Assembly (NCBI GenBank): GCA_016928695.1
Contig: JAFGKF010000118.1
Location: 1 to 50,038, forward strand
Direction: 5' to 3'
Origin: Candidatus Sumerlaeota bacterium
Lineage (GTDB): Bacteria; Sumerlaeota; Sumerlaeia; JABWBI01
Length of the DNA stretch: 50,038 nt
Below the pieces are notes generated by a model. The model saw only the letters and a program-made list of their open reading frames with translations, searched no databases and was not told the DNA's origin. The first letter of the stretch is position 1; each line of letters opens with the position of its first letter. This document shows positions 1-50,038 of the stretch, piece after piece. Made by a program: the position numbers and the translations under genes.

Positions 1-48
1 AGCGCCGGCGCCCCCGCTGGCATCCGGTCGGTTTCCTGCAACGGTCAG

Positions 49-74
49 TGCCGGCGAGGGCGCCGGCGCTCCAT
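49..74 (+). repeat. Copy A of a 26-nt GC-rich intergenic repeat, TGCCGGCGAGGGCGCCGGCGCTCCAT
   Basis: The exact 26-mer recurs at 38250-38275 and a 25-nt reverse complement at 41827-41851. It contains the hairpin GCCGGCG-AGGG-CGCCGGC. It lies just past the stop (84-86) of the minus-strand gene. Confidence 0.75.
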
Positions 75-83
75 CCTCAGGTG

Positions 84-2405
84 TCACTCCGACCCGATCC
101 TCCACAGCTCCACACCCACCGTCTGAGCGCGGTCGCCGTGCCAGGTCACCCGGTGCGGCACAGTCGAGAGCCACTGCGCGAGCAGCGCGGCCTGCGCGTC
201 GTCGAAGCGACCCCGGAAATAGGCGAGGTTGCCTCTCTCGGGAATGATCGGATCCCGACTGAGCCACGCCCCCCAATACGCCGCCGCATCGACGGTCCCG
301 TCGGGCCGAAGCATGTCCGGCTGGATGGCCCACAGCGGGAAGAGCTCCGCGTGGTTGATGAGGACATGGGTGATGTTGTCAGAGGCGAGAGCCTCGGTCA
401 GATCTTCGACCGACTCCGCCCCCTCCAGATAGCGCCGCACCGCGGGGGGATCGTACCAGTCGCTCATCACCGCGCTGGGCGGGAAATAGAATCGGCGTGA
501 CTCGCCGATCACGAGGGCGCTTTCGTCCTCGGGCACGAGTGCCTCGATCGCCCTCGCCCCATCGAAGTAATTCAGCCGCGTCGATCGCCACTCATCGGGG
601 TCCATGAAACCCAGCGCGAGCTGGAGCGGGTAGGACTCCAGCATGAAATACCGCGCGATCCAGAGCCCCTGATAGACGCTGGCCACGCCGAGCGCGAAGA
701 CCGCCGCGATCCACATCGCGCGCCACCGCCGCGTCAGCTCGGCGAGACCGACCACGGCCCCCGGCAACGCGACGAGCAGCGTCGAGAGCAGCAGGCGGTT
801 GGACTGATAGGTGCGGAACCAGAGCACGAAGTTGACCGCGATGAAGACCAGATAGAACCACCACCACCCGCCGCGCCGCATCGCGATCAGCGCAAGCCCC
901 GCGAGACCCAGCGGCGCGAGCAGCCACGGCGTGAGGCCGATCGACTGATCCTCGAAGCCCCCCTCGCCGACGCCCGGTCCCCCGGCCCAGGCGAACGTCG
1001 CGCCGCGCCATGCGGCGCCCACCAGGCGCCAGTCGTACCCCACCCCCTTCTGCGCCGCCTTCTCCTCCCACAGCGCCTGGCACTCGGCATCCCAGCCCTC
1101 GGCGTGGAACGCCTCGTTGGCGAGCGGATAGACGGGATTGCCCATCTGCACCCAGTTGCGGATGTACCACGGGGAGCCGATGGCCAGGGCGATGAGACCG
1201 AAGACGAGGCCATTGCTCAGGCGCTCGATGGCCGTGTAGGGCAGATCCTCGAGCGTGGGTGTGCGGTGCGCGAGCACACCGACCCCGAGCACGAGGGCGG
1301 GCACGAGTGCCGTGTACTTCGTCCCCAGCATGAGCCCCGTCAGCACCGCGGCGAGGAGGAGGTGACTCCCCCGCCCGGTGTGCCACCAGAGCGCATGCGC
1401 GAAAAACGCCGCGAGGAGAAAGCAGACCACCCCCGCATCGATGAACGACCAGGTGGAGGTGATGGTCAGGGCGGGGATGGTCGCCGCGAGGGCGAGCGTG
1501 AGACCCAGAGCCCCTCGGCGCCGCTTTCCATCCACACGCGCCCATCGCATCTGGTGGAACGCGAAGTGGAGAGCGAGAGCGATCACCAGAAGGAAGAGGG
1601 CGAACTGCGAGATCTTGGTGGCGACTCCATGTCCCACCTCGAGCATCTCGACCAGAAAGGGGAAGTGGCTGAACGCGAGGCCCTCGATCGGCCAGACGGC
1701 ACTCCAGTGGGCCCAGAGGATGGGTGGGGCGAGATGATAGCGGAGTCCATCGCTTTCAATGGGCGGTGTGGAGGCCGCGAGGAAAGCGAGCAGAAGCAGA
1801 GCCCCCACGGGCCACAGAGCCATGCGGGGCAGGCGGGAGAGCCGTGCATGCCGCAGACGCCTCAGAGACCACCTGACCCTGGGCACGGGGAGAAGAGCCG
1901 CTGTCGCCAGGGCGGCGAGACACACAGCGACTCCGAGCGCGGCCAGCTGGGCCCCGAGCGCAGGAACACCCATCGTCATGAGCGCCAACTCCAGCCACGA
2001 CATGAGCGCACAGCCGCCGAGCAACACAGCCGCCAGCAGCGACCAGAGGCCCCGCACTCCCGACATGCCAATGAGAGCCCATGAGGCCACCATGATCAGC
2101 AGCAGTGTCAGACCCCAGAGCCATGCCAGACCGGGAAGCCACTCCCCACTCCACGACCCAAACGTCTCCAGATACTCCCCGAGCGAGAACTTGACCAGCA
2201 GCGTGTTGGGATAGGCCGGCGGACTGAGAAACGGCGCGGCCGCCTGCGGATCGGGGGTGTACGTCACCCACTCCCACATCGAGAGCAGGGCGAAGGCGAC
2301 GAAGGCCAGAGCGCCGAGCCAGCGCAGCGCATGCTCGAAGAGCCCCGTGCCCCCGTCGAGCGGGGGCGATGCTTTCGCTTGATCCTCCATGCCGAATGAG
2401 TGCAT
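84..2405 (-). CDS. Polytopic membrane protein, probable GT-C fold glycosyltransferase (ArnT/PMT_2-like) with a soluble C-terminal domain
   Basis: The track ORF is 84..2429 (TTG start); the first ATG is at 2405 and another at 2390, so the start is uncertain. There are more than 12 hydrophobic helices over about 560 aa, then a roughly 220-aa soluble tail. The loop motif ESDGLRYHL resembles the D-x-x-RY first-loop motif of ArnT/PMT enzymes. GC3 bias is strong. Confidence 0.6.
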   Translation of the reverse strand: MHSFGMEDQAKASPPLDGGTGLFEHALRWLGALAFVAFALLSMWEWVTYTPDPQAAAPFLSPPAYPNTLLVKFSLGEYLETFGSWSGEWLPGLAWLWGLTLLLIMVASWALIGMSGVRGLWSLLAAVLLGGCALMSWLELALMTMGVPALGAQLAALGVAVCLAALATAALLPVPRVRWSLRRLRHARLSRLPRMALWPVGALLLLAFLAASTPPIESDGLRYHLAPPILWAHWSAVWPIEGLAFSHFPFLVEMLEVGHGVATKISQFALFLLVIALALHFAFHQMRWARVDGKRRRGALGLTLALAATIPALTITSTWSFIDAGVVCFLLAAFFAHALWWHTGRGSHLLLAAVLTGLMLGTKYTALVPALVLGVGVLAHRTPTLEDLPYTAIERLSNGLVFGLIALAIGSPWYIRNWVQMGNPVYPLANEAFHAEGWDAECQALWEEKAAQKGVGYDWRLVGAAWRGATFAWAGGPGVGEGGFEDQSIGLTPWLLAPLGLAGLALIAMRRGGWWWFYLVFIAVNFVLWFRTYQSNRLLLSTLLVALPGAVVGLAELTRRWRAMWIAAVFALGVASVYQGLWIARYFMLESYPLQLALGFMDPDEWRSTRLNYFDGARAIEALVPEDESALVIGESRRFYFPPSAVMSDWYDPPAVRRYLEGAESVEDLTEALASDNITHVLINHAELFPLWAIQPDMLRPDGTVDAAAYWGAWLSRDPIIPERGNLAYFRGRFDDAQAALLAQWLSTVPHRVTWHGDRAQTVGVELWRIGSE

Positions 2406-2428
2406 ATCGCCCGTTTGAGGTTCTGCCA

Positions 2429-3787
2429 ATGAAGAACATCATGCTCGTCACCCAGGGATGCGACAAGAACACGGTCGACACCGAGTACCTCGCGGGGGCG
2501 CTCGCCGCCCGCGGGATGCGACCCCTCTCGCCCGCCACGTGGGACGGCGAGGCGGTGCTCGACGCGATCGTGATCAACACCTGCGGGTTCATCGACGACG
2601 CGAAGCAGCAGTCGATCGACACGATCCTGGCCTGGGCCGAGCACCGGGAGGAGCAGGGCGGGCATCCCCGCCTGATCGTGGCGGGCTGCCTCTCGCAGCT
2701 CCTCCACGCCCAGTTGGCCGAGGAGCTGCCCGAGGTCGACGCCTTCGTCGGGGTCGGCGCCTGGGATCAAATCGCCGGGCTCCTCGCCCGCCGGGACCAC
2801 GGCGAACCCTCCCCCATTCCCGAGCCGGACATGCGGATCGACTCGCGCCTGGCCCGCCTGCCGCTCGACAGCGAGCCGCATCGTTTCCTCAAGATCTCCG
2901 ACGGCTGCAACCAGCAGTGCACCTTCTGCTCGATCCCGCTCATGAAGGGGCGCCACCGCAGCGTCCCCCTCGAGATCCTGGTCGACGAGGCGCGCGGCCT
3001 GATTGAGAGCGGCGCCCGGGAGATCAATCTGATCGCGCAGGACCTGACGAGCTATGGGATCGATCTGCTGAGCCGGATTCAGCTCGCCGATCTGATCGAG
3101 GCGCTCGATGCGATCGAGGGCGATTTCTGGCTGAGGCCGCTCTACGCCTACCCGAGCCGGATGGACGACCGCCTGATCGAAACCCTGGCGGGGGGACGCC
3201 ATGTGATCCCCTACCTCGACATGCCGCTCCAGCACGCGAGCGACCCTGTGCTGCGCACGATGCGTCGCCCCGGGGGGCAAGCCGAGATCGAGTCGCTGCT
3301 CAGCCGCCTCCGCGCGGCCATCCCTGGCCTCGTGCTGCGCACCACCTTCATCGTCGGCTTCCCCGGCGAGACAGATCGGGACTTCGAGACGCTGCTCGAC
3401 TTCCTGAGGAATCAGCGCTTCGAGCGCGTGGGGGCCTTCGTGTACCAGCCTCAGGGGGGCACCCCCTCGGCCGAGATGAAGTGCCAAGTGCCCGAGGAGA
3501 TCCGGGCGGAGCGCCACCACGCCCTGATGATGACCCAGCAGGGCATCGCCGAGGTGATCCAGCGCGAGCGATTCCTCGGCCGGAGGCTCCGCGTCCTCGT
3601 CGAGGCGCACGACGAGGAGACGGGACTGTGGCGATCGCGCTCGCACGCCGACGCGCCCGGGGTGGACGGCATCACCTGGATCGAGGCGGGGCGCGACGAT
3701 CTGCGCCCCGGGGATCGGTGTGAGGTCGATGTCGTTGACACCGATCCCTACGACATGCGCTCTGAACTCGTTGGCAAGTTGGCGTGA
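2429..3787 (+). CDS. rimO: Ribosomal protein S12 methylthiotransferase RimO (radical SAM MTTase)
   Basis: The N-terminus MKNIMLVTQGCDKNTVDTE is an MTTase N-domain. The radical-SAM cluster motif is CNQQCTFCSIP. A TRAM-like C-terminus is present (RLRVLVEA...GDRCEVDVVDTDPYDM). An SD (GAGG) sits 9 nt before ATG 2429; the track ORF begins further upstream at 2369. Confidence 0.85.
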   Translation: MKNIMLVTQGCDKNTVDTEYLAGALAARGMRPLSPATWDGEAVLDAIVINTCGFIDDAKQQSIDTILAWAEHREEQGGHPRLIVAGCLSQLLHAQLAEELPEVDAFVGVGAWDQIAGLLARRDHGEPSPIPEPDMRIDSRLARLPLDSEPHRFLKISDGCNQQCTFCSIPLMKGRHRSVPLEILVDEARGLIESGAREINLIAQDLTSYGIDLLSRIQLADLIEALDAIEGDFWLRPLYAYPSRMDDRLIETLAGGRHVIPYLDMPLQHASDPVLRTMRRPGGQAEIESLLSRLRAAIPGLVLRTTFIVGFPGETDRDFETLLDFLRNQRFERVGAFVYQPQGGTPSAEMKCQVPEEIRAERHHALMMTQQGIAEVIQRERFLGRRLRVLVEAHDEETGLWRSRSHADAPGVDGITWIEAGRDDLRPGDRCEVDVVDTDPYDMRSELVGKLA

Positions 3788-3805
3788 CCGATTCACCGCG
3801 GGACC

Positions 3806-3834
3806 TTGACACAATCGGTCCAACTCCCGATAAG
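3806..3834 (+). promoter_or_regulatory. Candidate sigma70-type promoter, TTGACA-N17-GATAAG
   Basis: TTGACA at 3806-3811, a 17-nt spacer, then GATAAG at 3829-3834, about 40 nt upstream of the first pseudopilin ATG (3872). Confidence 0.4.
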
Positions 3835-3871
3835 AGAGACACCTCCGCTCTGAGGACAGAAGACGCTGGCC

Positions 3872-4285
3872 ATGCGCGGTTGCAGGGGTTTCTCGATCAT
3901 TGAGCTGCTGGTGGCACTGCTTGTTGTCGCCGTGGGCCTCGGTGCGATCCTCAGGCTCTTCGACCAGACGGCCAACACCGCCCATCGCCACGAGCGCCTC
4001 ACCCAGGCCCGCGCCCTCGGGCGCGGACTGATCGCCGAGTCACAGCCCGATCCCCAGGCAGCCGAGCTCACGCGGCAGGTCCGCGAGGCGGCGAGCCGCG
4101 GCGAGACTCTCTGGCCCTCGGAGCCCCGCTCCTTTGAGGGAGTCCCCAGTGGCATCCCTCCCCTGACGTGGCAGTGGCGTTGGACGGGGGATCTCCCCGC
4201 CCAGGGGCCGCTCCACCTCGAGCTCTTCATCTCGTCGGACTGGGAGGACCCAGGTGAAACCGTTCGCCTGCCCGTCACCCTCTGA
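3872..4285 (+). CDS. Prepilin-type N-terminal cleavage/methylation protein (pseudopilin or minor pilin)
   Basis: MRGCRG|FSIIELLVALLVVAVGLGAIL is the G|F...E(+5) prepilin peptidase motif followed by a hydrophobic helix. 137 aa. Confidence 0.8.
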   Translation: MRGCRGFSIIELLVALLVVAVGLGAILRLFDQTANTAHRHERLTQARALGRGLIAESQPDPQAAELTRQVREAASRGETLWPSEPRSFEGVPSGIPPLTWQWRWTGDLPAQGPLHLELFISSDWEDPGETVRLPVTL

Positions 4286-4895
4286 GTCCCTCGCCGGCAC
4301 CCGACGCGCCGTGACGCTGGTGGAGCTGCTGGTGGCCATGGGCGTCGGCGCCGTCGTGCTCGCCATCCTGTTCAACACCTTCCATCAGACGCAGCGGCTG
4401 GCGATCCGCGAGATCACCCGCAACCGCCAGCGCCAGGAGGCGCAGATCCTGACGCACCGCATCAGCGCGATTCTCGCCGGGGCGGTCCCCCTCGCGGCGC
4501 TCGACCTGCCGAGTCAACCGCCGGAGATCTTCGAGCCCGACCGCCTGCGCATCGTCTCCTGGCAGGGGGCCACAGCCGACGCACTGTGGATCCACGAGGT
4601 CCACGCTGCCGCCGCGAGTGACGAGACACAGTTCGTCCCCATCGAGATCACACGCCTCACCCTCGACGGCACACCCGCACCCGAGCAGCGGCGGACGACC
4701 GATCTGCCCTTCCGAGCGGAGTTCGAGTATCTCCCTGTCGGCAACGCGGGCCCCGCCGCTTGGCAACCCTCTCTCGGTGAGGGGGAGTTCCCCTCGCATG
4801 TGCGAATCACACTGACCAGTCGGCTCGGCGAGGATCAGGTGAGACCCGTTGTGCTCTCGACGGTCGTGGCCACCGGGGCGAGAGTGCTCCGATGA
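4254..4895 (+). CDS. Prepilin-type N-terminal motif protein (GspJ/PilW-like minor pseudopilin)
   Basis: GTG start. RRA|VTLVELLVAMGVGAVVLAILF carries Glu at +5. 213 aa. Overlaps the upstream gene by 32 nt. Confidence 0.7.
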   Translation: MKPFACPSPSESLAGTRRAVTLVELLVAMGVGAVVLAILFNTFHQTQRLAIREITRNRQRQEAQILTHRISAILAGAVPLAALDLPSQPPEIFEPDRLRIVSWQGATADALWIHEVHAAAASDETQFVPIEITRLTLDGTPAPEQRRTTDLPFRAEFEYLPVGNAGPAAWQPSLGEGEFPSHVRITLTSRLGEDQVRPVVLSTVVATGARVLR

Positions 4896-5344
4896 GACCC
4901 CTGAGAGACCGCCGCGCCTTCGCCCTGATCATCGCCCTCGGCACCCTGGCGATTCTGGGCCTGATCGTCAAAGGCGTGGCCGACAGCGTCGTCTTCGAGC
5001 GGACCGTGAGCGAGCGCTGGAGTCAGCGCGCCGACGAGCGCCTGGCACTGACGTGGATCGCGCAGGCGCTGGTGGAGGCGGAGTCCCAGGCGGAAACTCC
5101 ACTGCAGATCTCTGACACCTGGGGTGACACCCCGATCGGAGCGCATCTCGAATCGCTCTCGCCCCAGAGCCCCGTCTATCGCCACTCAGCCCTCGCCCCG
5201 CGGGAGGGGGATCGCCTCGCCACCGTGACGATCGGAGAGGAGACGTTCCGGCTCCTGCTGAGGCGGGGCGGCGATGCGCTCCCCCCCACGGTTCACCCCC
5301 TTCCCGTTGAGATGTTCACCCCCTCCGAGGAGGCCAGCCCTTGA
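4892..5344 (+). CDS. Small pilus/T2SS-associated membrane-anchored protein (GspK/PilX-like N-terminus)
   Basis: ATGA start/stop overlap with the upstream gene. N-terminal RRAFALIIALGTLAILGLIV helix without Glu+5, as in GspK-type minor pseudopilins, but the protein is only 150 aa. Confidence 0.55.
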   Translation: MRPLRDRRAFALIIALGTLAILGLIVKGVADSVVFERTVSERWSQRADERLALTWIAQALVEAESQAETPLQISDTWGDTPIGAHLESLSPQSPVYRHSALAPREGDRLATVTIGEETFRLLLRRGGDALPPTVHPLPVEMFTPSEEASP

Positions 5345-7506
5345 AAGCGTCGATGTACAAGATCGCCCTGATTTTCTCCGAGTCGGGTTTCCTCGAGGAG
5401 GAGCGCTTCCGCGCCATGCTGCGCGAGGCGGGCAAATCGCTGACCGAGATCCTTTTCTCGGACTTCAGCGGCCGCTCGGTCAAGGACCTGATCACCTACG
5501 AGATCCCCCTGCCCTTCACCAAGAGCAAGCGCGACCGGATGAAGGCGGAGCTCAGGCGCGACCTCAACATCTCCCCGGAGGAGCTGCGGGCGATTCTGAA
5601 GATGCACCCGCAGCGGGTGCCCGAGCTCTGCCAGATCCTCGAGGAGGCCGGCCTGCTCTGGCCCGACACCGCCAAGCAGGTGCGTGAGGGCATCGCGCAG
5701 GGCGGCGAGGCGCACATCGAGGCGATGCTGCGCGACATGGTGATCACCGTCGAGACACTGGCCACCTTCATCGGCAAGGAGAACTGGATCTCGCGGGGAG
5801 ACCGGCGGCGCCGCGCCGCCCACCTCCTGACCCACAACGGGATCCTCGAGGAGGACGTGGTCCAGAGGATCCTGGAGGCGCACGCCAACCAGGAGGGCAG
5901 GCTCAGCGACCTGCTCCAGAGCGTCGGGGGAATCAGCCAGTTCGAGCTCCTGCAGGCGATCCGCAGCGACCTCCATCTGCCGAAGGTCAACCTCACCACC
6001 ACCGAGATCGATCACGAGGTCGTCACCACCCTGCCCGCGCAGTTCCAGCGCCGTCACCTCACGATGCCCTTCAGGCGCATCGATGGGGCCGTCTGCCTGG
6101 CGATGAGCGATCCCCTCGACACCGCCCTGACCGACGCGCTCGAGCTCCTGACGGGACAGCCCCACATCGCGCACTTCGCGAGTCAGCGCGATCTCATCGG
6201 CAAGCTCAACATCGTCCTCCCCACCGCCGGAAGCGCGCCCGCCATGGCCATCGACGAGGAGGGCGTGCACGTCGATCCCTTCGACTCCTCCATGGGGGCG
6301 GAGACGGTGGTCGAGGACATGGAGGAGGACACCGACACCCTCGTCGACAACATCTCCACCGTCGAGCTGGTCTCCACGGTCATCGAGAGCGCCTTCGCCA
6401 CGCGCGCGACCGACATCCACCTCGAGCCGCTCCAGGACGAGGTCCGCGTCCGTTACCGAATCGATGGGCGCCTCAAGACAATCATGCAGTTCCCCCGCGA
6501 GATGCTCCTCCCGGTCGTCTCGCGCGTCAAAGTGCTCTGCGACCTCAACGTCACCGAGCGGCGGCGGCCCCAGGACGGGCACTTCTCGATCGACCTGGGC
6601 GCGGACTCCGTCGACCTCCGCGTCTCCGTCCTCCCCACCCATCTCGGCGAGAAGGTCGTCATCCGTGTGCTCGACGAGGCCAACGTGCTCAGAGGCCTCG
6701 GGGACCTCGGGATGCCCGACAGCGAGAGGGGACGCATCGGGCGCCTGCTCTCCAAGCCCCACGGCATGCTGATCGTCGGGGGTCCGACCGGATCGGGCAA
6801 GACGACGACGCTCTACGCCGGCCTCAACAGCCTCAACTCCGAGGACCGCAACATCGTCACCATCGAGGACCCCGTCGAGTACCGCATCGGCGGGATCAGC
6901 CAGATCCAGGTCGATCCGAAGATCGATCTGACCTTCGCCACAGGGCTGCGCGCCACGCTGCGCCAGGACCCCGACATCATCATGGTCGGCGAGATCCGCG
7001 ACACCGAGACCGCGAAGATCGCGGTCCGATCGGCCCTGACCGGCCACCTGGTGCTCTCGACCCTCCACGCCAACTCGTCGGCGGGGGTGGTGAGCGCGCT
7101 GCGCCACATGGGCATCCCCGCCTTCTCGGTGGCCAGCTCGCTGATCGGCGTGATCAGCCAGCGCCTCGTCCGCCGCCTCTGCACCGACTGCCGCGAGGCA
7201 TTCACCCCGAAAAAGGCTCTGAAGGAGGATCTCGGTCTGCCCCCGGGAACCCGCCGTCAGCTCTGGAAGCCCGTGGGCTGCGAGCGCTGCCTCGACATGG
7301 GATACCGCGGTCGCCTGGGCATCTTCGAGGTGTGGGAGATCAACGCCGCCATGCGCGAGGTGATTCTCAACGATGGATCGGAGACCGCCCTCACCGAGGC
7401 CGCGCAGTCAGGTGGCATGAGAACCCTGATGGAGAACGCACATCACCTGCTCCACGAGGGGATCACCTCGCCCGCGGAGGTGCTCCGCTCGGTGAGCCTG
7501 GACTGA
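5341..7506 (+). CDS. GspE/PilB-family secretion/pilus assembly ATPase (long, 721 aa)
   Basis: T2SSE_N-like segment LPAQFQRRHLTMPFRRIDGAVCLAMSDPLD. Walker A GGPTGSGKTTTLY, Walker B DPDIIMVGEIRD, His box GHLVLSTLHAN, tetracysteine CTDC...CERC. About 200 extra N-terminal residues. TTG 5341 lies about 10 nt after GAGGAGG; ATG 5353 is an alternative start. Confidence 0.9.
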   Translation: MKASMYKIALIFSESGFLEEERFRAMLREAGKSLTEILFSDFSGRSVKDLITYEIPLPFTKSKRDRMKAELRRDLNISPEELRAILKMHPQRVPELCQILEEAGLLWPDTAKQVREGIAQGGEAHIEAMLRDMVITVETLATFIGKENWISRGDRRRRAAHLLTHNGILEEDVVQRILEAHANQEGRLSDLLQSVGGISQFELLQAIRSDLHLPKVNLTTTEIDHEVVTTLPAQFQRRHLTMPFRRIDGAVCLAMSDPLDTALTDALELLTGQPHIAHFASQRDLIGKLNIVLPTAGSAPAMAIDEEGVHVDPFDSSMGAETVVEDMEEDTDTLVDNISTVELVSTVIESAFATRATDIHLEPLQDEVRVRYRIDGRLKTIMQFPREMLLPVVSRVKVLCDLNVTERRRPQDGHFSIDLGADSVDLRVSVLPTHLGEKVVIRVLDEANVLRGLGDLGMPDSERGRIGRLLSKPHGMLIVGGPTGSGKTTTLYAGLNSLNSEDRNIVTIEDPVEYRIGGISQIQVDPKIDLTFATGLRATLRQDPDIIMVGEIRDTETAKIAVRSALTGHLVLSTLHANSSAGVVSALRHMGIPAFSVASSLIGVISQRLVRRLCTDCREAFTPKKALKEDLGLPPGTRRQLWKPVGCERCLDMGYRGRLGIFEVWEINAAMREVILNDGSETALTEAAQSGGMRTLMENAHHLLHEGITSPAEVLRSVSLD

Positions 7507-7540
7507 CAGGGATCAAGAATGAGGACAGGAGTCTGAACCG

Positions 7541-8803
7541 ATGGCCAAGGACACAGGCGAGAGCCGCGCCCGCCAGCTCCGCGACGCGATCGCGAGCAAG
7601 CTGCGCGAGAAGAGCGACCAGGAGACCCTCGCCGGCGGCCAGCCCGCACGCCCCGCCGGCCAGCGCCCATCGGAGCCGCACCATCGGCCCGGTGAACCGG
7701 GCGTCGAGCAGCTCACCGTCGGCGAGACGGTGCGACAGATCCTGGGCACCCGCATCTCCCTGACCGGCCCCAAGGTCCAGGACATCGCCACCATGTGCCG
7801 CCAGCTGGCCACGCTGATCGACGTCGGCATCCCGCTGCTGCGCAGCATCAAGATCCTGGCCGAGCGCACGCAGCATCCCCAGCTCCGCCAGATCCTGCGG
7901 GAGATCGCCGACGACGTCGAGCAGGGATCGCCCCTCTCGACAGCGATGAAGAAGCACCCGCGCATCATCCCCCCGCTGATCACCAACATCGTCCAGATCG
8001 GGGAGAAGGGCGGCATCCTGGAGGACACCCTCCGCCGCCTGGCCGAGATCTACGAGCGCAAGGCGGAGATCAAGCGCAAGGTGCTCGCCGCGATGGCCTA
8101 CCCCATCGCCGCCATCATCGTCGCCATCTCCGTGGTCGCCCTCATCTTCGCCTACGCCATTCCCGTCTTCCAGGAGGTCTACACGCAGAAGGAGAACGTG
8201 GAGCTGCCGCGCATCACCCAGCAGGTGATCGCCGTCAGCGAGTTCGTCCGGGGCTGGTGGGCGCTCTACATCCCGCTTCTGGTGCTCATCTTCATCCTCG
8301 CCGTCTGGTATGGCCGCACCGTCCCGGGGCGGAGGCTCTACGACCGCCTGCGCCTGCGCCTCCCGATCATGGGCCCGATCAACATCAAGATCAATGTGGC
8401 CCGGGTCACACGCACGCTGTCGAACCTGCTCTCGGCCGGCATCCCGCTGCTCGAGGCCCTCAGCTCGACGGCCACCTCCTCCGAGAACGTGATCATCGCC
8501 GAGGCGCTGATCCGCACGCGGGACTCCGTCGAGGAGGGCGAGAAGATGGAGCCCGCCCTGCGCGAGAGCCGAGTCATCCCACCGATGGTTGTGGACATGA
8601 TCGCCATCGGCGACGAGGCCGGGGCGCTGGACAACGTCCTCGACCGGATGGCCGACGTCTACGAGGGCGAGGTCGATGCCTCGCTCAAGGGATTGGTCGC
8701 CCTGATCGAACCGCTGCTCATCATCTTCCTCGGAATCGTCGTCATCCTCATCGCCTTCGCCATTCTCCTGCCCTACTGGAACATCGGCGACCTGATCGAG
8801 TGA
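7541..8803 (+). CDS. GspF/PilC-family inner-membrane platform protein
   Basis: 420 aa with two T2SSF-type repeats (LLRSIKILAERT...GSPLSTAM...EKGGILEDTLRRLAE and LLEALSSTA...EEGEKMEPAL...IGDEAGALDNVLDRMAD) separated by hydrophobic spans. SD GAGGACAGGAG precedes the ATG. Confidence 0.9.
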   Translation: MAKDTGESRARQLRDAIASKLREKSDQETLAGGQPARPAGQRPSEPHHRPGEPGVEQLTVGETVRQILGTRISLTGPKVQDIATMCRQLATLIDVGIPLLRSIKILAERTQHPQLRQILREIADDVEQGSPLSTAMKKHPRIIPPLITNIVQIGEKGGILEDTLRRLAEIYERKAEIKRKVLAAMAYPIAAIIVAISVVALIFAYAIPVFQEVYTQKENVELPRITQQVIAVSEFVRGWWALYIPLLVLIFILAVWYGRTVPGRRLYDRLRLRLPIMGPINIKINVARVTRTLSNLLSAGIPLLEALSSTATSSENVIIAEALIRTRDSVEEGEKMEPALRESRVIPPMVVDMIAIGDEAGALDNVLDRMADVYEGEVDASLKGLVALIEPLLIIFLGIVVILIAFAILLPYWNIGDLIE

Positions 8804-8807
8804 TCGG

Positions 8808-8835
8808 CGCTCTCCGCCCCACGCTGCGGAGAGCG
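8808..8835 (+). terminator. 10-bp GC stem-loop after the platform gene, with no U-tract
   Basis: CGCTCTCCGC-N8-GCGGAGAGCG starts 5 nt after the stop. It is followed by AAAAGG rather than a T-run, so any terminator function is uncertain. Confidence 0.3.
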
Positions 8836-8921
8836 AAAAGGGGATTGGCAACCGGAGCCTGAGAGGGCACCATGCGGCGCCTCGGGCCTCCGCCTGCCCA
8901 CCGGAGCCCGGCTCGGAGATC

Positions 8922-9863
8922 ATGGCCGCCCACTTCACCCTGAAGCGCCGCATCACCGCCTCCCTGGTCATCGCCCTGGAGTGTCTCGGCACACTCCTGC
9001 CCATGCGATGGGCCGTGGCCATCGGCGCCGGCATCGGGTGGATCGCGGGGCACGTGGTGCCCGTCCGCCGCCGAGTGGTGGATGAGAATCTCCGTGCGGC
9101 CTTCCCCGACCTGGCACCGCGTGACAGACGGAGACTGTGCCGGGATTTCTATGTTCACTTCGGACGATGGTGCGTGGAGTACCTCTTCATCTCGAGGGGC
9201 TCCGCGATCCGCCGGGGTGTCACCTTCACCGAGGAGGGACAGGAGCGCCGCGACGCTCTCCTCGCCGAGGGAAAGGGATTCATCACCGTCACGGGGCACA
9301 TGGGCAGCTGGGAGCTGATGGGGATGCACTTCGCCCATGAGGGACACCCCATCACCGTCTTGGCCAAGCCGCTGCACAACGGCTATCTCAACCGCCATGT
9401 GACCCGATCGCGGGCCCGCAGCGGCCTGGAGGTCATCTTCACTGGCACCGACATGTCCCGCCAGATCAGCGAGCGCCTGGGCCGAGGGAAGATCCTCTGC
9501 TTCCTCGCCGATCAGGACTCGCGCCAGTTCGGCACCTTCGTCGAGTTCATGGGGCGACCCGCCTCAACCCCCCGTGGCCCGGCGATGTACGCCCTCAGAG
9601 CGGGGTGCCCTCTCTTCCCTGTCTTCACCTTCCGCGAGCGGGGTCTTCGCCACCGCGTCATCTTCGGTGAACCCATCCGGCCACCGAGCGATCCCATCAA
9701 CACTGACCAGGCGATTCAGGAGATGATGCAGGCCTACACACGGCAGCTCGAGGCGGTGATCCGTCGCCAGCCCGAACAGTACTTCTGGGTCCACCGCCGC
9801 TGGAAAACACGCCCCGAGGACATCCGTCCCAAGCGCCGGAAGCGCGCGGGACTCGACCCCTGA
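8922..9863 (+). CDS. Lysophospholipid/lipid A acyltransferase (LpxL/HtrB family)
   Basis: N-terminal membrane helix. RRRVVDENLRAAFP and VTGHMGSWELMG (H-x-x-x-W-E catalytic motif of late lipid A acyltransferases). C-terminal PEQYFWVHRRWK. Confidence 0.75.
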   Translation: MAAHFTLKRRITASLVIALECLGTLLPMRWAVAIGAGIGWIAGHVVPVRRRVVDENLRAAFPDLAPRDRRRLCRDFYVHFGRWCVEYLFISRGSAIRRGVTFTEEGQERRDALLAEGKGFITVTGHMGSWELMGMHFAHEGHPITVLAKPLHNGYLNRHVTRSRARSGLEVIFTGTDMSRQISERLGRGKILCFLADQDSRQFGTFVEFMGRPASTPRGPAMYALRAGCPLFPVFTFRERGLRHRVIFGEPIRPPSDPINTDQAIQEMMQAYTRQLEAVIRRQPEQYFWVHRRWKTRPEDIRPKRRKRAGLDP

Positions 9864-9998
9864 GTTGCGGTTGACACGGGTCGGCCTGATTCCCAACCTG
9901 AGGGCGTTGAACCACTCCGTGAGATTGATCACAGTGGCAACGGGGGAGCGCGGGTATCATCAGAGTCTGATCTCTGATCCTGGGGAATCACGCCGAAA

Positions 9999-11471
9999 AT
10001 GCCCTGGTTTGAGTTCGCCACCCTGCTGATCTACCTGGCCGTTCTCTCGGCTCTGGCCATCTATGGACTTCACCGCTATCACCTGGTGCTCCTTCATCGC
10101 CATCACCGCGGCGATGCGGTCCAGGTCATCGACACCTTCTCCACCGAGCCGGTCGTCACCGTGCAGCTGCCTCTCTTCAACGAGCGCTATGTCGCTGAGC
10201 GTCTGATCCGCGCCGTCTGCGCCATGGACTGGCCGCGAGATCGCCTCGAGATCCAGGTGCTCGACGACTCGACCGACGACACGTGCGAGATCGTGGCGGG
10301 AATCGCCGAGGAGCTCCGCGCAGCCGGACACGATATTCACCACATCCATCGCACCGACCGGACAGGCTTCAAAGCCGGAGCCCTGGACGCGGGTCTCGCC
10401 CGCGCGCGGGGGGAATTCATCGCGATCTTCGACGCGGACTTCGTCCCGCCCCCCGATCTGCTGCGACGGACGGTCCCCCACTTCACCGATCGCCGGATCG
10501 GGCTCATCCAGGTGCGGTGGGATCACCTCAACCGCGAGCACTCCCTGCTGACGCGGATCCAGGGCCTGATGCTCGACGGCCACTTCGTCGTCGAGCACAC
10601 CGCTCGCCACCGCTCGGGGCGGTTCTTCAACTTCAACGGCACCGCGGGTCTCTGGCGACGCCAGTGCATCGAGGCGGCCGGCGGTTGGCAGCACGACACA
10701 CTGACCGAGGACCTCGACCTCTCCTACCGCGCCCAGCTGGCGGGGTGGCAGTTCCTCTATCGCCCCGATCTCACGGCTCCCGCCGAGCTGCCCGCGGAGA
10801 TCAACGCGTTCAAGAGTCAGCAGCACCGCTGGACCAAGGGCTCCATCCAGACAGGCCTCAAGCTCCTGCCCGCGATCTGGCGCGCGCGCCAGCCGCTGCG
10901 CGTCAAGGCCGAGGCGACGTTTCACCTCACCGACAACCTCTCCTACCTCCTGATGCTTGTGCTCTCCCTGCTGATGGGACCGGTGCTCTTCATCCGCCAC
11001 GCCCATGGGCTCAACTGGTTCTATCTCGTGGACCTGCCGCTGTTTCTCTCGGCCACCATGTCGGTCGCGGCCTTCTACCTCTGCGCGATGAGCGAGATCG
11101 ACGGCGGCCGGCGGCAGCGCGCTCTGCTCCTCCCCGCGCTGATGGCCATGGGCATCGGACTGTGCGTCAACAATGCCAGGGCGGTGATCGAGGCGCTGCT
11201 CGGACACGACTCGCCCTTCGTGCGAACACCCAAGCACTGCATCGAGGGACGCCGGGCGCGCTGGACTCACCTGCGCTACCGGGCCGCCGTCAACGCTCTG
11301 CCGGCACTCGAGGTGGGGCTCGGCCTGTGGTTCTTCTTCCTCTGTGTGTGCGCCACTCTCTTCGGCCAGTGGCTCGCTCTCCCCTTCCTGGCTCTCTTCA
11401 CCGCGGGGTTCCTGATGGTCGGCCTCATGAGCATCGGTCAGCGCACCCTGCTGCGCTGGCGACACTCATGA
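9999..11471 (+). CDS. Membrane-integrated family 2 glycosyltransferase (CslA / processive beta-glycan or glycolipid synthase-like)
   Basis: DDSTDDT, FDADF, TEDLDLSYR and QQHRWTKG (the Q-x-x-RW motif). One N-terminal TM helix and about four C-terminal TM helices. Confidence 0.85.
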   Translation: MPWFEFATLLIYLAVLSALAIYGLHRYHLVLLHRHHRGDAVQVIDTFSTEPVVTVQLPLFNERYVAERLIRAVCAMDWPRDRLEIQVLDDSTDDTCEIVAGIAEELRAAGHDIHHIHRTDRTGFKAGALDAGLARARGEFIAIFDADFVPPPDLLRRTVPHFTDRRIGLIQVRWDHLNREHSLLTRIQGLMLDGHFVVEHTARHRSGRFFNFNGTAGLWRRQCIEAAGGWQHDTLTEDLDLSYRAQLAGWQFLYRPDLTAPAELPAEINAFKSQQHRWTKGSIQTGLKLLPAIWRARQPLRVKAEATFHLTDNLSYLLMLVLSLLMGPVLFIRHAHGLNWFYLVDLPLFLSATMSVAAFYLCAMSEIDGGRRQRALLLPALMAMGIGLCVNNARAVIEALLGHDSPFVRTPKHCIEGRRARWTHLRYRAAVNALPALEVGLGLWFFFLCVCATLFGQWLALPFLALFTAGFLMVGLMSIGQRTLLRWRHS

Positions 11472-12838
11472 GCCCACAGCGGTTGATCTCCCGCCGATCG
11501 TTCCTGGCCGGCTCATTGACCCTCGCCGCCGGCTGCACAGGCCTCCCCCTCCTCCGCTCCCCCGCGCCACCGCACCGCATTCTGGTGATCGGAGCGGGGC
11601 TCGCAGGCCTCTCATGCGCACTGGACCTCGTGCGTGCAGGGCATGAGGTGACAGTGCTCGAGGCCACGGGACGCGCCGGAGGACGCGTTCAGACAGTCCG
11701 TGGATTCCGGTCGGCCCAGTGGGGCGAGCTCGGCGCCGAGCACTTCGGCCAGGGGGACCTCGCGGTGCGCAGCTGGGCCTCCGAGCTCGGCGTGCCCGTC
11801 GCAGAGACTCCCCTCACCCACGCGATCCGTTGGCGGGGCACGACACACACACAGCAGACGGACGATCCCCTCGTCCGAGAGGCGTGGCGGATCTGGTCCG
11901 AGTGGCCTCGGTGGCAGAGCACAGGCTGGGTCTCAGAGTACGACGATCTCAGCCTGCGCGAGCACTTCGAGCTCGAGGGCATCGACCCCACGGTGATCGA
12001 GATCCTCGCGGTTCTGGCCGAGGGCAGACTCGGGATGCCGCTGGAGGAGATCTCGGTTCCCCAGGCGCTCGCGGACGCCCAGGCCTGGCGTGACACCCCC
12101 ATGCGATTTGCCCAGGGAGCGGAGTCGCTGCCGGCCGCCATGGCCGAGAGACTCGGCGAGCGCATTCTCTGTCACAGCGCCGCTGTGCTGATCGAGATCA
12201 ACGACCAGGCCGTGGCGGTGACGACTCACACAGGCGAGCGGCTCTTCGCCCACTTCGGAGTGCTCGCCATTCCGCCCCGCCTCCAGTCGGAGATCGAGTT
12301 CGATCCCCCTCTGCCCAGCGACACCGCAGAGGCCCTCGAGGAGATCCAGATGGCCCCCGCGCACCGGGTGCTGCTTCAGTTCCAGCATCGCCTGTGGGAG
12401 ATGGGGGGCGACGGGGCCCCGGAGAGTCTCTTCACCGACATGCCCCTGGGGCATGTGTTCGACGCGACGGCCCATCAGGGCGGAGAGAGGGGAATCCTTC
12501 GGGTCACCGCCTCATGCCGACTCCCCGAGGAGGTCGCGGAGCGGGAGGAGCGCGGGAGGCACCGTCTTTTCGTCACTTGGCTCGATGAGATCTGGCCTGG
12601 CCTCTCGGAGGAATTCGACCTCGGGGCCTCCTGCGACTGGTCGGCGCAGCCCTGGACGCGGGGAGCGCGCAGTCTCTGGAGCCGAGGGCAGCTGACCTCG
12701 CTTCAGCCCCATCTGACTCGCCCGATCGCCCATCTCCACTTCGCCGGAGAGCACACCGCCCCCCAGCCAGGCACGATGGATGCCGCCCTCACCTCCGGGC
12801 GCCGCGCCGCACGGGAAATCCTTCACGCGATGCTCTGA
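11468..12838 (+). CDS. Tat-signal flavin-containing amine oxidase (monoamine / L-amino-acid oxidase family), possible lipoprotein
   Basis: ATGA overlap with the GT2 stop. Twin-arginine motif SRRSFLAGSLTLAAGC. FAD fold VIGAGLAGLSCALDLVRAGHEVTVLEATGRAGGRV. C-terminal FAGEHTA...GTMDAALTSGRRAA. The track ORF 10283..12838 is a spurious upstream extension. Confidence 0.8.
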   Translation: MSPQRLISRRSFLAGSLTLAAGCTGLPLLRSPAPPHRILVIGAGLAGLSCALDLVRAGHEVTVLEATGRAGGRVQTVRGFRSAQWGELGAEHFGQGDLAVRSWASELGVPVAETPLTHAIRWRGTTHTQQTDDPLVREAWRIWSEWPRWQSTGWVSEYDDLSLREHFELEGIDPTVIEILAVLAEGRLGMPLEEISVPQALADAQAWRDTPMRFAQGAESLPAAMAERLGERILCHSAAVLIEINDQAVAVTTHTGERLFAHFGVLAIPPRLQSEIEFDPPLPSDTAEALEEIQMAPAHRVLLQFQHRLWEMGGDGAPESLFTDMPLGHVFDATAHQGGERGILRVTASCRLPEEVAEREERGRHRLFVTWLDEIWPGLSEEFDLGASCDWSAQPWTRGARSLWSRGQLTSLQPHLTRPIAHLHFAGEHTAPQPGTMDAALTSGRRAAREILHAML

Positions 12839-12895
12839 GGGAGGTTATTGAGCTCTGCAGAGAAAATGCATTTCATTTCAACACAGTTTTTGTAG

Positions 12896-12958
12896 GGGCG
12901 CAGCATGCTGCGCCCGTGCCATGCGGCCCCTGAGAGGTGGGCGCAGCATGCTGCGCCC
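12896..12958. repeat. Two copies of a perfect 20-nt palindrome, GGGCGCAGCATGCTGCGCCC, 23 nt apart
   Basis: Copies at 12896-12915 and 12939-12958, inside a 350-nt AT-richer intergenic region. Each can form an 8-bp hairpin with a CAUG loop. Confidence 0.9.
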
Positions 12959-13187
12959 CCACAGCGCGGTGCATTGAGGGTGCATAGCTGAATAATGAAC
13001 AGGGATCGAGCCGACCCAACCGCAAAAGCCCAAGCGCTGTCGTGAATCCCCAAGACCACGCCCTGGGGCAGGCCTCTCCGCCAGATCTCATGTGATTGAA
13101 TCTGTTGAACTTGTGCCTCTCCGGCCAACCTTTGCCCATGGCATGGGTCTTGTACTCCGTAGAGGATGTGATCTGAAGGAAAGAGCG

Positions 13188-14678
13188 ATGACACGCAGAT
13201 CCCCTTCTCCCAAACCGCGGGCCCGGAAATCGCCGGAATCCAATCCCCCGGGGAAAGATCAATCCCCGGCTGTGGACTGGATTCAGCTGCTGGCCCTCTC
13301 CATCACGGGCGTGGCCATCCTGATGCTTCTGACGGTGGGCATCAGCGCTCAGACCAGCACCGAGGTCATCGATTTCTCCGATCCCAATGTCCGCGAGGCT
13401 CAGCTGCGCGCCCATCGGGAGCGCGTGTCCAATCTCCTCGAGCAGCGCAGACTGGAGCGAGAGCAGGAGGCGCAGAGGCCCACGGGGGGTCAGGACATGA
13501 GTGAGGGCGAAGACGCCGCGGCCCGCGCGCGAGAGCGCGGGAGCAGCGGTGTCGCCGCCTCCGAGCGCCTGGGAGCCCGCGGCGCGGCCGAGCTCCACAG
13601 CCTGCCTTTCAACGTGCTCTGTGAGATGGGAGAGCGTTTTCTGACGGCGGTCACCCTGGTCAACACGAGCGCCTCTGAGATCGACCATGTGTCACTGAAT
13701 CTCTCCTTCGATCCCCTGGTCATTCGCCCCCTGCAGGTGTCCGACGTCGACCTCCGCCCCCTGATCGCCGGTGAGCCCCTCCTGGAGGCCGATCTCCGCA
13801 CTGGGACCATCCACTTCGAGGCGGAGTTTCAGCGCCCCTTCAGCGGCGCCGTCCTCGATCTGCTGATCTTCGAGTGGGAGGCACTGGTTCCCACGCCCCG
13901 GACCCGCATTCAGCTCGTCTCCCGCAGTGGTGAGCCCTGCGTGCTCACCCGCGCGGGCCGAGACATGCTCGGAGCGCCCGGGGATCCCAGCGATGGGGTC
14001 ATCGGCACCGAGATCGCCGTCAACCATCACCACAGCGATGACCTGAGAGGCGCCCTTTTCATCGATGACCCGGAGAGCCTGCGGACCGTTCAGGGGGTGA
14101 CGCCCCACGGCGGTGTGGAGCTCGCGCTGGTCAGTGACACGCGCCAGCCTCAGATCGGCGAGCCCTTCGCCGTCGATGTGGTGTTCACCAATCCCCTGGA
14201 GACGCCGATCGACGATCTGCGCTTCGCCCTCCGCTACGACCCGAGCGTCCTCGAGGTGCTCGACGCCGCCCCCAGCGAGTCGCGCCAGACGGGAGACAAC
14301 TGGATCGTCGGTGGCGTCAACCTCCACGACGCCCCCTTCCGTCGGGATTTCCCGTTCGACTTTCACCTGCGCAACGAGGCCGACAATCTGATCGGCCTCG
14401 CGGATTACCGCATGGGGCTCAGTGAGCCCCGTCCCCTCAACGATGGCACCGTCGCGCGGATCTACCTCCGAGCCATCGCCCCCATCGATCGAACCGCGCT
14501 GACATTCGTGCACGGCGATGACATGAGGTTCCCGGTGACCTCGGTGCGATGCCTGGGCATCGATGTGCTCGGGGACCTCGGTGTCCCAGATGACGGCACT
14601 CACGATCTGTCGCTGCGCGTCGCACCGGAGCCGGTGACCACCGCCTCCGAGAGTGCGCACGAGCCCACCGGGGGCTGA
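13188..14678 (+). CDS. Single-pass membrane protein with a coiled-coil and two cohesin-like beta-sandwich repeats (function unknown)
   Basis: ATG 13188 follows GAAGGAAAG. Basic N-terminus, TM helix LLALSITGVAILMLLTVGI, and the charged helix REAQLRAHRERVSNLLEQRRLEREQEAQ. Two similar modules: TAVTLVNTSASEIDHVSLNLSFDPLVIRPLQV and FAVDVVFTNPLETPIDDLRFALRYDPSVLEVL. Confidence 0.65.
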   Translation: MTRRSPSPKPRARKSPESNPPGKDQSPAVDWIQLLALSITGVAILMLLTVGISAQTSTEVIDFSDPNVREAQLRAHRERVSNLLEQRRLEREQEAQRPTGGQDMSEGEDAAARARERGSSGVAASERLGARGAAELHSLPFNVLCEMGERFLTAVTLVNTSASEIDHVSLNLSFDPLVIRPLQVSDVDLRPLIAGEPLLEADLRTGTIHFEAEFQRPFSGAVLDLLIFEWEALVPTPRTRIQLVSRSGEPCVLTRAGRDMLGAPGDPSDGVIGTEIAVNHHHSDDLRGALFIDDPESLRTVQGVTPHGGVELALVSDTRQPQIGEPFAVDVVFTNPLETPIDDLRFALRYDPSVLEVLDAAPSESRQTGDNWIVGGVNLHDAPFRRDFPFDFHLRNEADNLIGLADYRMGLSEPRPLNDGTVARIYLRAIAPIDRTALTFVHGDDMRFPVTSVRCLGIDVLGDLGVPDDGTHDLSLRVAPEPVTTASESAHEPTGG

Positions 14679-14706
14679 GAACTCTCATCCCCTCTCTCCC
14701 CGCCGC

Positions 14707-14747
14707 GGCCCGGCCGGTGCTTTCTCCCTCCCCTCATCGGCCGGGCC
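14707..14747. terminator. Stem-loop between convergent genes (10-bp perfect GC stem, 21-nt loop)
   Basis: GGCCCGGCCG (14707-14716) pairs with CGGCCGGGCC (14738-14747). There is no clear U-tract on either strand. Confidence 0.35.
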
Positions 14748-14761
14748 CATGCTTCTCGGCA

Positions 14762-17404
14762 TCAGTGGAGCTGAAGCGCCGACACCTCGACGGTCGCCTC
14801 GCGGGGGGTGATCAGACGCCAGCGGACCGCATCGGCAAGTGCAATGGCGTCCCGCTCGGGGCGGGGGCTCCCCGTGACCGAGGACGTGTCGAGAGTCACC
14901 GCACCTCCCTGACCCCTGTCGAACTCGAACTCACCCAGCGGGATCCAAAGCGCCGCCTCCGTGACCCCATCCTGATCCACGGTGAGAGCCGTCACACCCT
15001 CGGCATGACTCACGCGCCAGGTCACATCGCTCGCATTGGCATCCTCTCCCCACGCCGCCGCCACCTCATAGAGTCCGGCGACCGGGAGCCAGGGGCGGAA
15101 GGTGGCCGAGGCTGCCACCTCGGCGGAGACGGCCCGGGCGCTGTTCGCCTCGAGCACGGGCACACGCGACTTCGACGAAGTCCCCTCCCAGGGACCCGAC
15201 AGCTCGGTGTAGAGACCCGGCAGCTGTGGAGCCTGACCGATCCCCACGCTCTCGATGATCAGATCCGGCGTGGAGAGCAGAGGCAGATGAGGCGTGCAGA
15301 CGTGGACATCGTCGATCCACCATCCATCACCCACCGCCCCATTGGAGTCGCTGAACAGCCTCCAGCGGATCCACACCTGAGGGGACCCCTCCCAGCGGCT
15401 GAGCGGAACGCGGGTCCGGCGATAGGGAAACGATCCCAGGTACAGCGTCTCCACCCGCTCCCACACCGCGCCATCGGTCGAGACCTCGACCGCTCCCCCA
15501 TCCTCGAGAGTCACCCCCGCGCGATAGAGCTCGTTGCCCGGGCTCTGAGCGAACTCGTGCTGCATGGCGAAGCTGAGCTCAGGACTCACGGCACCGGAAA
15601 GATCCAGAGGCGTGGCGAGAGTGAGAGAGATATCGGTGTTGGGTGCATAGGCCCCCGCCACACTGTCGTGATAACAGAAGTTCCCGCTGAAGGCCTCGAC
15701 CTGATCGGTCCGCGTCCAGGGTGCATCGGCGCTCCACGCGCCGGAGTCGGACTCGAAGTCGTCGAAGAAGAGCGTGGTCACCCCGGCGGTCGTCACAGTG
15801 CAGAGATTCGAGAGAGGACCCAGGTTCCCCACCTCATCGACCGCGCGGACACCCACATGGAAAGTCGCTGAGGGGGCCATCGTCTCACCATTCACACGCG
15901 AGAGAGGCAGCGTGACAGTGGTGCCGCCCGCCGCGGGGAGGGGGATGTCCCACGCCCGGGGCGCAGCGTCCCACGACTCCTCGGTCAGCGGCTCGGTGTC
16001 GACTCTCACATCCCAGCGCGCGGGGGTGCCCATCGCCCCGTCGTCACCCGGCGCGGTGAAAAGGACCCGTGCCCCCAGGGAGGCGAAGTCGCGCACGCGG
16101 AGATCGGTCACCGCGCCCGGGGCGACCGCGTCTGCGGCGAGGGGTCCCACCGCGCTGAGCCTCCCGTTGGAGAGAGTGGCCCCATCGACCGCTGCGGGGT
16201 GATCCACCCCTGCGCGGATGCGCTCGATCACCTCGCGGGGCGAGGCAGAGGGGTGGACTGATCGCACCAGGGCGGCTGCACCGCTCACGTGCGGCGCGGC
16301 GAAGCTCGTCCCCCCCCAGAGGCGAAAGCCTGAGGTCTCATCGCTGCTCGGGTGATTGACGGTCGAGGTCAGGGGGACCGACGGGGCGAGAACATCGACG
16401 GTGTTCGCGCCGAAGTTCGTGAAGTCGGCCGACTCATCGGAGCGATTGGATCCCCCCACCGCGATGAGATTGGGGAGCCCGTGGGTCGCGGGGTAAAACC
16501 GATTGCGATCGACACGGATGCCATCGTTGCCCGCGGCGGCGACCACGATCACACCCGCGTCACCGGCGCGCGCGTAGGCCTCGGCCTCGAGCTCACTGAA
16601 TTCGAAACCGCCGTAGCTCGCATTGATCACGTCCGCTCCGCGGTCCGCGGCGTAGTCGATCGCCTCGATCAGATCGTCCAGCGTCGCGGAGCCCCCGAAC
16701 ACCCGAAGGGGCATGAGACTGACCTGCCAGCAGACACCGGCGCCCCCGAAACCGTTGTCGCCCACCATCCCCGCCACCCCCGCGACGAAGGTGCCATGGT
16801 CGCTGGTCGACATGGGATCCCCGTCACCGGCGGCGAAGTCATATCCATGGACGTCATCGACATAGCCGTTGCCGTCGTCATCGACGCCATTGCCCGGTGT
16901 CTCACCCGGGTTCACCCAGAGATTCCCCGCCAGGTCGGGGTGGTCGAGATCGAGCCCGGAGTCGATCAGGGCGATCACGACCTCCGGGGAGCCGACGGTG
17001 ATCTCCCACGCCTCCGTCGCGTCGATGTCCATGTCGCCCACAGCGTCCCAGAGATTCCACTGGTCGGTGGCGAAGAGAGGGTCGTTGGGGAAGACCTCAC
17101 AGAGCTCGCGGATCAGATTCGGCTCGGCGATGCGCACCGTGGGATTGCGCCGAAGCATCGAGAGCGCCTGGGCAACCCCCGTCTTCGCGGGGAGTGCCCA
17201 CCGCTCAGGGCGGTCCGGGGCACGGGATTCCCGGAGGCATTGGAATCCGCGCCGGCTCAGGCTGACGCGGGCCGCCGAGCGCTGAGGGCCCTCGCGCCAG
17301 GCGATCAGCACCTCGCCCGGGACATGGGCGACCTGGGCAGGCAGCGGTGTGAGCAGCGAAAGCGACAGCGCCGCAGCAGCGCCCCAGAGATGAGGGCGGT
17401 TCAC
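14762..17404 (-). CDS. Secreted multidomain subtilisin-family (S8) serine protease
   Basis: Signal peptide MNRPHLWGAAAALSLSLLTPLPAQV and an I9-like propeptide. Catalytic Asp (IALIDSGLD), His (HGTFVAGVAG), Asn (NASYGG) and Ser (GTSFAAPHVSGAAAL). A roughly 460-aa C-terminal extension holds FN3-like and MAM/LamG-like modules and ends in a golvesin-C-like module (YEVAAAW...LGEFEF...LADAVRW). GTG start overlaps the upstream stop (GTGA). Confidence 0.9.
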   Translation of the reverse strand: MNRPHLWGAAAALSLSLLTPLPAQVAHVPGEVLIAWREGPQRSAARVSLSRRGFQCLRESRAPDRPERWALPAKTGVAQALSMLRRNPTVRIAEPNLIRELCEVFPNDPLFATDQWNLWDAVGDMDIDATEAWEITVGSPEVVIALIDSGLDLDHPDLAGNLWVNPGETPGNGVDDDGNGYVDDVHGYDFAAGDGDPMSTSDHGTFVAGVAGMVGDNGFGGAGVCWQVSLMPLRVFGGSATLDDLIEAIDYAADRGADVINASYGGFEFSELEAEAYARAGDAGVIVVAAAGNDGIRVDRNRFYPATHGLPNLIAVGGSNRSDESADFTNFGANTVDVLAPSVPLTSTVNHPSSDETSGFRLWGGTSFAAPHVSGAAALVRSVHPSASPREVIERIRAGVDHPAAVDGATLSNGRLSAVGPLAADAVAPGAVTDLRVRDFASLGARVLFTAPGDDGAMGTPARWDVRVDTEPLTEESWDAAPRAWDIPLPAAGGTTVTLPLSRVNGETMAPSATFHVGVRAVDEVGNLGPLSNLCTVTTAGVTTLFFDDFESDSGAWSADAPWTRTDQVEAFSGNFCYHDSVAGAYAPNTDISLTLATPLDLSGAVSPELSFAMQHEFAQSPGNELYRAGVTLEDGGAVEVSTDGAVWERVETLYLGSFPYRRTRVPLSRWEGSPQVWIRWRLFSDSNGAVGDGWWIDDVHVCTPHLPLLSTPDLIIESVGIGQAPQLPGLYTELSGPWEGTSSKSRVPVLEANSARAVSAEVAASATFRPWLPVAGLYEVAAAWGEDANASDVTWRVSHAEGVTALTVDQDGVTEAALWIPLGEFEFDRGQGGAVTLDTSSVTGSPRPERDAIALADAVRWRLITPREATVEVSALQLH

Positions 17405-18357
17405 GATGAGTCCCCGCTCAGCCCCTGCTCCGAAGAGGTCATCTCATCGGCGCCCACCACCCGATTTCGTCCGGCATGTTTCGCGGCGTAGAGCGCCTCG
17501 TCCGCCATCCGAATCAGCGTCTCGGAGTCCTGGGCGAGGCGTGGGAGAGAGGCGACCCCGAGGCTGACCGTGAGCCGACCGCCCGGTTGGAGCTCACCCG
17601 CCTCGAAAACGTGACTCTCGATCGCCGAGCGGATCCGCTCCGCCGTGCGCTTCGCGCGCTCGAGAGGAGTGCGGGGCAGGAGAACCGTGAACTCCTCGCC
17701 CCCGTAGCGGACGCAGACATCGAGCGATCGCACACTCTGATTGAGCAGATCCGCCACATCGCGGAGCACCGCGTCCCCCCGCTGATGCCCCTGGGTGTCG
17801 TTGTAGTGCTTGAAGTGGTCGACATCGATCATGATCAGGCTGAGCTCGCTGCCCAGGGCCATCGTGCGGCCCACCTCATCGGCCAGATGCTTGCTCAGGT
17901 ACCCGCGGTTGTAGAGGCCCGTCAGCTTGTCGCGATCCGACTCCGCCGCGCGGGAGCGGGCCGCCGTGCGCAGAGCGGTCGCCATGCTGAGGCGCTGGTT
18001 GGCGGCGCGCAGCACCGAGTTGATCTCCACGACCAGGGGATCGATCATCGAGTCCTCGGGGATCGAGAGGGAGTGGAGCTCACCCTCGTCCGCGCGCTCG
18101 GCGAGCTCGGAGCGGACCTGACGGATCCCCTCCCAGAGACGGCGCCGCGCGATGACGCCGCCGATGGCCAGGCCAAAGAGAAGACCCGCCAGCATCGCGA
18201 CCAGCCGGTTCGACTTCGCCTCGGGGAGCAGATCACCATGGAGGACCACGAGGGCCAGCAGAAGACCCACCACCCCGAGAGCCCAGCCGAGCGGATGACC
18301 CGCACCCGACCTGCGTCGATGGGAGGGAGCATGCGGCGACGCGGGGTGCCGCATCAC
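17401..18357 (-). CDS. Membrane-anchored diguanylate cyclase (GGDEF) with an I-site
   Basis: Two N-terminal TM helices separated by a very short loop, then a linker helix. GGDEF domain LTGLYNRGYL...RSLDVCVRYGGEEF, with RxxD positioned as in PleD. GTG 18357 or ATG 18354 abuts the upstream stop. Confidence 0.85.
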   Translation of the reverse strand: MMRHPASPHAPSHRRRSGAGHPLGWALGVVGLLLALVVLHGDLLPEAKSNRLVAMLAGLLFGLAIGGVIARRRLWEGIRQVRSELAERADEGELHSLSIPEDSMIDPLVVEINSVLRAANQRLSMATALRTAARSRAAESDRDKLTGLYNRGYLSKHLADEVGRTMALGSELSLIMIDVDHFKHYNDTQGHQRGDAVLRDVADLLNQSVRSLDVCVRYGGEEFTVLLPRTPLERAKRTAERIRSAIESHVFEAGELQPGGRLTVSLGVASLPRLAQDSETLIRMADEALYAAKHAGRNRVVGADEMTSSEQGLSGDSS

Positions 18358-21083
18358 AGCAGCCGCGCTGCGCTGATGCGATCGAAGCGGAACAGCAGAT
18401 GGGTGCCGCGCTGCGAGGAGAGGGCGTAGAGTCGATCGCCCTCGATCGACTGGGGAGTGAGAGTCTCGGTGATCGGCTCTTTGCCGCTGCGGTGATGGGT
18501 CACCTCGATGGGCAGCTCATGCTCGATGGCGTACTCCACCATGGAGCGGACGTCCTCGGGCTCATGTGATGGATTGGGCCCCGTGAAGGCGAAACGACCC
18601 GCTGGCCGGGAGGGGCTCTTCTCCAGGAGCTTCTCCAGCTGCAGACGATGGCGCTCGGTGGTCTGCTCCACGCGCCTCCTCAGGGCCTGGGCGTGCCGCC
18701 GCAGGAAGCGCTTGGACATGGTGTCGGCGTACTCCTCGAGCGCCTGGAGGCGGGGACCTCTGGGCTGCATCCGCTTGATCACGCTCCTCATCCGACCCTC
18801 GGAGAGGTCGATCCCCATCTCCTCCTCCAGCGAGGCGAGAAAGCGCATCCCGGCGATGGCGAGAAACACATCGCGCTCGGAGAGCTTCATCGAGATCTTG
18901 CCCACCTCGGCGGGGAGCGAGGCATCGCTGTCGACCTCCACCGAGTGCCCGAGGCGCTCGATCTCCTGGGCCACACGGACGAGATCGGCGTGGGGGTGAA
19001 AGAGAATCACCTGGTCACCGACCACCTCGCGGATCTCCGGCTTGATCCTGCGGTTGGTGCAGATCGCGGCCAGCGTCACCGGGTCATCCACATGCAGCAC
19101 ACCGCCCCCCGCTGAGATGAAAAGCGATGTCTGATTGCGCGAGGCCTCCTGAATCAGATGCTCCACCGTCTCGGGCAGCGGAACCGACGAGCCCGACCGC
19201 AGAAGCCCGAGGATCTCCTCGGTGGACAGTCCCATCTCCAGCCCATGGCGCAGACTCTCCGGCGTGAGGGTCAGGGTCGCCATCACATCCATGGTCTTGA
19301 CCTCGCAGACCCCCAGCAGCCGACTCAGCGTGGTCAGCGAGAGATCCGGGGGGGCGAGGATCTCCAGATTCGGCTGCACGGTGAACTGGGTGCCATCGAA
19401 TCGAAGAGGGGCCGCATCCGACAGATCGCTCTTCGCGCCGTTGCCGAGAAGACGGAGGGCGGCGTCTCCCATCTCCGTGACACGGAAGAGGAGATGCGTG
19501 TGCTCCGCGGTCTTCAGCCTCTGCCGCAGCCTGCGCCGTGGTCCACCCACCGGCAGGTTCCCGCGGTTCTGAACCGCCTCGAGATGACGCCGGCTGTCCG
19601 AGCCGACCGCCACGATTCCCAGCCAGTGAAGCGAGTCGACGACGATCGACTCCGCGATGAAAAACGGGGGCCGGTTGAATTTGCCCAGCGCCCGCTGCGC
19701 CCGGCGCGGCACCGCCAGCGCCACCTGGGGCAGAAGAACATCGGCGAAGGCGCTGAACTCCACCCAGTGACCGTGGGGCAGACTCATCAGGCACTCGACC
19801 GCGAGGCGCCGGAACTCGGTGATGTCCAGCAGATGCTGAACCTTCGTGTCGGTGTGGGCGACGTCGCCCTCGTGGAACTCCTCGTTCCACGCCGACGTCC
19901 GCGCCCACAGCTGCACCAGGTCGGCATAGGCGCGTGCCGGGTGAGCCGCCCAGGTCTCGAAGCGGTCGCTGACCTGCCAGCGCTCTCCCACCGGGACGAT
20001 CAGGCCGAGCTCGATGGAGCACAGCGCCAGGAAGCGGGCGTACTTGATCGTCTTGCCCGGAGAGAGCGTCGGGAGAATGCGCTTGAGATCGTTCTTGCCC
20101 ACTCCCCCGTTGGCGAGGCGGCGGACAGAGTGCCGCCGCACGTGCGAGACGAAGATCACCATGTCGCGCAGCATCTGCGTGCCGCTGTCGAGCACCGCCG
20201 CCGGGGCGTGCTTGCCCCCCGCCGTCGCCGTGTCGAGCTGCGTCAGGCCGCGCCGGTCCTCGCGGAAACCACTGCGCACCACATGCATGATGTCCTTGGG
20301 CACCATCAGAAGATCGGCGTACTTGTTGGCCCCCTTCGCGGCGATGAAGAGAAGGCCCGACTGATTCAGAAGGCGATTGAGCAGGTCGACCTTCGAGTGA
20401 TCGAAGTGGCGCTGGAAGCCGAGGTCGATCAGGTCACTGTAGATGCAGACCCCGCCCCGGCGCATGATCTCGTGGAGAAGCTCGCGCTCCTCGGACGGCA
20501 GGCGCTGGAGGTGGGCCCGGAGAATCGAGGGCTTGAGCAGCGAGTGGCGGACAAGATGCCGCAGGTAGTCGCGCTTGGTCGCCTTCGGCGTCAGCCCCAG
20601 CCCCTCCACGGCGATCCGCTCGAGCTGCTCCGTCGAGAGGTCATGGAGGAACTGACCCAGATAGCCCCTGAAGTGGGCGTAGAGATCAATGTGGCGCAGG
20701 AGAAGATCCGGGAGCCCGTAGTAGTCGTCCGACGTCAGCCCCGAGGTGGTCGAGTCGCGGAACACCAGGCCGCTCTCGATGAGCGGGGCCAGGGCGCGCC
20801 GGGCCGCCCGCGTGTCGCCCCCGAAGCAGCGCCGGGCCAGCTCGCGCAGGCCCAGGTCGCCCCCGTGAATCGCCAGGAAGATGACAAGCCGGCGGCGCCC
20901 CTCCGAGAGCGTGTCCCAGAGACACTGGAAATGCACTTTGGCCTGCATGCGGGGATAGAGATGCTCGATGAGCGTGTCCCGCCCGGCCTCCGCCGGCGGG
21001 GTCTCCCCGTCGCACCCCCAGGCCTCAGCGATCTTGACCAGCTCGGTCGCCGGGCGACGTCTGAGCGCTGTCTTGAGTTTCAT
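18354..21083 (-). CDS. Large cytoplasmic protein (909 aa) with an XPB/Ssl2 N-terminal-like (helicase-associated) segment and a WYL-like C-terminus; no helicase core seen
   Basis: ATG preceded by GGCGGAGGGACG. The segment FTVQPNLEILAPPDLSLTTLSRLLGVCEV...LTLTPESLRHGLEMGLSTEEILGLLRSGSSVPLPETVEHLI resembles the helicase-associated domain found N-terminal to bacterial XPB. The C-terminus DRLYALSSQRGTHLLFRFDRISAARLL resembles the WYL signature. No Walker motifs seen. The CDS call is strong; the function call is weak. Confidence 0.6.
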   Translation of the reverse strand: MKLKTALRRRPATELVKIAEAWGCDGETPPAEAGRDTLIEHLYPRMQAKVHFQCLWDTLSEGRRRLVIFLAIHGGDLGLRELARRCFGGDTRAARRALAPLIESGLVFRDSTTSGLTSDDYYGLPDLLLRHIDLYAHFRGYLGQFLHDLSTEQLERIAVEGLGLTPKATKRDYLRHLVRHSLLKPSILRAHLQRLPSEERELLHEIMRRGGVCIYSDLIDLGFQRHFDHSKVDLLNRLLNQSGLLFIAAKGANKYADLLMVPKDIMHVVRSGFREDRRGLTQLDTATAGGKHAPAAVLDSGTQMLRDMVIFVSHVRRHSVRRLANGGVGKNDLKRILPTLSPGKTIKYARFLALCSIELGLIVPVGERWQVSDRFETWAAHPARAYADLVQLWARTSAWNEEFHEGDVAHTDTKVQHLLDITEFRRLAVECLMSLPHGHWVEFSAFADVLLPQVALAVPRRAQRALGKFNRPPFFIAESIVVDSLHWLGIVAVGSDSRRHLEAVQNRGNLPVGGPRRRLRQRLKTAEHTHLLFRVTEMGDAALRLLGNGAKSDLSDAAPLRFDGTQFTVQPNLEILAPPDLSLTTLSRLLGVCEVKTMDVMATLTLTPESLRHGLEMGLSTEEILGLLRSGSSVPLPETVEHLIQEASRNQTSLFISAGGGVLHVDDPVTLAAICTNRRIKPEIREVVGDQVILFHPHADLVRVAQEIERLGHSVEVDSDASLPAEVGKISMKLSERDVFLAIAGMRFLASLEEEMGIDLSEGRMRSVIKRMQPRGPRLQALEEYADTMSKRFLRRHAQALRRRVEQTTERHRLQLEKLLEKSPSRPAGRFAFTGPNPSHEPEDVRSMVEYAIEHELPIEVTHHRSGKEPITETLTPQSIEGDRLYALSSQRGTHLLFRFDRISAARLL

Positions 21084-21166
21084 CGTCCCTCCGCCGCACG
21101 TCCCCTGGTCATCACGAAGCGGGCGGTCCCGCTCTTCACTTCTTCAAAGCTCTGATGAGCCGCAGG

Positions 21167-21196
21167 ATCCTACAGATCTCAGACACGCATGATCAA
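21167..21196 (-). promoter_or_regulatory. Candidate promoter, TTGATC-N18-TAGGAT, for the 909-aa gene operon
   Basis: Read on the minus strand: TTGATC (21196-21191), an 18-nt spacer, then TAGGAT (21172-21167), about 85 nt upstream of ATG 21083. Confidence 0.3.
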
Positions 21197-21237
21197 GGGA
21201 AAACCCAGGCCCTCAGTGCCACCGATCACCAAAGAGA

Positions 21238-21268
21238 GCAGCCGGAGCCCTTTGCGAGCCCCGGCTGC
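21238..21268 (-). terminator. Stem-loop downstream of rpsA
   Basis: GCAGCCGG...CCGGCTGC (8-bp stem), followed on the minus strand by UCUCUUUGG, which is a weak U-tract. Confidence 0.4.
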
Positions 21269-21286
21269 GATGAAGGCTCTGATCTG

Positions 21287-23254
21287 TCAGCTCTCGGAGT
21301 CGCCCTTGGACTCGCCCCCCTCCGCCCCACCGGGCTCCGCATCGCCCCCCCCCTTGGACGGGGAGAGCTTGAGGCCGGCCAGCTTGAGGGCCTCGCCCAG
21401 GTTGGCACCGCCGTGGGTCGAGCCCGACCGCGTGTACTGGGCGATCTCTCGGCGCTCGATGTCACGCAGGTAGGCGCGGCGTGAGAGGGTGATCTTCTCC
21501 TGACGGGGATCGGCCTTGAGGATCTTGATCGTGACCTCGTCTCCCGGCTTCAGGACGTCCTCCACCTTCTCCACACGCCCCTCATCGAGATGGGAGATGT
21601 GGATCAGCCCCTCGACTCCCTCGGCGAGCTCGACGAAGGCCCCGAAGCTGACAACACGCGTCACCTTGCCCGAGCAGTGCGAGCCGACCGGATTCGATTT
21701 GATGAACGAGACGTACGGCGACTCGGACAGCTGCTTGTGCCCCAGCGAGATCTTCCGGTTCACCCGGTCGATCTTGAGCACGACCACCTCGATCTCTTCG
21801 CCCACCTGGGCGACACTCTTGGGATCGGTGCCCTTGCGCTCCCAGGAGAGATCGCTCTGGTGCACGAGTCCCTCGATGCCCTCCCGGATCTCGATGAACA
21901 GACCGAATCCGGTGACCGAGGTCACCTTGCCCCTGATCTTGGTGCCCACGGGGAACTCCGCCTCGATCTCGGCCCAGGGATCGGCTGTGATCTGCTTCAG
22001 ACCCAGCGAGAGGCGGCGCTTCGACCCGTCGATCTCGAGCACCTGGGCCTTGATCTGGTCGCCGATGCTGACGAACTCCGTGGCCTTCCGGCGCCCCGTG
22101 CTCCAGCTCAGATCCGACGTGTGGATGAGACCCGTCAGGCCCTCCTCCACGCGCACAAAGGCCCCGTAGGAGGTGACGTTGACCACGACGCCGGAGACGA
22201 CCTCTCCGACATGCAGGCGCTCCACGGCCGTCTCCCAGGGATCGGGCAGCGTGCGCTTGCGCGAGAGCGTGATCTTGCCCGTCTCGGGATTCATCGCCTG
22301 GATCTTCACCGAGATCTCCTCGCCCAGACCACACACGTCCGCCGGGGAGAGACCCCGCTCCCAGCTCAGCTCGTCGCGCGGAACCAGGCCGTCGAAGCCA
22401 CCCAGATCCACGAACACACCGAAGTCCGTGATGTTCTTGACCCGCCCCCTGATCTCCTCGCCCACACTGAACTGGGAGAAGAACTTCTCGCGCTCCTCGG
22501 TCTGACGCCGCTCGAGCCAGGCGCGGCGCGAGACCACCGCCCGGCGGCGACCGCGGTGCAGCTCGAGAACGAGCACCTCGACCTCCCGACCGACCCAGGG
22601 CTCGAGGTCGCCCACCCGGCGTATGTCGAGATGGCTCGCGGGCATGAAGCACTCGATGCCGAGGTCGACGATCACCCCGTTTTTGACCATCTTGATCACG
22701 CGGCCGGTCAGGGGATCGCCGCCCGCCAGGGCCGCGTCGAGCTGAGCCAGGGCCGCCTGAACAACCGCCTTGCGGCGGGAGGCCGTCACCTGACCCGTGT
22801 CCCCATCGCGGCGAAGGACCAGAACATCCACCCGGTCGCCGACCGCATTGGTCAGATTCCCTGCGGAGTCCTTGAACTCATCGAGCGGGACCACTCCCTC
22901 GGTCTTGTCGCCGAGGTCCACCAGGACGCTGTCTCCTGTGATGCTCACGATGGTGCCGAGCACAAGATCGCCGGTGCCGACCTCCCCGAGCTGGTCGTAC
23001 TCGGCCAGCATCTTGTCGAACTCCTCGTCGCTCATCTCGTCCTCGACGGAGTCGCCGGACTCAGCCCCCGCGGTGGGACTCTCGATGCCCGCCGGTGGTG
23101 CAGCGGGAGAGGGGGGATCGGCGTCGCTCTGAGGTGCCGTGGGAGCCGATGCCTCGGCGGGATTTGCCTCAGTGGTGAGATCTCCGGTGCCCGCGTCGGC
23201 GGGCGTCTCACTCTTTTCGAGTCGATGGGTCGGATCAGGATTCTGGGGGTCCAC
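21287..23254 (-). CDS. rpsA: 30S ribosomal protein S1
   Basis: Six S1/OB repeats (for example GTIVSITGDSVLVDLG, GRVIKMVKNGVIVDLG, GRVKNITDFGVFVDLG, GVVVNVTSYGAFVRVE, GKVTSVTGFGLFIEIR, GKVTRVVSFGAFVELA). Conserved cmk-rpsA synteny. GTG 23254 is preceded by GGAGGA. An alternative ATG at 23035 gives the canonical N-terminus MSDEEFDKMLAEY. Confidence 0.9.
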   Translation of the reverse strand: MDPQNPDPTHRLEKSETPADAGTGDLTTEANPAEASAPTAPQSDADPPSPAAPPAGIESPTAGAESGDSVEDEMSDEEFDKMLAEYDQLGEVGTGDLVLGTIVSITGDSVLVDLGDKTEGVVPLDEFKDSAGNLTNAVGDRVDVLVLRRDGDTGQVTASRRKAVVQAALAQLDAALAGGDPLTGRVIKMVKNGVIVDLGIECFMPASHLDIRRVGDLEPWVGREVEVLVLELHRGRRRAVVSRRAWLERRQTEEREKFFSQFSVGEEIRGRVKNITDFGVFVDLGGFDGLVPRDELSWERGLSPADVCGLGEEISVKIQAMNPETGKITLSRKRTLPDPWETAVERLHVGEVVSGVVVNVTSYGAFVRVEEGLTGLIHTSDLSWSTGRRKATEFVSIGDQIKAQVLEIDGSKRRLSLGLKQITADPWAEIEAEFPVGTKIRGKVTSVTGFGLFIEIREGIEGLVHQSDLSWERKGTDPKSVAQVGEEIEVVVLKIDRVNRKISLGHKQLSESPYVSFIKSNPVGSHCSGKVTRVVSFGAFVELAEGVEGLIHISHLDEGRVEKVEDVLKPGDEVTIKILKADPRQEKITLSRRAYLRDIERREIAQYTRSGSTHGGANLGEALKLAGLKLSPSKGGGDAEPGGAEGGESKGDSES

Positions 23255-23290
23255 AGGGGATTCCTCCGGGTTCGATGAGGTTTGATGATG

Positions 23291-24049
23291 TCAGTGGCTT
23301 GATTTTGATTCGGCGCATTCTGACCTGGTGGCCTCCGTGGGCTCTGCGCCCATGGGGCATTGAGGCCCCTGGGGGTTCGATGACTCGGAACACCCAGAGG
23401 CGGACGACGTATTCTGCTGAGAAATCCTCGACTGTCCACCCAAAGATGCAAGCTCGTCCATCAGGGCCTGGACGATGGCCCGGGCGGGCCGCTCATCCGC
23501 AGGACCGAGCGCTCTCCACCTCTCAGGCGTGCGGGGCTCGCCCCACTCAATCCGTATCTTTCTGGGGCGAGGGAACTTGGCCCCCCGCGGAAAGGCCCGG
23601 TGGGCTCCGCTGATGTGGGCACAGATGATGGGAACTCCGGCCTGCAGGGCCAGAAGCCCCACGCCGGGCTTGGCCTCTCCCAGTTGGCCGTCGGGTGAGC
23701 GGGTTCCCTCGGGAAAAACGACGAGCGCCTTTCCCTCCTCCAGCAGTGCGAGGGCACGCTGGAGCGCCTCCCGATCGCCCTGCCCCCTCGCCACCGGGAT
23801 GGCCTGAAGCCGTCGGAGCAGTCCACCGAACAGGCGGTTCTTGAAGAGACTGGACCGCGCGAAGAAGTGCAGATCGCGCGGGAGGGCAGCGTGTCCCACC
23901 AGAATCGGGTCGAGATGACTCGTGTGATTGGCCACGATCAGAAGCCCGCCCCTGCGGGGCACGCGGTGCCGCCCCCGAACGCGGATGCGGAAATACAGCC
24001 AGAGGAGAGGGGGCACCAGAATCCTGGCCAGACGGTAGGTCAGAGTCAC
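23291..24049 (-). CDS. plsC: 1-acyl-sn-glycerol-3-phosphate acyltransferase
   Basis: H-x4-D motif (ANHTSHLDP), FPEGTRS motif, hydrophobic N-terminus. GTG start. Confidence 0.85.
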   Translation of the reverse strand: MTLTYRLARILVPPLLWLYFRIRVRGRHRVPRRGGLLIVANHTSHLDPILVGHAALPRDLHFFARSSLFKNRLFGGLLRRLQAIPVARGQGDREALQRALALLEEGKALVVFPEGTRSPDGQLGEAKPGVGLLALQAGVPIICAHISGAHRAFPRGAKFPRPRKIRIEWGEPRTPERWRALGPADERPARAIVQALMDELASLGGQSRISQQNTSSASGCSESSNPQGPQCPMGAEPTEATRSECAESKSSH

Positions 24050-24062
24050 GATGCACAGGGTC

Positions 24063-24818
24063 TCAGGCTGGAGTCGTGACCCTCGGTGAGGTGGTGACCT
24101 GGGCCAAAAGCGTCTCGACCACCGTCCCGAACGGCAGTGAGGTCGTGTCCACCACCACGGCGTCGTGGGCGATGCGCAGCGGACCCACCGGCCGGATCCG
24201 ATCGCGCCGATCGCGCTCCATGATCTGCTGGGTGAGCTCGTCGGAGTCCACCCACATCCCCTTGGCGATCAGCTGCTCCGCACGCCGCTGCACACGCTCG
24301 CACAGAGAGGCGTCCAGATAGAATTTCCATCGCGCCCGCGGGAAGACCACCGTCGTGATGTCGCGCCCGTCCATCACGACCTGACCTCTCTCCCCGAGGC
24401 CCTGCTGGTGGGCGACCAGCAGCCGGCGGACCGACGGCGTGTCGGCCACATGGGCCGTGGCCACCGAGATCTCATTGGTCCGAATCGCGAGGCTCACATC
24501 GCGCCCGTCAAGCCAGACGCTCGGGTCGCCGCTGGGGTCGGGCCGCAGCTCGATCTTGGCTCCGCGCGTCAGCTGGGCCAGGGCAGGCTCATCGCGAAGC
24601 GAGAGCCCCTGCTCCACCGCCGCCAGGGTCACCGCCCGGTACATCGCCCCCGTGTCGATGTACACCCATCCGAGCCGCGCGGCCAGGGCCCTGGCCACGC
24701 TGGACTTGCCCACGCCACCGGGGCCGTCGATCGCCACGATGTCGAGAGAGGCGTTCGGGGACTGGGGGGCGTCGGCCACAGAGCGAGCTCCTGGACAGTG
24801 GTGTGGAGTGGGCGCCAT
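24063..24818 (-). CDS. cmk: Cytidylate kinase
   Basis: P-loop IAIDGPGGVGKSSVARALAARLGWVYIDTGAMYRAV. Position upstream of rpsA. Confidence 0.9.
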   Translation of the reverse strand: MAPTPHHCPGARSVADAPQSPNASLDIVAIDGPGGVGKSSVARALAARLGWVYIDTGAMYRAVTLAAVEQGLSLRDEPALAQLTRGAKIELRPDPSGDPSVWLDGRDVSLAIRTNEISVATAHVADTPSVRRLLVAHQQGLGERGQVVMDGRDITTVVFPRARWKFYLDASLCERVQRRAEQLIAKGMWVDSDELTQQIMERDRRDRIRPVGPLRIAHDAVVVDTTSLPFGTVVETLLAQVTTSPRVTTPA

Positions 24819-24895
24819 CCGCCGCGCGGATTCTTTGTGGTGCGCGTGGCATGGTCAAGGGGTTTGTCCGGACCTGCGAACCTGAAAGGGAGACA

Positions 24896-24935
24896 GAGAA
24901 GAAAAAGTCCCCGCCACAGGCAGTCTGTGGCGGGG
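24896..24935 (-). terminator. Rho-independent terminator of the secreted-protein gene
   Basis: Minus strand: CCCCGCCACAG-ACUGC-CUGUGGCGGGG (11-bp perfect stem) followed by ACUUUUUCUUCU. Confidence 0.85.
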
Positions 24936-24970
24936 ATGGGAAGCTGTGAGGATCGAGAGCTGCCGCGAGA

Positions 24971-25918
24971 TCAGTTGTAGAGGGACCACTCGCTGACAGC
25001 GGTGGGGGGGGAGAACTGAAGCGTGGTGGGAGTGAGACCCAGTGCAGTGTAGTCGGGATCAGTGCCGTGATGATCCTGAGGAGTCGGAACCGGCGGAAGC
25101 GTTTGGTTTGAGAAGAAATTGCCGTCGGCGGAGACGTAGGCCGTGAAGACATAGAGGACGGTGCTGTCGTCGATCGTGCCCGGGATATCAGCGAGCGGAA
25201 TGGCGAACTCCATGCCCGTGGTGACGGAGGCCGGATCTGTGCCCGTGGCGGGGAAACCGATCCCCGTTCCCTCCACACCCAGGACATTGGACTGGTCGAG
25301 GGCAAACGTGTACCCCGAATAGGCGTCGTCCATCACGGTGTCGGTCGGAGCATCGTCCGTCACCTGATCTGGAGAGCCGGAGTCCAGCGCGACAGTTCCC
25401 GTGACGAGATTCGCCACCTGGAGGCGATAGTCGAGGAGAAGGGGATCGGAGCCACCGGAGTCTCCGAACTTGAGAGCAACGATGAGATCCACGTTCATGA
25501 TGCTGGGGAATGTCATGCCCCCGATGCCGTTGCCCGCCGACTGAAAGATGCCGTCTCCGCCCGAGATGCCGGAGAACGTGCCTGACTCACCACCGGTCTC
25601 GGCGATGTTGTCGATGAAAATGTAGTATCCGTTCCAGTTGTCCTCAACATTGCCGGTGGAGAGGATGTAGAGGTTGGTGGCGTCATGGGCTGCATAAAGA
25701 GCATCGAGCTCGCCCCCCGCGGTGTCGAGGATCCCGGAGTTGGCATCGCCAAAGCTCGTGTTGGCGTTTTGAACGGCAATGGCAGCCCCATATCCGACAT
25801 CAACCGTCCCATCAATGGTGGCAGTGATCTCGGGAATCTCAGCCAGAGCCGTGGACACAGTCAGGGCTGACAGGATCAGCAGACCAGTGACCAGAGAAAA
25901 TCGAATAGACAGGTTCAT
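24971..25918 (-). CDS. Secreted acidic Asp/Gly/Thr-rich protein of unknown function (CBM9/DOMON-like N-terminal region)
   Basis: ATG 25918 is preceded by GGAGAGGAGAG. Signal peptide MNLSIRFSLVTGLLILSALTVSTALA. Almost no Lys or Arg. Many A/T-ending codons compared with the neighbours. It has its own strong terminator. Confidence 0.75.
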   Translation of the reverse strand: MNLSIRFSLVTGLLILSALTVSTALAEIPEITATIDGTVDVGYGAAIAVQNANTSFGDANSGILDTAGGELDALYAAHDATNLYILSTGNVEDNWNGYYIFIDNIAETGGESGTFSGISGGDGIFQSAGNGIGGMTFPSIMNVDLIVALKFGDSGGSDPLLLDYRLQVANLVTGTVALDSGSPDQVTDDAPTDTVMDDAYSGYTFALDQSNVLGVEGTGIGFPATGTDPASVTTGMEFAIPLADIPGTIDDSTVLYVFTAYVSADGNFFSNQTLPPVPTPQDHHGTDPDYTALGLTPTTLQFSPPTAVSEWSLYN

Positions 25919-26354
25919 CAAAGTCTCTCCTCTCCCTGTGGTCGAAACGCAGACCGTGTCTCGACCCAGAACAGAACGTTTTGGCGAGACCGTCCAAAGA
26001 GCCATTTGGACCGCTCTCATTCCCCAGTGAAATCGGTCCACATTCCCCTGTCAAGTGCTATCTTCCTGGTTGTTACAAATCCCGACCGATTGGGGACAGC
26101 CATTGCCGATGCTTCACACCAGCCGTCTTGGGGCCTTTGCCCAGCAGCCGCTTCCCAGACAGGCGGACCCCGGCAGGGAGCACTCGCTCTCCTCGGCTCG
26201 CCCCCTCACAGCCGATTCTCTCTCAGCACGACGAAAGTCCATGGGACCTGCCCCCTCTGTCCGCTCTGCTTGACATGGCGGGGAGGGGATCACTACGGTT
26301 CCAGACTTGGCGCTCTGAGCGAGCATGCCCATTCAGATTTTGACGGAGCACATG

Positions 26355-27782
<1,428 letters not shown>

Positions 27783-27801
27783 GTCGCTGCTCAGAGATCT
27801 C

Positions 27802-27836
27802 AGAGCCCCCTTCCCGAGAGAGGGGGGCTCTTTTTT
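27802..27836 (+). terminator. Rho-independent terminator after ahcY
   Basis: GAGCCCCC...GGGGGCUC stem followed by UUUUUU (27831-27836). Confidence 0.85.
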
Positions 27837-27865
27837 CAATTCGTCCCCCGCAAACCGCTTGACAG

Positions 27866-29860
27866 ATGCCCCCCATGGGTCCAGCGAACGAACACTTTTT
27901 TCAGGGCGGAGGTGCCGAGCCCTTGGCCAAAGCGAACAGACCCCAGCCGTCGCCTATCCGGACGCTGGGACCGATCTCCGATCTGGAGCGCCATCTCCCC
28001 ACCGACTGGTGGCAGACGCTGTTCAACTCGGTCTATCTGAAGACCGACGGTGATGTCGTCGAGAACGCCGCCAACACCGGCGCCGAGGTGGAGCTTCTCA
28101 TCAGCCGGGCTGGGCTGGAGCCGAACGACCACATTCTGGACCTCTGCTGCGGGCAGGGACGCCACAGCCTGGAGCTGGCCCGCCGGGGATTCCGTGAGGT
28201 CACCGGCGTGGACCGATCGCGCTACCTCGTGCGTCTCGCCCGCCAACGCGCGAAGCGGGAGGGGCTGAAGGTCACCTTCCGCGAGGGCGACGCCCGCCGG
28301 GTCCGCCTCCCCCAGAACTCCTTTCACTGCGTGGCGATCATGGGCAACTCCTTCGGCTACTTCGAGCAGGAGGAGGACGACCTCGTGGTCCTGCGCGGCG
28401 CCGCCCGCACCCTGCGACCCGGGGGGACGCTGGCGCTGGATCTGACCGACGGCGACTGGATGCGCGAGCACTTCGAGCCACGCTCCTGGGAGTGGATCGA
28501 CCAGGAGCACTTCGTCTGCCGCGAGCGGTCGCTCGCCTCCGACGGCCAGCGCCTGATCTCGCGCGAGGTCGTCGTCCACGCGGAGCGCGGCGTCATCGTC
28601 GATCAGTTCTACGCCGAGAGGCTCTACTCGGAGGAGGCGATCCGGACTCTGCTCGACCGCGCGGGCTTCGAGACCGTCCGACTCCACGGCCCCGTGGAGG
28701 CGAGCTCTGAGCGCGGTCAGGATCTGGGCATGATGGCCCACCGGATGTTCCTCACCGCCAATGCCCCGCGTGCCACCGCCACCGTCTCCAAGAGGCGCAG
28801 GGTGCTCTTCCCCAGTGTCACCGTTCTGCTGGGGGATCCCACGCTCCCCGACACCATCAAGCTGGATGGGCACTTCAACCCCGAGGACATCGAGACCGTC
28901 AACCGCCTCAAGAGCGCCCTGGAGGAGATCGAGGGACGCACCTTCGAGTTCATCGACAACCACGCCTCGCTCCTGACCGCGCTGCGCTCCTCCCCCCCGT
29001 CCTTCGTCTTCAACCTGTGCGATGAGGGTTACAACAACGAGGCCTTCCTCGAGCTCCACGTGCCCGCCGTTCTCGAGATGCTCGGCATCCCCTACACCGG
29101 CGCCGGCCCCTCATGCCTGGGGCTGTGCTACAACAAGGCGCTGGTGCGGGCCATCGCCGCCACCCTCGACATTCCGGTGCCGCTGGAGACCTTTTTCGAT
29201 CCCGACGATCAATCGGCCACTCTCCCGTCCACCCTGCCCGCCCTGGTCAAACCCAACTTCGGCGACAGCAGCGTGGGCATCACGATGGAGAGTGTCGTCC
29301 ACAGTCCCGAGGAGCTGATCGGATACATCCACCACCTCAAACAGGAGTTCCCCCACCGACCGCTTCTGGTTCAGGAGTTCCTCACGGGCGCGGAGTACAG
29401 CATCGGGATCGTCGGCAACCCCGGACAGACAGCGCGTGTGCTGCCCCCCCTCGAGGTCGACTTCAGTCAGCTCCCCGCCAATTTCCCCCCCATCCTCGGG
29501 TACGAGTCGAAGTGGGATCCCGCCTCACCCTACTGGACCCTGCTCCGCTATCACCAGGCCGACATGGACGAGGACACCCTCCGCGAGCTGTCGGACCAAT
29601 CCATGCTCCTCTTCGAGAGACTCGGCTGCCGCGACTACGCCCGGTTCGACTTCCGCGCCGATGCCGACGGGGTGATCAAACTGCTCGAGGTCAACCCCAA
29701 CCCCGGATGGTGCTGGGACGGGAAGTTCAACATGATGGCGGGCTTCGGCGGACTCCGCTATGCCGACCTCCTGCGCCTGATCCTCGATGCGGCCGCCGAG
29801 CGGGTGGCCGCGGGAGAGGGCAACGGCCATCTCCCGGCACCCGCAGCCGCCACTCCCTGA
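27866..29860 (+). CDS. Fusion protein: N-terminal class I SAM-dependent methyltransferase plus C-terminal D-Ala-D-Ala-ligase-like ATP-grasp enzyme
   Basis: MT motif I ILDLCCGQGRHSLELARRG and post-I/II motifs (VTGVDRS, GDARRVRL, VAIMGNSFGYF, LRPGGTLALD). After the linker NAPRATATVSKRRR comes an ATP-grasp: LVKPNFGDSSVGI, LVQEFLTGAEYSIGIVG, DYARFDFRADADGVIKLLEVNPNPGW. There is no in-frame stop between the halves. An alternative TTG start at 27923 has GGAGGTG 8 nt upstream. Confidence 0.8.
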   Translation: MPPMGPANEHFFQGGGAEPLAKANRPQPSPIRTLGPISDLERHLPTDWWQTLFNSVYLKTDGDVVENAANTGAEVELLISRAGLEPNDHILDLCCGQGRHSLELARRGFREVTGVDRSRYLVRLARQRAKREGLKVTFREGDARRVRLPQNSFHCVAIMGNSFGYFEQEEDDLVVLRGAARTLRPGGTLALDLTDGDWMREHFEPRSWEWIDQEHFVCRERSLASDGQRLISREVVVHAERGVIVDQFYAERLYSEEAIRTLLDRAGFETVRLHGPVEASSERGQDLGMMAHRMFLTANAPRATATVSKRRRVLFPSVTVLLGDPTLPDTIKLDGHFNPEDIETVNRLKSALEEIEGRTFEFIDNHASLLTALRSSPPSFVFNLCDEGYNNEAFLELHVPAVLEMLGIPYTGAGPSCLGLCYNKALVRAIAATLDIPVPLETFFDPDDQSATLPSTLPALVKPNFGDSSVGITMESVVHSPEELIGYIHHLKQEFPHRPLLVQEFLTGAEYSIGIVGNPGQTARVLPPLEVDFSQLPANFPPILGYESKWDPASPYWTLLRYHQADMDEDTLRELSDQSMLLFERLGCRDYARFDFRADADGVIKLLEVNPNPGWCWDGKFNMMAGFGGLRYADLLRLILDAAAERVAAGEGNGHLPAPAAATP

Positions 29861-29869
29861 CTCGGGTGC

Positions 29870-30556
29870 TCACTCTGCGCTGAGAATTTCTCCGATGAAG
29901 AGAGCCGACTCGCGGCAGAACGCCGCGGTCCACTCATGCCTTCCCCGGAAGACACAGGGGCGGACATCGACGCCCGCCGCGCGCAGGGCCTCGAGATCCC
30001 CCTCGAACTGGCGGGCCGGGATGAGGCGGTCGCTCTTTCCACGGCCGAGAAGCACGGGGGGCATCCGGGAGAGATCGCCCTCTCTCACATCGGGGGGGAG
30101 ATCCCCGGCGAGCGCGATCACGCCCACACAGGGGATCCGCTCGTCCATCGCCGCCCGGAAGGCCATCGCCGCCCCCTGCGAGAATCCCGCCAGGATCAGG
30201 GGCCTGTCGATCCCCTGATCGCGTCTGACCCTTGCGATCACCGAGTGCACGTACTCCCGGTTGTCCTCGATGGCCCGCCCGCGGTCGAGACGCGTCATCC
30301 AGCTGGCGACCACGCTCTCCATCCTGCGGTCATAGAACGGGTGAAGCGCCTGGACAGCGCAGACCCAGCCCTCGCTGACACTCGGGATCCTGTTGAGCGC
30401 AGCGAGGTGCTGATCGGCGCTCTCGCCGTAGCCGTGAAAGCCGACGAGGAGGAAACGCCCCGGCATCTCCGCCGGGGGCTGAAGCAGAGCGTGGCCGTGC
30501 ACCGTCGCGGGAACGGTGTGGACGATGAGCGCCTGCCCCGGCACGCCGGTCCTCAC
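29870..30556 (-). CDS. Alpha/beta hydrolase (phospholipase/carboxylesterase, Abhydrolase_2-like)
   Basis: Nucleophile elbow GFSQGAAMA. 228 aa. GTG start overlaps the serA stop by 4 nt. Confidence 0.7.
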   Translation of the reverse strand: MRTGVPGQALIVHTVPATVHGHALLQPPAEMPGRFLLVGFHGYGESADQHLAALNRIPSVSEGWVCAVQALHPFYDRRMESVVASWMTRLDRGRAIEDNREYVHSVIARVRRDQGIDRPLILAGFSQGAAMAFRAAMDERIPCVGVIALAGDLPPDVREGDLSRMPPVLLGRGKSDRLIPARQFEGDLEALRAAGVDVRPCVFRGRHEWTAAFCRESALFIGEILSAE

Positions 30557-31767
30557 TCCGCCGGGATCTCGACGAGGGAGACGCCGAGGATGTGCTCGTT
30601 GCCGTCGTGGATGGACTGCATCACCTCCTGCGAGGGGGAGTCGTCCAGGCGGATGCGGGCGCAGGCCGCCTTCGCCTCGGCCAGGATCACGTTCTCCATC
30701 TCCTCGACGTTGATCCCGGCGTGGCTGATCTCGTGGAGCACATGCGACAGAACGCCTGGGCGGTTGCGGTGACGCACCACGAGCAGCCGCTTCGCGGGGG
30801 AGCGCTCGCAGAGGTTCACGCAGTTGAGCACCGCGCCGTCGTGGTGATAGCGGGCGACGATGCGCACGGTCTCGTCGGCCACGGCCTGCTGCGCCTGGTC
30901 GGTCGACGCACCGATGTGGTGCGTGCCATAGACGACTCCCCCACCCCCCACGATGGGATCGGCGAACTCGGAGTCGTTGGCATCCGGCTCCTGCGCGTAG
31001 ACGTCGAGACCGAGGCGGATGCCGCGCTCGCGGGCCGCCTCGAGCGCACCCGGGGCGACGAGCTCACCGCGGCCGGTGTTGATGAAGTACCCGCCCTCGG
31101 GCATGAGGCCGAGCAGCTCGGCGGTGACGATCCCCTTCGTCTCGGGCTTGACCGCGAGATGCACGGTGAGCACGTTGGCGCGGCGCGCCGCGTCCTCGGG
31201 GGTCTCGGCGAACTCGACCCCGAGCTCCTCAGCACGCTCGGGCGTCAGCGACCGGCTCCAGGCGACGACGCGCATGTCGAAGGCCAGCGCGCGCTTGGCG
31301 ACCTCCTGTCCGATCTGCCCCAGGCCGAGGATGCCAAGCGTGCGGCCCTTGATGCCCCGCGCCTTCGAGTACTCCTTTTTCGCCCATCGGCCCGCGCGCA
31401 GATCGACGGAGGCGTCGACAATGCGCCGGTCGAGAGCCAGGATCAGCCCCATGGTCAGCTCGGCGACCGCCACCGAGTTCTTGCCCGGGCAGTTGGCCAC
31501 GAAGATGCCCAGCTCGCTCGCCCGCGCGACGTCGATCGTGTTGAAGCCGGCCCCCGCGCGGATCACGAGAGCGAGGCTCTCGCCCGCCTCCAGGGTCTCG
31601 GCGGGGACCCTCGTCGAGCGGACGATCAGGACCTCGCAGCCGGTCTCGCCCACGGCCTTCGTCAGGGCCTCGTCGCTGAGCGTGGGATCGGAGACGACCT
31701 CGCATCCGAGGTCCCGGAGGGCGTCGATCCCGGACGCCTCAAACTTGTCGGCGATGAGAACACGCAT
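30553..31767 (-). CDS. serA: D-3-phosphoglycerate dehydrogenase with a C-terminal ACT domain
   Basis: MRVLIADKF..., NAD fold GILGLGQIGQEVAKR, catalytic region GTHHIGAST, ACT-like tail LLVVRHRNRPGVLSHVLHEISHAGINVEEM. ATG 31767 is preceded by GGGAGGTG; the track ORF extends to 31830. Confidence 0.88.
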   Translation of the reverse strand: MRVLIADKFEASGIDALRDLGCEVVSDPTLSDEALTKAVGETGCEVLIVRSTRVPAETLEAGESLALVIRAGAGFNTIDVARASELGIFVANCPGKNSVAVAELTMGLILALDRRIVDASVDLRAGRWAKKEYSKARGIKGRTLGILGLGQIGQEVAKRALAFDMRVVAWSRSLTPERAEELGVEFAETPEDAARRANVLTVHLAVKPETKGIVTAELLGLMPEGGYFINTGRGELVAPGALEAARERGIRLGLDVYAQEPDANDSEFADPIVGGGGVVYGTHHIGASTDQAQQAVADETVRIVARYHHDGAVLNCVNLCERSPAKRLLVVRHRNRPGVLSHVLHEISHAGINVEEMENVILAEAKAACARIRLDDSPSQEVMQSIHDGNEHILGVSLVEIPAE

Positions 31768-31846
31768 GTCACACCTCCCACTTCCGCTGATCAAACAGAT
31801 CAGGGTGTGACCCGCGAGACCCGGGCGCAACGAAAACCGGACGGAC

Positions 31847-32320
31847 TCAGGCGAAGCGGCGCGGCGCCATCCGGGGACGGATCGCCGTCCGAAGGGCGAT
31901 CTCCCATGCGATGCCGACGAGCAGCATGGTCACGGAGATCACGATCCAGTGACCCGGGGCGATGGCGACCAGGGACACCGCGATCGCCACCCACCCGATC
32001 CAGAACCACTCCCCCTTGAGCCACCCGATCACGATCACGCAGAACGCGATCATGGCGAGACTGCAGGCGGCGAAGAGCGGTGTGACCGTGAAATCCGGGC
32101 GGGCGCCGGGATCGAACTCACGCTCCTGCGACGTGGGGCCGCTGGCCTCGAGCGCATCCGAGATCTCCCAGGGTGACAGCGCATCCTCGCTCTGCGTCAG
32201 AAGCACGCTGCAGAGCGAGAAGACCGCGAGAAAGAGGGCGCAGATGCCGAAGGTCTGAGAGGTCCTCCGCTGCGGCTGGTCCTCCGGTCGCTTTTTTCTT
32301 CTCTTGCGCTTCTTGCTCAC
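31847..32320 (-). CDS. Small polytopic membrane protein with a Lys/Arg-rich N-terminus (unknown function)
   Basis: GTG start. MSKKRKRRKKRPEDQ is followed by about four hydrophobic helices. Strong GC3 bias supports coding. Confidence 0.6.
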   Translation of the reverse strand: MSKKRKRRKKRPEDQPQRRTSQTFGICALFLAVFSLCSVLLTQSEDALSPWEISDALEASGPTSQEREFDPGARPDFTVTPLFAACSLAMIAFCVIVIGWLKGEWFWIGWVAIAVSLVAIAPGHWIVISVTMLLVGIAWEIALRTAIRPRMAPRRFA

Positions 32321-32362
32321 AGCGTCACACCAACCGGGATGGGACAGATCCCCCTCTCGACT

Positions 32363-32403
32363 CCCCCTCTCCCTTCACGGGAGAGGGGGTCGGGGGGTGA
32401 GGG
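32363..32403 (+). repeat. Copy 1 of the repeat CCCCCTCTCCC-N-GGGAGAGGGG-N-GGGGGGTGAGGG
   Basis: CCCCCTCTCCCTTCACGGGAGAGGGGGTCGGGGGGTGAGGG. A near-identical element lies at 38290-38331. It forms the hairpin CCCTCTCCC / GGGAGAGGG. Confidence 0.8.
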
Positions 32404-32413
32404 CTGCAGCGGT

Positions 32414-32451
32414 GAATAAAAACAGAGAGGGGCGCACATGCAACCCCTCTC
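32414..32451 (-). terminator. Rho-independent terminator after metK
   Basis: Minus strand: GAGAGGGG-UUGCAUGUGCG-CCCCUCUC followed by UGUUUUUAUU. Confidence 0.8.
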
Positions 32452-32482
32452 ATGAGCTCCCGGTGATGTGAACGCACTGAAC

Positions 32483-33730
32483 TCAGGCGCTCGCCCCTGC
32501 GATCTTCTCGGCGGCCGCCCTCAGCTCGCCGACGCGGTCCGTGCGCTCCCAGGTGAAGCCGTCGCCCTCGCGGCCGAAGTGCCCATAGGCACTGGTCGGG
32601 GCGAAGACGGGGCGGCGCAGCTCGAGCGCCCTGAGAATCGCGGCCGGGCGGAGATCGAAGACCTCGCGGATGATCTTGGTCAGGTCGCCGTCGTCCACCG
32701 TGCCCGTGTCGAAGGTGTTGACATTGATCGAGACCGGCTGGGCCACACCGATGGCGTAGGCCACCTGGACCTCGCAGCGCTTGGCGAGGCCTGCGGCCAC
32801 GATGTTCTTGGCGACCCAGCGCGTGGCGTAGGCGGCCGAGCGGTCGACCTTCGATGGGTCCTTGCCGCTGAAGGCGCCGCCGCCGTGGCGGCCCATGCCG
32901 CCGTACGTGTCGACGATGATCTTGCGGCCCGTGACACCCGAGTCACCGTGGGGTCCACCGACCACGAAGCGTCCCGTCGGGTTGATGTGATAGGTCGCGC
33001 TGCCGTCGAGCATCGCGGCGGGGATGATCGGCTTGACCACGTGCTCGATGATCTGGGCGCGCGCGTCATCGGAGAAGTCGCCTTTGCCGCCGTCGGTGCA
33101 GACCGACGTGTCGTGCTGAGTGGAGATGACGACGTTGACGACCCGGATGGGCTTGCCGTCCTCGTACTCGACCGAGACCTGGCTCTTGCCGTCGGGGCGC
33201 AGCCAGGGGAGGGTGCCGTCCTTGCGGACGTCGGTCAGGCGCTTGGCGAGCCGCTGCGCGAGATCGATGGGCATCGGCATCAGGTTGGGCGTCTCGTCGC
33301 TCGCGTAGCCGAACATCATGCCCTGGTCGCCCGCGCCCTGCTCGGCGTGGAGACCCTGGCCCTCGGTCACACCCTGGCTGATGTCGGGGCTCTGGGGGTG
33401 AAGGCGGATGTCGATCTGGCAGGTCTTGGCATCGAAGCCGATGTCCGCCGAGGTGTAGCCGATGTCGGCGATGGCCTCGCGGGCGACGCGCTCGACGTCG
33501 GCTTTGAAGCGCTTCATGTCCTTGGGCTTCTCTGGGTCGTAGGCCTTGCACGTGACCTCACCCATGATCAGGACGTAGTCGGTCGTCACGGCCGTCTCGC
33601 AGGCGACACGCGACATGGGGTCCTGGCCGATCAGCAGATCGAGCACCGCGTCGCTGATGCGATCGCAGACCTTGTCGGGGTGTCCCTCGTTCACGGACTC
33701 GGAGGTGAAAATCATGCGACGAGTGCTCAT
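32483..33730 (-). CDS. metK: S-adenosylmethionine synthetase
   Basis: [50 protein letters not shown] 33730 is preceded by CAGGAG; the track ORF extends to 33802. Confidence 0.95.
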
Positions 33731-33858
33731 GGATGACTCCTGTGAACTGCCCCCGCGCCCGGGGGAGGGTCCAAACTTCAATGGTCTCAGTGGCCCACCC
33801 AATCAGTCAGGGCGCACCGAAGCCGACCATAATCGCCAAGCGCGCCCTTGAGGCAAGG

Positions 33859-33892
33859 AAAAAAGCCCCCCTCCCGGGTGAGGCGGGAGGGG
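33859..33892 (-). terminator. Rho-independent terminator after the first phosphodiester-glycosidase gene
   Basis: Minus strand: CCCCUCCCG-CCUCACC-CGGGAGGGG, then GGC UUUUUU. Confidence 0.8.
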
Positions 33893-33898
33893 AGCCGT

Positions 33899-36181
33899 TC
33901 ACTCAGAGCGAAGTGCCGTCAGCTCGCAGGGGACGGTCCCATTCGCCTCGAACAGAAGATTGTCGAAGTGTCCGCCCTGCGCGTTGCTGTTGGTTGAGAA
34001 ATACTCGTGATAGGCGAGGCCGACCCGGCCTCGGCGATGAGTCGTGTCCTGGGTGTCGACCAGGATCGAGCCGTCGAGATAGTAGCGGATGCTCTTGCCC
34101 ACCGTCTCGATCCGGAAGGTGTGCCACCCGTCGGACGACAGTGTCAGCGGATAGAGCTCCATGAAATCCGTCTCCACACCGTCGACGATGACCATCGCCT
34201 GGACCCGCCCCGTGTCCGAGTCGAACGTCAGGGCATAGCAGTTGCCTCCGCCGTGGTTCGCGCTGTCGAATGCGGCGTTGCCGTCGTCCCGGGCGAAGAT
34301 GCCCGCGCGCTCGAAGCCATCGGAGGCGACCCCCGGCCGGAGATCGCAATAGACATCTGCCTCGATGGTGTAATCGCTGTCGTCGGCACCGCCGAGCGAC
34401 ACGGTCTCATAGCCCCCCGTGGGATCGAGCACCTCGAGAGCATATCCATCGCCCCCCGGCGCGGGGGGGGCGAAGGCCACGACGGGATTGGTCGAGAACT
34501 TGTCCTCGAACGGCAGTGTGCGGCCGGACGAGGGGCAGTCATCGCTCATCGGCAGCGACGAGGTGCGCGATTCGCGGACGAGCATGATCGCGTTGGCGAT
34601 GGCGCGCTGAGTCCCGACCGGTGCCCCCGAGGGCACGTTGGCCAGTGCGCCGTTGATCACCAGGGTGGTGGAACCCCCACCGTCGAGATTGATCGCATCG
34701 CGAACACCCAGCGTGTGCCGAAGAAAGTCGGACATCATCTGGAAATCCGCCCCGATCGTCGTGGGGGCATTGCGCCCGTCGAACGTCACAAACCAGTGCC
34801 TCGATCCATCCGACGCGATCACCGTGCGGGGATGGAGCTCATCCCAGAAGCCGTACTGCGTCCAGCCGGAGCCGGTCACCTGCGCGTAATCCGACACGAG
34901 GTGTCCCGCCCCGTGTGTGATCACAGACGTGCTGTTGAGGATCGAGGGGCCGAGATCGACGCGGACCGCCACCGTCTGCCCCACGACCGCGTTCGCGAGC
35001 ACTCCCGCCTCCGCGCCGGGGCAGCCGCGGATCACGAGGCCGTCGGCCGGGATCGCGCTGTTGACCGACTGGGCTCCCGTGCGCACCTGGGTGATCGTGC
35101 CCTCGACGGTCTTCTCGGCGCGGATGGGCCAGTTGACGTCCTCGACGATCACCTCGACGGCCTGAGTGGTCGACAGCGTGGAGGCCCCCCAGATCGGCGT
35201 GTAGACGATCACCTCGCCGTCGATGTTGTCGTAATTCAGGTGACCGATCGGGGTGGTGGCGGCGCTCTCCCAGAGGAGATCAGCTGTGTATCCCCCGAAC
35301 CCCGCCGGAGAGGGACGCCTCACCCACGTGTCGCCCGACTCGAGCGTGGCGAAGACATCGTTGTGACCCGAGAGGCTCGGAATGCCGTCGAGATTGCCAT
35401 CCGTCGCAATCGTCCCCCCACCGATGGAATCCGTCGGCCCCCCGAGGTCAAAGAAAGCGCAGTTGATGGCGGCGACCACGTCGTGCCCCGGCGAGTCGTA
35501 GCGGCTCACCATGGTCGTCAGCGGCTCACGACCCACCGTGTTGTAATTGCGGCTCTGATGCGCCCACCCCATCTCGAGATGATACTCGGGACTGGTGAGA
35601 TCGAACTCGACGACGTCGCAGATCGTCGGCCCCTCGATCCGCCAGCGGGTGTGCACCACGCCCGGCGACACCGTCTCGGTCAGCAGCAGCTCGGGCGGTG
35701 TGGGCGGAGGCGGTCCCCCCTCAGAGAAGCGGACCGCGTCGGCGATGACCACGCTCCCGCCGGAGCTGCTCGCCGCCTGGAGCTGCACCGTGGCAGGGCC
35801 CGCGCTGAAATCGAAGAGCCCCAGCGACGTCCAGTTGCCCCCACCGCTCTGATCGATGTCCACACTCTGAGGCCCGGAGGCCGTCTGCACCACATAGCGG
35901 GTGCTCGTCGCGCGGTTGGTGCCCGGCACATACCAGACCGCGACCTCATACTGAGTCGTGGACGCGAGCGTCGCGGACCACGTCGCGGTGCTGCTTCCCC
36001 CCGCGGTGGCGTAGCGATAGGTGCCCCCATCGTAGCCGACAGATCCGCTGGTCGCCCAGCTCCCCGTCTCCACATAGCCGGGGGATCCATCGTCGTTGTC
36101 GAGAATGATGACTTCGGCCGAGATGCTGGAAACAGGCGCCACCAGCGCAAGGCCGGTGAACACCCATGTCACCCGATTCAT
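33899..36181 (-). CDS. Secreted three-module protein: golvesin-C-like domain, phosphodiester glycosidase (NAGPA/DUF2233-like) and a LamG/DUF1080-like C-terminal domain
   Basis: Signal peptide MNRVTWVFTGLALVAPVSSISA. N-terminal module IILDNDDGSPGYVETGSWATS...YEVAVWY...LGLFDF...IADAVRF. Central INLDGGGSTTLVINGA hallmark. C-terminal WHTFRIETVGKSIRYYLDG...GRVGLAYHEYFSTNSNAQGGHFDNLLFE. Confidence 0.7.
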   Translation of the reverse strand: MNRVTWVFTGLALVAPVSSISAEVIILDNDDGSPGYVETGSWATSGSVGYDGGTYRYATAGGSSTATWSATLASTTQYEVAVWYVPGTNRATSTRYVVQTASGPQSVDIDQSGGGNWTSLGLFDFSAGPATVQLQAASSSGGSVVIADAVRFSEGGPPPPTPPELLLTETVSPGVVHTRWRIEGPTICDVVEFDLTSPEYHLEMGWAHQSRNYNTVGREPLTTMVSRYDSPGHDVVAAINCAFFDLGGPTDSIGGGTIATDGNLDGIPSLSGHNDVFATLESGDTWVRRPSPAGFGGYTADLLWESAATTPIGHLNYDNIDGEVIVYTPIWGASTLSTTQAVEVIVEDVNWPIRAEKTVEGTITQVRTGAQSVNSAIPADGLVIRGCPGAEAGVLANAVVGQTVAVRVDLGPSILNSTSVITHGAGHLVSDYAQVTGSGWTQYGFWDELHPRTVIASDGSRHWFVTFDGRNAPTTIGADFQMMSDFLRHTLGVRDAINLDGGGSTTLVINGALANVPSGAPVGTQRAIANAIMLVRESRTSSLPMSDDCPSSGRTLPFEDKFSTNPVVAFAPPAPGGDGYALEVLDPTGGYETVSLGGADDSDYTIEADVYCDLRPGVASDGFERAGIFARDDGNAAFDSANHGGGNCYALTFDSDTGRVQAMVIVDGVETDFMELYPLTLSSDGWHTFRIETVGKSIRYYLDGSILVDTQDTTHRRGRVGLAYHEYFSTNSNAQGGHFDNLLFEANGTVPCELTALRSE

Positions 36182-36362
36182 GCTGATTCCTCCCTGGGCT
36201 CCGCGCGCAGTCCCTGCACGTGAATCTGCCCACTCGACCTGGGGGGAGGCAAGGCGGTTTGTCCCATCCGAGATTAATTCTTCTGCACCGACTCAGTGAT
36301 ACGACACGCGGAGCGGAGCCTCGCTCATCCCAAGCGCACATGGTCTCCATTGGACCGGTCAA

Positions 36363-38192
36363 TCACCGGGTGTTCAGGCCCGTCGAAGCCGCCACCGACG
36401 GGAGGGACTCCACACGGAACGACTCCGCATGGGTCCCCTGGGCGTTGCTGTTGGTGGAGAAATACTCGTGATACCCCACCCCACAGCGCCCCCGGGCGTG
36501 ACTGGAGTCGGTGGCGTCGGCGATCACCTCCCCATCGACGAGGTAGCGGATGCGATCGCCCACGCACTCGATGCGGAAACGCCGCCAGGCGTCGGAGGGG
36601 AGAAGCACGGGTTCGGATTCGCGGAGGTCGATCATGACGCCATCGACAACGACGGCCGCACGGACTCGACCTGTGTCGGTGTCGAACGTCAGAGCATAGC
36701 AGTTGCCCCCGCCGATCGAGGGGCTCTCGAAATTGCCGTTCCCGCTGTCGCGGGCGAAGAGGCCCACCCGCTCGAATCCATTGGCGGCCACCTCGGGGCG
36801 ATGATCGCAGCGCACCAGCGCCTCGACGGCGATGTCCTCATCCCCCGGTCCGCCGACTGACGTGGTCTCGAAGCCGCCCGCGGGATCCATGACCTCCAGC
36901 ACCCAGCCGTCGCCCCCCGGCGCCGCCGGGGCGAATTCGACGACGGGATTGAACGTGAACTTGTCGTCCCAGGTCAGCGTCCGTCCCTCAGCCGTGAAGT
37001 CATCGACCAGGGGAAGGGCCGAGGTCGGATCGCGCCGCACGAGGAGGAGCGCATTGGCGACAGCGCGCTCCGTCCCCGTGCAGGGGGGATCCGCGTTGTC
37101 CGAGGGGCAGTTGACCACCACGCCGTCGATCACCATCGTGGTCGACCCGCCACCGTCGAGGTTGATCGCCTGCTCCGCCCCCAGCGTGTTGATCAGGAAG
37201 TCGGCCATCTCCGGGAAATCCATCCCGATGCTGTATCCGGGCTGACGACCGTCGAAGGTCACCAGCCAGTGGCGCGTCCCGCTCCACGCCAGCACAGTGC
37301 GGGGATGACGGTCGTCCCAGAACCCGAAATTGGACCAGAGGGGCGTGTTGGGCTCGCCGCCCTCCACAAGCCACCCCGCCCCCCCGGCGAGGAGTCGGGC
37401 ATTGTTGAGAACGCTCAGCGCGAAGTCGAAGCGCACCGTGATCCGATCACCCACGCTCACATGGGCGAGCACAGTGTCGGCGGGTGCATCGCGCGCGGCG
37501 AGCACGAAGCCGCCCGAGGGAATCGCGTTGTCGATGGACTCCGCGCCCGTGCGCACAGCCGTCACCGTGCCCTCGATGGCCTTGTCGGGCCTCATCGGGA
37601 AGGAGACGTCCTCCACGATCACCTCGACGCCCTCGGCCGTTGTCGTGGTCGTGGGTCCCCACACCGGCGTGTACATCGCCATCGAGTTCGTCTGGCGGGT
37701 GAGGTTCAGGAGATCGATGGCCTGCTGAGTGCCATCGGCGCAGGTCACCACGCCCTGCGAGGCGGTGACATTGCGCCCGATCCACCCCTCGGCCGACTCC
37801 TGGAGCATGTAGACCTCCCACGTGTTGTTCGGGCGGCCGATCAGCTCACCACCACTGGCCAGGGGCCCCTTGATCTCGATGACCCCCGGGCCGAAGAAGC
37901 CGCAGTTGATGCCCATCACGACCTCGTGGCCGGAGGCGTCGTATCGCGCCGCGATGACGCTCGTGGGCTCGCGACCCGTCTCGTGGTTGCGGATCCCCTG
38001 CGCGAATCCCATCTCGATCGTGCACTCCGGGCTGGCGAGATCCACCTCCACCACGTGGGCCACGACCGGCCCCGGCAGATTGTGAACGGTGTGCAGCACA
38101 CCGGGGGCGATCTCCCCCGCACCGATGCGTGAGACTGTCAGGGCGAGGAGAGCCCCGAGAGAGATGAGGTGGAACCGATGAGTGGTGTTCAT
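36363..38192 (-). CDS. Secreted phosphodiester glycosidase (NAGPA/DUF2233-like) with a LamG/DUF1080-like C-terminal domain; paralog of 33899..36181
   Basis: Signal peptide MNTTHRFHLISLGALLALTVSRIGA. INLDGGGSTTMVIDGV. C-terminal WRRFRIECVGDRIRYLVDG...GRCGVGYHEYFSTNSNAQGTH. Collinear with the neighbour but lacks its N-terminal module. Confidence 0.7.
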   Translation of the reverse strand: MNTTHRFHLISLGALLALTVSRIGAGEIAPGVLHTVHNLPGPVVAHVVEVDLASPECTIEMGFAQGIRNHETGREPTSVIAARYDASGHEVVMGINCGFFGPGVIEIKGPLASGGELIGRPNNTWEVYMLQESAEGWIGRNVTASQGVVTCADGTQQAIDLLNLTRQTNSMAMYTPVWGPTTTTTAEGVEVIVEDVSFPMRPDKAIEGTVTAVRTGAESIDNAIPSGGFVLAARDAPADTVLAHVSVGDRITVRFDFALSVLNNARLLAGGAGWLVEGGEPNTPLWSNFGFWDDRHPRTVLAWSGTRHWLVTFDGRQPGYSIGMDFPEMADFLINTLGAEQAINLDGGGSTTMVIDGVVVNCPSDNADPPCTGTERAVANALLLVRRDPTSALPLVDDFTAEGRTLTWDDKFTFNPVVEFAPAAPGGDGWVLEVMDPAGGFETTSVGGPGDEDIAVEALVRCDHRPEVAANGFERVGLFARDSGNGNFESPSIGGGNCYALTFDTDTGRVRAAVVVDGVMIDLRESEPVLLPSDAWRRFRIECVGDRIRYLVDGEVIADATDSSHARGRCGVGYHEYFSTNSNAQGTHAESFRVESLPSVAASTGLNTR

Positions 38193-38249
38193 GAGGGGCG
38201 GAGACTACCCCCCGGATGGCGGCAGATCAATCCTCGACTCAGTCGAAGT

Positions 38250-38275
38250 TGCCGGCGAGGGCGCCGGCGCTCCAT
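38250..38275 (+). repeat. Copy B of the 26-nt repeat TGCCGGCGAGGGCGCCGGCGCTCCAT
   Basis: Identical to 49-74. Intergenic, between divergent genes. Confidence 0.75.
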
Positions 38276-38289
38276 TGTGAATCACCACT

Positions 38290-38331
38290 CCCCCTCTCCC
38301 ATCTCGGGAGAGGGGGGTTGGGGGGTGAGGG
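38290..38331 (+). repeat. Copy 2 of the repeat CCCCCTCTCCC-N-GGGAGAGGGG-N-GGGGGGTGAGGG
   Basis: CCCCCTCTCCCATCTCGGGAGAGGGGGGTTGGGGGGTGAGGG; compare 32363-32403. Confidence 0.8.
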
Positions 38332-38392
38332 AGAGCCGGCAACCCAGCGCTTTTCATTGACGCCGCCCTCGCATCGCTCGATTCAGAGGGGC

Positions 38393-38716
38393 ATGGCCAC
38401 TCCTCCACCATCCGAGCCGTTCAAATTCGAGGTCGGGCAGATCGTTCACCACGTCCGCTACGACTACCGCGGCGTGATCTTCGACCGCGACCCCGAGTGC
38501 CACGCCAGCGAGGAGTGGTGGATGGGAAATCAGTCGCAGCCCCGCCGCGATCAGCCCTGGTACCACGTGCTCGTCGACGGCGCGGAGCACACCACCTACG
38601 TGGCCGAGTCGAACCTCGAGCCCGACCCCTCAGGCGAGCCCATCCGACACCCGTTTCTCCCCCAGGCCTTCCAGTCCTTCGTCGGTGGACGCTATCACGC
38701 AGACAATCTGAACTGA
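38393..38716 (+). CDS. hspQ: HspQ / YccV-like hemimethylated-DNA-binding domain protein
   Basis: FKFEVGQIVHHVRYDYRGVIFDRDPE...QPWYHVLVDGAEHTTYVAESNLEP matches the HspQ pattern (F-x-x-GQ-x-V-x-H...Y-x-GV...D-x-DP...PWYHV...TYVAE). 107 aa. The track ORF start at 38216 runs through the repeat elements. Confidence 0.8.
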   Translation: MATPPPSEPFKFEVGQIVHHVRYDYRGVIFDRDPECHASEEWWMGNQSQPRRDQPWYHVLVDGAEHTTYVAESNLEPDPSGEPIRHPFLPQAFQSFVGGRYHADNLN

Positions 38717-38723
38717 TCGCCGA

Positions 38724-40115
38724 TCAGGGCATCGTGGCCGCGGCCTCCGCCGCAGCGCTGAGGAGGCTCCCCTCGGACACCAGCAGACCCGCGAAGCAGG
38801 CGGTGAGGAAGGCGGCGAAGGTCCCGGCGATGAGCGCGCGGAGACCGAGCCGTGCGAGGTCATTGCGGCGGTCGGGTGCGAGGGGACCGATGCCTCCGAT
38901 CAGGATGCCGATCGACCCGAAGTTGGCGAAGCCGCAGAGCGCATAGGTCGCGATGATCCGCGAGCGCTCGGCCAGCGGGCCGTGGACGGCGGGATCGCCG
39001 AGCTGGGCGTAGGCGACGAACTCGTTGGCGAAGGTCTTGATGCCGAGCAGCTCGGCGATGGTGCCGCAGTCAGCCGCCGCCACGCCCATGATCCAGGCCA
39101 GTGGCCAGAAGACATAGCTGAAGATCAGGGTCAGCGAGAGCGGGGTGGTGCCATTCTCGCCCATGTCGAAGATCCACCGGCCCAGGAGCCCCAGGATCCC
39201 GTCGGCCATCGCCAGCAGCGCCAGGAAGGCGATGAGCATGGCCGCGACGTTGAGCGCCAGCGTGAGCCCCTCACCCGCACCCCGCGCGGCCGCGCCGATC
39301 ACGTTGGGATCGGGGCGCTCGATGTCGACCTTCAGCGTCCCCAGGGTCTGCGGCTCCTCGGTCTCGGGCACCATGATCTTGGCGCACAGGAGCCCCGCGG
39401 GGGCCGACATGATCGAGGCGGCGAGCAGGTGCCCCGCGATGCCCGGCACGGCGTCGCGCAGGAAACCGATGTAGGCGAGCATCACGCCGCCCGCGACGGT
39501 CGCCATGCCGCCGGTCATGATCGCCATCAGCTCGGACCTCGTCATGGAGGGCAGGAAGGGCCGGACGACCAGCGGCGCCTCGGTCTGCCCCACAAAGATG
39601 TTGGCCGCGGCCGAGAGCGACTCCGCGCCCGACGTGCGCATCAGGCGGTACATCACCCACGCGATGCCCCGGACGACGAGCTGCATGAGACCGATGTGGT
39701 AGAGGATCGCCATCAGCGAGGCGAAGAAGATGATCGACGGCAGAACACCGAAGGCGAAGTAGGCGGTGCCGCTGCCGAAGTTGAGCGGCACGAAGAGCTC
39801 GACCCCCTCCAGCGCGCCCGTCGGATCCGCGCCGATGATGACCGGGGCCGAGCCGGGCTGCGCGAGGATGCCGAAGACGAACTGCGAGCCCTGGGAGGTG
39901 AAATTGATCAGCGCGACGAAGACAGCGTTGACCCAGTCGAAGAACGCGCGCCCCGGGGCCGTCTTGAGAATGAGGAGAGCGAACAAGAACTGGAGACCGA
40001 GCCCCCAGGCGACGAGTCGCCAGTTGATGCGTCGACGGTCGGTCGACAGAAGCCAGCAGAGAACCAGAATGACGACGATGCCGATCACACCGCGGAGCTG
40101 ATCGATGGACTCCAT
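38724..40115 (-). CDS. nupC: Concentrative nucleoside transporter (NupC/CNT family)
   Basis: MESIDQLRGVIGIVVILVLCWLLSTDRRRINWRLV is a typical NupC N-terminus, followed by about 10 TM helices. ATG 40115 lies 6 nt after GGAGGA; the track start at 40121 is GTG. Confidence 0.85.
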   Translation of the reverse strand: MESIDQLRGVIGIVVILVLCWLLSTDRRRINWRLVAWGLGLQFLFALLILKTAPGRAFFDWVNAVFVALINFTSQGSQFVFGILAQPGSAPVIIGADPTGALEGVELFVPLNFGSGTAYFAFGVLPSIIFFASLMAILYHIGLMQLVVRGIAWVMYRLMRTSGAESLSAAANIFVGQTEAPLVVRPFLPSMTRSELMAIMTGGMATVAGGVMLAYIGFLRDAVPGIAGHLLAASIMSAPAGLLCAKIMVPETEEPQTLGTLKVDIERPDPNVIGAAARGAGEGLTLALNVAAMLIAFLALLAMADGILGLLGRWIFDMGENGTTPLSLTLIFSYVFWPLAWIMGVAAADCGTIAELLGIKTFANEFVAYAQLGDPAVHGPLAERSRIIATYALCGFANFGSIGILIGGIGPLAPDRRNDLARLGLRALIAGTFAAFLTACFAGLLVSEGSLLSAAAEAAATMP

Positions 40116-40248
40116 GGGCACTCCTCCCTCTGCAGTGGGGACCCGTGATCAAACGGGAGTCGGGATGCAACGGTCAACACCGAATCAGATGCGTTGACGG
40201 ACCGATGGGCTGATCCTAGGCTCTGCCATCCCACGGGAGAGCGCAGCC

Positions 40249-41817
40249 ATGGCTTCGAGGGCGATCAGAACCGACGTGCTGGTGATCGGCGCGGGCATCG
40301 CCGGGTGCAGCGCCGCACTGGCCGCCGCCCGCGCGGGCCTGAGGGTCATCGTCCTCAGCAAGAGCGAGCGTGCAACCTCCTCCACGAACACCCTCTGGGC
40401 CCAGGGCGGGATCATCTATCGCGGGAAAAAAGACTCCCCCCGGCTCCTGGTCAAAGACATCATGACCGCCGGGGCGGGCAACGTGAACCCCAGGGCGGCC
40501 GAGCACCTGGCCAGGCAGGGGCCGCGCCTGGTCAAGCGTCTGCTCATCGACGAGCTCGGCATCCCCTTCGACCGCGGCCCCCGCGGCGGGCTCGACCTCA
40601 CCGAGGAGGGGGCGCACTCGATCCCGCGCATCATCCACGTCGAGGACCTGACGGGGCGAGCGATCGGCGAAGCCGTTTACCACGCCATCAGGCGCGAGAA
40701 AAACATCCGCTTCCTGCGGGCTGCGTCGGCCATCGACCTCCTCACGCTCTCCCACCACTCGCGCGACCCGATCGACGTCTACGCGCCGCCGACCTGCTTC
40801 GGCGCCCACGTTCTCCTGCGCCTGAAGGGCGAGGTGATCCCCATCTTCGCGCGCGAGACCGTCCTCGCCACCGGCGGGCTCGGGCGGCTCTTCCTCCACA
40901 CCACCAACCCCAACGGCGCGCGGGGCGACGGACTCGCGATGGCCTACCGCGCGGGTGCGCGCATCATCAATCTCGAGTACATCCAGTTCCATCCCACCGC
41001 GCTCTACCACCCCGCCGCCGACCGCTTCCTGATCTCGGAGTCGATGCGCGGCGAGGGGGCCGTTCTCATCCGCCGCGACGGCTCGTCGTTCATGGAGAAG
41101 TACCACCCACTCGGCAGCCTCGCGCCGCGCGACGTCGTGGCCCGCGCCATCCACGAGGAGATGCTGGCCTACGGCATGCCCTGCGTGTACCTCGATATCA
41201 CGCACCGGCCCGCCGACTGGATCCGCCACCGCTTCCCCAACATCCACGCCAAGTGCCTCGAGCACGGCATCGACATCACCCAGCAACCGATCCCCGTGGT
41301 CCCCGCAGCGCACTACTCCTGCGGCGGCGTCGCCGTCGACCTCGAGGGGCGCACATCGATCAATCGCCTCCGCGCGGTCGGCGAGGTGACCTGCACGGGG
41401 CTCCACGGCGCGAACCGCCTGGCGTCCACCTCGCTGCTCGAGGGGCTCGTCTGGGGCTGGGGGGCGGGCGAGTCGACCGCCAAAACACTCAGCGGCGAGA
41501 GGACATGGCGCGTGCCGCCGCTCGAGCCGTGGCGCGCCGAGCACGAGCCGGTCGACCCCGCGCTGATCGCCCAGGACTGGCTGACGATCAAGCACACGAT
41601 GTGGAACTACGTCGGACTGGTGCGGACCCGCAAGCGCATGAAGCGCGCGCTCCAGATCCTGCGCGAGCTCCAGTTCGAGATCGAGGAGTTCTACGCCCGC
41701 GCGGAGATGACCGATCCCCTGCTCGGCCTGCGCAACGGCGTCCAGGCCGCTCTCGCCGTCACCTACGCCGCCCTCGAGAACCCCATCTCCCGCGGAGCCC
41801 ACTTCCGGGTGGATTGA
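40249..41817 (+). CDS. nadB: L-aspartate oxidase
   Basis: FAD fold DVLVIGAGIAGCSAALAAARAG, WAQGGI, HYSCGGV, GANRLASTSLLEGLV. Confidence 0.9.
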   Translation: MASRAIRTDVLVIGAGIAGCSAALAAARAGLRVIVLSKSERATSSTNTLWAQGGIIYRGKKDSPRLLVKDIMTAGAGNVNPRAAEHLARQGPRLVKRLLIDELGIPFDRGPRGGLDLTEEGAHSIPRIIHVEDLTGRAIGEAVYHAIRREKNIRFLRAASAIDLLTLSHHSRDPIDVYAPPTCFGAHVLLRLKGEVIPIFARETVLATGGLGRLFLHTTNPNGARGDGLAMAYRAGARIINLEYIQFHPTALYHPAADRFLISESMRGEGAVLIRRDGSSFMEKYHPLGSLAPRDVVARAIHEEMLAYGMPCVYLDITHRPADWIRHRFPNIHAKCLEHGIDITQQPIPVVPAAHYSCGGVAVDLEGRTSINRLRAVGEVTCTGLHGANRLASTSLLEGLVWGWGAGESTAKTLSGERTWRVPPLEPWRAEHEPVDPALIAQDWLTIKHTMWNYVGLVRTRKRMKRALQILRELQFEIEEFYARAEMTDPLLGLRNGVQAALAVTYAALENPISRGAHFRVD

Positions 41818-41826
41818 ACCCCCATG

Positions 41827-41851
41827 TGGAGCGCCGGCGCCCTCGCCGGCA
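41827..41851 (-). repeat. Copy C (inverted) of the 26-nt GC-rich repeat
   Basis: TGGAGCGCCGGCGCCCTCGCCGGCA is the reverse complement of 25 nt of the element at 49-74 and 38250-38275. It starts 10 nt after the nadB stop. Confidence 0.75.
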
Positions 41852-41858
41852 TCAGTGA

Positions 41859-41882
41859 GTGCCGGAATGGGAATTCCGGCAC
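41859..41882. terminator. Perfect 10-bp hairpin between convergent genes
   Basis: GTGCCGGAAT-GGGA-ATTCCGGCAC. A second hairpin, ATGGAGC-GCCGGT-GCTCCAT, lies at 41894-41913. Neither has a strong U-tract. Confidence 0.45.
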
Positions 41883-41920
41883 GATGAGGAGGGATGGAGC
41901 GCCGGTGCTCCATCTGCACA

Positions 41921-42985
41921 TCACAGCGGCGGCGGCAGCTTGACCTGGGGCCGGACGGGGGGGCGGGGCGCGGGAGGCGCCTGGCCCGACCAGCGCGCAG
42001 TGACGGTCGGCCACCAGTGGCCGAGCTCGAGGGCGACGCCCGCCAAAAGCTCGAGGGTCGGCGCGAACTCGGCGGCGCTCTGGGCCATCGTGGGGCCGAA
42101 GAGAACGCCCCCGGGCCCGTCCTTCGCCCGCCAGGGCACCGCGATCGCCGCCGCGAGGGGATCGCCCTTCTCGCCGTGCCAGTGGAGCGCCTCGCCTGAC
42201 CGCAGCACGACCTCGAGGAGCACGACAGAGAACTCGGCGCTGTGCCCTCCCTCGCCGCTCAGCTGGAGCGAGAGCGTCTTCCCCTTCGGAGCGGGGATCA
42301 GCGCCCCCGCCCAGGGCTGCTCGGTCAGGCGGCGGACGATGGAGAGAATGTCCGTCCAGAGCACCCCGGCGTCGGACGCACTGAGCAGCGCCGCGTGGAG
42401 CTGCTGGTAGATCTCGATGTGGCGAATCAAGCGCGGCCGGTCCCACTGCCGCATCTCCGATCGGGCGGGGACGAGCGGCTCGCGCCGCACGGGGCGATGG
42501 AGCACCGTGGCATCGCGCAGAGGGGGATCGCCGATCCCCGGCCCCTCACCCACGGGCCATTCGATCTCCAGATCGGGCACCGCGGTCCAGGCCATCGCGC
42601 CGAGCCCCTGCTGGCCCTCCCTGAATCCGATGTCGACCTGATCGCTCGCCGCCGGCTCCTCCTTCCCCGCCTTCGGCGCGGGGGGCACGGCACCCCCGGA
42701 GTCGCGAAATCGCAGGTTGGTCTCCCCGATGGTGAGGACGTCGCCGTCCTCGAGCACCTGCTCGGAGACGAGATCCCCGTTGATCAGAGTGCCGTTGACG
42801 CTCGCAAGGTCCCGAACCATCCACCTCCCCTCATCCGTGGCTCGGATCTCGGCGTGGTAGCGCGACACGGTCTTGTCGTTGAGAGGCAGCGTGTTGTCCG
42901 GTGCGCGTCCGATGGTCGCCCCCTCTCTGGCCAGATCGGTGGCCGGGTGCGAGGATTCGCTGCCGAGCAGGATGAGCTGAGCCAT
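41921..42985 (-). CDS. FHA-domain protein with a GAF-like C-terminal domain
   Basis: ATG 42985 is preceded by GGAGGGAG. FHA: ATIGRAPDNTLPLNDKTVSRYHAEIRATDEGRWMVRDLASVNGTLING. A Pro-rich linker is followed by a roughly 170-aa alpha/beta region. The track ORF extends spuriously to 43321. Confidence 0.8.
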   Translation of the reverse strand: MAQLILLGSESSHPATDLAREGATIGRAPDNTLPLNDKTVSRYHAEIRATDEGRWMVRDLASVNGTLINGDLVSEQVLEDGDVLTIGETNLRFRDSGGAVPPAPKAGKEEPAASDQVDIGFREGQQGLGAMAWTAVPDLEIEWPVGEGPGIGDPPLRDATVLHRPVRREPLVPARSEMRQWDRPRLIRHIEIYQQLHAALLSASDAGVLWTDILSIVRRLTEQPWAGALIPAPKGKTLSLQLSGEGGHSAEFSVVLLEVVLRSGEALHWHGEKGDPLAAAIAVPWRAKDGPGGVLFGPTMAQSAAEFAPTLELLAGVALELGHWWPTVTARWSGQAPPAPRPPVRPQVKLPPPL

Positions 42986-43027
42986 GTCTCCCTCCGCCGT
43001 CCTCTGTTCAGTCCTGTGACGGAAACA

Positions 43028-43057
43028 TTGCACAGCCAGACTGGAACGTTCTATACT
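43028..43057 (+). promoter_or_regulatory. Candidate promoter, TTGCAC-N18-TATACT
   Basis: Located in the AT-richer 120-nt divergent region, about 50 nt upstream of ATG 43110. Confidence 0.4.
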
Positions 43058-43109
43058 TTCTTCGCGGAACACAGACTCCCTCAGCCTCACTCCACGGTTT
43101 GGATATTTG

Positions 43110-45890
43110 ATGACCCCCCGCCGACTCCTCCCCCTGACGCTGCTGACGCTGCTCATCGCGCCGGTCATCTCTGCGGCTCTGGCCCAGGAGCCCGCCGAGA
43201 CCGATGACGATTGGACCGTCATCATCTTTGAGAATGGCAACCGGATCCGCGGCCAGATCATCCCCTCACGCCCCGGCGAGCCGGTGGCCGTCCCCGAGTC
43301 GGGCTGGATCAACTTCCGCACCGAGACCGGGACGCGGATGCGCTACAACATGGATCTCATCCGCGAGGTGATCCTCCCCGAGCAGCGCCACGAGGCGGCG
43401 GCCGAGGAGATGATCACCGAGATCCGCCGGATGTTCTACATCCAGGCCGACCTGCTGGGCGCGCTGGAGGAGACCACCCGCCTCCACGCGATCGCCCCGA
43501 ACAACCCCGAGGTGCTCGAGCTCTGCTGGGAGATCGCCCTGGCCGTCTACGAGCAGGCCCAGGATCTCACCGAGGCGGGGGATTTCACCAGCGCCTTCCG
43601 CCACTGGGACGCTCTCGTCAACCACTTCCAGGAGACCGGCCTGCGCTTCGAGAATCCCACGCCGGAACCGGGGGAGCCGATCGACCTCACCCACTCCTTC
43701 GAGAGAGACCTGATCGCCGCGCTTCAGATGAGGGTGGAGGGCCTCATCACGGAGGCCGAGCTCCACGACCCCGTCGACCTCGACCTCCTCCGCGAGGCGC
43801 TCGTCTACAATCAGCGTCTGCTGCAGAGGGCGCCCAGCAGCCTCCCGGCCCATCTCAACGCCATCGACATCTCCGAGGCCCGCGGCGACCTGCGCGCCGC
43901 CCTGAGGCAGGCCGAGACCCTGCGCGACCGCCTGGGCTCGATGCCGGGGATCACCCGCCACTCCCAGGAGCTGGTCGACCTGCGCATCCAGGATCTGCAG
44001 CGTAGGATCGAGGGAGGGCAGCCGTCCGGTCGTCCCCCCAGTCCCCTTCCGGATATTCTCAGCGGGCTGGGCACAGGGCCGACCGAGCCCACGGCCCGGC
44101 CGACGCCCCCCACGCCGACCCCAACCGCGCCCTCGCCACCGCCCAGCGTGGGGCCGTCCCCTGCCCCGACGGTGGACACCTCCTCTTCGCCCCCACCCAC
44201 TCCATCACCCCGGATGGGTCTGTGGCAGAGCCTGAAAAGACGCCTCAGCGATCGCGATTTTGCCGGGGCCTTCGCGGACATCCGTGAGTGGGTGGAGGAC
44301 AACAGCAGTGTCACCTACCCGGTGGGCATCGGCCTGCTGGCCCTGATCTTCCTCTGGGTCGTGCCCTACAAAATCGCCGCGCGGCGGGCCCGGGCGGGGG
44401 GAATCATCGCCTCGATGTGGGCGCCGCGGCTCAAGCGCTACGGCCCCTTCGCCATCGCTGGGCTGATCCTGTCGCCGATGGGCAAGCTGATGCCCGGCAG
44501 CGCGCGCCGCCGCCGGGCCCTGGAAAAAGAGGTCGGGCAGCTCTGCCCCCACTGCGGCGGAATCCTCGAGAACGTCCAGCTCTACCGGGATCTGCGCTTC
44601 GATCTCTGCCCCCACTGCCGGGAGGAGATCCCCCCTCTGTACGATCTGACGGATCACATTCACCAGCTGATCATTCACATCGATCGGGTGCGGGGCGGGA
44701 GATCGCTGGGCGCCGAGGCCCTGGAGAACGATGAGCACCGCGACGCGATGCTCCGGCTGGTCAAGGCCGTCATGACCCTGGCGGTCCGGCAGCGGGCAAG
44801 CGACCTGCACGTGGACGCCTCGGGCGACGGCCTCGACCTGCGCATCCGCGTCGACGGCAGCCTGCGGTCGATGGACATCCACATCTCGAAGGCGGTGGAG
44901 CGGGCCTTCGTCAGCGCCATCAAGGTCATGGCGAACCTCGACATCACCGAGCGGCGCGCCCCCCAGGACGGGCGGTTCGAGATCGACATCGACGGCTCGG
45001 ACATCGACGTGCGCATCAACACGAGCCCGACGGGCCTGGGCGAGAAGATCTCGATGCGCCTGCTCGACATCCGGTCGGTCCGCGTGCCCCTGCCCAAGCT
45101 GGGCATCTCGGCCCAGGCGCTGCCCATCTTCACGCGGGCGATCCACTGCCCCAGCGGCCTGATCCTCGTCACCGGCCCCACCGGATCGGGCAAATCGACC
45201 ACGCTCTACGTCGCGCTCAACGAGATCAACAGCGGCACGCGCAACATCGTGACGATCGAGGACCCGATCGAGTTCATCTTCAAGGGGCTCAACCAGCACC
45301 AGGTCAACCCGGCAGCCAACTTCACCTTCGCCACCGGCCTGCGCTCGATCATCCGCCAGGACCCCGATGTGATCATGGTCGGCGAGATCCGCGACAACGA
45401 GACCGCCGACATCGCCGTCAACGCCGCGACCACAGGCCACCTGGTGCTGACCACCCTCCACACCAACGACGCGGCGGCCGCCTACCCGCGCCTGGCGGAG
45501 TTCGGCGTCGACCCCTCGCGCTTCGCCCCCGTCATGCAGATCATCGTGGCCCAGCGCCTGCTCGCGCTCAACTGCGAGCGGTGCAAGGAGCCGCATCAGC
45601 CCTCCCCGGCGACCCTCTCGGCCCTCGAGATCCCCGATCACGACATCATCTTCTACCGGGGAGTCGGCTGCGAACACTGCCAGAACACCGGCCTCCACGG
45701 ACGGACGGGCCTCTTCGAGATCCTGGAGGTCACCGCCGAGATCTGCGCCCTGATGGAGGGCAAATCCCCCGTCAACGCCGTGCGCGAGACCGCCCGCCGG
45801 TCAGGGATGCGGACCATCCGCGAGGAGGGTCTGATCCGGGTGATGGAGGGATTCGCCACGCCGGAGGAGGTGCTGAGGGTGATCAGCTGA
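43110..45890 (+). CDS. Atypical GspE/PilB-family ATPase fused to a signal peptide, an N-terminal non-ATPase domain, a Pro/Thr linker, a TM anchor and a zinc ribbon
   Basis: Signal-like MTPRRLLPLTLLTLLIAPVISAALAQEP, then about 300 aa of beta and helical-repeat region. Linker PPSPLPD...PTPPTPTPTAPSPPPSVGPSPAPT. TM VGIGLLALIFLWVVPYKIAA followed by RRARAGG. CPHCGG...CPHCREE. ATPase core: Walker A VTGPTGSGKSTTLYV, DPDVIMVGEIRD, GHLVLTTLHTN, CERC...CEHC. One continuous GC3-biased frame. Confidence 0.8.
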   Translation: MTPRRLLPLTLLTLLIAPVISAALAQEPAETDDDWTVIIFENGNRIRGQIIPSRPGEPVAVPESGWINFRTETGTRMRYNMDLIREVILPEQRHEAAAEEMITEIRRMFYIQADLLGALEETTRLHAIAPNNPEVLELCWEIALAVYEQAQDLTEAGDFTSAFRHWDALVNHFQETGLRFENPTPEPGEPIDLTHSFERDLIAALQMRVEGLITEAELHDPVDLDLLREALVYNQRLLQRAPSSLPAHLNAIDISEARGDLRAALRQAETLRDRLGSMPGITRHSQELVDLRIQDLQRRIEGGQPSGRPPSPLPDILSGLGTGPTEPTARPTPPTPTPTAPSPPPSVGPSPAPTVDTSSSPPPTPSPRMGLWQSLKRRLSDRDFAGAFADIREWVEDNSSVTYPVGIGLLALIFLWVVPYKIAARRARAGGIIASMWAPRLKRYGPFAIAGLILSPMGKLMPGSARRRRALEKEVGQLCPHCGGILENVQLYRDLRFDLCPHCREEIPPLYDLTDHIHQLIIHIDRVRGGRSLGAEALENDEHRDAMLRLVKAVMTLAVRQRASDLHVDASGDGLDLRIRVDGSLRSMDIHISKAVERAFVSAIKVMANLDITERRAPQDGRFEIDIDGSDIDVRINTSPTGLGEKISMRLLDIRSVRVPLPKLGISAQALPIFTRAIHCPSGLILVTGPTGSGKSTTLYVALNEINSGTRNIVTIEDPIEFIFKGLNQHQVNPAANFTFATGLRSIIRQDPDVIMVGEIRDNETADIAVNAATTGHLVLTTLHTNDAAAAYPRLAEFGVDPSRFAPVMQIIVAQRLLALNCERCKEPHQPSPATLSALEIPDHDIIFYRGVGCEHCQNTGLHGRTGLFEILEVTAEICALMEGKSPVNAVRETARRSGMRTIREEGLIRVMEGFATPEEVLRVIS

Positions 45891-45954
45891 TATCACAGGG
45901 TTTGCGCCGTGCCGGGGAACCCCCTCCCCCCCCCTCCCTTTTTCCCTCTCGAGC

Positions 45955-45983
45955 TTGACACGCCCACAGCCGCTCTGTACAAA
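45955..45983 (+). promoter_or_regulatory. Candidate sigma70-type promoter, TTGACA-N17-TACAAA, for rpsT
   Basis: Consensus -35 box, 17-nt spacer, 4/6 match in the -10 box, about 40 nt upstream of ATG 46021. Confidence 0.5.
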
Positions 45984-46020
45984 CACGCGCTCAATTGCAC
46001 ACAGGACGGACCTGAAACCC

Positions 46021-46284
46021 ATGCCCAACAACCAGTCGGCGAAGAAGCGCATGCGCCAGAACGCCAAGCGCCGCGAGCGCAACCGCGCTGCCAAGAGCGC
46101 GATGAAGACGGCCATCAAGAAGGCGAAGGCCGCGCCCAGCGACGACGCGCTCTCCCACGAGGCCCTGCGCACCATCGGCAAGACCGCCAAGCGCGGCGTC
46201 ATCCACGCCAACAGGGCCGCCCGCCTGGCGAGCCGCCTGCAGCGACGGATCAATGCGGCCAAGAGCGAGTCGCCGGCCAGCTGA
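46021..46284 (+). CDS. rpsT: 30S ribosomal protein S20
   Basis: MPNNQSAKKRMRQNAKRRERNRAAKSAMKTAIKK is the typical S20 N-terminus. 87 aa. The track ORF start at 45955 is the TTG of the promoter -35 box. Confidence 0.9.
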   Translation: MPNNQSAKKRMRQNAKRRERNRAAKSAMKTAIKKAKAAPSDDALSHEALRTIGKTAKRGVIHANRAARLASRLQRRINAAKSESPAS

Positions 46285-46313
46285 CCCCCTCCCCACCCCA
46301 GGGACATCGATCG

Positions 46314-46339
46314 GCGCGGCCCTCTCGCGGGGGCCGCGC
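46314..46339 (+). terminator. GC stem-loop after rpsT, with a weak U-tract
   Basis: GCGCGGCCC-N8-GGGCCGCGC. Confidence 0.3.
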
Positions 46340-46435
46340 TCGCTGCATCTGGGACCTTTGGAGTTGATCTGCCCGCCGCGCGAGATAAGGTGAATCCACT
46401 GCGAGGGATGTGCCAGTGGAAGGAGCAGAGAACCG

Positions 46436-47542
46436 ATGGCCAACGCGGAAAATCCGATCACCCAGCTTCTCAACCGGATGGTTCAGTGGCACGCATCCGA
46501 CCTGCACCTGCAGAGCGGAATCGTCCCATTCGTCCGCATCGAGGGAAAGCTGAGACCCGTCGACTGCCGCCCGCTGCGGCAGGATGAGATCGACGAGTTC
46601 GCCGGGGAGATTCTCGACGACCGCCACCGCAGGCTCTTCAAGGAGCGGGGCAGCGTCGATGTCGGCCACGCCTTCTCCAAGCGGATCCGCTTCCGCGTCA
46701 ACGTCTACAACCAGCGCGGGACGACCTCGGTCGCCTTCCGACTGATCGACTGCGACGTCCCCAGCGCCAAGGAGCTGTGCCTGCCCCCGGTGATCGAGAA
46801 GATCACGGACACCAAGCGGGGCATCATCTTGGTCACCGGCCCCGCGGGCTCGGGCAAGTCGACGACATTGGCCTCGATGATCGATCTGATCAACACCAAG
46901 CGATCCGAGCACATCATCACCGTCGAGGACCCGATCGAGTTCCTCCATGAGAACAAGAAGAGCCTGATCGAGCAGCGCGAGATCGGGTCGGACGCCGCCG
47001 ACTTCTACATCGCCCTGACCCACATGCTGCGGCAGGACCCCAACGTTCTGCTGATCGGCGAGATCCGTGACCTGGAGACCGTCACGATGTCGATCCGCGC
47101 CGCGCTGACGGGGCACCTGGTCTTCTCCACCCTTCACACGATCGGCACCATCCAGACGCTCGAGCGGCTGCTCCAGTACTACCAGCGCGAGGAGCGCGAG
47201 GCGGTGCGCAGCGAGCTCGCGCTGAGCATGCGATCGGTGATCAGTCAGCGCCTGGTGCCGGGCATCGACGGCAAGCGCTACCCGTGCGTCGAGGTCATGG
47301 TGGCCCTGGGAGTGATCCCCAAGCTCCTCCGCGAGGGTCGCTACGACGACATCATCATCGCCATCAAGGGCCGAGAGTACGGGATGCAGACGTTCGATCA
47401 GTCTCTGGTTGACCTCTTCGCGCGCAAGCTGATCTCCCTGGAGATCGGCGAGGCCCACGCCGATGACCCGGGCGGATTCAAGCGCATGGCCGCCGGCGGA
47501 TTCTCCTCCGACGACCGAGGAGCGATCATCTCCGACCTCTGA
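46436..47542 (+). CDS. pilT: PilT-family pilus retraction ATPase
   Basis: LLNRMVQWHASDLHLQSGIVPFVRIEG, Walker A VTGPAGSGKSTTLASMIDLIN, DPNVLLIGEIRD, GHLVFSTLHT. 368 aa and no N-terminal extension. SD GGAAGGAG. Confidence 0.85.
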   Translation: MANAENPITQLLNRMVQWHASDLHLQSGIVPFVRIEGKLRPVDCRPLRQDEIDEFAGEILDDRHRRLFKERGSVDVGHAFSKRIRFRVNVYNQRGTTSVAFRLIDCDVPSAKELCLPPVIEKITDTKRGIILVTGPAGSGKSTTLASMIDLINTKRSEHIITVEDPIEFLHENKKSLIEQREIGSDAADFYIALTHMLRQDPNVLLIGEIRDLETVTMSIRAALTGHLVFSTLHTIGTIQTLERLLQYYQREEREAVRSELALSMRSVISQRLVPGIDGKRYPCVEVMVALGVIPKLLREGRYDDIIIAIKGREYGMQTFDQSLVDLFARKLISLEIGEAHADDPGGFKRMAAGGFSSDDRGAIISDL

Positions 47543-47620
47543 GAGCAGTCCGCGAGCCCCGCCCCCCGAGGGGAAACAGGCTGCCGATCCCCCCCTGCGG
47601 AGACCGACGACACCGAGACC

Positions 47621-48100
47621 ATGATGACCGAATCCCCCCTGCCCACCCTGACCGAGCGCAAGGCGTCGATGAACGACGTGCCGGGCATCTTCCGCCTGAT
47701 CGGGTTCTGGGCCGACCAGCGGCAGATGCTGCCCAAGTCGCTGCATCAGATCTGCCACGCCATCCGCGAGTTCTGGGTCTCCGAGGAGGGGGGCGAGGTC
47801 ATCGGCTGCGCGGCGCTGCGCATCTACACGCAGAGGCTCGCGGAGATCTGCTCGCTGGCCGTCGCCCCGGGGCACCAGGGGCGCGGCATCGGCCAGAGAC
47901 TGGTCCAGCGATGCCTCGAGGAGGCGCGTGAGCTCGGCATCACACGGGTCTTCGGCCTGACCTACCAGGTCGCCTTCTTCGAGAGGCTCGGCTTCCAGGT
48001 CACCCCGATGGACATTCTCCCCGAGAAGGTCTGGCGCGACTGCGCGAGCTGCCCCTTTCTCGACAACTGCAACGAGACCGCCGTGATCATCGATCTCTGA
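47621..48100 (+). CDS. GNAT-family N-acetyltransferase (short ArgA-like)
   Basis: Acetyl-CoA motif LAVAPGHQGRGIGQRLVQ. 159 aa. C-terminal CASCPFLDNC as seen in short ArgA-like GNATs. Confidence 0.75.
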   Translation: MMTESPLPTLTERKASMNDVPGIFRLIGFWADQRQMLPKSLHQICHAIREFWVSEEGGEVIGCAALRIYTQRLAEICSLAVAPGHQGRGIGQRLVQRCLEEARELGITRVFGLTYQVAFFERLGFQVTPMDILPEKVWRDCASCPFLDNCNETAVIIDL

Positions 48101-48210
48101 GAGGGCTCTCCCGCCCCCCGAAAAATGGGGCCCGCCCCAAAGACCCGGTTGATTCAAGGGAGGCGCCGAATTAGAACTGCTTTCACAACCCAGCTCTCGG
48201 GGCCGTCACG

Positions 48211-48229
48211 GTTCTTGCAGTGCAAGAAC
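48211..48229. promoter_or_regulatory. Perfect 19-nt palindrome GTTCTTGCAGTGCAAGAAC (possible operator)
   Basis: 9-nt arms around a single central base, about 165 nt upstream of the EEP gene ATG, inside a 295-nt intergenic region. Confidence 0.35.
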
Positions 48230-48394
48230 GCGCGCCGGCCCCGGGCTCTTTGGGCGCCGTTTTCCCCGGGTTTCGCTCGCTTCCGCCGTCGCCTTGCAGG
48301 CTTTGGCGGACATGCCGCTCGCTTCACCCGGGGCTATGACCTTTCGCCCCTCCGGGGCTGAGTGAGGTTGAGAAACCACCTGTTGGGTTCACTG

Positions 48395-49924
48395 ATGACC
48401 GCACGTGACAGATCCCTGACCGCGCTCTGCCTCGCCGCACTCCTCCTGTCGGTGAGCCCCTTCGCCGGTGCCCAGGCTCTGCCCATCCTCATCGAGGGCG
48501 ACCTCTCGGACTGGGGGTCGCTGGCGCCGATCCACACCGATCCCTCGGGGGACGACGGCGGCTCCGCGGTCGACTTCGGCCGTCTCTGGGCCGCCAACGA
48601 CGACGATCACCTGTTCCTGCGCTTCGAGGTCGGCGGCGAGATCGAGCTGCAGGAGAGCAACGACATCGCACTCCACATCGATGCGGACAACAGCGCCCTG
48701 ACCGGCCTGTTCGTCGACGGCATCGGCGCGGAGATCCGGTGGCGATTCGGGGCGCGCGCGGGGAGCTCGTATCGCGCCAACGGGACGGTGGCGAGCTCGC
48801 TGAGCTGGATCGACATCGAGCAGATCCAGGGGCCGACCACCACATCCACGGAGTTCGAGCTCTCGATCATCCGAGACGGCATCCCGGGCGACTCCCCCTT
48901 CTCCCTCGGGAGCACCGTCGCGATTCTTCTGCGCAACGAGCCCTCGGGCGTCCTCGACCGCCTGCCGGACGTGGGGACGGTCGTGACCCACACCTTCGAC
49001 GCCACGCCCGTGCCGCCGCCCACGCCGATCCCGCTCGCCCGCCAGAGCCCCGACCACGTGCGCGTGATGACCCACAACACGCTCTCCGACGGGCTCTTCA
49101 ATCACACTGCGGAGTTCACCCGCATTCTCCAGGCGATCGAGCCCGACGTGATCTGCTTCCAGGAGATCTACTCGCACACGGCCACGGAGGTGCGCGACGA
49201 GGTGACATCGATCCTTCCCCCAGGCCCCTGGTACGCAGTGGACAACGCGGACTGCCACATCGTCAGCCGATGGCCGATCCTCACCACGCGCAATCTCGAT
49301 GGAAACATCGGGGCGCTGATCGACATCGCGGGCACGCTCTCCGATGCCGATCTCTATGTCGTCAGCGCGCACACCCCCTGCTGCTCGAGCGAGACGGGCC
49401 GCCAGGCGGAGATCGACAACATCATGGCCTGGGTCCGCGACCTCCAGACCCCTGGCGGGGTCGAGACGCTGGCCGATGACACACCCATCGTGATCACAGG
49501 CGATATGAATCTCGTGGGATACGCCCAGCAGCTGACGACGCTCCTCACGGGCGACATCGTGGACGAGGGGACCTTTGGCCCCGACCACCCGCCGGACTGG
49601 GACGGCACGGCGCTGGGCGATCCCGTGCCCCGCCACACGCACACACGCAGCGCTTACACCTGGAGAAGTGACGGGAGCTCCTATGCCCCCGGGAGACTGG
49701 ACTTCATCGTGTTCACCGACAGCGCAGTGACCCTCGGCAATCACTTCACACTGTGGACGCCGGACATGGCCCCGGCCGACCTGAGCGCGGCGGGTCTCCA
49801 GGCCAACGACACCTCCACCGCCGCGGATCACCTGCCGGTCGTCGCGGACTTCCTTCTCCCGGTCGCCACCCCGGCGGAGCTGACGATCTTCACGGCGGAA
49901 GACAGCCTGCGACGCACTCCATGA
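48395..49924 (+). CDS. Secreted endonuclease/exonuclease/phosphatase (EEP) family protein with an N-terminal CBM9/DOMON-like domain
   Basis: Signal peptide MTARDRSLTALCLAALLLSVSPFAGAQA. EEP motifs VMTHNTL, VICFQEIY, VVSAHTPC, VITGDMNLV, DHLPVVADF. The track start at 48362 is GTG. Confidence 0.8.
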   Translation: MTARDRSLTALCLAALLLSVSPFAGAQALPILIEGDLSDWGSLAPIHTDPSGDDGGSAVDFGRLWAANDDDHLFLRFEVGGEIELQESNDIALHIDADNSALTGLFVDGIGAEIRWRFGARAGSSYRANGTVASSLSWIDIEQIQGPTTTSTEFELSIIRDGIPGDSPFSLGSTVAILLRNEPSGVLDRLPDVGTVVTHTFDATPVPPPTPIPLARQSPDHVRVMTHNTLSDGLFNHTAEFTRILQAIEPDVICFQEIYSHTATEVRDEVTSILPPGPWYAVDNADCHIVSRWPILTTRNLDGNIGALIDIAGTLSDADLYVVSAHTPCCSSETGRQAEIDNIMAWVRDLQTPGGVETLADDTPIVITGDMNLVGYAQQLTTLLTGDIVDEGTFGPDHPPDWDGTALGDPVPRHTHTRSAYTWRSDGSSYAPGRLDFIVFTDSAVTLGNHFTLWTPDMAPADLSAAGLQANDTSTAADHLPVVADFLLPVATPAELTIFTAEDSLRRTP

Positions 49925-50038
49925 CGGCTCTCCCCTCGCCACCACCCCCTCTGACTCCACACCAGCGCTGGGCGGCGAGGATCGCCCTTCTGCTCCTGCT
50001 CGTCTCGCACATGGTGTATGTGTTTCCCCCTCACCCCT
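49921..50038 (+). CDS. Possible 5' end of a membrane protein gene (runs off the window)
   Basis: ATGA overlap with the upstream stop. MTALPSPPPPLTPHQRWAARIALLLLLVSHMVYVF... begins a hydrophobic helix. Only 39 codons are visible. Confidence 0.3.
   Translation, partial: MTALPSPPPPLTPHQRWAARIALLLLLVSHMVYVFPPHP

Follow-up and report, generated by a model that had tools for sequence, protein, structure and literature searches.

The mechanism by which PilB/GspE motors are recruited to the T4P/T2SS machine, and by which they communicate with its periplasmic components, is an open question. To our knowledge, motor recruitment depends on separate adaptor proteins in all systems studied. The locus described here lies in a stretch of 50,038 nucleotides from a Candidatus Sumerlaeota bacterium (contig JAFGKF010000118.1; referred to as the window), and it raises the question of whether one polypeptide can join such a motor both to the membrane and to a domain in the periplasm. 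A reading of the DNA made without database searches (the sequence-only reading) had proposed this arrangement for the product of one 926-codon open reading frame, and all of the ATPase features that it listed were found in place (Table 1).

Table 1. Features of the ATPase gene and of other genes in the window
Feature	Residues	Nucleotides	Strand	Basis
Membrane-anchored PilB/GspE-type ATPase, complete gene, 926 aa (predicted)	1-926	43110-45890	+	ORF, GC3, full-length homologues, AF2
Candidate sigma-70-like promoter, TGCACA-17-TATACT, ~50 nt 5' of ATG		43029-43057	+	Consensus scan
Signal-peptide-like N-terminus: MTPRR, hydrophobic core, ALA/QE	1-25	43110-43184	+	Hydropathy, motif
Small five-strand beta domain, predicted periplasmic	35-88	43212-43373	+	AF2
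TPR-like helical-repeat domain, nine helices, predicted periplasmic	90-300	43377-44009	+	AF2
Disordered Pro/Thr/Ser-rich spacer	301-368	44010-44213	+	Composition, pLDDT <50
TM helix with family W-x-x-P motif	400-420	44307-44369	+	Hydropathy, AF2
Basic juxtamembrane segment, predicted cytoplasmic, with short second hydrophobic helix (446-460)	421-475	44370-44534	+	Charge, AF2
Zinc ribbon CPHC-x17-CPHC, in the place of N1/MshEN	478-510	44541-44639	+	Alignment
PilB/GspE motor: N2 (541-660) and C-terminal ATPase domain (661-926)	541-926	44730-45887	+	PF00437, PDB, Foldseek
Walker A, GPTGSGKST	about 689-697	45174-45197	+	Motif
Asp box, IEDPIE	716-721		+	Motif
Walker B, DVIMVGEIRD	753-762		+	Motif
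His box, TGHLVLTTLHTND	775-787		+	Motif
Tetracysteine site, CERC at 822 and CEHC at 854	822-857	45573-45680	+	Motif
Divergent FHA neighbour, 354 aa		41921-42985	-	FHA profile
FHA domain of this neighbour	24-87	42725-42916	-	E 8.5e-19, 68.2 bits (cut-off 20.7)
rpsT, ribosomal protein S20, between ATPase and PilT		46024-46284	+	PF01649, E 4.7e-20
PilT-family retraction-type ATPase, 368 aa		46436-47542	+	TIGR01420, 400.6 bits (cut-off 319.1)
Canonical MshEN-containing PilB, directly 5' of GspF/PilC		5311-7506		MshEN E 1.7e-13
GspF/PilC platform gene		7523-8803

The reading frame and its motor core

GC3 was 0.77 to 1.00 in all 60-codon windows of the frame, indicating that it is coding throughout. 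The frame is intact in an 86%-identical homologue despite two in-frame indels, and codon differences between the two N-domains comprise 50 synonymous and 42 amino-acid-changing ones; judged from such comparisons, the N-terminal half is under purifying selection. Homologues are full length and the N-terminal half is conserved, which speaks against initiation at an internal methionine around residues 400 to 470. The AlphaFold2 (AF2) model of the full-length protein, calculated as a monomer, had a mean pLDDT of 87.6, and its beta, TPR-like, transmembrane (TM), zinc-ribbon, and motor parts were all confident. Upstream, the promoter is a candidate on the strength of its match to consensus; its TATACT hexamer and the ATG are invariant across the window and two closely related genomes (L001 and L123). 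Long spurious open reading frames are frequent in the open reading frame list, as in high-GC genomes generally, and the start region carries no strong Shine-Dalgarno sequence, but it is extremely improbable that the frame is an artefact (a chance open reading frame, a misassembly, or a mis-called start with a soluble, internally initiated true product), because a chance frame or internal start is ruled out by GC3 (0.8 to 1.0 along the entire frame), by selection on the N-terminal half with in-frame indels, by more than 100 independent full-length homologues, and by the conserved TATACT and ATG, and the confident N-domain fold also argues against it.

T2SSE (PF00437) is the sole Pfam domain of the protein (residues 544 to 923; E 2.5e-115; 385.5 bits against a cut-off of 24.9), with positions 5 to 370 of the 370-position profile covered. 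The ATPase core is complete, as had been read from the sequence: the Walker A, Asp box, Walker B, and His box columns, together with C822, C825, C854, and C857, are invariant in an alignment of 94 family members. Sequence matches in the PDB reached E 3e-101 for PilB/GspE, against about 1e-35 for PilT. In Foldseek, the motor matched 5oiu_B and 5tsh with TMt values of 0.92 to 0.93 and an rmsd of about 2 Å (0.93 and 2.1 Å for 5oiu_B), and the model, with pLDDT above 90 in the motor, superimposes on PilF, PilB, and GspE. The tetracysteine site and the similarity to PDB entries indicate that the ATPase is of the extension type (PilB/GspE) and not of the retraction type (PilT).

Within this class, the best NCBIfam match was GspE (TIGR02533; 467.3 bits, below the equivalog cut-off of 630.25), and PilB (TIGR02538) likewise scored below its equivalog cut-off (437.9 against 675.65 bits); both alignments cover only the C-terminal ~390 residues. 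No match to MshEN/T2SSE_N (PF05157) was found up to E 0.1 with the full-length protein or up to E 10 with fragments, whereas the canonical PilB of the window scores E 1.7e-13. The HMM scan therefore confirms the proposed absence of an N1/T2SSE_N domain.

The N-terminal half and membrane topology

The N-terminal layout proposed by the sequence-only reading, a signal-like start followed by beta and helical-repeat sequence and a Pro/Thr/Ser linker, was borne out by hydropathy, composition, and the AF2 model. The first hydrophobic peak spans residues 6 to 24 (KD19 2.29), and an N-terminal hydrophobic segment is present in 86 of the 94 family members. An A-x-A motif followed by a conserved Asp lies directly before the beta domain and resembles a signal peptidase I site, and we infer that the signal peptide is cleaved; whether this segment is removed as a Sec signal or stays in place as a first TM helix, the intervening domain would be periplasmic. 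The beta domain consists in the AF2 model of strands at residues 36-40, 45-50, 66-71, 76-80, and 84-88, with pLDDT around 90, and a similar motif stands straight after the signal segment in the sequences of relatives.

The helical repeats that follow were modelled with pLDDT above 90. Their only Pfam TPR match in the window ATPase is weak (TPR_19, E 1), and precomputed Pfam TPR matches, faint or weak, exist for some homologues. A Foldseek search with the N-terminal half returned generic TPR proteins only, the best being a designed CTPR (9qhc_B, E 7e-4), with low TM-scores, and it found no functional analogue; residues 90 to 300 are thus best called TPR-like. The linker (residues 301 to 375) contains 24 Pro, 11 Ser, and 10 Thr per 75 residues, and the spacer is 62% identical to that of the homologue P0001, with an 8-codon in-frame indel. 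The juxtamembrane segment, compared with the same protein, is 93% identical. Across the family the outer domain is variable: some members combine beta and TPR parts, some have the beta part alone, others have just a short stub, and yet others carry several TM segments.

Topology was judged from hydropathy, charge bias, and motif inspection across the 94 members. The main TM peak (residues 400 to 418; KD19 2.08) is followed by KIAARRARAGG and corresponds to an AF2 helix at residues 402 to 428; in 92 of the 94 members, the TM peak exceeds a KD of 1.6. Its N-side flank, which is acidic or neutral, has on average 1.3 Lys and Arg residues, and its C-side flank has 3.8. The loop between the TM helix and the zinc ribbon carries 13 Lys/Arg and 2 Asp/Glu residues in the window ATPase (family means, 11 and 2.3) and forms AF2 helices at 432-444, 446-460, and 464-475. 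In the zinc ribbon, the CPHC motifs start at residues 479 and 500, and C479, C482, C500, P501, and C503 are invariant in the 94 sequences; its Pfam match, to Zn_ribbon_TFIIB, is weak (E 0.002 to 0.008). These features suggest a bitopic ATPase with a periplasmic N-terminus and a cytoplasmic C-terminus, and the family-wide charge bias supports the earlier placement of the N-terminal half outside the cytoplasm rather than both halves within it.

The hydrophobic segment at residues 446 to 460 could complicate this topology. Its KD is 1.2 to 1.4 in the window ATPase and higher in some relatives, its position is conserved family-wide in the module alignment, and KD13 exceeds 2 in a quarter of members; moreover, two T2SSE ATPases from other metagenomic bacteria, P0002 and P0004, carry two comparable hydrophobic segments. 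We nevertheless regard it as distinctly unlikely that the topology is reversed or a hairpin, with the TM helix and residues 446 to 460 forming the hairpin and the N-terminal 370 residues, including a TPR interaction module, in the cytoplasm. The second segment is strongly basic on both flanks, so that by the positive-inside rule both would be cytoplasmic, which fits an in-plane or re-entrant helix, and in the window ATPase it has only ~14 hydrophobic residues. The acidic or neutral N-side of the main TM helix and the signal-like start with its signal-peptidase-like motif (86 of 94 members) also argue against the hairpin, as does the long Pro/Thr/Ser spacer, which is typical of exported proteins.

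Family distribution and gene neighbourhood

Relatives were collected with residues 369 to 926 as the query, since N-terminal-half or full-length queries returned almost nothing owing to Pro/Thr/Ser-rich words. More than 100 protein clusters (800 to 970 residues) carry the TM helix, zinc ribbon, and ATPase core at 43 to 51% identity, covering 90 to 100% of the query, and 52 representative clusters match residues ~330 to 530 at equivalent positions in proteins of 780 to 1020 residues that have in common a signal segment, TM helix, zinc ribbon, Walker A, and tetracysteine. When GTDB genomes were scanned with a degenerate DNA motif (Y-x-D-x-x-F-x-x-C-P-[HYND]-C-x-E), at least 119 matches were obtained, mostly archaeal; among the matches listed, the true relatives were confined to nine Sumerlaeota genomes, and these have the same N-terminal layout. 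A two-sequence alignment of the N-terminal half found no relatives in GTDB genomes. All clusters bearing a taxon name belong to the uncultured phylum Candidatus Sumerlaeota (BRC1), and with more than 100 clusters the architecture is therefore common within this phylum; the membrane-anchored ATPase is, by these comparisons, a family and not a one-off.

The sequence-only reading had suspected that this architecture was undescribed. The databases annotate the family only with generic GspE/PilB or TadA names, and no description of a membrane-anchored PilB/GspE was found in the literature searched, in which a Leptospira c-di-GMP paper (PMC12943098) and a Sumerlaeota genomics paper (PMC8092238) contained nothing that bears on it.

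Around the gene, the expected PilT with rpsT in between was confirmed, and the gap to the divergent neighbour, read earlier as a shared control region, is 124 nt long and has a lower GC content (0.61 to 0.62 against ~0.69). The divergent neighbour had been read as an FHA plus GAF-like protein. Its FHA domain is clear and has PDB FHA matches down to E 1e-11; the GAF part is unproven, the best match being GAF_3 (E 0.15; 12.9 bits, cut-off 27). No PDB sequence match was found outside the FHA domain. The C-terminal part, about residues 180 to 330, is a conserved domain with no fold assigned, and the whole protein is 42% identical over its full length to its syntenic counterpart in L123.

This FHA / ATPase-rpsT-pilT order is kept only in the window, L001, and L123, so the FHA protein is not a general companion of the homologues. 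In six more distant neighbourhoods the ATPase stands alone among housekeeping genes, with no FHA neighbour, downstream PilT, or pilus gene, and in 8-kb blocks from the nine Sumerlaeota genomes tblastn gave no match to FHA, rpsT, or PilT. Because the FHA and PilT linkage is confined to the lineage of the window, it is weak evidence for function. No pilin, platform, secretin, or alignment gene adjoins the ATPase in the seven neighbourhoods read. The GspF-type platform to which the ATPase had been tentatively assigned is present in the window, but not as a free partner: a canonical PilB, 42% identical to the ATPase, immediately precedes it, so the platform already has its own partner ATPase. The window also encodes a pilin-like protein, which together with the canonical PilB, PilC, and PilT means that filament machinery exists in the organism.

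Proposed role and comparison with known systems

We conclude that the protein is probably a bitopic inner-membrane motor of the extension type (PilB/GspE), belonging to the type IV filament class, a function predicted from its sequence and fold. Given the topology with the N-terminus outside, the hexameric motor would be anchored to the membrane at all times by its six helices, instead of being recruited via N1 by GspL, PilM, or PilC. It would most likely power a pilus or a T2SS-like endopilus via a PilC/GspF platform whose gene lies at another locus; that it serves a filament machine is suggested by family membership. Its six TPR/beta modules, carried in the periplasm by flexible spacers of ~70 residues, could contact periplasmic or outer-envelope partners (candidates are peptidoglycan, a secretin, alignment proteins, or a ligand), and such contacts may couple the state of the envelope to the motor in one chain. 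In the lineage of the window, control that depends on phospho-threonine may come from the divergent FHA protein, and the downstream PilT may act as a retraction partner.

An extension of this proposal, which we offer tentatively, is that the protein acts as a one-polypeptide trans-envelope coupler, with six periplasmic modules that form the cage for which other bacteria use PilN/O/P or GspL/M/C, or that sense a ligand or the envelope and gate the motor across the membrane. If so, the type IV filament machine of Sumerlaeota would be pared down or gated directly by signals, and its motor would be recruited and controlled in a way undescribed for PilB/GspE ATPases.

The genomic context also bears on a somewhat unlikely alternative, in which the protein is a receptor-like sensor ATPase laid out as chemoreceptors and sensor kinases are: an uncleaved first TM helix, a periplasmic TPR/beta sensor, a second TM helix, and a cytoplasmic output that does not pair with PilC. 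The motor would then have been recruited as an engine or switch under signal control for a non-pilin task, candidates being regulation and the export of an exopolysaccharide or envelope component. The gene is alone in every neighbourhood read, Bac_transf and GT4 glycosyltransferases lie nearby in three loci, a histidine kinase and response regulator lie directly downstream in another, and in the lineage of the window the gene has an FHA regulator beside it; the outer domain varies, multi-TM versions included, as sensor modules typically do. However, these neighbours differ between lineages, so that none is a consistent partner, and the A-x-A motif with its conserved Asp resembles a signal peptidase I site. 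All motor features of an extension ATPase are kept, tetracysteine included, with ~43 to 45% identity to PilB, PilF, and GspE structures, and we know of no PilB/GspE-type ATPase that functions without a platform protein.

Compared with PilB/PilF (Geobacter PilB, 5tsh; Thermus PilF, 5oiu), the window ATPase has the same N2 and C-terminal motor, catalytic boxes, and tetracysteine zinc site, at ~43 to 44% identity and a TM-score of 0.93 normalised to the target. PilB/PilF are soluble proteins with at least one MshEN/GSPII domain at the N-terminus, whereas the window ATPase has none; a zinc ribbon, a basic stretch, a TM helix, and a predicted periplasmic TPR/beta domain stand there instead, and pilC and pilin genes are not adjacent to it. 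The motor appears hard-wired both to the membrane and to a domain in the periplasm, and the family could offer a simplified system for structural work on motor-membrane-periplasm coupling. The conserved, unannotated module of TM helix, basic helix, and zinc ribbon could be given its own domain model. Practical impact is limited, since the homologues found have no identified cultured host and the function is a prediction.

In the GspE-N1:GspL complex, one TM helix connects a cytoplasmic motor with a domain in the periplasm, a link that the window ATPase would make in one chain. Unlike GspE, however, it has no N1 domain, falls below the GspE equivalog cut-off, and has no adjacent gsp genes, and GspL has its N-terminus inside, its C-terminus outside, and a ferredoxin-like periplasmic domain, in contrast to the opposite predicted polarity and TPR-like fold found here. 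We therefore reject a simple GspL-GspE fusion on these differences in membrane polarity and periplasmic fold. ExeA/GspA, an accessory ATPase of the T2SS that spans the membrane and has a peptidoglycan-binding domain in the periplasm, is a precedent for coupling a cytoplasmic NTPase to a periplasmic domain; it may serve as an analogy only, as it belongs to a different ATPase family (AAA+) and has the reverse domain order.

A parallel in layout came from P0002 and P0004 (654 to 672 residues). Like the window ATPase, they have a signal-like start, then a small beta domain in which a similar motif occurs, and after it a Pro-rich spacer, one or more hydrophobic segments, and a T2SSE core, and like its distant relatives they stand alone among housekeeping genes. 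Unlike it, they have neither zinc ribbon nor TPR region, their motor is 39% identical, and BLASTP of the N-terminal half against P0002 gave no real similarity. The same design may have arisen independently in them, or they may be very distant relatives.

Coding signal and layout of the membrane-anchored ATPase

Spurious long open reading frames (ORFs) are abundant in this genome of ~68% G+C, and the coding signal of the ORF encoding the membrane-anchored ATPase was therefore tested directly. When the ATPase frame was read in 60-codon windows over its full length, codon 1 and the stop included, every one had a GC3 of 0.77-1.00, and GC2 was at typical coding levels with the sole exception of the Pro-rich linker, where CCN codons raise it. 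P0001, a 921-aa homologue encoded in a JGI metagenome, is 86% identical to the ATPase and collinear with it from end to end. Over the N-domain (aa 26-300), 50 of the codon differences between the two genes are synonymous and 42 alter the amino acid, and the two indels that separate them (3 and 8 codons) are both in frame. A more distant homologue (P0060, 910 aa) is 64% identical and has the same layout. Furthermore, the three upstream regions compared all keep a TATACT hexamer and the ATG start unchanged; in the 124-nt intergenic region between the divergent FHA-domain gene and the ATPase gene, which is of lower GC, a sigma-70-like sequence match reads TGCACA-17-TATACT. A chance ORF and an internal start were therefore both rejected, and an artefactual origin of the 926-aa ORF is exceedingly improbable. 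The sequence-only reading had named an internal Met start below an unconserved upstream part as the case against it; instead, P0001 is collinear over its whole length and the N-domain is conserved.

Pfam assigned a single domain to the protein, T2SSE (PF00437, aa 544-923, E value of 2.5e-115), together with a weak zinc-ribbon match at aa 479-504. No match to MshEN/T2SSE_N was found in the 926 residues, confirming the claimed absence of N1/T2SSE_N, and no Pfam model covers the module running from the transmembrane (TM) helix to the zinc ribbon. GspE (467 bits) and PilB (438 bits) ranked highest in NCBIfam; with the alignment restricted to the C-terminal ~390 residues, neither reached its equivalog cut-off. 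The extension-type motor is complete, and its usual recruitment domain is absent. The ORF, its layout and its neighbors were as the sequence-only reading had described them, the GAF-like part of the FHA neighbor apart.

The full-length ATPase was modeled with AlphaFold2 (AF2) using a 94-sequence alignment as input (mean pLDDT, 87.6), and a separate model of aa 1-535 was concordant with it (pLDDT, 84.4). The N-domain, whose structure prediction had been proposed as a check, was modeled as a five-strand beta domain followed by nine confidently predicted helices. In Foldseek comparisons with PilF/PilB/GspE structures, the motor matched 5oiu_B and 5tsh (TMt, 0.92-0.93; rmsd, ~2 Å; identity, 43-44%). 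The N-half matched generic TPR or helical-repeat proteins only, at E values of 7e-4 and weaker and with low TM-scores, and Foldseek returned no specific functional analogue of it; its predicted fold is TPR-like.

Features of the membrane-anchored ATPase (aa) and of the window (nt)
Feature	Position	Detail	Basis
Signal-like N-terminus	aa 6-24 (hydrophobic core)	MTPRR before the core; ALA, then QE after it	hydropathy and motif inspection
Five-strand beta domain	aa 36-88		AF2
Nine helices	aa 90-300	pLDDT >90	AF2
Disordered spacer	aa 301-368	pLDDT <50	AF2
Pro/Ser/Thr linker		75 residues: 24 Pro, 11 Ser, 10 Thr	composition
Two juxtamembrane helices	between spacer and TM helix		AF2
Strong hydrophobic helix	aa 400-418	then KIAARRARAGG	hydropathy
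TM helix	aa 402-428		AF2
Three short helices	between TM helix and zinc ribbon		AF2
Zinc ribbon	aa 478-510		AF2
CPHC motifs	aa 479 and 500		motif inspection
Connecting helix	aa 513-530		AF2
N2 and C-terminal ATPase domains	C-terminal to connecting helix		AF2
Tetracysteine site	C-terminal	CERC/CEHC	motif inspection
Pilin-like protein	nt 3854-4285	prepilin-type N-methylation motif	
Canonical PilB	nt 5311-7506	731 aa, MshEN domain	
PilC/GspF platform	nt 7523-8803		
FHA neighbor	nt 41921-42985 (-)	354 aa; FHA domain at aa 24-87	
Membrane-anchored ATPase	nt 43110-45890 (+)	926 aa	
rpsT	nt 46024-46284		
PilT-family ATPase	nt 46436-47542 (+)	400.6 bits vs cut-off of 319.1	

Family conservation and membrane topology

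With aa 1-535 as the query, HMMER found 52 matches among 1.84 billion representative proteins, 23 of them with E values of <1e-10. Nearly all were proteins of 780-1020 aa in which the region aligned to query aa ~330-530 occupies an equivalent place. Almost all matches shared one order, in which an N-terminal hydrophobic segment is followed by one strong TM at ~aa 340-380, CxxC-x17-CxxC ~65 residues on, Walker A ~205 further and the C-terminal tetracysteine. Conserved in the alignment of the module were W-x-x-P within the TM, R-R-G-D immediately C-terminal to it, a second but short hydrophobic stretch and CPxCxKxIDNIExYxDLNFxxCPHCxENITPVYxLxDYIxHL. To leave out the low-complexity linker, a second search used aa 369-926; it yielded more than 100 clusters, with proteins 800-970 aa long (identity, 43-51%; query coverage, 90-100%), and every taxon-named match belonged to Candidatus Sumerlaeota, Sumerlaeia or BRC1. 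The architecture thus belongs to a large family of more than 100 clusters, in which all members bearing a taxon name are Sumerlaeota, and its supposed uniqueness has to be given up. In databases the family carries generic product names only, among them "ATPase, T2SS/T4P/T4SS family," "GspE/PulE family protein" and "hypothetical," as well as "TadA."

Homologues were located in at least nine Sumerlaeota genomes by scanning GTDB for a DNA motif, and the translated N-termini from nine of them carry a signal segment, then a beta motif that opens with a conserved Asp, followed by a helical region and lastly a Pro-rich spacer. The source of the window is probably a member of Sumerlaeota or of a closely related lineage; its G+C content of 68% exceeds the 54-60% given in the rows consulted of Table 1 of PMC8092238. 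The outer part varies among members: the beta domain with a TPR-like region; the beta domain with a long Pro-rich spacer only (P0069 and P0024); a short stub in place of the beta/TPR ectodomain (P0148-P0153, 583-636 aa), with TM, zinc ribbon and ATPase core kept; and multiple TM segments in its place (P0042, P0043 and P0054), again with the core kept. The conserved unit therefore consists of the TM, the basic/amphipathic segment, the zinc ribbon and the motor. The degenerate DNA motif Y-x-D-x-x-F-x-x-C-P-[HYND]-C-x-E occurred at 110 or more loci (L004-L122), nearly all archaeal; those listed include Methanosarcinales, Thermoplasmata, Methanobrevibacter and Heimdallarchaeota. Set against a rough chance expectation of ~10 matches for the whole collection, this number suggests that archaea have an unrelated, conserved zinc-ribbon protein with this short motif.

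Topology was judged from the hydropathy and charge of 94 full-length members, of which 86 had an N-terminal hydrophobic segment with KD12 >2 and 92 a TM with KD19 >1.6. On average, the 15 residues on the N-side of the TM held 1.3 K/R and 1.9 D/E, those on the C-side 3.8 K/R and 1.2 D/E, and the ~49-residue stretch from TM to zinc ribbon 11 K/R versus 2.3 D/E. By the positive-inside rule, this bias places the zinc ribbon and ATPase in the cytoplasm, where the ATPase must be, and the N-terminal ~370 residues outside. An inverted or hairpin arrangement is very unlikely. The second hydrophobic stretch (aa 446-460) is weaker than the TM, has basic residues on both flanks and is a short helix in the AF2 model; its most plausible form is an in-plane or re-entrant helix. 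A covalent link through the zinc ribbon and TM helix connects the motor to a TPR-like/beta module predicted to be extracytoplasmic. The proposed outside location of the N-terminal part was thus supported. At the N-terminal segment, an A-x-A motif precedes a conserved Asp, a pattern suggestive of cleavage by signal peptidase I; if the segment were instead kept as a first TM, the layout would resemble that of classical two-TM receptors. The domain between segment and TM is predicted to be periplasmic in either case.

Genomic neighborhood

The FHA and PilT genes were found where the sequence-only reading had placed them, the former divergent and the latter beyond rpsT. The order of FHA (reverse strand), ATPase, rpsT, pilT and GNAT and EEP-family genes is common to the window and L001, and L123, of the same lineage, retains the core from FHA to pilT. 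The FHA protein is 42% identical to its L123 orthologue end to end, C-terminal domain included. This domain (aa ~180-330; 41996-42448, reverse strand) is conserved in L123, including a GHWWPT motif, and had no Pfam or PDB sequence match.

More distant members have other neighbors. At L124, L125, L126 and L129, the ATPase gene has panC and a Bac_transf gene on its upstream side and a GT4 glycosyltransferase gene on its downstream side, and L128 has proS and LigT. At L127 (7001-13007; Candidatus Sumerlaeia GCA_054681655.1), a histidine-kinase-like protein (HATPase_c) lies 8 nt downstream of the ATPase, followed by a response regulator, which hints at a regulatory pairing different from the FHA protein of the window. 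No pilin, platform, secretin or alignment genes were found beside the ATPase at L124-L129, and in 8-kb blocks from nine Sumerlaeota genomes, tblastn detected no counterpart of the FHA, rpsT or PilT protein of the window.

A conventional type IV pilus/T2SS-like set (3854-8803) lies ~34 kb upstream of the membrane-anchored ATPase, with an lpxL-like acyltransferase directly after it. The window thus has its own canonical PilB, 42% identical in the motor, and the membrane-anchored ATPase is an additional paralogue. The sequence-only interpretation was upheld in part: its "GAF" label for the FHA neighbor needs correcting, FHA and PilT accompany the ATPase only in the window, L001 and L123 among the neighborhoods read, and the GspF-type platform, offered as a candidate partner, adjoins the canonical PilB and is already paired with that ATPase.

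Elsewhere in the window, two adjoining large proteins (33899-38204, reverse strand) have phosphodiester glycosidase (NAGPA) domains, one together with a Golvesin C-terminal domain, a pairing unusual for a bacterial genome. In a 665-aa protein (27863-29860), a SAM-methyltransferase domain (aa 91-188) is paired with a C-terminal ATP-grasp domain of D-Ala-D-Ala-ligase type (aa 457-641); its gene sits between those for AdoHcy hydrolase and SAM synthetase.

Proposed function and related systems

As to function, we infer that the ATPase is probably a tethered type IV filament motor. The motor would assemble into a hexamer as usual, with six helices tethering it permanently, and would power a type IV filament-class machine via a platform encoded elsewhere. 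Its periplasmic modules, on ~70-residue flexible spacers, would contact partners located in either the periplasm or the outer envelope. Membrane tethering and linkage to the periplasm, for which other systems use GspL/GspM or PilM/N/O as separate proteins, would then be built into a single chain. The main rival, considerably less probable, is that the variable outer domain acts as a receptor that senses something, with the motor recruited for a different envelope process; consistent with this, the ATPase gene stands alone, its regulatory neighbors vary (FHA, or kinase and response regulator) and the ectodomain is variable. A GspL-GspE fusion was rejected because membrane polarity and fold both differ.

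No description of a membrane-anchored PilB/GspE was found by full-text literature searches, which is not proof that none exists, and the family lies in an uncultured phylum. Other metagenomic bacteria encode a sequence-unrelated second set of T2SSE ATPases (P0002/P0004; 654-672 aa; L002 10001-11965 and L003 10001-12019), with the gene lying between ssb and cvpA. These proteins have a signal-like N-terminus, a small beta domain, a Pro-rich spacer and two hydrophobic segments but lack the zinc ribbon. Membrane anchoring of a PilB/GspE-type motor may have arisen more than once.
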